Source: Yuukianura sp. NJ FZ-2021 | Taxonomy: Eukaryota | Length of the DNA stretch: 64,000 nucleotides | Assembly: GCA_046563655.1 (NCBI GenBank) | Contig: CM102288.1 | Span: 5,890,001 to 5,954,000 of the forward strand | Direction of reading: 5' to 3' | Shown: one piece after another, positions 1 through 64,000 of the stretch | How the letters are laid out: every line of letters starts with the position of its first letter | Numbering within the stretch: position 1 is the first letter of the stretch | Made by a program: the position numbers and the translations under genes | Notes under the pieces: model-generated | What the model saw: the letters and a program-made list of their open reading frames with translations, nothing else | What the model was told of the DNA's origin: nothing | Databases searched by the model: none

Positions 1-313
1 ACAAATTACAAACAAATGGCAATTGCAAAAACGGGCATTAGAACATTTCTTTAGTCTGACGTCGTATGTCATTTGAAAATCCTAGCATTTGCCATTTCGA
101 TTTCATTTTGTCTATCTACCAGTATGTCCCGTTAACGGTAATCCCGCAAGTTTTGTATTCTGAATTGCCATTTGTTTTGTATTTTGCACATTTTATAACT
201 GAGAAGCTTTACTGTATTGGCACTCTGGTGCTACTAGGTCTTGTTTTAATGCTAAGCAAAAAAGGGATTGCCTAGTGCGCCAATAAAAAAAAAATTGTTT
301 TTTAACAACTTAC

Positions 314-1951
314 CGGCTCAGCGTACGTTACAAAAATGAGTTGTTGGAGTCGTTTTAGCCGTCCAGTGGCGGAAGCGTACAAAACAATGTAAATGTCGTT
401 CCATATTAAATCAATTTGAAGATGTCTCAGTTCTAAAATAAATAATAAGTTAAACCGCTTTGTTAAAAGAAATCGTTTAAAGTGTTCAATATTTTTTTTT
501 ACTTACTATGAATTTCTCCAATTGGATTTCTATCAGTGCCAAACGTTTTTCCTTTGAAATCATTGATACGCTGAAGTACATAAGGTCGCCCTCGGATTGA
601 ATTTCTGTTGTTGTTGTAAGGTTCGCCAGTTAACACTTCCCATATGTATCCCGATATCTTTAAGCTTTCCAAGTGAGGCAAATTTTTCACCAAGGCGTAA
701 AATGCATCAAAATCAGGATGGAAAGATGACCCGGTGTCACGTTTCCGAAAAATCACACTAAGTTTCTTGACATTTGGAAAGAGGAAATGGGCATTGTTTG
801 AAGTTATGTTTGTGACACTGGTCAAGCGGAGATGTTGGACAGTGTAGAATGGGTGTGTGTGTAAATTAGGAATGTCGTCATAGTGACTCCAATTTTGAAA
901 GAACTTGAGTTTGGCCAAAGGTAAAGTTTGAATCCACTTCCAGATTGCAGTTTTGAGATCCAAGTTAAGTTCAGTCGGAAGTGAAATAGCAAGAGCAGCA
1001 ATTTTGGGTTGCGGAGTCAATGTTACGAGTTGGTTGCAAACATCTTGAAACGTGTCGGTGATAATTCCAAGCCGAAGTTTAACTTTTGTTGAAGTTGAGC
1101 ACAGGAGACTTAACCAGTTTGGTAATTTTTGGAGTTCAGATGTACGCATAATTCTTTCATGAAAGGTATGCGATCTACTTAGACTGTCGTACTCGACGCC
1201 GCAAAAGTAGGGATAGTAAAGTAGCGAAAGCACTTTTAGATGAGGCGAGTGCTTGATGATGTTTTCAAACATGACTGGCTCTTCAGAATCTCTGCCATAC
1301 TTATCTAGTGTGAATTTCACCTTGAACTTTTTTAAACTTCGAAACGCTTGAGCACAACTTGCCTCATTTGTGGGTGGAATTTGGATTCCGTAGTAAACCA
1401 CTAGATACAGAGATGTTAAATTGGAAGCGGCAAAAAGTAAAGTTTGAATTGATCGCCCATAGTCTCTTCTCCAGCAGTGACTCTTTGTTTTCCAAGTTGG
1501 AGGATCCAAACTCCAACTCTTACGAGTCTTCGGCAGTAACCTGACTTCAGTGGCGTGTGTAGTTTTCAAAAAATGTTGAATTGTATTAAGAGCAATGTGT
1601 TGATCAAGTTCAAAAGCAAACTTGAAAAATGGAACTTGTGACCCTGGAGTAGTGCGCATGAGCCAGGAGAAGTATTTCATGTCGTTGTTGGTTCGGAAGT
1701 GAATTGGCTTGTGACGTTTTCTTAGCATATCAAAAATTGACGGGTCGTCCCTCCAGCTTCGGCAAACCAAGCGACAATTCAGAATGTCGACACTGGAAAC
1801 CAGCGAAAGGATTTGACCAAAAACCTAAGCAAAAGTAATATATTTTACGAAAATATATTGAATTCAAAATTCAACCACTTACTTCTGTTGGTAGAGTATC
1901 AAAAACATCATTTTGCTTATTTGCGTCTCCTGAAGCCAAAAGTTCTTCCAT
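314..1951 (-). CDS. F-box protein, subtype A copy 1 (3' exon lies outside the window)
   Basis: Exons 1951-1883 (MEELLASGDANKQNDVFDTLPTE), 1824-507 and 432-314 with GT-AG introns. The spliced F-box motif reads FDTLPTE|VFGQILSLVSSVDILNCRLVCRSWRD, followed by an LRR-like region. Confidence 0.85.
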
Positions 1952-2219
1952 TCTAATTTACGCTTCTGTCTAGAAGTGTTAGATTACCACACAAATTAAA
2001 ATAACAAAGTTTTATGAAATTTGTTATTTTTAAAATCGAGAAATGGAATAAGCGTCTCTTGCGTATAGCTAAGACACTTTACTTTGAATTTCTCGTTTTT
2101 TGGTTATAAAACTTCTGTTCTTTTCCATTTTGCCGTCGGGCAAAACTAAAATACAAAAATCCAAACACTAAAAATAAAAGTCCCTAAATTTTGCCATTGG
2201 TATCCATCACGGACCTTCG

Positions 2220-3560
2220 TTTTCTCGTGGTACTTAACAGTAACTCTGTTTTGAGTTGTAAACTTGAATTCAGAAATTGTCGTCGTTTCGTTTTTTTTTG
2301 CTAAAAATGGAAACGAAACGGTTTGCCGCAACATTGAAATCAAAACGGAAACTAAATTTCAAAACTTTGTTCCTGCTTTCAAAGATCAACGTCTTGTCAT
2401 TCCAAACTTGTCAAAATTGTTAGAATGGAAATGGACTGTAAATTGGAAAGTTTGATTTTAAGTTGCTTTCTAGAACAATTGAAATGAGTTTGTGTATAAT
2501 TCTTAAATCTTTAAAATCTACTTTCAAAAATTGTCCAAATTGAAAATGTTTTAAATTTTTTAAAATCTACTATGAAATTAGCTTGAATCCTCTGGTTTAC
2601 AATAAAAACGTAAATTTCAGTGGGATTTTTCAAACATTTCCGATTATCTCCATGGTACGGCGCCACTGTATACAAATTGAAGTTGAATTAAAATTTAGGA
2701 TCTTAATTTCAGTGCATTTTTTTAAAACTACAACTGGAATTCTCTGAAAAGTTAATCATCTTATAATTAAACAACTCTTTGTTTCATTTTATGTAACTAA
2801 ATATGATAGTAATATAAATATTCCTTTTGTCGTAGTACTTTACACTACTTATGTTTTGAGTTGTAAACTTGAATTCAGAAATTAGGGTTGCTGTCGTGCG
2901 TTTCGTTTCCGTTTTCTGCTAAAAACGGAAACGGAACGGTATGCCGCAAAAACGAAATGGAGACGGTTATAAAACAGATAAACGAAAACTGAACGAAAAA
3001 AAACTGTTGAATTTATAACTAAATTTCAAAACTTGGATTTCATGTTCTGGCTTTCAAAAATCCGTCTTGTCATCCCAAACGTGGTGAAAATTTTTAGAAT
3101 GGACTGTAATTTGAAAGCTTGATTTTAATTTGCTTTCTAAAACAATTCAAATGAGTTAGTGTATAATTCTTAAATCTTTAAAATATACTTTTAAAAATTG
3201 TCAAACTTGAAAATGTTTTAAATATTTTAAATCTCCTATGCAATAGCTTGAATCCTCTGGATTTACAATAAAAGCGTTAATTTCAGTGCCATTTTTCAAA
3301 CATTCGCGATTATCTCCATGGTAAGGCGCCATTTTAGATAAATTGCAGTTGATTGAAGCCCCAAGTTCATTCTATATCCGAATAAGCTTGCTTATCATAA
3401 AAATTTATTATTATATAATAATAATAACTATATAATATATTATATAATAATTTATTTATAAAAATTTAGGATCTTATTTCACTGCATTTGTTTTTACAAC
3501 AACTGGGATTTTGTGAAAAGTTAGCAATGCTAATTAGGTAAGTCTTTATTATATTTTAGG
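2220..3560. repeat. Diverged tandem duplication of a ~600-bp intergenic unit (about 2220-2820 and 2825-3560), also homologous to about 9960-10580
   Basis: Shared blocks such as ttttgagttgtaaacttgaattcagaaatt, cttgtcatyccaaac and gattatctccatggta recur in the same order. Confidence 0.7.
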
Positions 3561-3563
3561 TAA

Positions 3564-5679
3564 CTAAAAATGCATAACTTCGTTGACGAACAACACCTTG
3601 TCGTGGTATTTGCGGAGGTGAAGCGTGGCTTTTTCTATGTCCGGAGTTAGGTCATCCAAGGGCTGAGAAAGCTAAATAAATATTACAATTTAGTTAATGT
3701 GATGTTCCAAAACAAAGATCTAGTTTATAAGGGGAGATTTTGTTCTCTACGGTGGCCCTATACATTCCAATTCTGATTCTGGAGTTTGGTAATTCAAACA
3801 GAATTTCCCTTGCATTGTATGAATTACAAAACGACAAAATTAGTTACAATGAGGTTCCACACTTATGAAATGGGCAAAATACAAACAAATGGCAATTGCA
3901 CAAACGTGGATTTTGTATTCTGAACAGAAAAAACTTGTCGCTAAACAAATTACCGGCTCTTGGTGCATCAAAAAGGTGAGTTGTCGCAATCGCTTGAGGC
4001 GTCCAGTGGCGGAAGCGATCAAAGCAGCGTAAAGTCCGTTCACCACCGATTCAATTTGAAGATGTTTCAGTTCTAAAATAAAGAATATAGAATTCTTAAA
4101 ACTCATCCATTAGTTTAAACAGGTTAATTGTTTTACTTACCGCTAATTTCGCCAATTGGATTTTTGTCAGGCGTTTTTCCTTTCAAATTTTTGATAAGCT
4201 TAAGTACAGAGGGTCGCCGTCGATTGGAATTTGTATCGTTGTCATAAGGTTCGCCAGTTAACACTTCCCATGTCCTTCCTCTTAGTTTTAAGCTTTCCAA
4301 ATGAGGCAAATTTTTTACCAAGGTATAAAACGCATGAAAATCTGGATGGAACGATGAGCCGGGGTTATGTTTCCAAAAATTCACACTCAGTTTCTTCACA
4401 TTTGGAAACAGTAAATGGGCATTGTTTGAAGTTATGTTTGTGACACTGGTCAAGCGGAGATGTTGGACAGTGTAGAATGGGTTTGTGGGTAAATTAGGAA
4501 CGTCGTCATAGTGACTATAATTTTCGAAGAATTTGAGTTTGACCAAAGGTAAAGTTTGAATCCACTTCCAAATTGAAGTTTTGAGATCCAAGTTCAGTTC
4601 AGTCGGGAGTGAAAAAGCAAGAGCGACAATTCTGGGTTGCGGAATCAATGTTACGAGTTGGTTACAAACATTTTGAAACGTGTCGGTGATAATTCCAAGT
4701 CGAAGTTTCACTTTTGTTGAAGGTGAGCGTAGGACACTTAACAAGGTTGGCAACTTTTGGAGTTCGGGTGTACGCATAACTTTTTCATGATAGTTATGCG
4801 GATTACCTGCACGGAAACGCCACTCCGGTGGAACATCGGCGTAAATGTAGTTGACTCCGCAAAAGTAGGGATAGTAAAGTAGCGAAAGTACTTTGAGGTG
4901 AGGCGAGTGCTTGATGATGTCTTCAAACATATTCATCTCCTCAGCATCATCTCCGTAGGGATTTGTAAATTTGACCTTGAACTTTTTTAAGTTCCGAAAG
5001 GCTTGAGCACAACTTGCGTCAGTTGTGGCGGGAAATTTGGTTCCATAGCCAACCACTAGATACAAAGAAGTTAAATTTGAAGTGCTAAAAAGCATCGTTT
5101 GAACTGACCGCCCATAGTCTGTTCCCCATGAGTGACTTTTTCTCTTCCAACTTGGAAATTCCAAAGTCTGTTTCTTATGAACATTCGGCAGTATACTGAT
5201 TTTAGCATCTTCTGTCGTTTTCAAAAAATCTTCAATTGTGTTTAGAGCAATGTCTTGATCAAAATGAAAAGCAAACTTGGAAAATGGAATTTGTGATCCC
5301 GGAGTTGTGCGCATGAGCCACGAGAAGTATTTAATGTCGTTGTTGCTTCTGAAGTGAATTGGCTTGTGCCGTTTTCGTAGCACAAGACTCATGTCCCTCC
5401 AACTACGGCAAACCAGGCGACAATTCAGAACGTCATTACTTGGAAGTAGCGACAGTATTTGGTCAAAAACCTACACAAAATGTAAAATATTTGAAAAAAA
5501 ATGTTTGTTGTTTAATTAAAAATCATTAAAGCGGTTGTAAGCCGTGCATAACTAATCACAGGCAGACATGAATCCTATTAAAAACTAGCCTTTGCTATTT
5601 AATTACTTACTTCTGTTGGTAGAGCATCGATGATATCTTGTTGCTGATTTGCGTTTCCCGAAGCCGAAATTTCCTCCAT
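3564..5679 (-). CDS. F-box protein, subtype A copy 2 (4 exons)
   Basis: ATG at 5679, F-box split by an intron, long exon matching ORF 4133-5392, exon about 4072-3954 (LKHLQIE..ASATGRLKRLRQL), last exon about 3662-3564 (PLDDLTPD..YHDKVLFVNEVMHF*). Confidence 0.85.
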
Positions 5680-6063
5680 TCTAAGCCGAAATTTCCTCCA
5701 TTCTAACTTTCGCTTTGTATTGTTGAATCCAGTTACTCACAAACGGTGTGAAGTTTATATTTGTTTGTACACGGTCGTTTACCTAGAACTGTTAGCTGAC
5801 TACACAAATTAAAGGAAATTTTATATTTTGAAGAGTGCAACCTGTAAAAGAGGTGAATTATTTTCGAAATCGACGAACTGGAGCGGCCTTAGAGTTTGAC
5901 AAAGAGACTTTACTTTGAGTTCCTCGCTTTTTGGAGGTAGAACATTATTGCTCTTTTCCACTTTGCTCTAGGGCTAAACTAAAACAAGCAACCCCAAATA
6001 CTATAAATAAACTTTCCCTAAATTTTAGCCTTGCCATCCATGAACTCCGCTCTTTCGTTTTAC

Positions 6064-6353
6064 CAAGGTGGATAAACAAAGAAATACTTTTTCTTCAACA
6101 GGTTAGGAAATAACTCGAGGTTTTTTGCGAAAAATTTTCAAAGCTGAATTCACCTAGTTTCAATCGCGGGTGGTATAGTAAACGGAATTAAAAAATTCGA
6201 AGAGATGGCTTTTGAATTGGCAAATTCAAAGTAGAAAAGGAGTAAAAGGCAGACAAAAAAGGTAGAAAAATTGTTTGACTCAAGATTTTACGAAAACAGG
6301 ACTTATTGCCTAACCTGTTAAAGGAAAACTATTTCGTTGCTGCAGCAACCATG
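6064..6353. mobile_element. MITE, CAAGG-ended family; near-identical copy at 51943-52234
   Basis: About 290 bp is shared with a CYP intron 46 kb away. Subterminal inverted repeat aacaggttagg..aataa / ttattgcctaacctgtt. Confidence 0.7.
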
Positions 6354-6933
6354 CGTCCTATACTATTGTAAACTTCAATTATTTAGAAATGAAGCTAGAC
6401 TTTCACGCCGGAATGTTATGAACAATGTCTGTTATGCTAAAAGCTGTCTTAAAAATAATTGAATTTTCTGAAGAAGTTGAACTGATCTGCAAGACTTCAA
6501 TTTCTAAAGAAATTGAAATACTTGCATGCAATTATCATTATGGTTTGCCTATTTTTAGAAGCCACTTGTCGAATATGAAAACAAATCCAGTCGCCTTATG
6601 GACCGTTAACATAGAAATTATCACTTTTTTGAAATTTTGTGTACAAACCAAATGAAGAAAGTGTTTTTTGAAAAACGAGTTTTTCCATAAGCGTCTCAAT
6701 GGAAACGAAAAAACGAGCAAAACAGAAAGTGTCTTCTAAAAAGGACAAACTTATAATTTCAATACTCCGCAGTGCTTATCAATTAAGCAACCAATTTTTA
6801 TACTGGTATTGTGACAATTTGATATTTCGATTAGCAAAATTTACTTTTAAAAAAAATCCCAAAGAACTTCCAACTAACGCTATTAAATTTTAACAAAATT
6901 TGAATATAATGTATTTAAAACTAATTTATGTTT

Positions 6934-8988
6934 TTAGTCCTGGATATATTTATTTTGGAACTCCACCTTATCATGGAACTGGCGAACAATGGTGGCGGCC
7001 ACGCTAGCGCTAGCAATCCGGTAATGCTCCGGTTCATCCGGCTGAAAATACGTAAATGTATTCACTCATATTAGTAATAACTGAGGTGTTATTAATTTAA
7101 CTTTGATTATTAACTAAAACATAACGTACATTCAGTTCGTTCGTTACGCAAATGAATCTGTCCAGTCGCTGTAGCCTCCCAGTCGCTGAAGCATACGCCG
7201 CAGCATACAAACTACGACCAAGTTCACTAACTTTGAGAGTTTTTAGCTCTAGAAAAATGTTAAATTTTTTAATCCATTATAAAATTTAGTGAATTCAGAG
7301 ATAAAATAATTCATATGTATAAGAAAAAAGTATGTTTCTGTTACTCGAGCGTGAATTCAGAACACAGTACAGGTTGGACTATTCCTCAGAATCCGGGGTT
7401 AATGTTGTAAGCATCATAATTCTGAGGATTAGAAACTTTTTTCAATACCGAGGGTATAGTACCGTGTTTTGAATTCACTGCCGTTTCTTTTACTTTTAAG
7501 TTCCTTGATCGGACTCCAAATCTCACAAGGTTTCCCTCGCTGATTTTGAATTCTATAAAGGATGCATTCCTCTGTAGTGCGATGCCTTTTACAGTCCTTA
7601 TCATACGGATCCGCAGTCAAAATTTCCCACGTATTTCCAGTTAGCCTAAGATGTTCCAAGTGAGGCACATTAGGTACCAATGAACGGAAAGCTTCGAAAG
7701 CTGGGGACATCAATGTCGTATCCGCAGCGTCTTCATACCCCACATCAACACTCAGTTTTCTTAAATTTGGAAAAAGTAAGTGATCATCGCATAGAGTGAT
7801 TGGCGTGAGGCGGGTCAAGCGTAGTTCACGTAGGGCGTAGAAACGGTTTGTGGGGAGGTCAGGAATGTCTACGTAGCTACTACGGTAGTTTTCAAAAAAC
7901 TTGAGTTTTGAGAGAGGTAAATTTTGAATCCAATTCCAAATTGAAGTCATGAAAGCGAAGTCAAGTTCAGGGCGCAGTGAAATGGCAAGGGAAACAATCC
8001 TGGGTTGTGGATCCAACTTGATCAGCTGATTCCAGACACCTTGAAATGTATTTGTGATGATCCCAAGTCGGAGCTTTACCTTTATCGAAGGTGATGGAAG
8101 TAGGCTTAGAAGAACTGGCAGTTTCTGCAATTCTTGAGTACGCATTGTTTCTTCAGGGTAATTGTAGTGTACCAAGCAAAAGTACGGATAATACAGTAGG
8201 GAGAGAAGTTGTAGGCGAGGAGAATTTTTGATAATGATTTCACAAATTGTGGTCTGATCAGCCGATTTTTGAGCACGACTATTAAAATCATAATCCATCA
8301 GTGCAAATTTTACCTTGAACTTTCTAAGGTGTGGAAAACCTTGAGTAGTACAAGAGTCATATGTGACTGAAAAATTAAATTTGAAAGGAATCACTAAGAA
8401 TAGTGAAGTAACGTTTGAAATGTTTGAAGTGAGCAACAGAGGAACTGAGTGTCGGTAGTCCGTAGCTGGTGTGTAGCCGTTATGTTTTTGAACGGCCCAA
8501 TTTGAGTTTTCATATATGTCTCTGTTTACAATGTAGAACTGAATAGACAGTCCAGTGATGTCTAAGCCATAGCGGCTTAAAAAGTCTTCAACTGTGTTTG
8601 AACTAACATATTGGTCAAAGTGGAAAGCAAATTTTGAAAATGGAATTTGAACTCCTGGAGTTGTGCGCATGAGCCACAAGAAATATGCGACGTCGCTATT
8701 GGATCTGAAGTTGATTACTTTGGATCTACTTCGGAGCATTAGTAGTGTAACTGTGTGATCTCTCCAATAGCGACAAACGAGGCGACATGCTAGAATGTCT
8801 TTGATTGGTAGTGCTGAAAAGATTTTTATAAAAATCTGAAAACAAAAATAAAAGAGGTTAAGCGATACATTTTGTTATTAAATATTTTATTTAATATTTT
8901 CCAAAAAACTAACCTCATCTGAGAATTTATTAATAATATTTTCTGACTGATTTGATTCTTGCAATGCCTCAAGTTTCTCCTCCTCCAT
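6934..8988 (-). CDS. F-box protein, subtype B copy 1 (4 exons)
   Basis: Exon 1 is 8988-8914 (MEEEKLEALQESNQSENIINKFSDE). Exon 2 starts at 8835 (IFIKIFSALPIKDILACRLVCRYWRD). Exon 3 is about 7247-7129. The last exon ends VEFQNKYIQD*. Confidence 0.85.
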
Positions 8989-9334
8989 TTTCTTTTCTTC
9001 GAGTTCCACAAAGTGACGACTGGTTCAACGGATTTCTTGTTACAAAAACTGTAGGTTTCAGTGAAAACTTAAAATAAGTTATTTTAAGACGACAACAAAA
9101 TGCAAGGACGTTGAAAATTGGAAAACTGACATTTGAATCCTTTTTTTTCACAAATACCTTTTAAGGGAGGAACATAAAATCGTGATTTTCACAGTAAACT
9201 TTTAGAAAAAATGGAATCCTAACTTTGGGAAAGTTCATTCACGACTTGAATTGGGCTTCTGGGACGACAAACCATGGGACGAGTTTCGCAATTACGAAAA
9301 AATTCAAATTCTTCTTTCAGATTTTCGTTTAATC

Positions 9335-9696
9335 GAGTAATGTCTTGATCAACTTCAAAAACAAACTTGGAAAATGGAACTCCTGATCTTGGAATTGAGC
9401 GCATGAGCAATAAGAAGTATTTGATGTCGTTGTTTGTTCGGTAGTGAATTGGCTTGTGACATTTCCGTAGCACAAAAAGCATTGATGGGTCGTCCCTCCA
9501 ACTGCGGCAAACCAACCGAAAATTCATAATGTCGTTACTGGGAAGCAGCGACAGTATTTGGCCAAAAACCTATTTAAAAAGTAACATATTTGACGAAAAT
9601 ATTTTGAAGTCAAAAATCAACAACTTACTTCTGTTGGCAGAGTATCAAAAATATCATTTTTCTGATTTGCGCTCTTGGAGCCCAAACTTCCGCCAT
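9335..9696 (-). pseudogene. Truncated, frameshifted F-box gene (subtype A copy 3)
   Basis: Exon 1 is 68 nt versus 69 nt in paralogs (1-nt deletion). Homology stops after FEVDQDI at about 9335, and the remaining ~1.1 kb of coding sequence is absent. Confidence 0.85.
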
Positions 9697-10585
9697 TCTA
9701 ACTTGCACTTTTGTCTAGAAGTGGTAATTACTAACACAAATTATTTTTTTTTTTTTTATAAAATCTGTTACTTTTAAAATCGAGAAATGGAATAAGCGTC
9801 TCTTGCGTATAGCTAAGAAACTTTACTTTGAATTCCTCGTTTTTTGGACATACAAACTTCTGTTCTTTTCCATTTTGCCGTAGGGCAAAACTAAAATACA
9901 AATCCCCAAACACTGAAAATAAACGTCCTTAAATTTTGCCTGTGGTACCCATCACGGACTTTGTTTTGTCGTGGTACTTTACAGTATGTCTGTTTTGAGT
10001 TGTTGTAAACTTGAATTCAGAAATTATGGTTGCTGTTGTGGTTTCGATTCCGTGTTTTGCCAAAAACGGAAAGGAAACGGTTATAAAACAGATAAACGAA
10101 AACTGAACGAAAAAAAAAACTCTTGAATTTTATAACTAAATTTCAAAACTTGGATTTCATGTTCTGGCTTTCAAAAATTCATGTCTTGTCATCCCAAACT
10201 TGGTTAAAATTGTTAGAATGGACTGTAATTTGAAAGTTTGATTTTAATTTGCTTTGTAAAACAATTGAAATGAGTTAGTGTGTAGCAACGAATTTCAGGC
10301 GTTTACTTTTACGTGTCACACCCGTATTTTAATTTTTTTTTATACGTCTGGATTTACAATAGAAGCATCAAATTCAGGGCGAGGTTTCAAACATTGCCGT
10401 TCTCACTATGGTATGGCGTCACTGTACATAAACTGCAATTGATTGGAAAAACAAAATCAATTCAATTCCAATAAAAAACTTGTTTGGAAAAACTCCTAAA
10501 GATTGAGAATCCTGATATCAGTGCATTTATTTAAACTAACTGGAATTCTCTGGAAAGTTGACAATCCTAAAACTACTCTTTATTA

Positions 10586-10827
10586 CAAGGCAAATAGAAT
10601 AATACTAGGTAGTGCGAACAAAAACTTTGTGAGCGTTACCACGGCATTTTTTATGACGTCACTCGTTGAAAAATACCGTAATCGTCAGATTAAAATCCCA
10701 GGCGCTAATCTAAACAACACTAGCGGCTATTTGTTTCCATAGGATACCATCATTATTCCTTGAATCGCGGTATTTTTTCAACGAGTGACGTCACAAGCAA
10801 AAACAGCGTTGGTTGCTAAGGGGACTG
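10586..10827. mobile_element. MITE-like insertion with 9-bp flanking direct repeat
   Basis: tctttatta at 10577-10585 and 10828-10836. Internal ~25-bp inverted repeat at 10654-10678 / 10768-10793. Absent from the paralogous 3' flank near 3540. Confidence 0.65.
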
Positions 10828-10848
10828 TCTTTATTATATTTTATGTAA

Positions 10849-13018
10849 CTAAAAATGCATAACTTCGTTGATGAACACCACCTTGTCGTGGTACTTGCGG
10901 AGGAGATTCGTGGCATATTCCTCTTCCTGGGTTGGGTCGTCCAAGGGCTGAGAAAATTCAATAAACATTGCAATTTACATGATGTAATGGTAAAATGGAA
11001 ATATCATTGACATAAAAACATTTGTGACTTTGTCCTCTTTGTGTAAGTAAACAAAACCTCATTCACTTGTACCCACACATTGTAACTACAACCCTGCTTT
11101 CCTAACCACCTACTTAATGATCACAATTCTGCCGTTAGAAATTGAAAAATCACCACAACCATGTGACTGCAACCGCCCACCGCATACTTTCAGTTGAGAC
11201 AAGAATCCAAAGAACGGTGGTTAGGTTACGCTGCGTTGCGTCGGTACACCGGATGCAAGAATTGTCATTACTATCCCGTTAGTAAGAGCATCTTCGCTAG
11301 GCGGCGTCATGTATTACCTAGTTCGTGAATTAAAAAACTAGTTTAACAAATTACCGGTGTTTCGTGTGTCAAAAACGTGAGTTGCCGGAGTCGTTTGAGC
11401 CGTCCAGTGACGGAAGCGTACAAAGGAGTGTACATGTAGTTAAGCATCAACTCAATTTCAAGATACTTCAGGTCTAAAATAAATAATTTGTTAAGGTGTA
11501 AAACGCATTCATAAAAATAATCTTTAATTTGCTTTTCCTTACTGTGAATTTCTCCAATTGGATTTTTATCAATACCAATCGTTTCTCCTGCGAAATCTTT
11601 GATACGCTGAAGTACGTACGGTGGATCTTGGATGGATTCTCTATCATTATTATACGGTTCACCAGTTAACACTTCCCATGTCCATCCCGTTAGCTTTAAG
11701 GTTTCCAAGTGAGGCAAATTTTTTACCAAGGAGTAAAATGCATCAAAATCTGGATGGAACGATGTCCCAGTGTGATGTTTCCGTAAATACAAACTGAGTT
11801 TCTTCACATTTGGAAACAGGAAATGGGCATTGTTTGAAGTTATGTTTGTGACACTGGTCAAGCGTAGTTGGTGCACAGTCTCAAATGGGTTGGTGTGTAA
11901 ATTGGGAACGTCGTCGTAGTGACTCTTATCTTGAAAGAACTTGAGTTTGGCCAAAGGTAACGTTTGAATCCACTTCCAAATTGACGTTTTGAGATCCAAG
12001 TTAAGTTCCCTCGGAAGCGAAATAGCAAGAGCAACAATTCTGGGTTGCGGAGTCAATGTTACGAGTTGATTGCAGACATTTTGAAATGTGTCGGTGATAA
12101 TTCCGAGCCGGAGTTTGACCTTTGTTGAAGGTGAACGTAGAAGACTTAACAAGTTTGGCAACTTTTGTACTTCGGTTGTACGCATAATTTTTTCATGATA
12201 GTTACCCGCTCCTTCTGCATTGTACTGCAACTGCCACGGGATATCCGGGTAAACGTAGCTGACTTCGCAAAAATATGGATAGTAAAGTAGCGAAAGCACT
12301 TTGAGATGAGGCGACTGCTTGATGATGTTTTCAAACATATTTATCTCCTCGGAATCTTCTCCGTAGGGATCAGTGAATTTGACCTTGAACTTTTTTAAAT
12401 TCCGAAATGCTTGAGCACAACTTGCTTCGTTTGTGGCGGGAAATTCCGTTCCGTAGGCAACCACTAGATACAAAGATGTTAAATTTGACGCGGTAAAAAG
12501 CATAGTTTGAACTGATCGCCCATAGTCTCGTCCCCATGAGTGACTTTTTGTTTTCCAATTTGGAAGTTTCAAAGTCCATCTCTTAAGAATCTTCGGCAGT
12601 AAAAAGATTTCAGCAACGTGCGTAGTTTTCAAAAATTTTTCAACCGTATCAATACCAATGTCTTGATCAATTTTAAAGACAAACTTGGAAAATGGAACTT
12701 TTGGCCGCGGAGTTGAGCGCATGAGCAACGAGAAGTATTTGATGTCGTTGTTGCTTCGGAACTGAATTGGCTTGTGATATTTTTGTAGCACAAGAAACAT
12801 TGATGCGTCGTCCCTCCAACTGCGGCAAACCAAACGACAATTCAGAATGTCATTACTTGGAAGCAGCGACAGTATTTGGCCAAACACCTATTTAAAATGT
12901 AAGATATTTGACAAAAAATGTTTTTGTTTTCAGTGAAAAATCAACAACTTACTTCTGTTGGTAGAGTATCAAAAACATCATGTTGCTGATTTGTGTCTCC
13001 TGAAACCCTTTCCGCCAT
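10849..13018 (-). CDS. F-box protein, subtype A copy 4 (4 exons)
   Basis: Exon 1 is 13018-12953 (MAERVSGDTNQQHDVFDTLPTE). ORF 11343-12887 covers exons 2-3. The last exon ends YHDKVVFINEVMHF*. Confidence 0.85.
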
Positions 13019-13841
13019 TCTTCGAACTTTTTTGTGTAGAGGCGTTAGCTGACTTCACAAATTAAAAAAAAAATTTAAACCACGCAGCAGGTAAAAAAAT
13101 GTGTTAATTTTAAAATGAACAAATTGAATAGTAAGCGTCCCTTGAGTGTGCCAAGGACACTTTACTTCGAATTCCTCGCTTTTTGGATGTAAAACTTTTC
13201 TCGTTTTTTACTTTGCCCTTGGGCAAAGCTAAAATATGAAACCCCAAACACTATAAATAAATTTTCCCTAAATTTTGTCCTGTGTATCCATCAAGGATCT
13301 TCAAGGATTTTCGGATTTCTAAATAAATTAAAATGATTGCAATTAAATTATTTAATTCAAATCTCCAGTGACTATCAATAACCTATAATTTCTTACAATA
13401 GTATTGTACTAATTTAATACTGTTACTCGCATAGAATTTACTAAAAAAATTCCTTAAAAGTTCCAACCAACACTATTAAATGGAATCAAACAAATTTGGA
13501 TACAAAAACTACATTTTAAAATAACTGTACATTCTGCGTATGTATTTTTTGGTTAGGTTAGTCGTAAAACCTCGGCGGTCCTACTTTTTATATATTAAAA
13601 AGAGATGGTAAAAATATTTTTTATCAATTGCAACAATAATTAATTACCTACAAATGTATTTACGACACTCTTATATATTAAACCTATAACATATAAAAGT
13701 ATGTATTTATACAAGGTACAAATATTTTAAATTCCCAATATATTAATTCGTATTTTTCGAAGTTGCGGACCTTACCTTTACTAGAAACTTACGGTACTGT
13801 GGGAGGAGTGAACTTTCCATACGCTACTCACCGTTTGTTGG

Positions 13842-15717
13842 TTAAATTGGGTTTTCATCAGTGTATATTATGTCTTTGATGTATTTATTTGGGAACTCCA
13901 CCGTATCATGGTACGTGCGTAGAATGTTGGCGGCCTCGCTAGTGCTAGCAATGTCGTCAAACTCTGGTTCGTCCGGCTGAAAATAAGTAAACGTAGTGAT
14001 TATGATACTTGAGGTGTTTCTAATTCCACGATGACATTGTAATAGAATATAGCGTACATTGAGTTCGTTCGTCACGTAAATGATTCTGTCCAGTCGCTGT
14101 AGCTTGCCAGTCGCTGAAGCATACGCCGCACCACACAAACTTCGGACACTCTGACCAAGTTTGAGAGTTTTTAGCTCTAGAGAACAATGTCATGTGTTTA
14201 TAAGTTTAATTTAAGGTGGCTATAGCAACGAAATTGTTTTGATTTAACAGGTTGAATGCACTTACCCTGAAGTTTCTTGATCGGACTCAAAATCTCGCAA
14301 AGTTTCCCGCGCTGATTTTCAATTCTTTCCAGCAAATAATATTCAGTTTCACCACTATCCCTCAACGGTTCTGCAGTCAGAATTTCCCAAGTATTTCCAC
14401 GTAGCTTAAGATGTTCCAAGTGAGGCACATTATCTACCAATGAACGGAAAGCTTCGAAACCTGGGGACATCAAGGTTGTGTGTGCAGTCGGTTCGTAAAC
14501 TACATCGATACTCAGTTTTTTTAAGTTGGGAAAAAGTAAGTAATTATCGCCTGGAGCGATTTGTGTGAGGCGGGTCAAGCGTAGTACGTGTAGGGCGTAG
14601 AAACGGTTTGTGGGGAGGTCCGGAATGTCTACGTAGTGACAGCGGTTTTCAAAAAATTTGAGTTTTGAAAGCGGCAAATGTTGAATCCAGTTCCAAATTG
14701 TAGTTCTGAGATCACGGTCAAGCTCTGGGGGCAGGGAAATGGCAAGGGAAACAATCCTGGGTTGTGGATCCAACTTGATGAGCTGATTCCAAACACCTTG
14801 AAATGTATTTGTTATGAGTCCAAGTCGAAGTTTTACTTTTGTAGAAGATGACGAAAGTAGGCTTAAAAGAACTGGCAGTTTCTTCAATTCTTGCTGACGC
14901 ATTGTTTTTTCGGCGTAGTTTCTATATCTGTACCTGGTTGCACGTCCAGGGTAGTCGTAGTCTACGCAGCAGAAGTATGGATAATACAGTAGCGAAAGAA
15001 CTTCTAGACGAGGAGAATTTTTGATAATGATTTCAAAAATTGTGGGCTGATTAGCTGATCTTTGCGGTCGACTATTATAATCCATCAGTGCAAATTTTAC
15101 CTTGAACTTTCTAAGGTGTGAAAAAACTTGAGTGATACTTGAGTCTTGTGTGACTGGAAAATCAAATTTGAAGGGAGTCACTAGGTAAAGTGAAGTAACG
15201 TTTGAAATGTTTGAAGTGAGTAACAGGGGAACTGATTGCCGGTAGTCCGTAGCTGGTGTGTAGCCGTTATGTCTTTGAACGGCAAATCTTGATTCATCAT
15301 ATATTTGTCTGTTTACAATGTAGAACTGCATTGCTAGTCCAGTGACGTCTGAGCCATAGCGGCTCAAAAAGTCTTCAACTGTGCTTGTTGCAACGTCATG
15401 GTCAAAGTGGATGCAAAATTTTGAAAATGGAATTTGAACTCCTGGAGTTGTGCGCATGATCCACGAGAAATATGCGACGTCGCTGTTGGATCGGAAGTTG
15501 ATTACTTTGGATCTACTTCTGAGAATCAATAGTGTAACTGGGTGATCTCTCCAATAGCGACAAACGAGGCGACATTTTAGGATGTCTTGGACTGGAAGTG
15601 CTGATAGGATTTTTAAAAAAATCTGGAAATAAGAATGAAAGATATTAAACGATACTTTTTATTAGCCAAAAATATTTTGAAAAAACAACTTACCTCGTCT
15701 GAGAATTTATTAATCAT
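13842..15717 (-). CDS. F-box protein, subtype B copy 2
   Basis: Paralog of 6934-8988, represented by ORFs 14198-15529 and 13842-14138. The position of the paralog's ATG reads ATA (15768). The next in-frame ATG is at 15717 (MINKFSDE). Confidence 0.8.
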
Positions 15718-16607
15718 TTTTTCTGACTGATATGATTTTTGTAATGCCACAAGTTTCCACTTCTCTATTTTCTTTTTGAGTTCAGCAAAGTAAGGAATAG
15801 TTCTATGAATTTGTTGTTCGAAAAACTTTAGCTTTGAGTAAAATCCAAGAAGTTATTTTCAGACAAGGACACTTACATGCCTAAAGGGTTTCGCGTAGCA
15901 CTAAATTGGAAAACTTTCTTTTCAAACTTTTTCTCATAAAAACCCCTCAGGAACATAAAGTCGAGTTTTTCACAAGTAGATTCTTAAAAACTAAAAAACA
16001 AAGTCAGTTTGGTCCACGTAATCGTAAATTTGCAAACTAAATATCAGTCAAAGATAAAGTGTGAAAAAATTGTGAATTTTTTTTAATGTTTCATTTTGAT
16101 GAAAACTACAAGTTGGCTGTATTTGTCATGAAATGTTTCAATTCTAATCGGTTTTTCGAGTAACTGTCTTTCTTAGCCTATAAAAACATAAAACTGTTTG
16201 AAATTTTTTGTCTTTGTAAGTTCGCCTTAAAAATATTTCAAGCGAACTTACAGCAACAAAAAAAAATTTTTTTTTACAATTTTACAGAAACAAAAAACAT
16301 TTCGAAAAAATGTTTCGATTGGACTTATTTCCGTAGTGCCGTAAAACCGTAACAAGCCAAAAGACTTCTCTTTACAAAAATAAGTTTTTAAAAACCCTTG
16401 TAAAAATTTAACTTTCAAAATGTCTGATGTAAATTAAAGTCAATAAGTGACTCTAACGAAAGAAATGATTTCAAATCGCAGATATAAACTGTAGTTGAAT
16501 GGATATTAGTAATACTGATACTGATGAATATTGATATAGACAATAACTATTTGAATTTTCTGAAAACTTTTAATTAAACTACTGTGTTATAAATTTTATG
16601 CTAACAA

Positions 16608-18698
16608 CTAATCTATAACTTCATTGATGAACAAAACCTTGTCATGGTACTTTCGTATAAGATTCGTGTCCATCTTACGAGTGGTATCCAAATTCTGAGA
16701 AGATTAAGTAAACATTATTGTCATTTAATTAATTATTGTCATTTAATTAATTAGTGTAATTTAATTAATTAGTGTAATTTAATTAATTGATTACTGCCAG
16801 TTTCTTTACAATAAGTTACCTGGTCATCGTGTGTCACAAAGGTGAGTTGTCGGAGTCGTTTGAGTCGACCGGTGGCGGATGCGTACAAAGCAGCGCAAAT
16901 GTCGCCAAACTTCAAATCGATTTCAAGATACTCCAATTCTAAAATGAATAAAATGTTGTTCAAACGCATTTTCGAAACTAAACTCAATCAGCTCTAAATG
17001 CGGTTGCTAATTTTTTTTTTGAAGAAAATTAGAAAATCTTGATTTTTTTAAATGTAATCAAGATTTTTATTATTTAGATCAAGTACGCGTCTTATTATAT
17101 TAGCAGGGTTGTCAACAATATGTGCTAAACTAAAAATGAATTAAATCATTGTTTTAATCAACTTGATTTAAATCAATGCCAACGTAGTCCTAAATGGGTT
17201 AGGTATTTTTTTTCACTTACTGTTAAGTTCTCCAATTGGACTTGCATCAACGCCAAACGTTTTTCCTGAGAAATCTTCAATATGCTGAAGTATATATTGT
17301 AGTCCTCGGAAAGAACTTCTATCACTGCTGTAAGGTTCGCCAGTTAGCACTTCCCATGACCATCCCGTTAGCTTTAGGCTTTCCAAGTGAGGCAAATTTT
17401 TTACCAAGGCGTGAAATGCATGAAAATCTGGCTGGAAAGATGACCTAGTGCCATGTTTCCGCAAACATACACTCAGTTTCTTCACATTTGGAAACAGGAA
17501 ATGGGCAAAGTTTGAAGTTATGTTGGTGACACTGGTCAAGCGTAGTTGGTGCACAGTGTAGAATGGATTCGTGCGTAAATTGGGAATGTCGTTGTAGTGC
17601 CTATGATATTGAAAGAACTTGAGTTTAGCCAAAGGTAAAGTTTGAATCCAATTCCAAACTGAAGTTTTGAGATCCAAGTTCAGTTCAGTCGGAAGTGAAA
17701 TAGCAAGAGCAGTAATTCTGGGTTGAGGAGTTAATGCTACGAGTTGGCTGCAAACATTTTCAAACGTGTCGGTGATAATTCCGAGCCGAAGTTTGACTTT
17801 TGTTGACGCCGATGGAAGGCAACGTAACAAGTTTGGTAAGTTTTGGAGTTCGCTTAAACGCATAATGGTTTCATGATAGTTATCCGGCTTACTTGGCCTG
17901 TGACGCCACGACAACGGAATGCCAGGGTAAACGTTGTCGACTGGACCAAAGTGAGGATAGTAAAGTAGCGAAAGTACTTTGAGATGAGGTGAGTTCTTGA
18001 TGATGTTTTGAAACATTGCTGGCTCCTTGGATTTACTTCTCCAGTCATGTAGTATGAATTTGACCTTGAAGTTTTTTAAATTTCGGAACGCTTGAGCACA
18101 ACTTGTCTCATTTGTGGCGGGAAATTCGGTTCCGTAGGAAACGACTAGATACAAAGATGTTAAATTTGAAGTGGTAAAAAGTATAGTTTGAACTGAGCGC
18201 CCATAGTCACTTCCCCATGAGCGACTTTTTGATTTCCACTGTGGAAGTTTCGAACTCCATTTCTTACGAACCCTCGGCAGTAAACTGATTTCAGTAACTT
18301 GTGTAGTTTTTAAGAAATCTTCAATTGTATTTAGTTCAATGTCTTTATCAACTGCAAAAGCAAACTTGGAAAATGGAACTTGTGAGCCTGGAGTAGTGCG
18401 CATGAGCCACGAGAAGTATTTGATGTCGTTGTTGCTTCGGAAGTGAATTGGCTTGTGACATTTGCGTAGCACAAGAAACAGTGATGGGTCGTCCCTCCAA
18501 CTGCGGCAAACCAGGCGACAATTCAGAATGTCGTTATTGGAAAGCAGCGAAACTATTTGGCCGAAAACCTATTTAAAAAATAAAGTATTTGACAAAAATG
18601 TTTTTCTAGATCAAAAATCAACAACTTACTTCTGTTGGTAGCGTATCAAAAACATCTTGTTGCTGATTTGCGTCTGCCGAAGCCCATATTTCCTCCAT
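16608..18698 (-). CDS. F-box protein, subtype A copy 5 (4 exons)
   Basis: Exon 1 is 18698-18630 (MEEIWASADANQQQDVFDTLPTE). ORF 17213-18472 and part of ORF 16769-16987 are coding. The last exon ends KYHDKVLFINEVID*. Confidence 0.85.
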
Positions 18699-18842
18699 TC
18701 TAACTTTCACTTTTGTCTTGAAGTGTTGTTAGTTGATTACACAATTAAAGTACAAAATTTTAACAGCGTAGCAAGTAACAAAAAATCTGTTATTTTTAAA
18801 ATCGAGAAATAAGAGTCCCTTGAGTGGCTGAGACACTTTAGT

Positions 18843-19184
18843 TTGAATTCCGTGCTTTTTGGAGGTAAAACTTCTGTTCGTTTCCACTTTGCTCCAGGGC
18901 GAAACAAAAATACGAAACCCCAAACACTATAAATAAATGTCCATAAACTTTGTCCTTGGTTAGGTTAGTCCTACCCAAGATTAAATCCCTCTCCAACTGC
19001 AACTTTATTTTGCTTGAATTCCGTGCTTTTTGGAGGTAAAACTTCTGTTCGTTTCCACTTTGCTCCAGGGCGAAACAAAAATACGAAACCCCAAACACTA
19101 TAAATAAATGTCCATAAACTTTGTCCTTGGTTAGGTTAGTCCTACCCAAGATTAAATCCCTCTCCAACTGCAACTTTATTTTGC
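18843..19184. repeat. Apparently perfect 2 x 171-bp tandem duplication covering the upstream block conserved among F-box A genes
   Basis: ttgaattccgtgctttttggagg...tttattttgc occurs at 18843 and 19014. Confidence 0.9.
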
Positions 19185-19305
19185 TTTTCAACAATTTAAA
19201 ACCAAAAATTCAAATGATCTAACGTACTATGTACAACTCTGAAAACCGTAAGAGCTACTTTCAAAAATATGAAACCGAAAAATCTTCTACAAAAAACAAT
19301 TTTCG

Positions 19306-22300
19306 TCAGAAATTTTTGCAATTCGTTGAGTCCTCCGGATTTACCGTAAAACTGTCTACTTCATTGCGAATTTTCATACATTCCTGGTTCTCTCCACGGT
19401 ACGGCGTCACAATTCGGCACAAAAAATATTTTCGGCATTCAACCGTATCACACGCAGGAGCATATTTGCTTCCCTTGTTGTAATTCCTGTCGTAAACATA
19501 AGAAAGGTCAAATTCGTGGTAACCAAGGTCGAGCTTTGACATTACCTGTAGTATTTCCTGAAAAGTTGCTCGTCACAACCCATGCGATGGACAAATTCGT
19601 GTAAAGATGCTGCCGAAACATCATTGAGTTCATACTCCTCCGTTGCTTTATACAGTCGGAACCATTCGGGAGCCGAAGTTGCTTCGCTATTGGCCAGTTC
19701 AAGGTCATACACCCACGTTTCATGGTCAACGACGCTGGAAGTATCAGCATCCACTGTATAAATTTTGTAACCAGGGTTGAGATGATCATAGGGCGACAGC
19801 GATGCGCCGATAAAAATGGAACTTATAGGCTGCACATATGTGTTCTGATCATAGTAGATTTGAAATTCATCCCAATGCATGTGTGCAAAGAACTGCGCAG
19901 TGACTGTGTTTCTGTACTGTGTAATGATATTGTAGTAGTTTCTTGCGCATGCGGACCAGGCATCACCCAATCCTAGCGGAAGATGACCAATTACGTGGAC
20001 TTTGACATTGTCACGCTCAGCGTCTTCTAGTTCCTGTATTAGCCAGTGAAACTGATGACCTTGGTCGACGTGATCGTAAATCTGCCAACTAAAAAAAGTG
20101 TAGTGAAGTTTTGGAAATCTTTGAAACCAAGGTTCCTTGACGCCGAAAAATGAATTTTCTTTAACAGGTTGAGTACTACCTCGTTTGTTGACAAAAAAAT
20201 GAAGAAGAAAACAATTGGTACCAATCCAAAAAAACAAATTGGTCCTAATTCGTATGTAAAACTTATAAAATTCTGATGTATTGTTATGACTACGATACCA
20301 TGAAATGAAAGACACTTCATTTTTTTGCAAAATCGAGGTACTACTCAACCTGTTAAAGAAAATAAAGGTCAACAAACCTTGGTTGGAAATTTTTCAAAAA
20401 TTTTTACAATTTTGATGAAAATTACAAGTTCAGTGTGTAGCAGAGGTTGGAGTTGAGCACAATAATTTTTAAAAATGGCGCCATTTGCACAGCATAGTAT
20501 CCGCTTAATTTGAAACTATTTTCAAGAGGAATCCAGTCTTTCCATTGGTCGTAGAGGAAGTTGTAGGCGTGGCTTGTCGAAAGATTTGAAGGCACCCAGT
20601 GAGGACTAAACCTAAAATTTTGAAACAAATTTTTCAAAAAAAAAATCTAAAGCTGTTTTTTTTTTTGAAATTTTTAAACTAGTACAAATTGGAGGGATGA
20701 ACATCGTGATTCCCTATAACCGGGACGATTACTGTGCTGTTTAAGTACTTTCGAATGAGCGTCGATGCTGTTCTGATTACTTTTTCATTCACTTCTTGAC
20801 TAGTGCTGTCCATGTTGTGCGGGACCAAGTCACCAGTTAAGTAAACCAGGTCAATGTCCTGGAAAAACATGCATGTTAGATATGAGCAGGACTTTTTTTC
20901 CACATTTTTTACCGTATGTTCAGTTGCAATATGTTGAAGAGCGTTTTCCAAAGAATTGAGTGGCAAGTCACAAGTGCCATAACTTCCGTAAAGGCCCGCC
21001 ATGTCACTGGTGACGTCATACCCAATGTCGCTGTTGCCATGACAACAAAGGAATCCGTTGCAGTCGGCTGAGCTTCCAACTTTGTAGTCAAGGTCCAAGT
21101 GAATGTCAGTCAATTGGAGGATTTTTATCCGTCGGCGCTAAAGGTTAGAAATTTTGAAACTTTTTAGTTAACCTTTAGAAATTGATGGGTCGAAGTAAAC
21201 TGGAATTTCAACAATTGTAACCAGCGTAACCCTGGGTGTTTAAAAATTTGGTAGAGGTTGTTGCGCTGTTTGGTTACAACCAGGGTTCGAAGGCTGTAAC
21301 TTACGTCCTGTAACTTACGTAACTTACGTACGTAAGTTACGTAATTTTCAGAGGGGTTGTAATTTTCGAAATTTTCATTCTTTTGAATTTTACGCGGGAG
21401 GGAGACAGCGTAGGAGTCAGGGGAGCGGGAGAAGTCCAAAATAACAAAAGAGCAGTGATTGAGATGATTATTTTTTCGGTTTTTTCTCGAGCAGACTGCT
21501 CGAGAAATACCAGGATATTCTTCGAGCAGTCTGCTCGAGAAATACCAGGATATTTTTCGAGCAGTCTGCTCGAGAAATACCAGGATAATTCTCGAGCAGT
21601 CTGCTCGAGAAATACCAGGATATTCTTCGAGCAGTCTGCTCGAGAAATACCAGGATAATTCTCGAGCAGTCTGCTCGAGAAATACCAGGATAATTCTCGA
21701 GCAGTCTGCTCGAGAAATACCAGGATATTCTTCGAGCAGTCTGCTCGAGAAATACCAGGATATTTCTCGAGCAGTCTGCTCGAGAAATACCAGGATAATT
21801 CTCGAGCAGTCTGCTCGAGAAATACCAGGATATTCTTCGAGCAGTCTGCTCGAGAAATACCAGGATAATTCTCGAGCAGTCTGCTCGAGAAATACCAAGA
21901 TATTTTTCGAGCAGTCTGCTCGAGAAATACCAGGATATTCTTCGAGCAGTCTGCTCGAGAAATACCAGGATATTCTTCGAGCAGTCTGCTCGAGAAATAC
22001 CAGGATAATTCTCGAGCAGTCTGCTCGAGAAATACCAGGATATTCTTCGAGCAGTCTGCTCGAAAAATACAAGAATAATTGTCGAGCAGTCTGCTCGAGA
22101 AATACCAGGATATTCTTCGTAGCTTTTCTTCCTGTTGTTTTAACTGGCTGTTGTTGAAATGCCACGAGTCAGAGATCCGATTTGGAACGATTTTGACCTT
22201 GAACCAAACCCGGGCAGTAAGATCCCCTGGGCAAATTGTAAGTTGTGTGATTGGAGACATGCAGGAATCCCGGACAGGATGAAATCACACTTACAGAAAC

Positions 22301-23526
22301 ATCAAAACGTTGGCAAAGACTCCGAATCAATTGGGCCAAGTACGTCATGTTCACTTTAACATTTTCAGAGTCTAATTGTTGAGAGCGAGCAGCGAGCCTG
22401 AGGAAGAGTTAGATGTGATGGCAGTGGAAAAATTAGTGTTATGTTTCTCGAACTATTTGTGTTAATTGCGTTAAGTGTGTTAGTTTAGTCTTAAAAATAA
22501 AATAGTAGTAAATATTGTCTACCGCAGTATATTTCTATGAGGCCTTGGTTTGATTTTTAACGCAATTACATAGTAGATATTAATAGTTTATGGTTTGGGG
22601 ATGGGAGTGGGGTGCAGGTGGCTTGTTTTGAAAATTACAATCTTACGTAGATTACGCCAGTTACGATAATTACGTAAGTTACGTAGTTTTCGGCAAAAAT
22701 ACCGTAATTTTCGAACCCTGGTTACAACCGATGCAATTTAGGTTTACTTCAACATTTTAACATCATACGCTAGACGTACGGTAAAGCTGTTAGGGAATAT
22801 TGACTTCCGGATTGGTTGCGACCACTCTTGAGCGGCAATTTCTGAAATGTTGATACTCCAATTTGAAAACTCAGAAGGCGCCAAGCATCCTATAGATTCA
22901 AAAACTATTCCGCATGCCATGCTAGTCGTGATGTTGAGACTATTGGACAACATGTAGTATGTTGCCGGCATCATGTGCTGCACCAGTCCTTCACAAACTG
23001 AATCACTTTTCAGTTGTAAAAAGGAACAAATTTTGATGAGTTGCGCAGAAATTGAGTCAAGGTCAACTCCTGACCTCACCTAAATCATTTCATTGAAATC
23101 ATAATTTGAAACAACTTTTGAAACTTTTCAAAACTTTGAGTTTACCTGGTCCATGATGTAGCCCATGCCAACTCGACATGCGTGACAAGACACATTAGGG
23201 TTGGATTGTGGTCCACCTTCCAGTAACTCCAGAAATGCCGAAGTATCCGGAAGTTCAAATCCTTCTGGAATGTTGAACGGAAATTCGTCCGACATGAACA
23301 TGGCTATAAATTCTCCTAATTTTGAAACTTCCGCGCTCAAATCACCATCTGAAGAGTAGTTTTCAATTCCAAAGTCCTTTGAAAAACCTATTCAAATGAT
23401 CAAAAATGTTATTGGGTTCACGATTCAAAAAGTACAAAAAAAAATATTTTGAACAAAATACTTACAAATTCCGAAAAAAGTTGACACAACCAATAATCCA
23501 AGTTTTGCGTAAATCCAGCGTATCAT
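19306..23526 (-). CDS. Acid sphingomyelinase (SMPD1-like; saposin-B plus metallophosphoesterase domains), multi-exon
   Basis: Signal exon 23526-23466. Saposin cysteines (SCHAC, KIC, VCEG, MACG). Metallophosphoesterase motifs TDIHLD, TGDL, GNHD, GHLP, AHMH. C-terminal NPGYKIY and CDTVECR..LC. Confidence 0.92.
20128..20381. mobile_element. MITE in a sphingomyelinase intron (CAAGG...CCTTG ends); related degenerate copy at about 41498-41750
   Basis: About 30-bp inverted repeat attttctttaacaggttgagtactacctcg / cgaggtactactcaacctgttaaagaaaat, with termini caaggtt / aaccttg. Confidence 0.65.
21486..22119. repeat. 35-bp palindromic minisatellite, about 18 copies
   Basis: Unit ctcgagaaataccaggatattcttcgagcagtctg, period 35 (21499 to 22094). 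Each unit contains the hairpin tcgagcag-t-ctgctcga. Confidence 0.95.
22159..22359 (+). pseudogene. hAT transposase N-terminal remnant (BED zinc finger)
   Basis: DPIWNDF...ANCKLC...RMKSHLQKH fits the BED pattern W-x2-F...C-x2-C...HL-x-H. No catalytic domain follows. Confidence 0.8.
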
Positions 23527-25233
23527 GTCGTTCATAAAATAAAAGCAGTATAATTTTTTCTACGGCCAGAAAATGCACACAATTTTCAAATTTTGAAATA
23601 ATTTGTGAAATGTTTGTTACAAAAGTGAAAAAGTTGATGGATTTTGTGCTTAGTTCACAAAACAAAGTTTTACGAGCATTAGTTATCTGCAGAATCTTGG
23701 GCCTATCATTGTAGGTCAAATCAACAAATGAAGGCCATCTCTGTTTCTTGAAAATTTAAAAATTTTTTTTAAAAAGTTGTTTTTTTTTCGAAAAGCTGTG
23801 CTGGGTTTTGGTTTTGCAACCATAACTTATATCTGTATCGATTTACGAACTTATGACTTTGGGGCACTGTGAGATTTTGAAATGTCAATTCAGTCCAACA
23901 GAAGGTGAAACTTCTTTGTTTCCAATACAGAAGTAAATATATTGCGTTTAAATGTCAATCTTTCCACGATTTCTCGAAGTTTACATTTTTTTTACATGTT
24001 GAAGAATGATCTTGTATGATTACTCGACACCCATGTAACTCCGCGAGCAAAATTTTGAATTGCTTTTTTACAGATGAATTGCTTATTGCTTAAAATGATC
24101 TTTACTCAGAACAGATCGGAGTTAACACATGCTCCATCAATTACTTTAATACAAACCAAGTTTATGCAAATCAAACCAATAAAGTGCGTGTTATCGGCAC
24201 TAACTTTTTACGCGTCGAAAAAAATTCACCTTTGTATGCCATTTTTGCAATTTTGAAACAATTTAAAAAAAATTAATGGATTTGGTTTCAGGCTGGATTC
24301 GTATATAGGTCAAGTGATCAGATTGAGGATTTCTGAACACTTTGTTCTTTTGGTTGAAACTTTATCTTTAAACAACAAATATTTTTATAATATATTAAAC
24401 AAATATTAAAAATAATATTGTGTCGCTATAACAACTTGTTTTGTGTTGGATTTCGTGAGACGTGATATGTTCGTGTTCGGACATTTTTCCGGCTCAGATA
24501 CCTTAACAAGAAATTGTATTCGCTGAAGGGAAGATTTAGAAATAGTAGAAAAGCAACTAATTCCTTTAAAGGAGGAAAAAATTTTCGCAGAAAACGTAGA
24601 AACCGGAGTTATTAAACAAACTGTTGTAGAATAAACAAGCGAATTTTTTACCAACCTTGATTTCCATCTTTTTTGTGTTTTACGTTATTTCATTACACAC
24701 TTATGTTCTGAGAGTAAGTTTACAAAATTTTGAATTTTAGGACATCCTCAGTTTTCGTTTTATATTTCGTGAGTGTTAATATGTTTAGAAATTCAAACTT
24801 CAAAAAAATTGTTGCTGCGTGTGAAAGTACTACGAAGCTGTGGTTAACTCGTGTTTAAATTTTTATTGTCTCCAGCTTTGCATTGCCTCTGACCCGTCTC
24901 CTGTCACATGTATTTTAAAAATACCGCGGTATTTCACAACCTTGTAACCAACGAAAATTCAACACACCTTGGATTCAATGTGAAGAAATGAATTGTCGAT
25001 GCAAACAATATGCATACAATGATGCAAACAATAGTGGCGGCAGTTACCAGCATTGCATTTGACCTTCACTTTTAGAACCTATTCAACAGAAGCTTTTGTT
25101 CCAGAATTTCAAAAATATGATCTGGTTATAGTTGCTTAGCGTCAAGAAAGGTTAAAAACAAGGGAAGCGCTGCCCATATTTTTGTGGTGGAATCTTGTGC
25201 GTTATATTTGACATATTCAAACAAATCCAGAAA

Positions 25234-25842
25234 ATGAGGAGTTTTGTTGTCGTGGCGCTGATGGGATTAATCGTGGCAGAAGAGGTTATGTGCGACGACT
25301 TTTTTCTGCTGCAAGGCCTTAAACATGAGGAGGATAAGTTCATTATGAAAGTGGATTTGCCCGAATCTGTTAGAGACGCAGATGAGGCTATTCGTATGGG
25401 CAGAATGAATAAAATGGCTATTGGTATTATCTGCAAAACGAAGGCCCCTTACAACCCCGACTGGAGTTTCCACTTTGGTAAAATACATTAATTCGTACAA
25501 TTACAAATTGCTAGTTTCATACAAAGTGCAGTATGCCATACAATGGAAATGCTAGACCTGTATTACTCCAACTTCTGCATAGTCGCCCTGGGAGTGCACG
25601 GAAATGATGCAGTTCATTCAATTTTTCTAATTGAAATTATTCTGTTTTTCTTTTGAAAACGTCTAGATCCGAAGACTGTTCATTTCACGGACGCTTGCGT
25701 GGAAGTATATGACGCTGCCATGCGTGAGGTGGAGAAGCACTTGAACGAAACAGGAGGTGCGTATCTTCCAGGAAACAAATGGTGTCCATGGGGCGCCTAT
25801 TTAGCGGGCAGAGTGAATCCTCCAAGCTCGAACTCACAATAA
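25234..25842 (+). CDS. Small secreted BP74-N / CaM-BP15-like protein (2 exons)
   Basis: Exons 25234-25477 and 25667-25842 join in frame: signal peptide ... GIICKTKAPYNPDWSFHF|DPKTVHFTDACVEVYDAAMREVEKHLNETGGAYLPGNKWCPWGAYL. The family assignment is from recalled motifs. Confidence 0.78.
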
Positions 25843-26277
25843 TCATACGTTCGACAAAACAAGTGAAGAGCTACGGATTGTTTGCTGTAACTCATATACT
25901 GAACAACCTTGATTACACTGATTTATTTATGGGTGACATCAACGTTGCTTAAATAGGAGTTTTGTTTATTATTTTTTAGTTTATCCCATATCCCATAATC
26001 CCTGTGCGCTATACTTACGCGCTTCCATTACCTTAGCAATCCCAATTGAAAAATATAGATTTCTATAGCAAAAGCGTAAGAAAAAAAACAATATTTTTGG
26101 TGAGACAACAAAATTCGTCTAAAAGGTGTTTTTTTTTCTAGTTTTTTTTTTAATTCGGAGTTATGACGTAACCTCTTACGGCATTTGTACAAATGGCCGC
26201 TATAGCAACGTTGGGGTGACATAAAAAACTATTCTGGGTAAAATTTCCCCAGGGTGATTCGTAGAGGCATGGTAACG

Positions 26278-27878
26278 TTAGGCACCCAAGGCGTCGTTTA
26301 CACAACGCTCTGATACTTCGCGGATTACATTAAAGGCGTCGATTCGTCCACTGCCAAACATATTATTAGGGAATTGATGATCATTTTCACTGTCACAGGA
26401 TTCGTCACTTCCTGCAAAGGTCAGGTTCTGCACAGCATTTGCTGCTAGCACATTTCTTATAAATTCCAAATCTGATGCGGGGCAATTTGATTTCAAAAGT
26501 ACAATAACTCCCGCTACATGTGGACATGCCATTGATGTACCAGATTTAAATTCGTAATCCTCATCACTCCGAATCCCGGCTGAGATGACATTGACTCCAG
26601 GGGCAGAGATGTCAGGTTTCTGTTGACTTTCAAAGAAGGATGGTCCTCTGGAACTAAACCATGCAATCCCATCTTGTGGAGTTGTGGCTGCAACAGAGAT
26701 AACCCCAGCCAGAGAATCAGCCGGAGAGTAAATGGTTCCACATTCTGGCCCACTGTTCCCAACTGCAAACACGGGGATAATATTGGCGGCATGCCATGCT
26801 CTTATCACTGCATCATAGAACTGGTCTCCACCACGGACCCGTCCCCAGGAGTTACTACAAAGGTACAAAGTTACTATAAGTTAGAAAATGTCCGCGTTTA
26901 TTAAAAGACCAAATCAATACGAGAAATATCATATTTGAATTTGATTTTAAATAACCTGACGACTTGTGGAGCCTTTGCGCAATCCTGGTCGCTTCCGTCA
27001 TATTTGTGAGGACAAAGCATGTACTGAGCACAGTCCAGTAGTGCGGACTCCAATGCGCCAAATGGGCCAAACCCCTTGCATGCAATCCACTTGGCACCCG
27101 GAGCAACCCCAATTCCATACCTACTCAAAATTAACTCAAATTGTTATATTATCTTACATGCCAAGCCAAACACTATCGATTACCTGCCAGCGATTGTTCC
27201 TGTTACATGAGTCCCATGTCCCTCAACATCACTTGGGATTTGGCTTTTGAAATACGGGTCATACCACGAGTGAGAATCCCCACGGTAGCTGTCTTTAATT
27301 GCTTCGTGAGTTGATCTTGCACCGGTGTCAATAATTCCAACGGTTATCCCTTCTCCAGTTCCACCAATTCCCCATGCCTCCTTGACCATGATTCTCTCGA
27401 TGCCCCAAACACTGTCCCCAATCTTCCAATCTTTAGAAACTGTAGCATGAATCGGCACATTCAACGGAATTGTGGTTTCTTGATGGATTCCTTTCACTTG
27501 CTCAATTTTTGCCAGCATAGCGATGAGTGGAGCATCGGCAGCCTCAATGTACAGTTGGTTTGATATCCACAAAGATTTTACCTTGACCGAGTTCAACTTC
27601 TCGGATTTAAGAAGAGAGAGAACTGCTGCCTGTGACCTCGTGGCATGCGAGGTCAGCGTTTGGTATACCTCTACTGCGGTGACGCCGGGTTTCTTCGGTT
27701 GTCTTTTCTGTGCCAGACTAGTGAGGACTCCATTCGTATTTTCAAAGGAAACCAAGACATCAACTCTGCCGTTGACCATCAGCGGCTGCGTTACACCAGG
27801 ATCTACTTTCCGCTCAAAACCGAAAGTCAACGCTGAGTTCAAAACTATTCCACAGATTAGATAGAAAATTACTGCCAT
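26278..27878 (-). CDS. Secreted subtilisin (S8A, bacillopeptidase-F-like), 3 exons
   Basis: Exons 27878-27184, 27120-26956 and 26854-26278. Signal peptide, prodomain and catalytic triad IIDTG / GHGTHVTG / SGTSMACPHVAG. Also GVAPGAKWIACKG and PNNMFGSGRID. Confidence 0.92.
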
Positions 27879-28650
27879 TCTACCGATTTCTAGGCACGTT
27901 ATTCAATTTTTGTTAAAGTGTGTACTTGTTCTAAAAAGTGTGAAAATCGCTTTTTGACTTTGTTCGATGCTGTCAGGAATTATATAGGGGACAATTTGTA
28001 GGATTCATTATTTTCCGAGGGCCGAAGTTATGAAAAACGGGAAATTCGTAAAAGTTATGGCTAAATAATAAAAACATCAAAGTCAGAAAATTGTTGCAAA
28101 ACAGTATGGCAAACGCCGTACAGAAAACTGTTAGAATCTTTTATTCCCTCTTTCACTCTTCACTGCATAAATTAACCTCAGTTAGGTTTCTAGAATTGAA
28201 ACATTTAAAAAATTTATAAAAAATGTAAAAAAGTAGTATCACGCAAATTTGATATTTGTGACATGTTGTCACAGAAAACTTTTGCATTGACTGTCACTAT
28301 TAGAAAGGTCAGTTGAAAGTTTAACAATTTTAGACAACGACTTGATAATTTATAAAAAGTAATTGATTAAAGATAAACTAATTGAATGTGTTGTTGGTTT
28401 TAGTAGCATGACATAAGTTATGACTCAGCATATTCCGTATGGCATGGATCTAACTGCAGCATTTTGCTAGTAACAGATTAAAAGGTATTTGACAACTAGT
28501 TGATGAATTGTAGATGGATAAGCTGTTGAAGGTTATCGCAAATTTTAAGTACACTAGTTTAAGGTAAATCCATAGTTGATTATGATTAGTTGTTATTTAA
28601 TCTTTGACGATTCGTTTGTGTTAGCCCAGTAGCGCATGACGATTTCTAAA

Positions 28651-31600
28651 ATGAACTTTTTCCTTTTTGCAGGACTTGCACTGCTGGTGGTACTTGTAGG
28701 GTCATGTGAAGGTAGGGGGCCCTTGATCAAGAGTTTTCCACCGGGACGACTTCCTCCTGCTGGATCGAAATCTGGAGCCCCTTCGGAGCAACGGACAGCT
28801 GAATTCCGGATACCCGATGCCTTGGTACCCACACACTACAAAATCCAACTGCTTCCTGTTTTCTATGACCCCGAAGTGACCGATCCGGTGGGGGAACCAT
28901 GGAATGTTTACGGTAACGTCGAAATTACTCTGGAGTGTCGACAAACTACGAGTGAAATTCATCTGCACGCTTGGGACTTGGCTAACGTCATGAACAATCC
29001 AGACATCCAGGTATGACATAACTTGAATTAGCTGGAAAGTTACAATTACTTTGCAATACTTTGAATTACTTTGACCTTTTAACGGTTAGGTTTTTCCTGT
29101 TGGAGACAACCCGTCACTGATTCCAATTACTTCAACAACTAATCACACACAGGATCCAGAAGTAATTGTGTTCTCACTTGAATCTGAACTTACTCCAGGC
29201 AACCAGTATGTCATCTCCATACCCAACTACATCGGGAACATTCCAGACCACAAGGGCTTCGGAGGAAGGATGAACGGAATGTACCGAACCACCTACGAAG
29301 ATGAGTCGGACCCTCCGGTCGTCAAGTAAGCCCATTGCTCAGGGAGTACCTAGGGTGAGGTTTTAAGGGAGATTCGCATGGCTTGAGAATCAAAGAATGT
29401 CAATACAGAAAAAAAGTATTGAACCCAGTGAGACTCGAACGCAGCTCGCTTCAATCCGGGGAGAGGTCTAACGTCTAACCATTGAGCTATCAGGTTCCAA
29501 ACAGGCTTGGCAAAGGGATTATTGTCAAACGCTACATGAGTTACATTTTTTTTACATTGACTTTTTTGTAAAATTTTTTTCATATGTCGGCTGATGACTA
29601 TGATTTACTTTTGCCTTAGGACAATCGCTACGACACAATTCAGTAAAACCCGTGGTTTCAGAAAACTCGTTCCGTCGTTTGACGATCCAAAGTTCAAGGC
29701 GAAATTTACGATCAGCATTGCACGGCACGACACCTACCGCTCGCTGTCCTGTATGAACAGAGTTAATGGCGAACAAGACGATCCAGTGTAAGGTTTTAAA
29801 ACTTTTGATAACAAAAAAAAAGTTTCATCAGAAACATATAAGCTTAGTTTTGATCTTAAACGAGTTCTGATCAATTTTGATCACAACTTTGAAATGGTGT
29901 TTCAGAGGTGATGATTTTCCGAATTGGTATTGGGACCATTACGCCACTACTCCAGTGATGCCGCCTACTGTCACAGCAATGGTCGTGTACAAGAATGGAG
30001 ATCTGACAGGTCATCCTGCTACGTCCGCAGGACTCGATACTACGGTCAACGTCTGGGGTCCTCCGCATATCATCGCTGGTCAACAAGCCATGTTTTCAGC
30101 GCAAGCCGTCGCAGACTTACTGGCATACTACAACACACACTTCGGTATCGACTACGAGCTGCCCAAGATGGACTCGCTAGGAATCAACCACTTTTACTCC
30201 GGAGCCATGGAGAACTGGGTAAGACTCAATTTGAACCAACTCATTTCGCGGAATTGGAATTTTGAAAAATTCAGCTGAAATTCAACTTTTGGATATATTT
30301 GAAAAATATATTAATCAATTTCGAAATAATTTCAATCTCATTCGGACTTTTTTCTATCCTTTTTAGGGACTCAACATTTACCGAGCCGCATACATGTTCC
30401 ATCACCCTGAGCACGGGACGGAAGCTCTGAAGTTTTCCACTGGACGAGTTGTGGCACACGAGCTTGCCCATCAATGGTGGGGCAATTTGGTGACCCACCA
30501 ATGGTGGAACGACTGGTGGCTCACGGAGGGTTTCGGAACATACTTCAGTTACGAAGCTTTTAACGCAGTATACTCACACTATGCCGCCAAAGTACGCGGT
30601 ATCACTGACGAGCATCAAGATGCATTGGCCTTTGACATCACTCCAGCATCCAAGCCTGTCCACGGAAAAGCTGAAGATACGCTGGAAATCAATCCATCTG
30701 CAATCGACTACAGCAAAGGATCCTCTCTAGTGCGCATGATGAGTGCATTCCTTACTGAACCCGTGTTTACTAAAGGTATCAAGTGGTACCTTGAAAAGCG
30801 GCGGTACCAAGCGGTATCTCAGGATGAACTGTTCGCTGATCTTCAAGAATCTCTGGAAGTTGAGGAACAACCGTCGAATGGAAAGTCAATTGCAGAAATC
30901 ATGGAGGCCTGGACGAAAAAGACGGCGTACCCGGTTGTCCGAGTTTCTAAATCCGAATCGACACCGAATCTGGTCTACTTTTCACAGGAAAGATTCAAGG
31001 TTTTTGAGGAACAAGCTCCGGAAGATGCCGGAGAATCTTGGTACATTCCGATCATGATCCTTTCACAAGCGGTACCGGTTTCGGATAAGCGTGCTCCGGA
31101 TCTCTGGCTCAACCAGGGTATCTCTCTGACCACACACAGCGTCAAGAACAGCGATGACTGGATTCTGGTCAACCCGGAAGCAAGAGGTAACTCACAATTT
31201 TATAACTGGGGGTATCCGCTTTGAGATACCTCCAAGGAAAACGGTGGTACCCCCACAAAAAGGTACCTCTACAGAAAACTGGCACATCAATCGAAAATGT
31301 GGTACCCCAAAGGAAAATGTGGTACCCCCAAAGGAAAATGTGTTACTCCCAAAGGAGAATGTGGTACCTCCAAGGAAAATTGTAATACCTCTACATAAAG
31401 TGGTACCCCTGCAGAAAACGTAGCACATCCGCAAAAAACTGTGGTACCTTTAACAGACAAATGCGGTACCTCCACAGAAAAGCTTGGTACCTCTATAGAA
31501 AACTGATACCTCGTCACGAATACCTTTTGAACAAATTATTTTGCAAAAATGATCACAGTTTCTAATTTTTTCCCTTATTTGCTAGGTTACTATCGGGTAT

Positions 31601-33274
31601 TGTACGATGACCATTATGCGAGACTACTTCAGTTCCAATTGACATATGCATTGGAGACTATTCCAGAAGCCAGTCGAAGTCAACTGATTGACGACTACTT
31701 GACGTTTGCTTTTGAGCAGTACGTCACATTTGACGAAGCAGACAAAATGGTAGGATTCATCAGCAGAGACAACATGCTGGGCAGCTGGATTTCATACTTG
31801 AGACATTTCCGCAAAGCCTACGACCTTCTACGGGAGCCAGCCACCGGAGACTACGACAGATTCAAGGTTTTCAAACTTTTTTGAAAAACTAAAAGACTAA
31901 ACAACTAAAAGCTTAAAAAAACTCTTTTTCAAGATTTTGATTCAATATTTTTTGAAACTTTTCGCAGGCTTACGTTCTGCCCAAAGTGGAAGGCGGCTTA
32001 GCCGTGATCGGATTGGCTGGAGACAACCCTGGAGACTCCATTCAGACGCACATTCTACGCAGTCAGCTCATGGACTGGGCATGTGCAATGGATGATGCGG
32101 AGTGTACGGCTTACGCAGACGAACTTTTTGAGAGCTGGATGAACTCTGGAACTCCGTAATTTCTTTCAATTTTTTATATTTTTATAAATATTTTTTAGTT
32201 GTGTATTTAGTTTCTCACGCTGAAGTTGTTGAGTTAAATCACAACAGAATTAATTCTGTCGTGCTCCACAGGATTCCTGTTGAACTCCGTTCTGTCGTTT
32301 ACTGTCGCGGTGCTGCTACTGATGGTACCCTTCAAGGGGACACGCAACACTGGGATTTCCTTAGATCGAAGTACGTGGAAACAGGAGATGTGCAACTACG
32401 CAGTGCTTTGAGTTGCAGCTTAAACACTTTTAGCCTTGACAGGTAAATCTTGTAATTCCAAATGAATTGTTTTGAAATTGATAGTTTTTTTTTAAAAGAA
32501 AATATTTAAAAAAAAAAATTTTTTAAGCTTGCTCTTAGAAGCTGAGGGGTCAACTGACCCGGAAGAAGGGTGGGCATTGCTGGAAGTGGTTGCTATTAGT
32601 GATCAGAGTCACCGAGCGCAAGTCATCGAATCCCTCACAGCCAATATGCCAACTTATAACGAAAAGTAAGAAAAATTTTGAAATTTGTCTGATGTCAGGC
32701 CTAGAACTTTGTGAAAGTGAAACTTTTCAAGTCAATTGTAACGATGTTTCTGAAATTTTGTTTTTAGTCTTGGGATAGAGGGATTGGTTGACGTGTTTGA
32801 CGCCATGTCGCCATTGGTCCATGATACGGCAGAGATCGATAGTGTGAGTAACCTAAACCCACCGTAGTTAATTGTGTTACTAATAATCTATACAATTAAC
32901 TGATTCCATTTAAATTTACTTATTTATGACGCCTTGTGTTTTAATTTTAATTACTTTTTAGTAACTAGTAGCGAAAGCTACTTTGTGATTGACCTTGTCT
33001 GTCTGTCTGTATATCTGTCTGTGCGGTTTCCTTCCGGGACAAATGCCAACTTTTTTCAACTTTTACTGCAATGATAAGTTTTCTCTTTAAGATTGAAGTA
33101 ATTGTGGAGACATGGATAGATGATAGCATTTTTACGGAAGATGTGCTGGGCAAGTTGAACAGTGCCATCAGCACAATGCGATCCAACACGGGGTGGCTTC
33201 CGAAGTTCCGCCATCGTTTCCTCGTCAACTTCCCCGAAGTACAAGCAGCAAATTCAGAGTTTTGCGAAGTTTAG
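28651..33274 (+). CDS. Aminopeptidase N-like M1 zinc metallopeptidase, multi-exon
   Basis: [25 protein letters not shown] (HExxH-x18-E), YSKGSS and GYYRVLYD. N-terminal signal peptide. The start could be 28636 or 28651. Confidence 0.92.
29377..29497 (-). mobile_element. tRNA-derived SINE-like element (intronic)
   Basis: On the minus strand: A box (TAGCTCAATGG), B-box-like GTTCGAGTC, pairing ends gaacc/ggttc and a T-run. Shares its tail with four other copies. Confidence 0.6.
31208..31512. repeat. Degenerate ~21-bp minisatellite (gtggtaccyc..gaaaa) in an aminopeptidase intron
   Basis: Repeated ggtacc cores with roughly 20-22-bp spacing. Confidence 0.75.
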
Positions 33275-33908
33275 GCTTTGTATACATAGTGTTTGTCAAA
33301 ATTTAAAAAAAATATCAAATATGTCATTGGACGATTCAGAATTCCTTGGAATTTTTTATAAAAACTCATAAATTTTCCATTTTTCACACGGAATTTTTAT
33401 ATTCTGGTTTACTCCGCATAAACACTGAAATTCTGAGAACATCGATAAATTTCATGCATGTTTTTGAGTTTTATCTTTTGTCAACTCACCGCAACTTCGC
33501 ATGATCATTTTAATGTTCGTCAACTTGTTTCCTAAACTAGATGTTGTGACAGGTCATAAATCGTGTCAATTAATTTCCCTTTGAGATCAACTTTTAATCC
33601 AGATCAAATTGGATATTGGTTTTGCACTGGAAAATTTTTGATGATCCAAATTTTGTGGTAATTTATAACAGGGTTCTCAGAATGAACAAAGAAGCGTCTC
33701 ATGATCAATTTGTTTGCAGAGATGCCACCTTGAATAACAACGGTGTTTTAAAGAGTCTTTTGCTAAAAAAAATGTATAAATTCATTAGTCTTTCTTCAGT
33801 CTTTTATAGAATAGGCATTTTGAGATAATTTTTGTATAAAGTTACTAGTCGTTTTGTCATTTTCTAATTCAGAATTGAATTTAAAGTTGCAGAATACTAG
33901 TTTTAGCA

Positions 33909-35038
33909 ATGGATTTTATAAGCAAACTCGTTTTACTCATTGCCCTGACGGGAGTAACTGTCAATGGACAAGGCAAGTCAATTGGAATTTCCTATTTTGG
34001 AATTTCAAAATTTTGAATTTTGAAAAATGTAATTATTGTTAGGATTTTTGTTTTATTAACTGCATAGTTCCAAAGAGAGAAGAGTTTGAGCAAGGAGTGA
34101 CGTCAAACGGGTTTCCGAAGCCGACTGCAGCACAGTACCGTGGTTACGTCAAATCGCTGCGTCAAGGCGGCATTTCCAGAAAGATTGAGGCTGCGATGTA
34201 CCTTGCGCAGACGCTGCACGAATCGGCTGGTCTGCGCACAAAGCGGGAGTTTGGATGTTCTGGCAAAGGGGGCTGCGAGTCCAAGTACCCCGCTGACAAG
34301 GAGTGGTTGGCAGAGTGCAAGGGATCGAATCGACCCAAGGGCATTGGTCAGTTCAATTTAGGCCGAAATTAGGCCGAATTGGTTCGAAAAGCTACAAGAA
34401 GGAGCGATGACTTCACCAAATCATAGCTTGCAATCATTTTCATTACAACACATTAAAAAAAACATTTTCAGTTGATCCACTTCTTTCGAATCTTTCCCAT
34501 TTGAGGCAATTGGTTTCGAACCTTTTCCATTTGAACCAATTTTGTTTAATTTCCAGCCGATAATGTCTGGAACTAATTTTTGAAGCCTTTATTTTTGAAC
34601 CAATTCGGCATTGAACATTTTTATTTGAAGCTATTGGTTTCGAGCCAATTTCTTTGTTGAACCAATTACATGTTTTTTGTGTTAGGTTACTATGGACGAG
34701 GGTACATTCAGTTGACATGGTGCTCCAACTACGTTCCAGCGTCACAGGCTCTGCTGGGAGACAAGGAGAAACTGAAGCATGATCCTGACAGAGTGGCCAT
34801 TTCTGAGGATGTGGCCTGGGGCGTGTCAGGTTGGTTCTGGAAGGAGCGTGTCCACCCTGCTCTGGGCAACAGTGACCAATTTGGACTCACGACCAAGGCT
34901 ATCAATGGACAAACCCAAGAGTGTCAAGGGAACGGACAGAATGCGGACAAGTCCAAGCAACGCTTTCGCTACTACGTTAACGTCTTCAAAGCTTACAAGT
35001 TACAAGGAACACCGAACGAGGCTGGATGTAAATACTAA
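33909..35038 (+). CDS. Secreted glycoside hydrolase family 19 chitinase (3 exons, first intron GC-AG)
   Basis: Exons 33909-33972 (signal peptide), 34068-34346 and 34686-35038. GH19 motifs AAMYLAQTLHESAGL, YYGRGYIQLTWCSNY, WFW and FGLTTKAING. Confidence 0.92.
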
Positions 35039-35305
35039 GACACAATTACATGTAATTACATAATTACATTATTACCTGCGACTGTAACATATGCACTTAC
35101 ATCAATAACTATAAAATTTAAATTCAAAGCGTATTCGTTTTGAAATAAAATATTTAATTGCTCATAAATCTAATTAGCTTAAGTTTACTTTACTCAGCTT
35201 AATAATTCATAGTAACCTCCATATTTTCAAAAACTCAAAACTATAAATATCTTGCTAATTAGCAATATTTTGACCTAATTGACTCAAATCCTCTGCGTTT
35301 TTGCA

Positions 35306-36132
35306 CTAACCATCCCTTTGATGTTCGTCCAGTGCAATGCACATGGACACTATGAGAGCAATGTCCACTCCCGGAGCGATTTCTATCAAGTACTCGTCTG
35401 CTCCTAAGAAAAACGATTTGCTCGTTGTCGGTCTGTAGATTTTGGCGATCGGAGTGCCATCTTGCTTTGGTTCTCCAAGAAAAACCATCGCTTTTTTGTC
35501 TCTCCAATTGCCCTTGAGCACAACAAAGTGATGCCCACCATTCACCGGATTCTTCACATACGCTGATAGCTTGGCTTTCATAAAATTTCGTTCCGTTTTG
35601 AACGTAAACAACTCCCGCTCTGAGTTCCCGCCAGCAAAGACTTTGTATTTGTCTGACATTGCCATGAGCGGCTTCTTCAAGTTGAGCACCGGTTGACCAT
35701 CGATGTCGAGCAGCGTCTTTTTGTCTTTCAAACTAAAAGTTTTGCCGGCACAGCGGAAGTAGAGTGTTCCACTCGCGTCAGCGATTTTGAAATCGTCGCC
35801 GGAGAAAGAGAAAACTTTTTCTTTAAGCTTGAGTTGGACGGAATGCGGGAGACAAAACCGAGGTTCGATTGCACAAACTGGATTCGTTTGAGCAACGATC
35901 TGCTCAACAGAAATAAAAAAACGTGAAATATTTTAGAAGAAATTCTAAACGAGCCTGGATTGTTTCAAAATTTAATTCCAGAACAGATTAGTAAACACAA
36001 GTTGGAAAATGCAACTAAAAGTGGGGAAAATTTGGAAAGGCAAATTGAATTTGAAAAAGAAACTTTTTAAATTTTCCTTCACGAAAATTCTCTCACCTGA
36101 ACGTTTTCGTATTTGGAGTTGTCACCACCCAT
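35306..36132 (-). CDS. LURP-one-related / Tubby C-2 domain protein (2 exons)
   Basis: Exons 36132-36097 and 35899-35306. Motifs LKEKVFSFSGDDFKIAD, KKTLLDIDGQPV, LKGNWRDK and YLIEIAPGVDIALIVSMCIALDE. Confidence 0.88.
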
Positions 36133-36519
36133 TTTCGTAATTCTCAGAAATTATTTGTTATTTTTGAAATTATTTGAAATACTTTGAAAATTCAAATTTC
36201 GAAAACTGCTTATGCTGACGCAGTGATCCCTTCGGAAATTTATAAATACGAATTATGCATGTTGCATTGATCTAATTAGTTAGTACACTAAATTTTACAA
36301 CACTTACACCCACAAAATGTGGGTGATCTGTTGGTATTTACGAGGAGAGACAGGGATGCAGTGAAATGGCGCAGTTTGAATGATAACATTGTGTAGTTTT
36401 AGGATTAAGGTTACGGCAGTTCCTGTCGGATAAGATAACACGATTACACCTTGCAAAAATTATTTGGACATTTGTTCAGGAGCAAAAATGTTTGCTACTT
36501 TATATTTTCCCCGGAGCCA

Positions 36520-36563
36520 GTCTGTCCGTTTGTCTGTCTGTCTGCCCGTTTGTCTGTCTGTCC

Positions 36564-36598
<35 letters not shown>

Positions 36599-36648
36599 AG
36601 TGTTTGTCTGTCTGTCCGCCCGTTTGTTTGTCTGTCTGTCTGTCTGTC
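36520..36648. repeat. Imperfect (TCTG)n microsatellite
   Basis: Directly visible in the sequence. Confidence 0.9.
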
Positions 36649-36807
36649 AGTTGGTCAAAGTAGCTCTGGAACCACAGGACGGCTGTCTAGTCATTCTTTA
36701 TAGATGGAATTCACATGAACCGGGGGTTAATAGTCGGAAGTGGACAATATTCGGGTTGTACGGTAAATTGTTACTACGCTCCTTACATACAGCGTTTATT
36801 TTCACAA

Positions 36808-39002
36808 CTAACGTGGCTTGAAAATATTAAATTGATGTTTAAACTTAAACAACTTAAACCTCAAATTCCATCTGTAAATGATCTCTGCGGTGATAAATTT
36901 GTTACTAACCTTATCCCAAACAACTTCAATAAAAAATACACCGATTGACAGACTTTTAAGTAGAAAGCAAACGATGATGGAGTTTAGCATAGGCGTTCTG
37001 AGGCCCCAAAAGTCCGACGACTGCTCTCTGTCTTTTCTGCCGATTCGTATGGCCTGTCTCTTATCGCCGTCGATATAATTCTTATCCCAGAATCCATCGA
37101 TCCCTGCTGCATAGATACTCAGCATTAAGCGATGATAGGGAGTGCTTAAATAAGAATCATAAGTGTATGCAGTGACCCATCTTTCATCAAAACTTTCTTT
37201 CACCATGTGACAACCGAGATTTTCAAATTTCGGATTTCCCTTGATTTTCAAAAGTTTTGCCGCGGCGAACTTTCTCTCAATCAGTTCCGTGCCGTAGTCG
37301 GCCATGGTCCCTATCGTATTTGAACCGTTTTTGTAAATGTCGACGAAATATTCGTCAGAATTGTTCAAATTTAAATGTTTCTGGAACGCCGGTTCGTAAT
37401 TTGAAACAAACAAGTCCCGCTCTTCTGAAATTATTTGAAATCCATTTTGAAAAAGAGCGGAAACGCTCTCCAGTGAAATTTCTTGAAAAGGGAGAGTGAT
37501 TTCACTGGAAAAATAGGAGAGGTAAGCTTGTTGTAGCACGACAATGGCCAACAGAGACACAAAACGGACCAATGTCACGTTCCTGCTGTGTCCAGGTTGG
37601 CCAAGAAATATCCACAAAGTGTCCATGACATGCATGAACGGAACGTTGCGGATGAAGAGAAAGAGGGAGGACACGCTTAGAAAAAAGAGCGTCCAAGTGG
37701 CGACATCGAAGGGACAGAAAATGGTGTGGACCAGGTTCGAATCCTGGAAAGTTCTTTTTGTTTTGCAGTAAATGAAGTTCATGGAGTTTACAAACATGAG
37801 GGTCATGCTCAATTTGAAACTTGCATCAACTCTCGCCACGTGAGGACTAACTTGCGGCGGGCCACAGTGGTAACAGGCTCGGAATAGAAGGTCATCTCCA
37901 GTATACCGAAATGTTACGTTAAGTTTGATGGTGCAAATTACAAGTAGAATCTCGGCACTGGTTTCGCCCCAAATTCTGAGTCCTTGTGGAGTTTCCGACG
38001 TTTGTGAAATAGACAAGAGATGTGGAATGTATGGCGAAACACCGCCGTAACTCCTACGCGAAGACATTTTGGAAAATTTTGATTCCAGGTCAGCAATGTC
38101 CGTCGGCGGGTCACCAGAGAAAGAATTCCTGTTGGTTCTACGCCAAAAATACCTCCAAGTTGTAGAAAAGCTGGAAGAATAAAAAATGAGAAAGCTTTTA
38201 CGTTACATAACTTACATAGCCTTAGTACATAAAACATAATGTACATTATCAAAACGTAATTAAATTCGTTTACATAAATGACCCACTGCACAAACTAATT
38301 ATCGCCTTCATTTGTTACGTTCGGGAGTCACATGGCTTAACAGACAAAGAACGAGAGTGTAGAAAAAATAAGAGACCGAGTGGGACTTGAACCCACACCT
38401 CCTCTATCGCGGAAGCACTCTAACCGCATTGAGCTATCATGCCACAATTCTGCAACTTCTCGAAGGATGGAACAATTAATGCATAAATTTCACCATTTCC
38501 CTTACATTAGCTACTTGTTACATAACTTATGTAATGGTGTATATGAATTACATTACCTCGTATGTCCAGCTACTGATTCTTCCAAGTACATGACCACAGA
38601 CATTCTTGGATACTGGAATTCATGTCGGTAGTTGGCAAATATTCTCCAAAATTTAGTAGAAATTTCATTATTAAAGGTGACGAAATACAGAGTGCCTTCA
38701 AGGTCATCCAACATGGAGGCTCCCGAGAGGTGTTCAAAGAGCGCACTTGGCGCCCGATAACAGTGAAACAAGCGGATGTTTGATGCCGTTTTGTGGCGCC
38801 ATTTTGCTGATTCTTCGAAACTAATTTGATTGTATTCGTTGTGCCACTGAAGTAATTGCGAATTCAGAGTATTTCGACACCAAGGGGCGCCTATTCCTAA
38901 ACCTTGGTAGATTTCTATCCTACTGGCGGGGAATACTGGAAATAGAGTTGAGTACTGTTGAATCGTAACAGTTAAAAAAATTATTAATTGGGACACCTTC
39001 AT
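36808..39002 (-). CDS. Divergent ionotropic receptor-like membrane protein, copy 1 (2 exons)
   Basis: Exons 39002-38557 and 38170-36808. Signal peptide. M1-like IFCPFDVATW, M3-like VLQQAYLSYFSSEITLP, S2-end AAGIDGFW and a final TM ending GVFFIE. Confidence 0.75.
38329..38443 (-). mobile_element. tRNA-derived SINE-like element (intronic)
   Basis: A box TAGCTCAATG and B box GGTTCAAGTCC on the minus strand. Homologous to 55390-55505. Confidence 0.7.
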
Positions 39003-39908
39003 AATGAATTTTGTTAATAAATATATTATGTATATAACATATAATATACATATGTATATGTATATGTGTATATTAATTGGAGTCAAATATTAATCCAAAG
39101 ATACAGAAACAAGGCCGAGGTAATGTTAAACCCGAACTTAAAAACTGCTCTGAAATGTTTGCAGGCGTTGAAAAATGAGCCTGAATTCTAATTTGGAATA
39201 TTGATTTTTCCTAGATGCTTGATTAGTATAATTAGTGTTACGCCAGAGAGCTCGAAGGTTACATTTTGCACTGGAGGAACAATTCGAAATTACAGTGTGA
39301 CATGCCAAAATTCACGCCCTACGATTTTTAAAGTAAACTTTTAAGTTTCTTCGTGTCTACTTTTCGCTGAGCAACGTCTTTACAGTAATTAAAAAAAAGA
39401 TAAAATTCTGAATTTCGCATGTTAGAGGAACTGAAATTTCCGAACCCTTCCAAATTTTCTGGAACCACCAAAAATAAAAATTTCTGAGACTTGAAACTAA
39501 AAAGTTCGAAGTTGTTCAACAGCTATTAAGAAGTAGCCAAAACTACCTTATAGAGGTTTGTGTTAAAACCGAATTTGAAAATTTTGTGAAATGTTGGCAG
39601 GAGGTTCAAACTTAGGGTGATTTCAAATTTGAAATGTTGATTATTCTTAAGATAAAGATTTATTCAACATTTAACTAAAAACATGCACCTGCCAATGGCA
39701 GGTTGAACCTTGATTATTCTTGTATGCTTGTTTAGTGTTTGTTAACCCCAGAGAGTTCCAAGGTTACATTTTGCTCAGGACGAGAAGTTGAAAAATAGTA
39801 AACAATGTTTAAAGTTAAAATTTTAAAAATAAAATTGTTGCGTTTTGGTACAATGTTAAATTTTGCTTGATAGAGGAAATGAGGACATACAACGATTTAT
39901 TTTCAAAA

Positions 39909-42344
39909 CTAACGTGGTTTAAAAAAACTACATTGATGTTTAAACATAAATAACTTAAACCTTACACTCAACCGGTAAAACAGCTCACTACTAAATTGGC
40001 TGTAAATTTTATCCCATGTAAATTCAACAAAAAATACACCAATTGATAGGATTTGAAGTACAAAACAAACGATGATGGAGTTGAGCATAGGTGTTCTCAG
40101 CCCCCAAAAATCTGATGTTGTATTTCGTTCTTTTGTGCCGATTCGGATGGCCTGTCTCTGGTTTCCATCAATGTAATTCTTGTCCCAGAATCTATCTATT
40201 CCCGCTGCGTACAGATTCAGCATTAAGCGATGATATGGAGCACTTAAATAAGAATCATCAGTGTATGCAGTGATCCATTTTTCATCAAAACTTTCTCTCA
40301 CCATGCTACATGCGAGATTTTGAAATTTCGGATTTCCCTTGATTTTCAAAAGATGTGCTGATCCGAACTTGCCCATGATCAGTTCCGTCCCGTAGTCGGC
40401 CATAGCTGCTGCGCACATAGGGGTTGAACCAATTTTTGACATGTCAACAAAATATTGGTCGGTATTATTCAAATTCAAATGTTTTTCGAAACCAAGTTCG
40501 TTTTTTGAGACAAATACGGACGGGTCGTTTGAAATTATTTTAAAACCGTTTTGAAAAAGATCGGAAACGCTCTCGAGGGAAGTTTCTTGAAAAGGCATAG
40601 TGATTTCACTGGAGAAATATGACAGATAAGCTTGTTGTAGCACGACAGTGGCCAACAGGGACACAAAACGGACCAATGTCACCTTGCTCTTGTGTCCAGG
40701 TTGGCCAAGAAAGATCCACAGAGTGTCCATGACATGCATGTACGGAATATTGCGTACGACCAGAAAAAGAGACATCACGCTAAGAAAAAACAGCGTCCAA
40801 GTGGTTATGTCGAAGGGGCAGAAAATGGTGTGGAACAGGTTCGGTTCCTTGACAGTTCTTTTTGTTTTGCAGTAAATGAAGTTCATGGAGTTTACAAACA
40901 TGAGGGTAATGCTCAATTTTGAATTTTTTGTATCTCCCGCCACGTGACGGTTGATCCACGGTGGACCGTGGTTGAGCCACGGTGGACCGTGGTTCAGCCA
41001 TGGTGGGTCACAGTGGTAACAAACTCGTAGAAGTTCACTTGAAAAAAACGTAAATGTTATGTTGAGTTTGGCGGCGGAAATTATTAGTAAAATGTGGGCA
41101 CTTGATTGGCCCTCAAATGTGAGTCCATTTGGAGCTTCCGAAGTTTCTGATAAGTAAAGGAAATCACCCGTTTGATGAGAAAGTCGGCCGTACCTCGTAA
41201 TACGCGACATCGTTTTGGAAAATTTTGATTCCAGGTCAGCAATGTCCGTGGGCGGGGCACCTGATACGGGATCGATGTTGGTTCTAAGCCAAACATACGT
41301 CCAACTTCTAACAAAGCTGGAAGAAAAAGAAATCAGAAAACATAACTGAATTTAACTGATCCACAGCATACCCGAAGCGTAACTTTACCCGAAGGCGACT
41401 TTACATAACTCACTTCACTTACATCCTTGCATTTTACGAGCAGATTAGTTAACGTACGTGCTCATATAAGTTTATGGAAGTCAACACGCTTACATACAAG
41501 GTTTGTTGATTCTTTAGCAGGTTGGGTACTACTTCATGTTTTCCGAATTTGCCAATAATTTTCCATTTTCATTTCTCTCGTAGTCATAGCAATAAAGTAT
41601 TTTTTTTTTATTTTTACATACGAGTTGGTACCAATTTTTTGGATTGGTACATAGTAAATTGGTAGTATAAAAAAAACTTATAATTTTTTTTTTCGTTTTT
41701 TGTGAACAAGCGACATACCCAACCTGTTAGCGGAAAACAAAACAACAACTTTACGTTGTCAAGGAAACTTGCCAACACAGGTTGTCTAATGCATAGATTC
41801 CACCATTCTCCCACATTAGTTCCATGTTACATAACTTATATGGGCATAGTATATTACATAACTTTTGGAATTTTTACATAAATTACCTCGGAGGTCCAGA
41901 TGCTGACTGATCCCAGTATATAACTACGGACATTCTTGGGTGTTGGAATTGGTGTTGGTACTCATCCTCTTCAAATCTTTTCCAAAATTCAATAGAATTT
42001 TGTTTATTGAAGGTCACAAACCATAAGCTACCTTCAAGGTCATCCAAAATCGAGGCTTCCGATAGCTGTTTCAGGAGGAGACTAATGGTCTGATAACAGT
42101 GAAACCACCGAATGTTTGTTCTTGTTTTGTGGCGCCATTTTCCTGATTCTTTGAAACTAATTTGATTGTGTTCGTTATGCCATTGAAGTAACTGCAAATT
42201 GAAAGTATTTTCACACCAGGGGGTGCCTATTCCTAAATCTTGGTGGATTTGTATTCTACTGGCAGGAAATACTGGAAATAGAGTTGAATAATATCGCCGA
42301 ACCAAAAGTGCTAAAAATATTATTAGCTGTTGTGATACTCTCAT
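39909..42344 (-). CDS. Divergent ionotropic receptor-like protein, copy 2
   Basis: ORFs 41883-42344 and 39909-41210, with the same two-exon structure and TM motifs as copy 1. Confidence 0.75.
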
Positions 42345-43134
42345 AATTACCGATGCAAAATGTGGATTTAATTTAAAGTTAATCGGAAAGTCAATTAATC
42401 CAACGGTACTTTGACAGGACGTACTTGTGAGAAAGCAAAAGTAAAGTTGGTAGTGTTAACGTTAAAACCGAATTGGAAAGTTTTGTGACATGTTTGCGGG
42501 CGATGGAAACTGAATGTAAATTCAAATTCTAATTTGGAATGTTGATTTTTCCTAGATGTTTGATTAGTATAATTAGTGTTATGCCAGAGAGTTCCAAGGT
42601 TACAATTTGCACAGGAGGAACAACTTGAAATTATGTTCAGCTAAAAGTAGACATCCCAAAATTCACGCCCCACAATTTTTAAAGTAAACTTTTAAGTTTG
42701 TTCGTGTCTACTTTTCGCTGATCAACATCTTTACAGTATATTTAAAAAAAATAAAATTCTGAATTTCGTGTTAAAGGAACTGGAATTTCCGAACCCTTCC
42801 AAACTTTCTGGAATCATCAAAAATTAAGATTTCTACGACTTGAAACCAAAAAGTTCGAAGTTGCTCAACAGCTATTATGAAGTAGCGAAAGCTACTTTAT
42901 GGCTTGACCTTGTCCGTCCGTCCGTCAACGGAGATTTTCATTAGTGCTAAATTTTTCAATTCTCAATTTGATTTATGTACTGAGGCATGCTGTTTAAATA
43001 GGAATGTACATATAAATTTAAACTATAAAAAATTTACAGTTGGATGATACTTGGTATGGTAAATTATTTCCAAAACTAATATCGCCTCAAAATATTATTT
43101 TGATGTTTAAACATAAATAACATAAAGCTTATAG

Positions 43135-45065
43135 TCATTTGTAAATCAACTGAACTGTACTAAATTTGTCATCAACTTTATCCCATCCAAATTCAACAAA
43201 AAATACACCGATTGATAGGATTTTAAGTAGAAAACAAACGATGATGGAGTTGAGCATAGGTGTTCTGAGGCCCCAAAAATCCGATACCCCCGTTCTGTCT
43301 TTTCTGCCGATTCGTATGGCCTCTCTGGCATTTCCATCAATGTAATTCTTATCCCAGAATGTATCGATTCCTGCTGCATACAGATTTAGCATTAAACGGT
43401 GATAGGGAGCGCTTAAATAAGAGGCATCAGTGTATGCAACGGTCCAGTGTTCCTCAAAACTCTCCTTCACCATGTGACAAGCGAGATTTTCAAATTTCGG
43501 ATTTCCCTTGATCTTCAAGAGTTCTGTCGATCCAAACTTTTTCTCGATCAGTTCCGTGCCGTAGTCGGCCATGGTCCCTACGCGGATTGGCCTTGAATCT
43601 GAATGTATTTTTGAGACGTCAACAAAATATTTGGCGGTATTGTTCAAATTCAAATGTTTGTTGAAAGCCGGTTCGTAGTTTGAGACAAACTCATTTGGGA
43701 CATCCGAAATTATTTTAAAACCGTTTTGAAAAAGATCGGAAACGCTCTCCAGGGAAATTTCTTGAAAAGGCATAGTGATTTCACTGGAGAAATATGACAG
43801 GTAAGCTTGTTGTAGCACGACAGCGGTCACCAGGGAAACAAAACGGAGTAGGGTCACCTTGCTCCTGTGTCCAGGTTGGCCAAGAAAAATCCACAGAGTG
43901 TCTAGGACGTACATGTACGGAACATTACGCACGACCAGAATAAGGGACATAACGCTTAGAAAAAAGAGCGTCCAAGTGGTTATGTCGAAGGGGCAGAAAA
44001 TGGTGTGGAACAGGTTCGGTTCCTTGACGGTTCTTTTTGTTTTGCAGTAAATAAAGTTCATGGAGTTTACAAACATGAGGGTAATGCTCAATTTTGAATT
44101 TTTAGTATGTTCTGCAACGTGACGTTTGACCCACGGTGGACCGCGGTTGATCCACGGTGGGTCACAGTGGTAACAGACTTGAAGTAGAAACGCTCTTTCC
44201 GCCCCCTCAAATGTTATGTTGAGTTTGCGAGCGGAAATTTGAAGTAAAGCGTAAGAGGTTCCTTTATCCCAACGTGTGAATCCAGTTGAAGCTTCCGAAG
44301 TTTCTGTTACATAAGTGATATTTGAATATTTTGAAGAAGCCCAGCCATAACTAATACGTGTCAGCATTTTGGAAAATTTTGATTCCAGGTCAGCAATGTC
44401 CGACGGCGGGTCACCTGGCACTGGATTGCTGTTTGTTCTAAGCCAAACATAGTTCCATCGTGTACAAAAGCTGGAAAGAAAACATAATTTACTTTAATTT
44501 AAATAAATTCAAGTAAAACGTATAAAGGTATAATACTATTATACCTTTATACATACACACTATTATACTATAATAGTGTAGTAGGGTAATAGCTTACATA
44601 AAAATTACATTGTTACCTCGGAGACCCAGCCGCTGATTGTTCCCAGTACATAACCACGGACATTCTTGGATACTGGAATCCATTTTGGTAGTCCGCAAAT
44701 TTCTGCCAAAATTCACTAGAATTTTCCGCATTGAAAGTTACAAACCACAGACTACTTTGTAGATCATCCAAAATTGAAGCCTCCGAAATGTGTTGAAGCA
44801 GCGGACTAATCGTTTGATAACAGTGAAACCACCGGATGTTCGTCCTTGTTTTGTGGCGCCATTTCTTTGGTTCTTTGAAACTAATTTGATTGTGTTCGTT
44901 ATGCCAATGGAGTAACTGGGAATTCAGGGTATCTTGACACCAGGGGGAGCCTATCCCTAAACCTTGGTGGATTTGGATTCTACTGGCAGGAAATACTGGA
45001 AAAAGAGTTGCAGAATATTGCTGAACCAAAAGTGTTAAAAATATTATTAACTGTGATACTCTCAT
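43135..45065 (-). CDS. Divergent ionotropic receptor-like protein, copy 3 (C-tail shortened by a 1-nt deletion)
   Basis: ORFs 44613-45164 (ATG 45065) and 43135-44421. Confidence 0.72.
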
Positions 45066-45514
45066 AATGAACAATGTAAATTTATGTCTATATAAACTAA
45101 AGTTAATCGGAAAGTCAATTAACCCAACGGTACTTGGACAGGACATACACTTGTGAGAAAGCACAAGTAAGGCTGGCAGTGTTATGTTAAAACCGAATTG
45201 GAAAAGTTTTGTGAAATGTTTGCAGGCGAGGAAACTGAATATGGATTCAAATTCTAATTTAGAATGTTGCTTTTCATGGATGTTTGCTTAGTTTTGCCCC
45301 AGAGGGTTCCAAGTTTACATTTTGCTCAAGACGAACGACTTGAAAACAGTAAGCATGTTTAAAGAAGAGAAAGAAAAGAAAAATAAAATAAAAGTTTTAC
45401 GTGTAATACCAGGAAATGAAATTTCCAAACTTTCTAGTCTGGAGTAAGCAAGTTGCGAGTTACCTTGGAGATAGTCTAAACACGAGTCATCTATTTGAAT
45501 CCTTACGGTAAACG

Positions 45515-46500
45515 AAATAACAAACACCAAAAAATTGGAAAAAATCCTTCGGCGACAATTAAAGCCAAAAATAAGGGGTGAGAACCCAAAACTAAGCTCA
45601 CAACGATTTGGCCCTGATTCGGCTCGATTAACTCAGATTCGGGGTGAATGAAGTCTTAAAAGTTCATTCACCCTACTTCCCGACATGTTGCCCCAGCCCC
45701 CTTCCCAAGGATATTGTCCACACTCCTGGATATATAGTCCTCAGTTCACAATATTGTCTACACTCCAGGACATGTTGTCCTCCCTTCCCAAGATATTGCC
45801 CACTCAATAATTTAACAATTAACCATGCATCGAAGTGCTTTTCTGCTCTTTGTATGTTAAAGTGGCCCTTAAAAGGGCCTTTGGCTGAAGAGATGAGATG
45901 ATGTAGGCTATTGATTTCGGCACCAGCGCTGATATTCCTGTCGCGTAATTCTCTACTAAGGAATCTAACGAGTAATAACGAATTTGATCACGAAATGATG
46001 AAGTTTCGCTTGGAGGGTGATTAAGAGTTATTCTTGCTTTCTATCGCAATTTCATAATAGGATTGTTATTTCTCAATCCATTTTCTAAGATTTGGTTGTG
46101 CCTCTTCCCGTCATGGCTGGTATCCACAACGATGGCTCATTTGTCTGTGCGGAGCATGTCAAAGTTGAAGCGTTTGAAGAATCAGTGAGCTCTGTTAGCC
46201 ATGTACTTCCAGGAGCCTAAGCCCGAATTCGAAGCGATGAGATTAGTCAGCATTCAACTACTTTGGTTCCTGTTCATCACTCTAACCGAACGAAGAAGTT
46301 ATATTACCGTTATGGGTTCTTTTAGATGCTTAAGTTTGCCATATTTGTTTTTATACAATTTCTATAAGAATTATACTTTGTTGAGTTAAGAGCCTCATCG
46401 GTGCCACATCGTTGTGAGCTTAGTTTTGGGTTCTCACCCCTTATTTTTGGCTTTAATTGTCGCCGAAGGATTTTTTCCAATTTTTTGGTGTTTGTTATTT
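45515..46500. mobile_element. ~1-kb non-coding element bounded by 93-bp inverted repeats
   Basis: 45515-45607 is the reverse complement of 46408-46500. No TSD or transposase was seen. Confidence 0.75.
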
Positions 46501-47249
46501 TATAATTTTTGTCTTCATATTTTCCTAAATATTATAAGCCCAATCTATACTCGCTATTTTTCAGGGAAATTTCCTTGGCAACGAATGGGAAACGCAATTT
46601 ATGCTTTTTTTCCTCGATGGCAAACCGTTCCCTGGGGGACGCGAGGGAAAAGGATTTCATAGAGAAAACAATATATGCTTTTCCATAACTTTGTCTTCTC
46701 CTTGCGTTTTCCAAAGTTGAACTCAATCCTACTTTTTTCCCGGGAAAGCGTTGATTATCAGAGTTTGACTGTCTGATTCAGACAGTTGTCACGGTGATTT
46801 TCTACTTTTTTTGTCTCGACAAAAACAACTTCCACACATTTTTCCTCTACCAATTTATACTTTCTCCAGGACAAAGGTCAAAAGTTTGTGTGAGAAAATC
46901 GCAGGGAAATTGTTGAGGGAGAGTTCAGAGGAAAAGTATAGATTGGTGAATCTCAAAAAATTCCAAAGGCAACTTTGCCCGGCTTTTTTCCTTGGGAAAA
47001 GGAAAAAAGTATAAATTCTGCTAAGATCTTCATATGAAGTTTGACTTGCGATATTAGTCTCAATTCGTATTCAGTGAGACAACTTAAATTGGCTGCGTAT
47101 TAAATGGGAAGTTGTTGCTCACATTTGTTAAGATTTTTTATCGATAATGGATCGTTGTCAAAGTGAATTTTAAATTATTTTGAATTTTCTCAAATCTTCA
47201 AATCAAAATTTCGGCTCTTGAAGAAAAGCTTTTGGGTATGTCAATTATG

Positions 47250-48513
47250 CAATCCTATACGAAATTTGCTGCTGGTTCATATTTTCGTGGTCACTAGTTG
47301 GGGCAAGCCTTATTTCCCTTAGCAACGGGTCATAAAACACTGTTGCAGTGGAATTTTGTCATTGGAAACATCACCAATCGATTCAGAACCCTCGAAAAAT
47401 GTCAGATTCAAATTTTCAGATTTTTACTAATTAAATTGCCTGAGTTATTAATTAAAAAGCGAAAAAGTCGACGTTCAAATTCCATTCCTGAGGTTTAGCT
47501 CATAGTAGGTTGCTAAGGGCAACCAACTTAATTCGTGTTTGTTGTCACCTCAGGAAAAACTGCATATAACAGGTATGAATGTTGCAGCGAAAGGAAGTGA
47601 CAACTCGTTACTCAGAAATGTTAAAATAGTTACAGAAGAATGCTTTGTTGTCATAGTGAATTTTAAAAATATCGGTTCCATTACAAAATTTTGAAATGCA
47701 ATTTCCCGAAATGCTTATCCGAGTTTGTGTATCTAAACACTGCAATCCTATAGGAAATTTGCTTCTGATTCATATTTTCGTGGGCTCTACTTGGGGCAAG
47801 CCTTAGTTCTGTTAGCAACGGGCCATAAAACACTGTTGCGATGAAATTTTGTCATTGGAAGCCTCGCCAATCGATTCAGAACCCTCGAAATATGTCCGAT
47901 TCAAATTTTCAGCTTTTTACTAATTATACTGCCTGAGTTATTAATTAAAAACCGGAAAAGTCGACGTTCAAATTCCACTCCTGAGGTTTACCTCATAGTA
48001 GGTTGCTAAGGGCAACCAACTTAATTCGTGTTTGTTGTCACCTCAGGAAAAAGGCAATTTGTTACTCAGAATTGTTGGAATTGTTACTGTAGAATGCCTA
48101 GTTGTCATAGTGAATTTTGAAAGTATTGGATCGAAAAGATTAAAATCAAAATTTTAAAATGTAATTTTCTAAAATATATAACCGAATTTGCTTATCTAAT
48201 TATGTCAATCCTACAGGAAATGAGTTGCTGCGTCATATTTTTTTGGTCTCTGGTTGGGTCGAGCCGTATTTCCCTTAGCAACGCGCCGTAAAACCCTGTT
48301 GCGATGGAATTTTGTCATTGGAAACTTCACCAATCGATTCAGAACCCTCGAAATATGTCAGATCCAAATTTTCAGATTTTTATTAATTAAATTGCCTGAG
48401 TTATTAATTAAAAACCGGAAAAGTCGACGTTCAAATTCCATTCCTGAGGTTTACCTCATAGTAGGTTGCTAAGGGCAACCAACTAATTCGTGTTTGTTGT
48501 CACCTCAGGAAAA
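47250..48513. repeat. Three tandem copies of a ~460-490-bp unit with nested hairpins
   Basis: Units start at about 47250, 47743 and 48206. Each core ends tcctgaggt...ggttgctaagggcaacc...acctcagga. Confidence 0.85.
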
Positions 48514-48777
48514 ATCCTCTGATGAGACTGATTATCTTTTGGTGAAAAAAATAACAAGAGTTGAAAAAATTCGCATTTTCATAAATCAATATCACTACTA
48601 ACCAACCTTATAATCAAAAATTCTTTTTTTCGTTTTTTTTTAATATTTGCAACATTTCTCTCACGTAATTCCTTAAATAAACAAAGAAATTATTTTTCTA
48701 GCGTTTACTTTTACGTGGAACACTAGTATAAATATTTACAGTTGGATGATACTAGCGATGGTAAATTATTTCCAAAA

Positions 48778-50856
48778 CTAATTTCGTCTCAAAATATTAT
48801 TTTGATGTTTAAACATAAATAACTTAAAGCTAATAGTCCACTTGTAAATCAACTGAACTCTGCTAAATTTGTTATAAACTTTATCCCATGTAAATTCAAC
48901 AAAAAATACACCAATTGATAGGATTTTAAGTACAAAACAAACGATGATTGAGTTGAGCATTGGTGTTCTCAGGCCCCAAAAATCCGAAATCGTTTTTCCG
49001 TTTTTTCTGCCGATTCGTATGGACTTTCTCTTGTATCCATCAATGAAATTCTTATCCCAGAATCGATCGATTCCTCCTGCATACAGATTTAGCATTAAGC
49101 GGTGATAGGGATCGCTGAAATAAGAGTTTTCAGTGGACGCAGTGATCCAATCTTCCTCAAAACTTTCTTTCACCATGCTACAAACGAGATTTTCGAATTC
49201 CGGATTTCCCTTGATCTGCAAAAGATGTGCCGATCCGAACTTTCCCGCGATCAGTTCCGTCCCGTAGTCGGCCATTGCCCCTGCGCACATAAGCGTTGAA
49301 CCAACTTTTGAAACGTCAACAAAATATTTCGCTGAATTATTCAAATCCAAATGTTTTTTGAAACCCGGTTCGTATGTTGAGACAAACTCGTGTGGGGCGT
49401 TTGAAATTATTTTAAAACCGTTTTGAAAAAGATCGGAAACGCTCTCGAGGGAAATTTCTTGAAAAGGCGTAGTAATTTCACAAGAGAAATATGACAAATA
49501 AGCTTGTTGTAGCACGACAGTGGCCAACAGGGACACAAAACGGAGCAATGTCACTTTGCTCTTGTGTCCAGGTTGACCAAGAAAGATCCATAAAGTGTCT
49601 ATGACATGCATGCACGGAATGTTGCGTACGACCAGAAAGAAGGACGACACGCTTAGAAAAAAGAGCGTCCAAGTGGCGATGTCGAAGGGGCAGAAAATTG
49701 TGTGGAACAGGTTCGGTTCCTTGACGGTTCTTATTGTTTTGCAGTAAATGAAGTTCATGGAATTTACAAACATGAGGGTCATGCGAAATTTTAAATTTTG
49801 AGAAGCTCCGTCCACGTAAGGGTTGACCCTGAGAGGGCCACAATGGTAACAGACTCGAAGTAGAACTTCAGTTTGAGTGGGCTCAAATGTTACGTTTAGT
49901 TTGAGTGCAGAAATCACAAGTAGAATGTAGGCACTGGATTCGCTCCAAACTGTAAGTCCTTGTGGCGCTTCTGAGGTTCTTGAAATGAAAAGGAGACTTG
50001 GCGTGTCTGGAATCGCAAAGCCGTACAAAATACGCGACATTGTTTTGGGAAATTTTGATTCCAGGTCAGCAATGTCCGTGGGTGGGTCACCAGACACTGG
50101 ATTGCTGTTGGTTCTACGCCAAACATATTTCCATGTACAAAAGCTGGAACAAAAAAAAACATGACGATTTTACGTTACATAACTTACATAACGTGCATTA
50201 CGTATACGAACACATCAGTGAAAATTATATAAACCATTTACTACATTTCGTAATTCAACAACAGCAAACAAATGCAAAAATACAAAAACTCCACTTCTTT
50301 TTTTACATAATTTTCACGATTGTGTTGCATTACTTCCATGCCTATTATATTATGTAAATTGCATAATACATAATTTGTATAATGGTTTGCATAAATTACA
50401 CTACCTCGAAGAACCAGCTACCGATTGTTCCCAGTACATAACAACAGACGTTCTTGGATACTGGAATTCGTTTAGGAATACCTCCGCAAAATTTTTCCAA
50501 AATTGAACAGAATTTTGTTCGTTGAAGGTCACAAACCACAAACTTCCTTCAAGGTCATCCAGAATTGAAGCCTCCGCAAGTTGTTGAAGGAGCGGACTAT
50601 TCGTCCGATAACAGTGAAACCATCGGATGTTCGTCCTTGTTTTGTGGCGCCATCTTCTTGATTCTTTGAAACTAATTTGATTGTGTTCATTATGCCAATG
50701 GAGTAACTGCAAATTCAGAGTATTTTGACACCAGGGGGTGCCTATTCCTAAACCTTGGTGGATTTGGATTCTACTGGCAGGAAATACTGGAAATAGAGTT
50801 GCAGAATATTGCTGAACCAAAAGTGCTAAACATATTATTAACTGTGATACACTCAT
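48778..50856 (-). CDS. Divergent ionotropic receptor-like protein, copy 4
   Basis: ORFs 50401-51009 (ATG 50856) and 48778-50097. Confidence 0.75.
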
Positions 50857-51399
50857 AATTACCGATACAAATTTATGTGTATTTAATTTAAAGTTAATCG
50901 GAAAGTCAATTATTCCAAAAGGTACTTGACAGGACGTACACTTGTGAGAAAGCAAAGGTAAAGTTGGTAGTGTTAATGTTAAAACCAAATTGGAAAAGGT
51001 TTGTGACATGTTTGCAGGCGATGGAAACTGAATGTAAATTCAAATTCTAATTTGGAATGTTGATTTTTCATGGATGTTTGATTAGTGTTGCCCCAGAGGG
51101 TTCCAAGGTTACATTTTGCTCAGGACAAACGACTCAAAAATAGTAAACATGTTTAAAGAAAACAAAAAATAAAATAAAAATTTTAGATGTTGTTGGGAAA
51201 TGAAATTTCCGAACTCTCTAGAGAATCACAAAAAAAATTCTCAGACTTAAAACTAAAACCTTGTTTCCCGACAGTGGTTAACTTACTAAATAATAAATTT
51301 CCACTTTATAACAAAGTATTTATTGTTGATGACTACCTATGCCTGCGATTTCTTTGATCCAAACTTCGAAAGAGTTTGTTTGTTGTCATGGCATAAATG

Positions 51400-54019
51400 C
51401 TATGCCCGAGAAACAAACTTGACTACGCATGGTCTTGGAAGGATTGTGAGTGTTGCTGCTCCAGGTTCGATTGAAGGTTCTTGACCTTCCTTGACCTCAA
51501 GTGAGAACGTCGACAAGAGAGAAATCATAAACCGAAATAAAACGTCCATGGCCATTGTTTCTCCTGGACAAATTCGTTTTCCTGTAGCGTAAAAAAAACA
51601 AAAAATTAGTTATGTAATATGTAATTTTAACTCCTTGACTCACCGAATCCAAAGCAGCTTGCTCGTTCCTTCTTTTCTTGATTCAAGGTCATTCCATCCG
51701 GGTTAAAAAATCGCTCCGGTCGGAATTGTTCTGGGTCACCCCAATAGGCAGAATCGAACATGACGGGACGCAAGTTGTAGAGAATGCAAGTGCCTTTGGG
51801 GATGACGTAGTTGTCGTACTCGATGTCGCAAGTCGCTTGTCGCGGTGGTGGAATAGTCGCAAATGGGCAATGTCGCATCACCTCCAAAATAGTAGCGATA
51901 GTGTAAGGCATTCTACATAAAAACTCAAATTTGTGAACAACCCAAGGCGGATAAACAAAGAAATACTTTTTCTTTAACAGGTTAGGCAATAACACGAGTT
52001 TTAAGTTTTTTGCAAAAAAAAATCTCAAAACTGAATTCACGTAGTTTCAATCGCGGTAGACATGGTAAACGGAATTAAAAAATTCGGAGAGATTGCAAAT
52101 TCAAAGTGGAAAAAGAATCAAAGGTAGAAAACAAAACAAAACAGGTAAACATTGTTTGACTCAAGATTTTACGAAAACAGGACTTATTGCCTAGCCTGAT
52201 AAAGGAGAACTATTTTGTTGCTATAGCAACCTTGTCAAAAACTAAAATGTGTAAATTTTGTAATTAAAAAAAACAGTACTTGTTTGTAGCAGTGAGTGGT
52301 ATGTATTTTGATCCATTATCTGAAACGTTCAAAATTTCTTTACGCGCTCATTTTTGAACTTCTGGAAACAATGTGAGGTAGATCACAGTCCAATTCATGA
52401 CGGTACTCGTAGTTTCGCTTCCTCCCAGAAACAGATCCATCAGAACAGTAATTAGCTGTTCCTCTGTTCCAAAATGTTAAAAAAAAAACTTCGAAAAAAA
52501 ATCAAATTTTTTCAAAAAGTTATTGCTGTACCGGTCATGTTCGTGTTGGGATTCCCACGATTTTTTTCAATTTCGTCTAGAAAAACTTCCACAAAGCTTT
52601 GCGCCTTCTGGTCACCTCGCGCTCGTCGTTTGACTTTAGCGTCTTCCACTAAATCCTGCCATCAAAAATCTTCTTTTACTAAAATTTGAACTTTTTCAAA
52701 TTTTTTTTAAAAATTTTACCTCCATGACCTTCCAGCACGTTTTGTTAATTTCTTCTTGGCGTCTGTATCCACTCATTTCTGGAAAAATTTTGAGAAACGG
52801 AAAAGCTGTGAGGAGATTTGTGGGGCGCAGAATTTCGAAAACTTTGTTGTTGACATCGACGTGTCGCTGGATAAATTCAGACTTGGGGTCAAACCGGTAG
52901 CCACCAACCGAACTCCACACGATATTGATCGCAGCAATACCGAACCGAATCGAGTCTAGTGCCCACACTCCGTCGGTATTTTCCGAACTGTGCCGAATGT
53001 CGTCCATCAAGAAATCCATTTCTTCCTGAATCGTTTCATCGTTTCCTTTCTTTGCAAATCCAAAATCACGCAACTTGCGTACCGTAAATCTCCTTACATC
53101 GACCCATGCGTCATCAAATGACCAAATAATTCCTAAAAGCACATTTTAAAGCAGTTCACAAATTTTAATGCAATTTATAATTCCGTTTTGGTGTTGTTTC
53201 TACTAAAAGTGAACAAATTTTAAATTAAAGAATACAAACCTAAAGAATATATTTTGAAAGTTGCTGTACCTAAATTTTGTCCGTTGGTTCTCTGCTTTGC
53301 AAAGAGAGATTTGTGCCGTTGGAGATTAAATTCCGGTCGCTTGAGCAAGTCCTTCATAATTTCAAATTTGGAAATTACAACTGAAAAGAAAATTTTGAGA
53401 TTACTAAAAATACATATGGCGACGTTTAATTTTGATTCTCATGTGAATTCGGCAGACTAGCTTGTTTTTTTTTCTACATGTAATGTAATGCAACTAAGGA
53501 GCTTTATGTAAATTCATTCATGAATAGTTTACACATGTAGGTGCGACTAATGTAATTGGGGTTATGTGTTAGTTGTTTATTGTAAAGGCTAATGTAGTTG
53601 AGGTGTTACCTGCGTAGGTGACACCCAACCCAATTGACATGACATCTCCATAGATGGCGCTTAGTCCCATTACCTGACGAAATGGATACTCCTTGTCTAT
53701 TTGCATCATCTGTGGAATACATCCAAGAATTGGCCAACGGAATGGACCTAAAACGTGTTATACGTAAAACATAGTATACATAACATCGTACACATAATAT
53801 AAAAATATGTAGGTGTAATATGTATTCAGTATATGTATATTTTACGGTAAACATACTGTATATATAGTTTAATAGTTGTTGAGGTTGAAGGTCATTTATG
53901 CCTTAGCAACAGTGAATTTTACCTGGCGGAAGCTTTCTGCGTTGTTTTATAGTTTTCCATGAGAACAAAATCAGCGTCGCGATAAACAGCACAAATAGAA
54001 TAACAAATGGTCCCACCAT
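51400..54019 (-). pseudogene. Cytochrome P450 (clan-2-like) copy 1 with an in-frame nonsense codon
   Basis: Full exon set (LPPGP, WVDVRRF, EVMR, PERF, FGFG|KRICPG), but FPEVQK is followed by TGA at 52348-52350 where paralogs have CGA. Confidence 0.85.
51943..52234. mobile_element. MITE, CAAGG...CCTTG family (copy of 6064-6353), in a CYP intron
   Basis: Near-identical to 6064-6353 and absent from the equivalent intron of the CYP paralogs. Confidence 0.75.
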
Positions 54020-54627
54020 TTCGAAATTTTGAGAAGAACCTTGAGTGTAAATTTTTTTAGCTTTGAAAGTTTAAATTTTGTTAATGCACTGGAGGTACCA
54101 AACTTTTATATTGCCTGTGAGTCCAATGTGCAATTGCACTAAAACGCAAAATCTTCTGGACTATTAGCCCGCTGGTCTTTCCTTGTCTTTTTTTATAAAC
54201 CTCCAAATTATGGAGTTTTCCAAAAACATCTATGTAGTAGTGGTAGGGCAGGTTTCGAAGGACGCCAAAATTCAAAGCATTAATAGATACAGTCTTGATG
54301 CTCATCCATTTAGAAGTAACTAAAAAACAACCAAAAGTTTAACTGACTTTCCGTGTACACAAAATAAAACTGGAACCTTGTGCCGAAAACGTAAAAAAAA
54401 CTGGTTTTGAAAGCTTCTAACGAAAGTCCAAAGTTTTGTTTCCTTTCAACTGATTTGGTTGTATAGAATGTATATAGCGAAATGTATACGCAGAATTTAT
54501 ACTATGTATAAATATAATAAATTTCTACTTTATTGTTGATAAATATTGCAAATACGACCGAATTGGAAATTTGTTTGAAACAATAAAGTTCAAGAGAGGG
54601 AGAAATGTATATGTTATGAAGTGGTCC

Positions 54628-57244
54628 CTATGTCCGGAGAACAAACTTGACTACGCATGGTCTTGGCAGAATTGTGAGTGTTGCAGCTCCAGGTTCGAGT
54701 GTTGGTTCTTGACCTTTCTTGACCTCAAGTGAGAACGTCAACAGAAGAGAAACCACAAAACGAAACAGAGTGTCTATTGCCATTGTTTCTCCCGGACAAA
54801 CTCGTTTTCCTAAAAAATTCAAAATCTTAAAGTAAAAATTTCCAAAAACCGTAATTCTTGTATAACTGCACAACTGATGTAATACGTGATGTAACTGCAC
54901 GACTATTATAACTTTGACTTTGAGTACCCATAGTTAAAATTATAGTTATAATAATGTAGTACATGTGATATGATATAATGTAGTATACTATATATGTGAG
55001 TTTGAGTATATACTTAAAGTCATATATATATAGTCAAATATATATAGAGAGATATAGATAGAGTTATAGAAATAACACACCGAATCCAAAGCAACTGGCT
55101 CGTTCCCGCTTTTCTGCGTTCAAGCTCATTCTGTCCGGGTCAATAAATCTTTCCGGTCGAAATTGCTCTGGATCTCTCCAGTACAGAGGGTCTCCACACA
55201 TTCCACGGAGATTGTACATGACACAAGTTCCTTTCGGAATGATGTAATCCTCGTACGATACGTCGCACGTCGTTTGTCGCGGCAGCGGAAGAGTCACAAA
55301 CGGACAATGTCGCATCATCTCCAGAATAGTAGCGACAACGTACGGTAACCTATCACATTCAAAAATAATGACAAGCTGTGACGTTCACAGGTCATACGGC
55401 TTGAGAGACAAATCAAGAGTGTGTAGAAAAATAAGCGACCGAATGGGATTCGAACCCACATCTCTTCTTTCCGGGAAGCACTCTAACCCTTGAGCTATCA
55501 TGCCCAGCCTAAAAACTCTCATTCCCAAACGCCACAGACCTCAAACGTCAAATTTCCAAAATTGTTTCAAGTATGATAAAATTTCAATACTTGTTTGTGG
55601 CAGTGAGCGGAATGTATTTTGATCCATTTTCTGAAACGTTCAAAATTTCTTCACGCGCTCGTTTTTGAACTTCTGGAAACAAAGTGAGGTAAATCACAGT
55701 CCAGGTCAATGCTGTACCAGTAGTTTGAGTTCCCGCCAAAAATAGGTCCATCAGAACAGTAACTAGCTGCTCATCTGTACAAAATTTCAAAAAAATTTCA
55801 AGATTCATTTTTTTTAACAGAATTTTTAAAAATGAAGCTCACCGGTCATTTTTGTATTGGGATTCCCACGATTTTTTTCAATTTCATCGAGAAAAATTTC
55901 AACAAGGTTCTCTGCTTTCTGATCACTTCGTTCCTGTCTTTTGACTTTTGCGTCTTCCACTAAATCCTGCAACAAAAGTCCAAGTATTTTGAAATTTTGG
56001 GTTTCAATTTTTAATTTTGACACTTTTTTGAATTTTGAAATCAAAATTTACCTCCATGACTTTCCAGCAAGTTTTGTGAATTTCTGCATGACGCTTGTAT
56101 CCGCTCAATCTCGGAAAAATTTTAAGAAACGGAAAAACTGTAAGAAGATTTGTTGGTCTCAGAATTTCAAAAATTTCACAGTTGAAATTGATGTGTCTTT
56201 TGATAAATTCGCTTCCTGGGTCAAATCTGTATCCCACAATGGAACTCCAAACAACATTTAACGCAGCGACTGAAAACCGATTTTGATCGAGTGCCCACAC
56301 TCCGTCGGAAGCCTCCGAACTCTTCCGAATGTCCTTCATCAAAAAATCCATTTCTTCTTGAATTGCTTTGTCGCTTCCTTTCTTCCCAAATCCAAAATCC
56401 CTCAATTTTCGTACCGTAAATCTCCGAATTTCAGCCCAAGTTTCATCGGTTGAAAAAATGATGCCTAGATGAAAATAGAAACTTTCAAGATGTGATTCAT
56501 GTGTGTATAATAATATTGATATAGGTAATTATGAAGTATTTCGTAGTTTATAAAATTATATAATAAAATTTTCCTTTACAAATTTAATATTTACTATACC
56601 TAAGTTTTTTCCGTTGGTTCTCTGTTCTCCAAATTGAAATTTGCAGCGCGCGAGGTTGAATTCGGGCCGCTTGAATAACTCTTTTACGATCTCAAATTTT
56701 GAAATTACAACTGGAAATAAAATTTTGAGTTAAAAAATATAGTGCTCAAAACAAACCGAATTTAATGCATTGCATATAGTTGAAAGTAATGCAAGGTAGT
56801 TGAATGGAATGAAATTTAATGTAATGTAGTTAATATAATGTAATTAATGTAATACAGTTCACGTAATGTAATTTAATGTAAAATTCCAAAATGTTAAGCA
56901 TGTGTTGTGTTGGTACCTGCGTAGTTGACGCCCAAGCCAACTGACATGATGTCTCCATAGATGGCGCTGAGCCCCAGCATCTGACGATGCAGATATTCTT
57001 TGTCTATTCGCATCATCTGAGGAATACATCCAAGAATTGGCCAACGGAATGGACCTTATTATTATATGATATTATCATATTATATAATATTTTATTATAC
57101 TATTATATAATATATCTCATACCAACGGGCACAATTTGTTTTACCTGGCGGTAATTTTTGGTGCCGTTTTGTGCTTTTCCAGGATAAGTGAAGTAGTGTT
57201 GCAATAAACAGGAGAAACAAAACAGTACCAAATACAGTGAACAT
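54628..57244 (-). CDS. Cytochrome P450 (clan-2-like) copy 2
   Basis: N-terminal anchor plus LPPGP, I-helix DLFLAGTQTT, EMMR, PERF and heme motif FGFG|KRVCPG. Confidence 0.9.
55390..55505 (-). mobile_element. tRNA-derived SINE-like element (intronic)
   Basis: Minus strand reads TAGCTCAAGGG (A box) ... GGTTCGAATCC (B box), then a T-run. Confidence 0.7.
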
Positions 57245-57887
57245 CTCGAAACGCTAAAAATCCAAATTTTATTTTGAATTTTAAATTTTTCTAAGAATTC
57301 GACGACTATGAGTTCTTTACTGAGGAACAATCGAGAACAACTTTTATATATGCAATGTCCAATTCGTGTAAAAAGTACGACAGAGCCTTTATATTTGATT
57401 TCTTTTTTCAAAACCAGAAAAGTGTGTTTTTCACAAACATTTTAATTGTATTACTTGTTTCATTTAACTTTGTGCATAAAGGACATTTATTTGAAAAAAA
57501 ATTCCTTTAATTGCAGAGTGTAATTAAGTTTTCATGAATTCAAGTTTTTGTGAGTAGGACAAACCAGTAATATAATTGAATTTGCATATTTAAAATTTAA
57601 AACAAGACACGAATGAAAAAAAAAATGTGGAAAACTAATTTTGGAAATTTTACCGTAAAACTCCCAATAGAACCCCAAACTTCAATTTGCACATTCCTAC
57701 TACTTATTGAGGTTTGCTGCAATTTGATTCACAGACTTGTATCTGAATGTTTACGGTTGACAGAAAAGCTTAAGTTCATCACTACCGTGCTACTTTATTC
57801 AAAATGATGTTAAAAATTCAAATGTTAAAACTGAGATTTTTGTTATCCAGAGTTCGAATAAAGGAGAATGTTTAGGTTATGAAGTGA

Positions 57888-60399
57888 TTACTTTGCCCGA
57901 GGAACAAATTTGACTACGCAAGGTCTTGGCAGAATTGTGATCGCTGCAATTCCAGGTTCGAGAGTTGGTTCTTGACCTTCCTTGACCTCAAGTGAGAACG
58001 TCAACAAGAGAGAAATCATAAACCGAAACAAAACGTCCATCGCCATTGTTTCTCCTGGACAAACCCGTTTTCCTGTAAAATAAAAAAATAACAACAAAAT
58101 TTCAATTTTATAACTTTTGTAATCTCACTTATGTAATGTAGCGTTCAGGGTCAAGTGGCTTGAGAGACAAAAAAATAATGAGCCGAGTCGGATTCGAAAC
58201 CATTTCTCTTCTATCTGGGAAGCACTTTAACCCTTGAGCTATGCGGCTCTATGTAACTGTGCAACTTGCGTAATAGATTGTTTTAGATAACTAACTCATG
58301 TAAGCCGCATTTTATGTAATCGTACATAATGTTGTAGATATGTACTATGTAATTTAAACTCTTTGACTCACCGAATCCAAAGCAGCTTGCTCGTTCCTTC
58401 TTTTTTTGATTCAAGGTTATTCCATCCTGGTTAAAAAATCGCTCCGGTCGGAATTGTTCTGGGTCACCCCAATAGGCAGCATCCACCAAGACGGGACGCA
58501 AGTTGTAGAGAATACAAGTTCCTTTGGGGATGACGTAGTTGTCGTACTCGATGTCGCAAGTCGTTTGTCGTGGTGATGGCATAGTCGCAAATGGGCAGTG
58601 ACGCATCATTTCCAGAAGAACGGCGACAGTGTACGGCATTCTACATAAAACTCAAATTCCTGAATGTTCAAAATTTGCAAATTTCGTAAAAAAAAAACTT
58701 TCTTTCTTTTTCAAATAAGTACTTGTTTGTGGCAGTGAGCGGTATGTATTTTGATCCATTTTGTGAAACGTTCAAAATTTCTTCGCGCGCTCGTTTTTGA
58801 ACTTCAGGAAACAAAGTGAGGTAGATCACAGTCCAAGCCATGGCGGTACTCGTAGTTTCGGTTCCAACCAGAAAAAGATCCATGAGAACAGCAATTAGCT
58901 GCTCCTCTGTTCAAAATTTTTTAAAAATAAAAAAAAATCATTTTTTGAAATTCCCGCTCTACCTGTCATGTTTGTGTTGGGATTCCCACGATTTTTTTCA
59001 ATTTTATCCAGAAAAACTTCGAGAAAACTTTGCGCTTCCTGGTCATTTCGCGCGAGTCTTTTGACCTTGGCATCCTGTACTAAATCCTGCAATCAACCAT
59101 GTTCAAAAAAAATTTACCTTTACGAAAATTTGCAAGTGTCAAACTTTTTTTTTTTTTCAAAATTTTACCTCCATAACCTTCCAGCATTTTTTGCTAATTT
59201 CCGTTTCACGTCTGTATCCACTCATTTCTGGAAAAATTTTGAGAAACGGGAAAGCTGTGAGTAGATTTGTGGGGCGCAGAATTTCGCAGACTTCTTTGTT
59301 GACATCGACGTGTCTCTTTATAAATTCGGAATCGGGATCAAACCGGTACCCACCAACCGAACTCCACACGATGTTGATTGTAGCAATACCGAACCGGCCC
59401 AAGTCGAGTGCCCAAACTCCGTCGGTATTTTCCGAACTGTGCCGAATGTCGTTCATCAAGAAATCCATTTCTTCCTGAATCGTTTCATCGTTTCCTTTCT
59501 TTGCAAATCCAAAATCACCCAACTTGCGTACCGTAAATCTCCGCACATCAACCCACACGTCATCATCTGTCCAAATAATTCCTAAAAGCACAGTGGTGCA
59601 AAATCAGCTCACAAATTTCACAGTGTAGTATAGTTTTAAGTGTTAACATTTAATTTGAATAAAAGTCAAAATTATTAATTCATAAATAATACGAACTTAT
59701 AAACTAAATTTTGAAAGCTGCCGTACCTAAACTTTTTCCATTGGTTCTCTTCTCCGTAAATAGTGATTTGTAACGTTGGAGGGTAAATTCTGGTCGCTTG
59801 AGTAAGTCCTTCATAATTTCAAATTTGGTAATTACAACTGAAATTTTTGAGTAAGTAATAGGAATTAAAAAAGATGAAAAACGTTGAGAATTTAACATCA
59901 TGTAACTGCTTGCATTATGTAATTGATGTAATGTATAGTTGGTTCTGTAAATACTAATGTAATTGACTTTGTACCTGCGTAGTTGACACCTAGCCCAAGT
60001 GACATGATATCTCCATAGATGGCGCTTAATCCCATTATCTGACGATACGGATATTCTTTGTCTATTTGCATCATCTGCGGAATACATCCAAGAATTGGCC
60101 AACGGAATGGACCTAGCATATTATGCACAAAACGTCTTATATACGTTTTATGAGTATTATACTTATATACTTATTCTATGTATGTATTTTATCTATATAA
60201 AGTATTATATCTACATATAGTTTGCATCTATAGCACATATATGCTACAAGGTCACCTGTCTCTTATAGCAACAGGGGACTCTTTGTTGTGTATCATTTTT
60301 ACCTGGCGGGAGTTTTCTGCGTTGTTGTATGGTTTTCCATGAGAAAAAAATCAGCGTTGCGATAAACAAAAGCAGAGGAATAACAAATGGACCCACCAT
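57888..60399 (-). CDS. Cytochrome P450 (clan-2-like) copy 3
   Basis: MVGPFVIPLL..LPPGP, DLFLVGTETT, EMMR, PERF and FGFG|KRVCPG. Confidence 0.9.
58147..58249 (-). mobile_element. tRNA-derived SINE-like element (intronic)
   Basis: 70-nt head at 58180-58249 with pairing ends gagccg/cggctc, plus A and B boxes. Confidence 0.7.
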
Positions 60400-60738
60400 T
60401 TCGAAATTTCGAAAAGAACTTTGTAAATTTCTTCAAAGTTTTGTCTTAGCAGTCGAGGTGCAATTCGTTTATATCAATACTGAATGCCGAAGGTGAAATT
60501 GTATTAAATACAAGGTCCACGAGCCGTTCCTTGTTCATTCTTATCATTAGCACAACCACTTTTAGTTTTCTAAAATACAATAGGTAATAAATTATGTACC
60601 TACAATGGTACATAAATGTAATGGCAGAATAGGTTTCCAAGGACAAAAATAAAGGACCGAAAAAGTCACGGAATTTTAAATTTGTGCGTCACAATAAAGT
60701 TCAAAAGAGAGAGAAATGTTAATGTTATAAAGTAATCT

Positions 60739-61264
60739 CTACATTCGAGGAACAAACTTGACTATGCATGGTTTTGGAAGAATTGTAAGCGTTGCAGCTC
60801 CAGGTTCAAGTGTTGGTTCTTGCCCTTCTTTGACCTCAAGTACGAAGGACAACAAAAGAGAAACCACAAAACGAAATAGAGTATCCATTCCCATTGTTTC
60901 TCCCGGACAAACGCGCTTTCCTAAAAAAATTCGAAATCTCAAAGTCGAAATTTCCAAAAAGCGTAATCCCTACTGATGTATGTGTATAACTCCCCGAATC
61001 CGAAACAGCTTGCTCGCTCCTTCTTCTCTGTGTTCAAGGTCGTTCCGTCTGGGTTAAGGAATCTTTCCGGCCGAAATTGTTCTGGATCTTCCCAATAAGC
61101 GGAATCCTCACAAAATGAGCGGAGATTGTACATGACACAAGAGCCTTTCGGAATGACATAGTCAGCATACGATACGTCGCACGTCGTTTGTCGCGGCAGC
61201 GGAAGAGTCACAAACGGACAATGTCTCATCACCTCCAAAATAGTAGCGACAACGTACGGCAATC
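60739..61264 (-). pseudogene. Cytochrome P450 copy 4, only the last two exons retained
   Basis: Exons resemble copy 2. The upstream intron breaks inside a SINE at about 61357 and joins sequence duplicated from 57403 onward. Confidence 0.85.
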
Positions 61265-61357
61265 TATGACAATGCAAAAATTATGACGAGCTGTGACGAT
61301 TTAGGTCACAGAGACGAAGACTAGAGTTTAGAAAAATAAAGCGACCAAGTGGGATTC

Positions 61358-62030
61358 TTTTTCAAAACCAGAAAAGTGTGTTTTTCACAAACATTTTAAT
61401 TGTATTACTTGTTTCATTTAACTTTGTGCATAGTAAAGGACATCTCCCTTGAAAAAAAATTCCTTTAATTGCAGAGTGTAATTAAGTTTTCATGAATTCA
61501 AGTTTTTGTGAGTAGGACAAACCAGTAATATAATTGAATTTGTATATTTAAAATTTAAAACAAGACACGAATGAAAAAAAAATGTGGAAAACTAATTTTG
61601 GAAATTTTACCGTATTACTCCCAATAGAACCCCAAACTTCAATTTGTATATTCCTACTACTTATTGAGGTTTGCTGCAATTTGATTCACAGACTTGTATC
61701 TGAATGTTTACGGTTTACAGAAAAGCTTAAGTTCATCACTACCGTGCTACTTTATTCAAAATGATGTTAAAAATTCAAATGTTAAAACTGAGATTTTTGT
61801 TATCCAGAGTTCGAATAAAGGAGAATGTTTAGGTTATGAAGTGATTACTTTGCCCGAGGAACAAATTTGACTACGCAAGGTCTTGGCAGAATTGTGATCG
61901 CTGCAATTCCAGGTTCGAGAGTTGGTTCTTGACCTTCCTTGACCTCAAGTGAGAACGTCAACAAGAGAGAAATCATAAACCGAAACAAAACGTCCATCGC
62001 CATTGTTTCTCCTGGACAAATTCGTTTTCC
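61358..62030. repeat. Recent segmental duplicate of about 57403-58075
   Basis: Near-identical intergenic sequence and CYP last exon. Confidence 0.9.
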
Positions 62031-63901
62031 TGTAGCGTAAAAAAAAAACAAAAAATTAGTTACGTAATATGTAATTTTAACTCCTTGACTCACCGAATCC
62101 AAAGCAGCTTGCTCGTTCCTTCTTTTCTTGATTCAAGTTCTTTCCATCCGGGTTAAAAAATCGCTCCGGTCGGAATTGTTCTGGGTCACCCCAATAGGCA
62201 GAATCGAACATGACGGGACGCAAGTTGTAGAGAATGCAAGTGCCTTTGGGGATGACGTAGTTGTCGTACTCGATGTCGCAAGTCGCTTGTCGTGGTGGTG
62301 GGAGAGTCGCAAAAGGGCAGTGACGCATCACTTCCAAAAGCGAAGCATGCCATTACATCGAAAAAAACGCATCGACACAATAGGCATCGACGTAAAAGAT
62401 ACCTCGATGTGTTTGCTTTATCGATGTCTTTTGTTTCGAGATCTTTTTTTCGATGCTTTTGTTTCGATGTCTTTTTTTTCGATGTATTGGCATGGACCCT
62501 CCAAAAGAACGGCGACAGTGTACGGCATTCTACATAAAGATAGTGAATGTTCAAAATTTACGAATTATGTAAAAAAAAAAGTTACAAAAAAAGAGTACTT
62601 GTTTGTATCAGTGAGCGGTATGTATTTTGATCCATTTTCAGAAACGTTCAAAATTTCTTCGCGCGCTCGTTTTTGAACTTCAGGAAACAAAGTGAGGTAG
62701 ATCACAGTCCATGCCATGACGGTACTCGTAGTTTCGGTTCCCACATTAAACAGATCCGTGAGAACAGCAATTAACTGCTCCGCTGTTCAAAATTTTCAAA
62801 AAAAAACTTTCTTTTTTTTAATATTGTTATCGCTCTACCTGTCATGTTGGTGTTGGGATTTCCACGATTTTTTTCAATTTCATCCAAAAAAACTTCCACA
62901 AAACTTTCCGCTTTCTGGTCACTTCGCGCGAGTCTTCTCACTTTCGCATCTTCTACAAAATCCTGTAATCAGAAATTTGAAGAACCCGCTTTTACTCAAA
63001 TCAGTAACTTTTCATATGTTTGTTTTTCTTTTTCAAAATTTTACCTCCATAACCTTCCAGCAAGTATTGGTAATTTCCTGTTGGCGTCTGTATCCACTTA
63101 CTTTTGGAAAAATTTTGAGAAAAGGGAAAACTCTCAGAAGGTTTGTAGGGCGTGCAATTTCGAAAACTTCTTGGTTGACGGCGACGTGTCTCTTGATAAA
63201 TTCGGAATTCGGGTCGAACCGGTACCCACCAACGGAACTCCACACGATATTGATCGCAGCAATACCGAGCCGGGTCAAGTCGAGTGCCCAAACTCCGTCG
63301 GTATTTTCTGAACTGTGCCGAATGTCGTTTATCAAGAAATCTATTTCTTCTTTAATCGTTTCATCGTTTCCTTTCTTTGCAAATCCAAAATCACCCAACT
63401 TGCGTACCGTAAATCTCCGCACATCGACCCACGTTTCATCATTTGCCAAAATAATTCCTAACAGTACAGTTCAAAATCAATTGTTAACATTTTACTGTCC
63501 AGTTTAATAATTTTTAACGTTCAGACCTGCCAAAAATATTTACTTAAAACCAACGAAATGTATAATTAAATATGATATTTACTGGAAAAGGTTAAAATAT
63601 TTACTAACCTAACATTAAGGGCATGGGAAAATAAACATGTAACAAATAGCTAGAAAATATTGATATATTTAACATTGTAGCTATGGGAACTAAATATTTT
63701 TGGCAGTTCTATAAACCTCAAGTCTAAAACAAAGTCAAAATTATTTGTCATAAAAACTAAAAACTAAATTTTGAAAGCTGCTGTATACCTAAATTTTTTC
63801 CTTTAGTTCTGAGCTCTCCAAAGAGAGTTTTGTAACGTTGGAGAGTGAATTCCGGTCGCTTGAATAAGTCCTTCATTATTTCAAATTTGGAAATCACAAC
63901 T
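61845..63901 (-). CDS. Cytochrome P450 (clan-2-like) copy 5, 5' end beyond the window; intact only if the 167-bp insertion is spliced out
   Basis: WVDVRRF, DLFNVGTETT, PERF and FGFG|KRICPG. The K-helix LLEVMR is interrupted by an insertion at 62341-62499. Confidence 0.75.
62341..62499. mobile_element. MITE inserted in a CYP exon (introner-like)
   Basis: 8-bp TSD tccaaaag (62333-62340 and 62500-62507). 22-bp inverted repeat catgccattacatcgaaaaaaa / tttttttcgatgtattggcatg. Internal catcga/tcgatg repeats. Confidence 0.88.
63523..63710. mobile_element. Small MITE-like element in a CYP intron
   Basis: Inverted repeat ctgccaaaaatattta (63527-63542 / 63691-63706). The paralogous intron is shorter. 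Confidence 0.55.
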
Positions 63902-64000
63902 GAAAGAAAATTTTGAGTTTATCAAGTAGACAGATGTAATAAGTAGTATTTAAAAGAGAATGGGAATTTAATTCCTTGCGTAACTCTAAAAATGTAACTA

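What the first reader, a model, noticed from the sequence alone, without database searches (positions are those of the whole stretch)
25234..36132. Cluster of four intron-bearing genes from typically non-animal families: candidate horizontal-transfer island
Seen: within 11 kb lie a BP74-N-like protein, a bacillopeptidase-F-like subtilisin, a GH19 chitinase and a LURP-one protein. They are interleaved with animal-type aminopeptidase N and flanked by sphingomyelinase, IR-like and CYP genes. All four have spliceosomal introns, which argues against bacterial contamination. Three have signal peptides. Known: these families are mainly bacterial, fungal, oomycete, plant or amoebozoan. Inference: a domesticated, possibly co-regulated module of secreted enzymes for digesting or defending against fungi and microbes.
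Basis: partly seen in the sequence, partly recalled or inferred. Interest (0 to 1): 0.75.

Follow-up and report, generated by a model that had tools for sequence, protein, structure and literature searches.

The report
Four foreign-type genes in springtail-like DNA
Four intact, intron-bearing genes from families that are rare in animals sit within 11 kb of what is most likely a springtail genome, but they look like separate, old acquisitions of a kind already described in springtails, not one transferred or co-regulated block.

Summary
Between 25234 and 36132 lie four complete genes: a BP74_N protein (139 aa), an S8 subtilisin (478 aa), a GH19 chitinase (231 aa) and a LURP-one protein (209 aa). 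An M1 aminopeptidase gene lies between them. All six introns are canonical (five GT-AG, one GC-AG). Coding GC3 matches the neighbouring genes, and short-read contigs from two studies bridge some gene pairs, so bacterial contamination is unlikely.

The "island" reading is only partly supported. Three of the four genes have their best named relatives in springtails: Folsomia at 56-72%, Orchesella at 46%, Allacma at 50%. These relatives are multi-copy there. Bacillopeptidase-like S8 genes and GH19-type endochitinases are already published as transferred gene families in Orchesella cincta.

The four genes point to different source groups: fungus-like for GH19 and LURP-one, bacterial or oomycete for S8, bacterial for BP74_N. 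Three related metagenome loci that carry LURP-one have none of the other cluster genes beside it. LURP-one has no signal peptide.

Without the genome I could not test whether the clustering exceeds chance. This is a new member of a known kind and of modest interest.

The parts
25234..25842 (+). BP74_N gene, 139 aa with a hydrophobic N-terminus. Exon 1 is 25234-25477, the intron is 25478-25666 (189 nt, GT-AG), and exon 2 is 25667-25842 including the stop.
   Evidence: Pfam matches (both exons above the cut-off, with adjoining profile ranges). Sequence. Intact spliced CDS. Both exons align end to end on bacterial BP74_N domains.
26278..27878 (-). S8 subtilisin gene, 478 aa, with an N-terminal signal-like stretch and a propeptide region. 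Exons are 27878-27184, 27120-26956 and 26854-26278. Introns are 63 nt and 101 nt, both GT-AG.
   Evidence: Pfam Peptidase_S8 on exons 1 and 3. The motifs IIDTGA, HGTHVTG, NSWG and GTSMACPH were read. Intact CDS. 39,075 library proteins match at E <= 0.001.
27879..28635 (.). Spacer of about 760 nt between the head-to-head S8 gene and the aminopeptidase gene; a possible shared promoter region.
   Evidence: Sequence. Contigs of two runs begin at 28343. Promoter function is an inference only.
28636..33300 (+). M1 aminopeptidase (aminopeptidase N-like) gene with many exons. It has a signal or anchor N-terminus, the GAMEN and [10 protein letters not shown] motifs, and an ERAP1_C tail. The 3' limit is approximate.
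   Evidence: Pfam Peptidase_M1 at 138.8 bits plus ERAP1_C. Motifs read in the translations. Exon boundaries were not worked out.
33909..35038 (+). GH19 chitinase gene, 231 aa, with a signal-like N-terminus. Exon 1 is 33909-33972 (GC donor), exon 2 is 34068-34346, and exon 3 is 34686-35038. Introns are 95 nt and 339 nt.
   Evidence: Pfam Glyco_hydro_19 on exon 3. 32 solved GH19 chains match, the best being 4mck_A at 1.6e-11. Two Glu residues nine positions apart (HES...KRE) are conserved in at least 90% of rows. Intact CDS.
35306..36132 (-). LURP-one (LOR) gene, 209 aa, starting MGGDNS with no signal peptide. Exon 1 is 36132-36097, the intron is 197 nt (GT-AG), and exon 2 is 35899-35306.
   Evidence: Pfam LOR at 94.8 bits. 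Solved plant protein At5g01750 (1zxu) matches at E 4.3e-30. 21 relatives found. Intact CDS.

Best explanation
The window comes from a soil arthropod, most likely a springtail. This is an inference from best named relatives; no native marker gene was tested.

The four genes are long-resident descendants of separate horizontal acquisitions from different kinds of microbes. Since arrival they have gained introns, host-like codon composition and, for three of them, secretion signals. They now sit in one gene-dense neighbourhood around a native aminopeptidase gene.

Likely roles (inferred from family membership):
- The GH19 enzyme cuts chitin of fungal food or of pathogens.
- The S8 protease is a secreted endopeptidase of the expanded springtail "bacillopeptidase" family and serves digestion.
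- The BP74_N protein is a small secreted protein of unknown activity.
- The LURP-one protein is intracellular and probably membrane-associated through N-terminal myristoylation.

Their proximity most likely reflects the uneven, repeat-associated distribution of foreign genes reported for springtail genomes. It does not indicate a co-transferred block or an operon-like module.
For: **Integration (shown)**
- Six canonical introns, intact CDSs, and GC3 of 0.43-0.57 within or near the neighbours' 0.33-0.54.
- Contigs bridge 25080-26497 (X2) and 25268-26536 (X5, a second study and organism label), spanning BP74_N and the S8 3' end. A contig spans 34673-35398 (X2), covering GH19 and the LURP-one 3' end. 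Another spans 35300-36403 (X5).

**Springtail relatives (shown)**
- GH19 exon 3 is 72% and 68% identical to two Folsomia candida proteins and 50% to Allacma fusca.
- In an 18-row tree the window groups with Folsomia at 99/98. The arthropod-plus-fungus clade is split at 100/100 from 6 actinobacterial sequences.
- LURP-one is 56% and 56% identical to two Folsomia proteins.
- S8 exon 3 is 46% identical to Orchesella cincta "Bacillopeptidase F".

**Already published as transferred families**
- The O. cincta paper states that bacillopeptidases expanded after HGT and make up most of the 43 "proteolysis" HGT genes (abstract and passages).
- Its supplementary table lists them with Pythium ultimum as best non-metazoan hit, and lists "acidic endochitinase SP2" genes.
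- Holacanthella has one expressed GH19 gene (passages).

**Different source affinities:**

**No conserved linkage**
- 19 window exon peptides were compared by tblastn with L001-L003. Only the LURP-one exon matched.
- L002 instead carries two tandem LURP-one copies.

**Uneven distribution of foreign genes**
- The Folsomia paper reports that HGT abundance correlates with transposon abundance (rho 0.637; passages).
Against: - Under a uniform scatter, four foreign-type genes of four different families among five consecutive genes would be rare. My own arithmetic uses the published fractions 809/28,734 and 253/20,249. It gives about 0.09 and 0.002 expected such runs per genome. Some non-random process is therefore likely, and a hot spot or selection for linkage is not excluded.
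- The host taxon is inferred only from the foreign-type genes themselves.
- The S8 tree of 200 rows gave no well-supported clade that holds the window sequence, so its source is open.
- No close relative of the BP74_N gene was found at all, so neither its age nor its origin is known.
- GH19 and LURP-one also occur in a few insects (Culex, Muscidifurax, Bradysia). Vertical descent with many losses is therefore not formally excluded.
- L001-L003 all come from one metagenome, and their LURP-one copies may be paralogues, which makes the synteny test weak.
Confidence: 0.68

Rival explanations
1. The region is a true hot spot or selected module. It either repeatedly captured foreign DNA or gathered foreign genes by rearrangement, and selection keeps them together with the native aminopeptidase as a gut digestion and defence unit. 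The S8 endopeptidase and aminopeptidase N would be driven from one ~760-nt bidirectional promoter.
For: - Four families in five consecutive genes is far denser than a uniform scatter at the published HGT fractions would give (my arithmetic on figures).
- S8 and the aminopeptidase are head to head with about 760 nt between their ATGs.
- Three products have signal-like N-termini.
- An endopeptidase, an exopeptidase and a chitinase make functional sense for a fungus feeder.
Against: - There are no expression data.
- LURP-one is not secreted.
- The gene pairs BP74_N/S8 and GH19/LURP-one are tail to tail and so have separate promoters.
- 3 of 3 related loci lack the neighbours.
- The Folsomia GH19 and LURP-one proteins are recorded on longest contigs of different lengths: 15.5 and 3.5 Mb against 5.5 and 28.5 Mb. 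This is a weak hint that they are not linked there.
Confidence: 0.17
2. The genes are not horizontally acquired. They are old arthropod or metazoan genes lost in most lineages, and their similarity to microbial proteins reflects slow evolution.
For: - GH19 relatives occur in springtails, a mosquito and a chalcid wasp. LURP-one relatives occur in springtails and a fungus gnat.
- All copies carry host-like composition and introns.
Against: - The distribution is very patchy.
- In the GH19 tree the fungus Dispira sits in the same unresolved clade as the arthropod sequences.
- The O. cincta study passed its bacillopeptidases and endochitinases through h-score, linkage and phylogenetic tests (methods passages; table rows).
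- LURP-one relatives in L001-L003 lack the window's intron, which fits intron gain after arrival.
- A passage in PMC7284397 cites the wasp GH19 as a transfer from microsporidia.
Confidence: 0.1
3. The cluster is an assembly artefact or contamination that joins microbial sequence to animal sequence.
For: - No listed contig spans the S8-aminopeptidase spacer. Contigs of two runs start at 28343, and an 11.8-kb contig matches the window only from there on.
Against: - Spliceosomal introns with AT-rich interiors (GC 0.23-0.34) lie inside every one of the four genes.
- Contigs from a second study bridge two of the gene pairs.
- Springtail relatives are annotated in three published genomes.
Confidence: 0.04

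Closest known systems
Horizontally acquired "bacillopeptidase" (S8) gene family of springtails (Orchesella cincta genome paper, PMC4987106)
   Same: - It is an S8 subtilisin annotated by best Swiss-Prot hit to bacillopeptidase F.
- The window's exon 3 is 46% identical to an O. cincta member of about the same length, 501 aa.
- Members of the family are intron-bearing host genes.
   Different: - The window protein is not shown to be an orthologue of any listed member.
- The tree is unresolved.
- The window gene is a single copy here, not part of a tandem array.
GH19 chitinases of arthropods: springtail Cht23 of Holacanthella (PMC5644144), the Folsomia "acidic endochitinase SP2" proteins, and the chalcid-wasp venom GH19 said to come from microsporidia (Martinson et al. 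2016, seen only as cited in PMC7284397)
   Same: - It is a short catalytic-domain-only GH19 with a signal peptide.
- It groups with the Folsomia proteins at 99/98, inside a clade with Allacma, Culex, Muscidifurax and the fungus Dispira.
   Different: - The passage read says the wasp-type gene was found in no other animal genome. One search shows relatives in springtails and a mosquito.
- I could not read the Martinson paper itself.
LURP-one-related (LOR, PF04525) proteins of plants, e.g. At5g01750 (PDB 1zxu)
   Same: - Full-length similarity at E 4.3e-30 over residues 10-196.
- Pfam score of 94.8 bits.
   Different: - The gene lies in an animal genome, and the product has an N-terminal MG...S start shared with its arthropod and metagenome relatives.
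- No function is known in animals.
- LURP-one domains were listed among putative HGT proteins of panagrolaimid nematodes (passage). No paper among the 8 listed links them to springtails.
Clustered foreign genes in HGT-rich invertebrates, such as the repeat-associated HGT genes and the beta-lactam cluster of Folsomia candida (PMC5490193)
   Same: - Foreign-type genes sit next to native genes in a springtail-like genome.
- A 35-nt satellite and other multi-copy segments lie nearby.
   Different: - The Folsomia beta-lactam cluster is one pathway from one kind of donor. Here the four families are unrelated and show different source affinities.

Membership tests
Glycoside hydrolase family 19 | Match to the family profile above the curated cut-off | tested here: met
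   Exon 3 scored 37.8 bits against a cut-off of 25.5. 32 solved GH19 chains match at E <= 0.001. Exon 2 alone matched neither Pfam nor PDB.
Glycoside hydrolase family 19 | Two catalytic glutamates (which residues are catalytic is recalled, not taken from a call) | tested here: met
   E51 (in HES) and E60 (in KRE) of exon 2 are conserved in at least 90% of 12 aligned rows and lie nine residues apart. Their assignment as the catalytic pair rests on recall.
Peptidase S8 (subtilase) | Profile match and the Asp/His/Ser triad with the oxyanion Asn | tested here: met
   Pfam scored 38.2 and 100.9 bits. The motifs IIDTGA, HGTHVTG, NSWG and GTSMACPH are present. The motif roles are recalled.
Bacillopeptidase F proper (Bacillus Bpr) | Orthology and the long multi-domain architecture (about 1,400 aa, recalled) | tested here: not met
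   The window protein is 478 aa. Bacillus-group loci match exon 3 at only 34-38%. "Bacillopeptidase F" is a best-hit label used in the springtail annotations, not evidence of orthology.
LURP-one-related (PF04525) | Full-length profile match and similarity to the solved plant member | tested here: met
   94.8 bits over profile positions 4-186 of 187. 1zxu matches at E 4.3e-30.
BP74_N (PF23621) | Profile match over the whole domain | tested here: met
   The two exons cover profile positions 10-61 and 61-112 of 114, both above the cut-off. They align end to end with 8 bacterial domains.
BP74_N (PF23621) | Conserved EVCD...WCPW cysteines seen in the bacterial members | tested here: inconclusive
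   WCPW is kept. The first Cys is Tyr in the window (EVYD), and a Cys lies three residues upstream. The role of these residues is unknown.
Co-transferred genomic island | Common donor for the genes | tested here: not met
   The nearest non-arthropod relatives differ by gene: a fungus for GH19, a chytrid for LURP-one, bacteria and unnamed metagenome proteins for S8, and an actinobacterium for BP74_N.
Co-transferred genomic island | Linkage conserved in relatives | tested here: not met
   0 of 3 related LURP-one loci carry any of the other 18 window exon peptides tested. The test is weak because all three loci come from one metagenome and may hold paralogues.
Co-transferred genomic island | Composition distinct from the host, or mobile-element borders | tested here: not met
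   GC3 lies within or near the neighbours' range. Repeat scans of 19-40 kb found a satellite, a microsatellite and short arrays, but no flanking long terminal or inverted repeats around the cluster.
M1 aminopeptidase (aminopeptidase N-like) | Peptidase_M1 and ERAP1_C domains with the GAMEN and HEXXH-E motifs | tested here: met
   Pfam results. The motifs [16 protein letters not shown] and WLTEGF were read in the translations. Its "animal-type" origin was not tested by phylogeny.

The most novel reading that the evidence does not exclude
This 11-kb stretch is a hot spot for foreign genes. Genes from at least three kinds of microbes (fungus-like, bacterial or oomycete-like, bacterial) came to lie around a native aminopeptidase. 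Selection keeps them linked as a secreted feeding and defence unit, with the foreign S8 endopeptidase and the native aminopeptidase N sharing one bidirectional promoter.

A second thread concerns LURP-one. The fungus-gnat (Bradysia) copy nests among springtail copies (96/96). This suggests arthropod-to-arthropod transfer like that published for terpene synthases.
Probability: 0.15. Interest if true: 0.6.

Novelty: new member of a known kind. Interest (0 to 1): 0.33.

Why it matters
Springtails are one of the animal groups richest in genes acquired from microbes, and such genes are thought to help them feed on fungi and decaying matter. This locus adds a clean example. Four unrelated foreign-type genes, each intact and fully adapted to the host, sit around one native peptidase gene.

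Two of the families, LURP-one and BP74_N, did not turn up in the springtail papers and tables that I could search.

If the proximity proved to be conserved or co-regulated, it would show that animals can assemble functional gene neighbourhoods from foreign parts of different origin. As it stands, the locus mainly confirms a known pattern.

Tried and rejected
- **Whole genome:** none is held, so HGT density, a permutation test and synteny within the genome could not be done.
- **RNA evidence:** no RNA holder was listed among the 5 runs found, so splicing and co-expression were not tested.
- **Read laying:**
  - No listed contig spans the whole stretch.
  - None of the listed pieces covers 27998-28343 (the S8-aminopeptidase spacer) or 33183-33691.
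  - An 11.8-kb X2 contig and a 1.7-kb X1 contig match only from 28343 onward. This is unexplained; it could be a repeat edge, a structural variant or an assembly limit.
- **BP74_N relatives:**
  - The word-index search with exon 2 (longer proteins) found none among 2 candidates.
  - Two Atlas searches gave no usable hit; the best score was 0.82, in the range that shuffled sequences reach.
  - The literature search for "BP74" returned only unrelated uses of the string in the 10 papers listed.
  - A structure prediction of a bacterial BP74_N domain from a 10-row alignment gave mean pLDDT 54.3. I did not take it to a fold search.
  - Pfam on bacterial BP74_N proteins and their neighbours gave no functional clue.
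- **S8 source:**
Its 80 loci match at 32-52% over best segments.
  - The 200-row FastTree gave no well-supported clade that includes the window.
  - Two name look-ups of 20 proteins gave only one organism name close to the window protein (O. cincta) and one bacterial MAG.
- **"IR-like" flank:** no Pfam or PDB support. The resemblance is by eye only.
- **Earlier findings of this scan:** four look-ups returned nothing.
- **Supplements:**
  - The two Folsomia files held none of six terms.
  - One O. cincta file was not searchable.
  - Supplement access was closed, so the metazoan HGT compendium's tables were not seen. These tables may list LURP-one or BP74_N genes.

Full report
**What is there**

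The window is AT-rich eukaryotic DNA (GC 0.376) with short introns and densely packed genes. No whole genome is held for it.

Pfam scans of the long open frames gave this gene map:
- Six tandem F-box genes on the minus strand at 0.5-18.6 kb.
- An acid-sphingomyelinase-like gene at 19.5-21.1 kb.
- A 35-nt satellite at 21.5-22.1 kb.
- The cluster in question.
- Four tandem ~460-aa ORF genes with no family match at 36.8-50.2 kb.
- Cytochrome P450 exons at 51.6-59.6 kb.

Within 25234-36132 lie five genes. I read their exon models.

| Gene | Strand | Length | Introns |
|---|---|---|---|
| BP74_N | + | 139 aa | 1 |
| S8 subtilisin | - | 478 aa | 2 |
| M1 aminopeptidase | + | not modelled | many exons |
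| GH19 chitinase | + | 231 aa | 2 (first has a GC donor, AAG\|GCAAGT) |
| LURP-one | - | 209 aa | 1 |

A script confirmed that all four spliced coding sequences are in frame, have no internal stops and end in a stop. The two BP74_N exons match adjoining halves of the Pfam profile (positions 10-61 and 61-112). They also align end to end on bacterial domains, which independently supports that splice. The "IR-like" label has no Pfam or PDB support, and the signal peptides were judged by eye only.

**Are they host genes?**

Yes, as far as these data go.
- The introns are AT-rich (GC 0.23-0.34) and canonical.
- GC3 of the four genes (0.43-0.57) overlaps that of the neighbours (0.33-0.54).
- Short-read contigs from two studies under two organism labels cover the region. 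They bridge BP74_N to the S8 3' end (25080-26497 and 25268-26536) and GH19 to the LURP-one 3' end (34673-35398). They also cover the whole LURP-one gene with its upstream region (35300-36403).
- The listed pieces do not cover the S8-aminopeptidase spacer, and several contigs begin at 28343. This remains unexplained.

**Whose genome, and how old are the genes?**

The named relatives point to springtails.
- *GH19:* Exon 3 is 72% and 68% identical to two Folsomia candida proteins and 50% to Allacma fusca. It is about 50% identical to proteins of Culex, of the chalcid wasp Muscidifurax and of the fungus Dispira (11 hits among 97 candidates).
- *GH19 tree:* In an 18-row tree the window groups with Folsomia (99/98). 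This group sits inside an arthropod-plus-fungus clade that is separated at 100/100 from six actinobacterial GH19 sequences. In 301 sampled genomes of that phylum, 10 had a match, at 36-44% identity.
- *LURP-one:* It has 21 relatives among 98 candidates. The best is a 77% metagenome protein. Two Folsomia proteins and one Bradysia coprophila protein are at 56%, and a chytrid protein is at 47%. The solved plant protein At5g01750 matches at 4.3e-30.
- *S8:* Exon 3 finds 39,075 library proteins at E <= 0.001. None is closer than about 54% among near-full-length hits. One of the top hits, at 46%, is "Bacillopeptidase F" of Orchesella cincta. A Thermodesulfobacteriota protein reaches 53%. The tree is unresolved.
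- *BP74_N:* No close relative was found. The family occurs in 14 of 301 and 9 of 301 sampled genomes of two bacterial phyla. Three of the 14 are unpublished genomes. The window's exons are 34% and 41% identical to one actinobacterial gene.

**What is already known**

- The Orchesella cincta genome paper reports 253 transferred genes. It states that bacillopeptidases expanded after transfer and dominate the 43 "proteolysis" HGT genes (abstract and passages).
- In one part of its supplementary table I read 20 rows (Ocin01 gene ids) annotated as bacillopeptidase F, each with a Pythium ultimum best hit. The term search also showed "acidic endochitinase SP2" genes in the same file.
- The Holacanthella paper reports one expressed GH19 chitinase (passages).
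- The Folsomia paper reports 809 foreign genes (2.8%). Of these, 330 have an orthologous HGT gene in O. cincta, and their abundance correlates with transposon abundance (passages).
- LURP-one and BP74 did not occur in the supplementary files that could be searched. LURP-one occurred in none of the 8 papers listed by a LURP-plus-springtail search.
- LURP-one domains are listed among putative HGT proteins of panagrolaimid nematodes (passage).

**Is it an island?**

The evidence is against a co-transferred unit.
- The four genes have different nearest non-arthropod relatives.
- Their families are multi-copy in other springtails.
- Two gene pairs are tail to tail with separate promoters.
- In the three related loci recovered from a metagenome, none of 18 other window exon peptides is found beside LURP-one. 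One of those loci carries two tandem LURP-one copies instead.
- Those relatives also lack the window's intron, which fits intron gain after arrival.
- LURP-one has no signal peptide and starts MG..., as most full-length relatives do, so "a module of secreted enzymes" covers at most three genes.

On the other side, a uniform scatter at the published HGT fractions would give only about 0.002-0.09 such runs per genome (my arithmetic). The proximity is therefore probably not pure chance. The known repeat-associated clumping of foreign genes is the simplest explanation, but a hot spot or selected linkage remains possible. The head-to-head S8 and aminopeptidase pair, with about 760 nt between the ATGs, is the one arrangement that could give real co-regulation.

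**Function**

- *GH19:* It keeps two conserved glutamates nine residues apart and the YYGRG..QLTW core, so an active secreted chitinase is likely.
- *S8:* It keeps the Asp, His, Asn and Ser motifs, so an active secreted protease is likely.
- Both fit digestion of fungal food or defence, as proposed for springtail HGT genes in the papers cited. This is inference.
- *BP74_N:* Its activity is unknown. The structure attempt failed (pLDDT 54.3).
- *LURP-one:* It is probably a myristoylated intracellular protein. This is inferred from the N-terminus.

**Verdict**

The phenomenon is known in springtails, and two of the four families are already in print as transferred. The island or module interpretation is not supported, though it is also not excluded.

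Noticed in passing
window 502-18568, minus strand: Six tandem genes, each with one long ORF of 441-514 aa that begins with an F-box (Pfam F-box-like, E 5e-8 to 6e-5).
   Followed up: partly
window 21487-22119: A 35-nt satellite of about 18 copies at 93% match, with a partly self-complementary unit. It lies between the sphingomyelinase gene and the cluster. The summed contig depth there is two orders of magnitude above the surroundings, so the unit is multi-copy in the sequenced samples.
   Followed up: partly
window 36808-50169, minus strand: Four tandem genes with ~460-aa ORFs match no Pfam family (E <= 0.1), and the one sent to the solved-structure search matched no chain. By eye the order of hydrophobic segments and a QAYLSYFSSEIT stretch resemble ionotropic receptors. 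They may be a very divergent receptor family.
   Followed up: partly
proteins P0007-P0011 and P0017 (relatives of window 35306-36132): The LURP-one protein of the fungus gnat Bradysia coprophila groups with the two Folsomia candida copies (96/96 in a 22-row tree). The same pairing of Sciaridae with soil arthropods has been published for terpene synthases as intraphylum transfer (PMC11665903, abstract).
   Followed up: partly
window 28343: Contigs of two runs begin exactly here, in the S8-aminopeptidase spacer. An 11.8-kb contig of run X2 matches the window only from here onward. It may be a structural variant, a repeat edge or an assembly limit.
   Followed up: no
L001:1928-2554, L002:9950-10582, L003:457-1086: Metagenome relatives of the LURP-one gene are encoded without the intron that splits the window's gene after codon 12. 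L002 carries a second, 44%-identical copy about 500 nt downstream.
   Followed up: yes
window 45840-45884 (-), 38372-38443 (-), 55436-55504 (-): Rfam reports a histone 3' UTR stem-loop (34.1 bits against a gathering score of 34) and two tRNA matches (34-35 bits). No histone ORF was confirmed beside the stem-loop.
   Followed up: no
window 31222-31502: A degenerate 21-nt tandem array (consensus unit GAAAATGTGGTACCCCCAAAG), apparently in an intron, lies between two aminopeptidase exons. It creates spurious open frames on both strands.
   Followed up: no

Follow-up and report, generated by a model that had tools for sequence, protein, structure and literature searches.

A foldback MITE in the K-helix exon of a tandem CYP2-clan cytochrome P450 gene: probable disruption with a fortuitous GT..AG pair

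Within the 64,000-nucleotide stretch of DNA analysed in this study (the window), a cytochrome P450 gene is interrupted in one of its exons by a short inserted element, and the deletion of 167 nt that begin with GT and end with AG restores the protein exactly. The question raised by this locus is whether the spliceosome makes use of that GT..AG pair, in which case an intron would have been born from a transposon, or whether a transposon has disrupted the gene and the pair is fortuitous.

The inserted element and its host gene

The host gene (G5; 61845-63899, minus strand, with its first exon or exons lying beyond the window end) encodes a P450 with exons, all on the minus strand, at 63899-63789, 63457-63045, 62962-62839 and 62782-62599. 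These are followed by the K-helix exon, which the insertion splits into an upstream piece (62529-62498, which splicing of the 167 nt would turn into a 32-nt exon) and a downstream piece (62330-62094, running from VMRHCPF... to ...CFGFG, with a Pfam p450 match at E 2.3e-17), and by a last exon at 62029-61845 that ends with the stop codon. Three of the G5 exons are matched by Pfam PF00067, and the nearest solved relatives of the protein are CYP1A2, CYP1A1, CYP17 and CYP2C9, which identifies G5 as an animal CYP2-clan P450. The translation contains both EVMR (ExxR) and the heme-binding FGFGKRICPG, the signature of a P450, and its LLEVMRH, which we take to be the K-helix ExxR motif, aligns with ILETFRH of human CYP1A2 and CYP1A1. 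A protein database search with the 87-aa exon matched no longer protein.

The inserted sequence is a non-autonomous element of the MITE/foldback type (62341-62499, minus strand; 159 nt) that lies between two copies of an 8-nt direct repeat. Both copies read TCCAAAAG on the plus strand and match each other at 8/8 positions, the coding-strand upstream copy at 62500-62507 and the coding-strand downstream copy at 62333-62340. The inverted-repeat arms are 22 nt each, located at 62473-62494 on the coding-strand 5' side and at 62346-62367 on the coding-strand 3' side, and they are 95% complementary with 21/22 positions paired. Each arm stops 5 nt short of the duplication, leaving the unmatched CGAAG and GACCC (plus strand) at the element termini. 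The interior consists of subrepeats of approximately 14-15 nt (periods of 14, 15, 28 and 29) that share a CATCGA core, the orientation of which is opposite between the two halves of the element; the element is AT-rich and without coding capacity. An earlier note on this DNA had described a 159-bp element with 22-bp inverted repeats and an 8-bp TSD, and this description was reproduced here, with the addition that the arms start 5 nt inside the element ends. An 8-nt target duplication is compatible with hAT, P and other superfamilies. A scan of the element hairpin against Rfam returned only plant miRNA hairpin look-alikes that scored far below threshold (31 bits vs. a gathering score of 200), which were rejected as generic hairpin matches.

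Four paralogs of G5 are located in the window: P1 (51400-53403), P2 (54599-56731), P3 (57843-59843, the closest to G5) and P4 (60715-61300, a 3' fragment comprising the K-helix exon and the heme exon). The 159-nt element is missing from 4/4 of these paralogs, all of which are continuous at the insertion site, and the host word (CTTTTGGA on the coding strand) is present as a single copy at the homologous place in 4/4. The repeat in G5 is therefore a true target-site duplication and the element a genuine transposon insertion, which combines the features expected of a MITE (a short, non-coding sequence, inverted repeats and a target duplication that is single in empty sites). The placement of the insertion in a P450 K-helix exon, as previously proposed, was confirmed by the duplication, the paralog comparison and the P450 matches. 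The accompanying statement that the four paralogs have no intron at this site holds in that all of them are uninterrupted, with the qualification that P4 is a 3' fragment only and that P1 carries a premature stop.

The same signature bears on whether the insertion could be an artefact, either a mistake in the assembly or a somatic or rare variant that the assembly happened to include. Among the matches listed from the sequencing runs, no contig bridges the element junctions, as an artefact would allow; however, an exact 8-nt host duplication bordering an inverted-repeat element is a signature of real transposition and not of misassembly, and an artefact is considered extremely unlikely.

The hypothetical GT..AG intron occupies 62331-62497 on the minus strand (167 nt; donor GT at 62497-62496 and acceptor AG at 62332-62331), and the coding-strand junctions in G5 read CTT TTG GAG G / GTCCATG...TTTTGGAAG / TG ATG CGT. 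With 62497-62331 removed, 428 codons are open to the stop, containing ...MPYTVAVLLEVMRHCPF... / ...AVLLEVMRHCPF... and including LLEVMRH, which bears out the earlier claim that this removal restores LLEVMRH and the ExxR motif. In the unspliced frame, the translation runs through ...AVLLEGPCQYIEKKDIETKASKKRSRNKRHR and then meets a stop inside the element, ahead of the ExxR arginine and the heme-binding cysteine. The spliced mRNA would keep two element-derived bases, giving GAG in place of GAA, both of which encode glutamate; the codon at the splice junction is GAA in the closest paralog P3 and GAG in P1, P2 and P4. Skipping of the 32-nt exon together with the element was also considered and was rejected upon reading the sequence because the frame shifts.

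On the G5 branch, 23 synonymous and 33 non-synonymous changes were counted, compared with 21 and 28 on the branch of the sister paralog P3. Relaxed selection on the interrupted gene was considered on the basis of these counts and set aside, the comparison being uninformative. G5 appears to show no sign of extra decay, but a very recent insertion would look identical, so this similarity does not discriminate between a functional and a disrupted gene. Together with the perfect duplication and the 21/22 arm match, the apparent lack of extra decay would fit a recent insertion. These features suggest that a young, small non-autonomous DNA transposon (a foldback MITE) interrupts the K-helix exon of G5 within a tandem CYP2-clan array. 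Because the stop in the unspliced frame precedes the ExxR arginine and the heme-binding cysteine, the G5 allele would most likely be null or strongly reduced.

Splice sites, chance expectation and RNA folding

The quality of the proposed splice sites was judged with a local splice model built from 20 donors and 24 acceptors of conserved introns in G5, P1, P2 and P3, to which 3 donors and 2 acceptors from unambiguous introns of an M1 aminopeptidase gene (28.6-32.4 kb), placed with homologues, were added. The resulting 23 donors and 26 acceptors come from no more than 9 independent intron positions, of which 6 belong to the P450 array and 3 to the aminopeptidase. At donor position +3, the 23 local sites have A (17), G (5) or T (1) and never the C of the proposed donor; at acceptor position -3, the 26 local sites have C (16) or T (10) and never the A of the proposed acceptor. 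The proposed donor AGG/GTCCAT scores -0.45, compared with a median of 7.46 (minimum -2.65) for real donors in a leave-one-out analysis, and the proposed acceptor ...TTTTGGAAG/TGA scores -4.56, compared with a median of 7.75 (minimum -1.78) for real acceptors treated in the same way. Across the window, 44% of 7396 GT dinucleotides score as high as or higher than the proposed donor, and 58% of 6571 AG dinucleotides score as high as or higher than the proposed acceptor. The caveat attached to the earlier note, that the GTCCAT donor and the AAG acceptor are weak, is thus reflected in the local matrix scores, and on this matrix the GTC/AAG pair lacks the host-like splice consensus that is expected of an introner.

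Additionally, a stronger donor-like site was detected inside the element (gag/GTATCT, 62397-62402, minus strand), with a score of 6.23; use of this inner donor at 62402 would lead to an aberrant, out-of-frame product. The donor consensus of U12-type introns is RTATCCTT, and a U12-type intron was rejected by eye because GTCCAT is unlike it. The introns seen in the window are ordinary GT-AG introns.

These results bear directly on the possibility that G5 carries a nascent intron, a one-off birth from an ordinary MITE at a single locus in which the spliceosome precisely removes 62497-62331 in a useful fraction of transcripts, the hairpin brings the sites within approximately 20 nt of each other and the P450 stays functional. 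Such a birth is considered a possibility, though an unlikely one. Both of its sites score like random GT and AG dinucleotides (GTC is found at 0/23 donors and AAG at 0/26 acceptors locally), its removal would leave a 32-nt exon, and it would have to compete with the stronger donor inside the element. It is made less implausible by the real local donors, which are themselves weak beyond GTR, by the otherwise intact ORF and by the length of 167 nt, which would be workable given local intron lengths of 56-331 nt; single transposon-derived introns have also been reported in many eukaryotes, according to passages of a review (PMC11282704).

A nascent intron is also favoured by the equivalent offsets of GT and AG, which allow the protein to be restored exactly. 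Cuts at equivalent offsets always remove the length of the element plus the duplication, so the restoration of the frame is automatic and the sole coincidence is the presence of a GT and an AG at such an offset. The size of this coincidence was estimated by a simulation in which the element and an 8-nt duplication were inserted throughout the G5 coding sequence, one position at a time. A GT..AG pair yielding the identical protein arose at 46/1206 positions for sense insertions and at 15/1206 positions for antisense insertions, and shuffled elements gave such a pair in 248/9680 cases (2.6%). When the criterion was relaxed to any GT..AG pair at most 12 nt from the ends that is in frame and free of stops, a pair was present in 413/1166 and 201/1166 simulated insertions. 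The exact pair is moderately unlikely by chance (1.2-3.8%) and far from impossible for one finding picked among many.

The RNA of the 167 nt folds as one long hairpin (-59.8 kcal/mol, z -7.87), and 0/200 shuffles were as stable. In the folded structure, the stem begins at intron position 4 and pairs donor positions +4 to +10, and the 17-nt tail that follows it contains no adenosine before the AAG. This leaves as plausible branch adenosines only those at approximately -23/-24, which would probably sit within the 3' arm of the stem. The predicted hairpin enters the case for a nascent intron on both sides, as it would bring the splice sites near each other and shorten the effective intron, yet it would hide the donor positions and the probable branch region, which U1/U6 and U2 must bind. 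Overall, the modelled fold may be taken as mild evidence against efficient splicing.

Geometry, related sequences and comparison with known systems

The donor GT sits 2 nt inside the element, and the acceptor AG belongs to the host sequence that adjoins the 8-nt duplication. If the duplication is read as 10 nt (CTTTTGGAGG / CTTTTGGAAG), the GT falls at the very end of the element, and a G/A mismatch falls exactly at the AG. With the AG outside the duplication and the GT 2 nt inside the element, removal depends on luck at a single site and not on element design, and the 10-nt reading likewise makes removability a peculiarity of this site. The earlier note had drawn the donor from the element end and the acceptor from host sequence beside the TSD; the host origin of the AG stands, and the GT lies 2 nt in from that end.

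Passages of PMC11282704 and PMC9860276 describe introners as non-autonomous transposons that give one splice site, the other being provided by the target duplication or a preferred target, which makes such insertions removable by construction; introners are identified by their occurrence as families made up of many near-identical introns. Similar to the introners described there from Micromonas, Aureococcus, dinoflagellates and others, which have TIRs and TSDs of 3-9 nt, the G5 element has TIRs, a TSD, one element-derived site and an mRNA length that would be unchanged by splicing. In those systems, however, the TSD or a preferred target contributes the second site, which makes insertions spliceable in general, and many intron copies are found in unrelated genes (the same passages), whereas in G5 the AG belongs to the host, outside the TSD, and both sites are off-consensus. 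At the G5 insertion, the element and its TSD together do not supply both splice sites, and the geometry does not support the match with introners that had been proposed for this locus.

Sequences related to the element were sought in the window and in sequencing-run contigs. No second copy was found within the 64-kb window, despite its many genes and introns. For run X1, the summed contig depth is 13,828 over 62372-62488 vs. approximately 265-490 for long single flanking contigs, a value that is not a copy number; in three runs (X1, X3 and X5), the depth over the element is approximately 10-40x that of the flanks, which again does not represent a copy number. The excess depth is compatible with many similar sequences in X1, X3 and X5. 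In metagenome contigs, the pattern CATGCCAWTACATCGAAAAA was found at 3 loci, all sharing only the 20-mer, and these were rejected as family copies and regarded as chance matches.

In X1, X3 and X5, there are contigs that run from 62332 straight to 62500 without the element. These element-free contigs carry differences that are characteristic of P3 (62298 G>A, 62302 G>C and 62304 G>T), and the one from X5 also has the 236-nt longer intron of P3 at 62055/62057, matching 58101-58335. An empty-site allele of G5 was rejected because of the P3-type differences and the longer intron, and the contigs were read instead as never-inserted paralogs. Run X6 contributed a single 188-nt contig at 61789-61976 and nothing over the element.

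Considering these results, membership of the element in a transposon family that regularly creates introns upon exon insertion, as proposed in the earlier note, is very unlikely. Such a family would be in keeping with the TIR and TSD anatomy of a DNA transposon that has a GT near one end, with the element depth of approximately 10-40x the flanks in three runs (though not a copy number) and with the description by Gozashti et al. (PMC9860276) of families in which the adjoining exon contributes one or both splice sites. It is difficult to reconcile with an acceptor that comes from neither the element nor the 8-nt duplication, with a spliced mRNA that would keep two element nucleotides, with off-consensus splice sites and with the absence of a second copy from the 64-kb window. 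The prior for such a family is also low because introners were found in 175/3,325 genomes, mostly of aquatic taxa, according to passages of PMC9860276.

Ordinary gene-disrupting MITEs provide a closer comparison, as they are likewise short, non-coding and AT-rich, with inverted repeats, a TSD and hairpin potential, and the G5 element further resembles them in possible signs of many similar sequences in the genome and in its location in a redundant family alongside other pseudogenes. Unlike ordinary MITE insertions, the G5 element is accompanied by a GT..AG pair that allows exact restoration of the protein (1.2-3.8% of sites), and its arms leave a gap of 5 nt to the duplication at either end. 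Exonic DNA transposons in maize (Ds/dSpm) and C. elegans (Tc1 alleles) are partly spliced out via fortuitous or cryptic sites near their ends, leading to partial function, and this splicing is usually imprecise. The pair in G5 differs from these leaky alleles in that it would be exact at the protein level; should the G5 insertion be spliced at all, such partial removal is what would most likely be seen. The MITE-derived non-canonical introns of Fritillaria and Oikopleura and the non-conventional introns of euglenids, as presented in passages of PMC11282704, resemble the G5 element in having TIRs, TSD-like borders and ends joined by structure, but they number in the thousands and depend on altered splicing machinery or non-canonical borders, whereas the introns of this window are ordinary GT-AG.

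Combined, the poor splice scores, the competing inner donor, the geometry, the hairpin, the decaying array, the nearby transposons and the read-through stop favour a disrupting insertion. Counted against it are the 1.2-3.8% chance of an exact pair and a G5 frame that is otherwise open, with no sign of decay. The locus is probably a MITE insertion that disrupts the gene, with a fortuitous GT/AG and at most leaky splicing. The GT..AG pair would then be a coincidence of this insertion site that permits at most inefficient, leaky removal, and we infer that the 167 nt are not efficiently spliced. A gene-inactivating insertion with a fortuitous GT/AG, previously raised as a caveat, is thus the better-supported reading on account of the site scores and the geometry.

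As the evidence stands, the locus represents a routine case of a transposon knocking out one gene copy in a redundant detoxification-gene array, and the G5 copy should not be modelled with an intron at this position unless transcript support is provided. If the 167 nt were spliced, the locus would be a rare, datable animal intron gain from a transposon, seen before splice-site optimisation, and would be relevant to the question of how introners arise from ordinary MITEs. It is unlikely that G5 offers such a snapshot of intron birth in an animal, in which the hairpin loops out the MITE, the spliceosome excises the 167 nt precisely and the P450 remains functional, the result being a first-generation intron with unoptimised GTC/AAG sites, possibly one of several in the genome.

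The P450 array and its neighbourhood

P1 has an in-frame TGA at 52348-52350 (minus strand) where G5, P2 and P3 have CGA (…EVQK, stop, ARKEIL…), and judging from its sequence it looks like a pseudogene or the carrier of a nonsense allele. P4 follows immediately downstream of G5; the interval from 61300 to 61845 contains no upstream exons, and P4 is a truncated duplicate. The premature stop of P1, the fragmentary P4 and the inverted-repeat elements in introns indicate, at the sequence level, that the array is in birth-and-death turnover. Given the redundancy of the array and the decay already under way in it, loss of G5 would be tolerated.

Several other small elements were noted in the introns of the array. 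A second MITE-like element (63523-63710), with 23-nt inverted repeats that are 91% complementary, is found in intron 2 of G5, which it enlarges to 331 nt vs. approximately 140 nt in the paralogs; the summed contig depth over this element is approximately 10,000 in run X1. Intron 5 of P1 contains an element of approximately 290 nt with 47-nt inverted repeats (51942-52234), an 80% identical copy of which lies at 6063-6353, near an array of F-box genes. Additionally, a 72-nt repeat is common to the enlarged intron 7 of P3 (58171-58242), an intron of P2 (55427-55498) and an unrelated location at 38363-38437, and is probably another small mobile element.

The remainder of the window contains further tandem arrays and single genes. 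At 500-18600 on the minus strand, a tandem array comprises at least 7 long ORFs that are apparently single-exon and begin VFGQILSLLPSNDILNCRLVCRSWRD; one scanned ORF of this array has a Pfam F-box match of 22.8 bits, vs. a cut-off of 20.5, and a weak LRR match. A set of four paralogous ORFs of approximately 450-480 aa on the minus strand (36811-38202, 39912-41351, 43138-44493 and 48781-50169) shares ...DPPTDIADLESKFSK..., and a Pfam scan of one of the four returned no match. Between 21167 and 22284, long overlapping open frames on both strands arise from a short tandem repeat (…EEYPGISRADCS…), for which Pfam gave spurious fragments only. The genes located at 19500-35950 encode a calcineurin-like phosphoesterase, a subtilase (Peptidase_S8), an M1 aminopeptidase and a LURP-one-related (LOR) domain protein. 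For the M1 aminopeptidase, the protein database contained only proteins that are 30-37% identical, and the named ones among them are mostly from insects and springtails.
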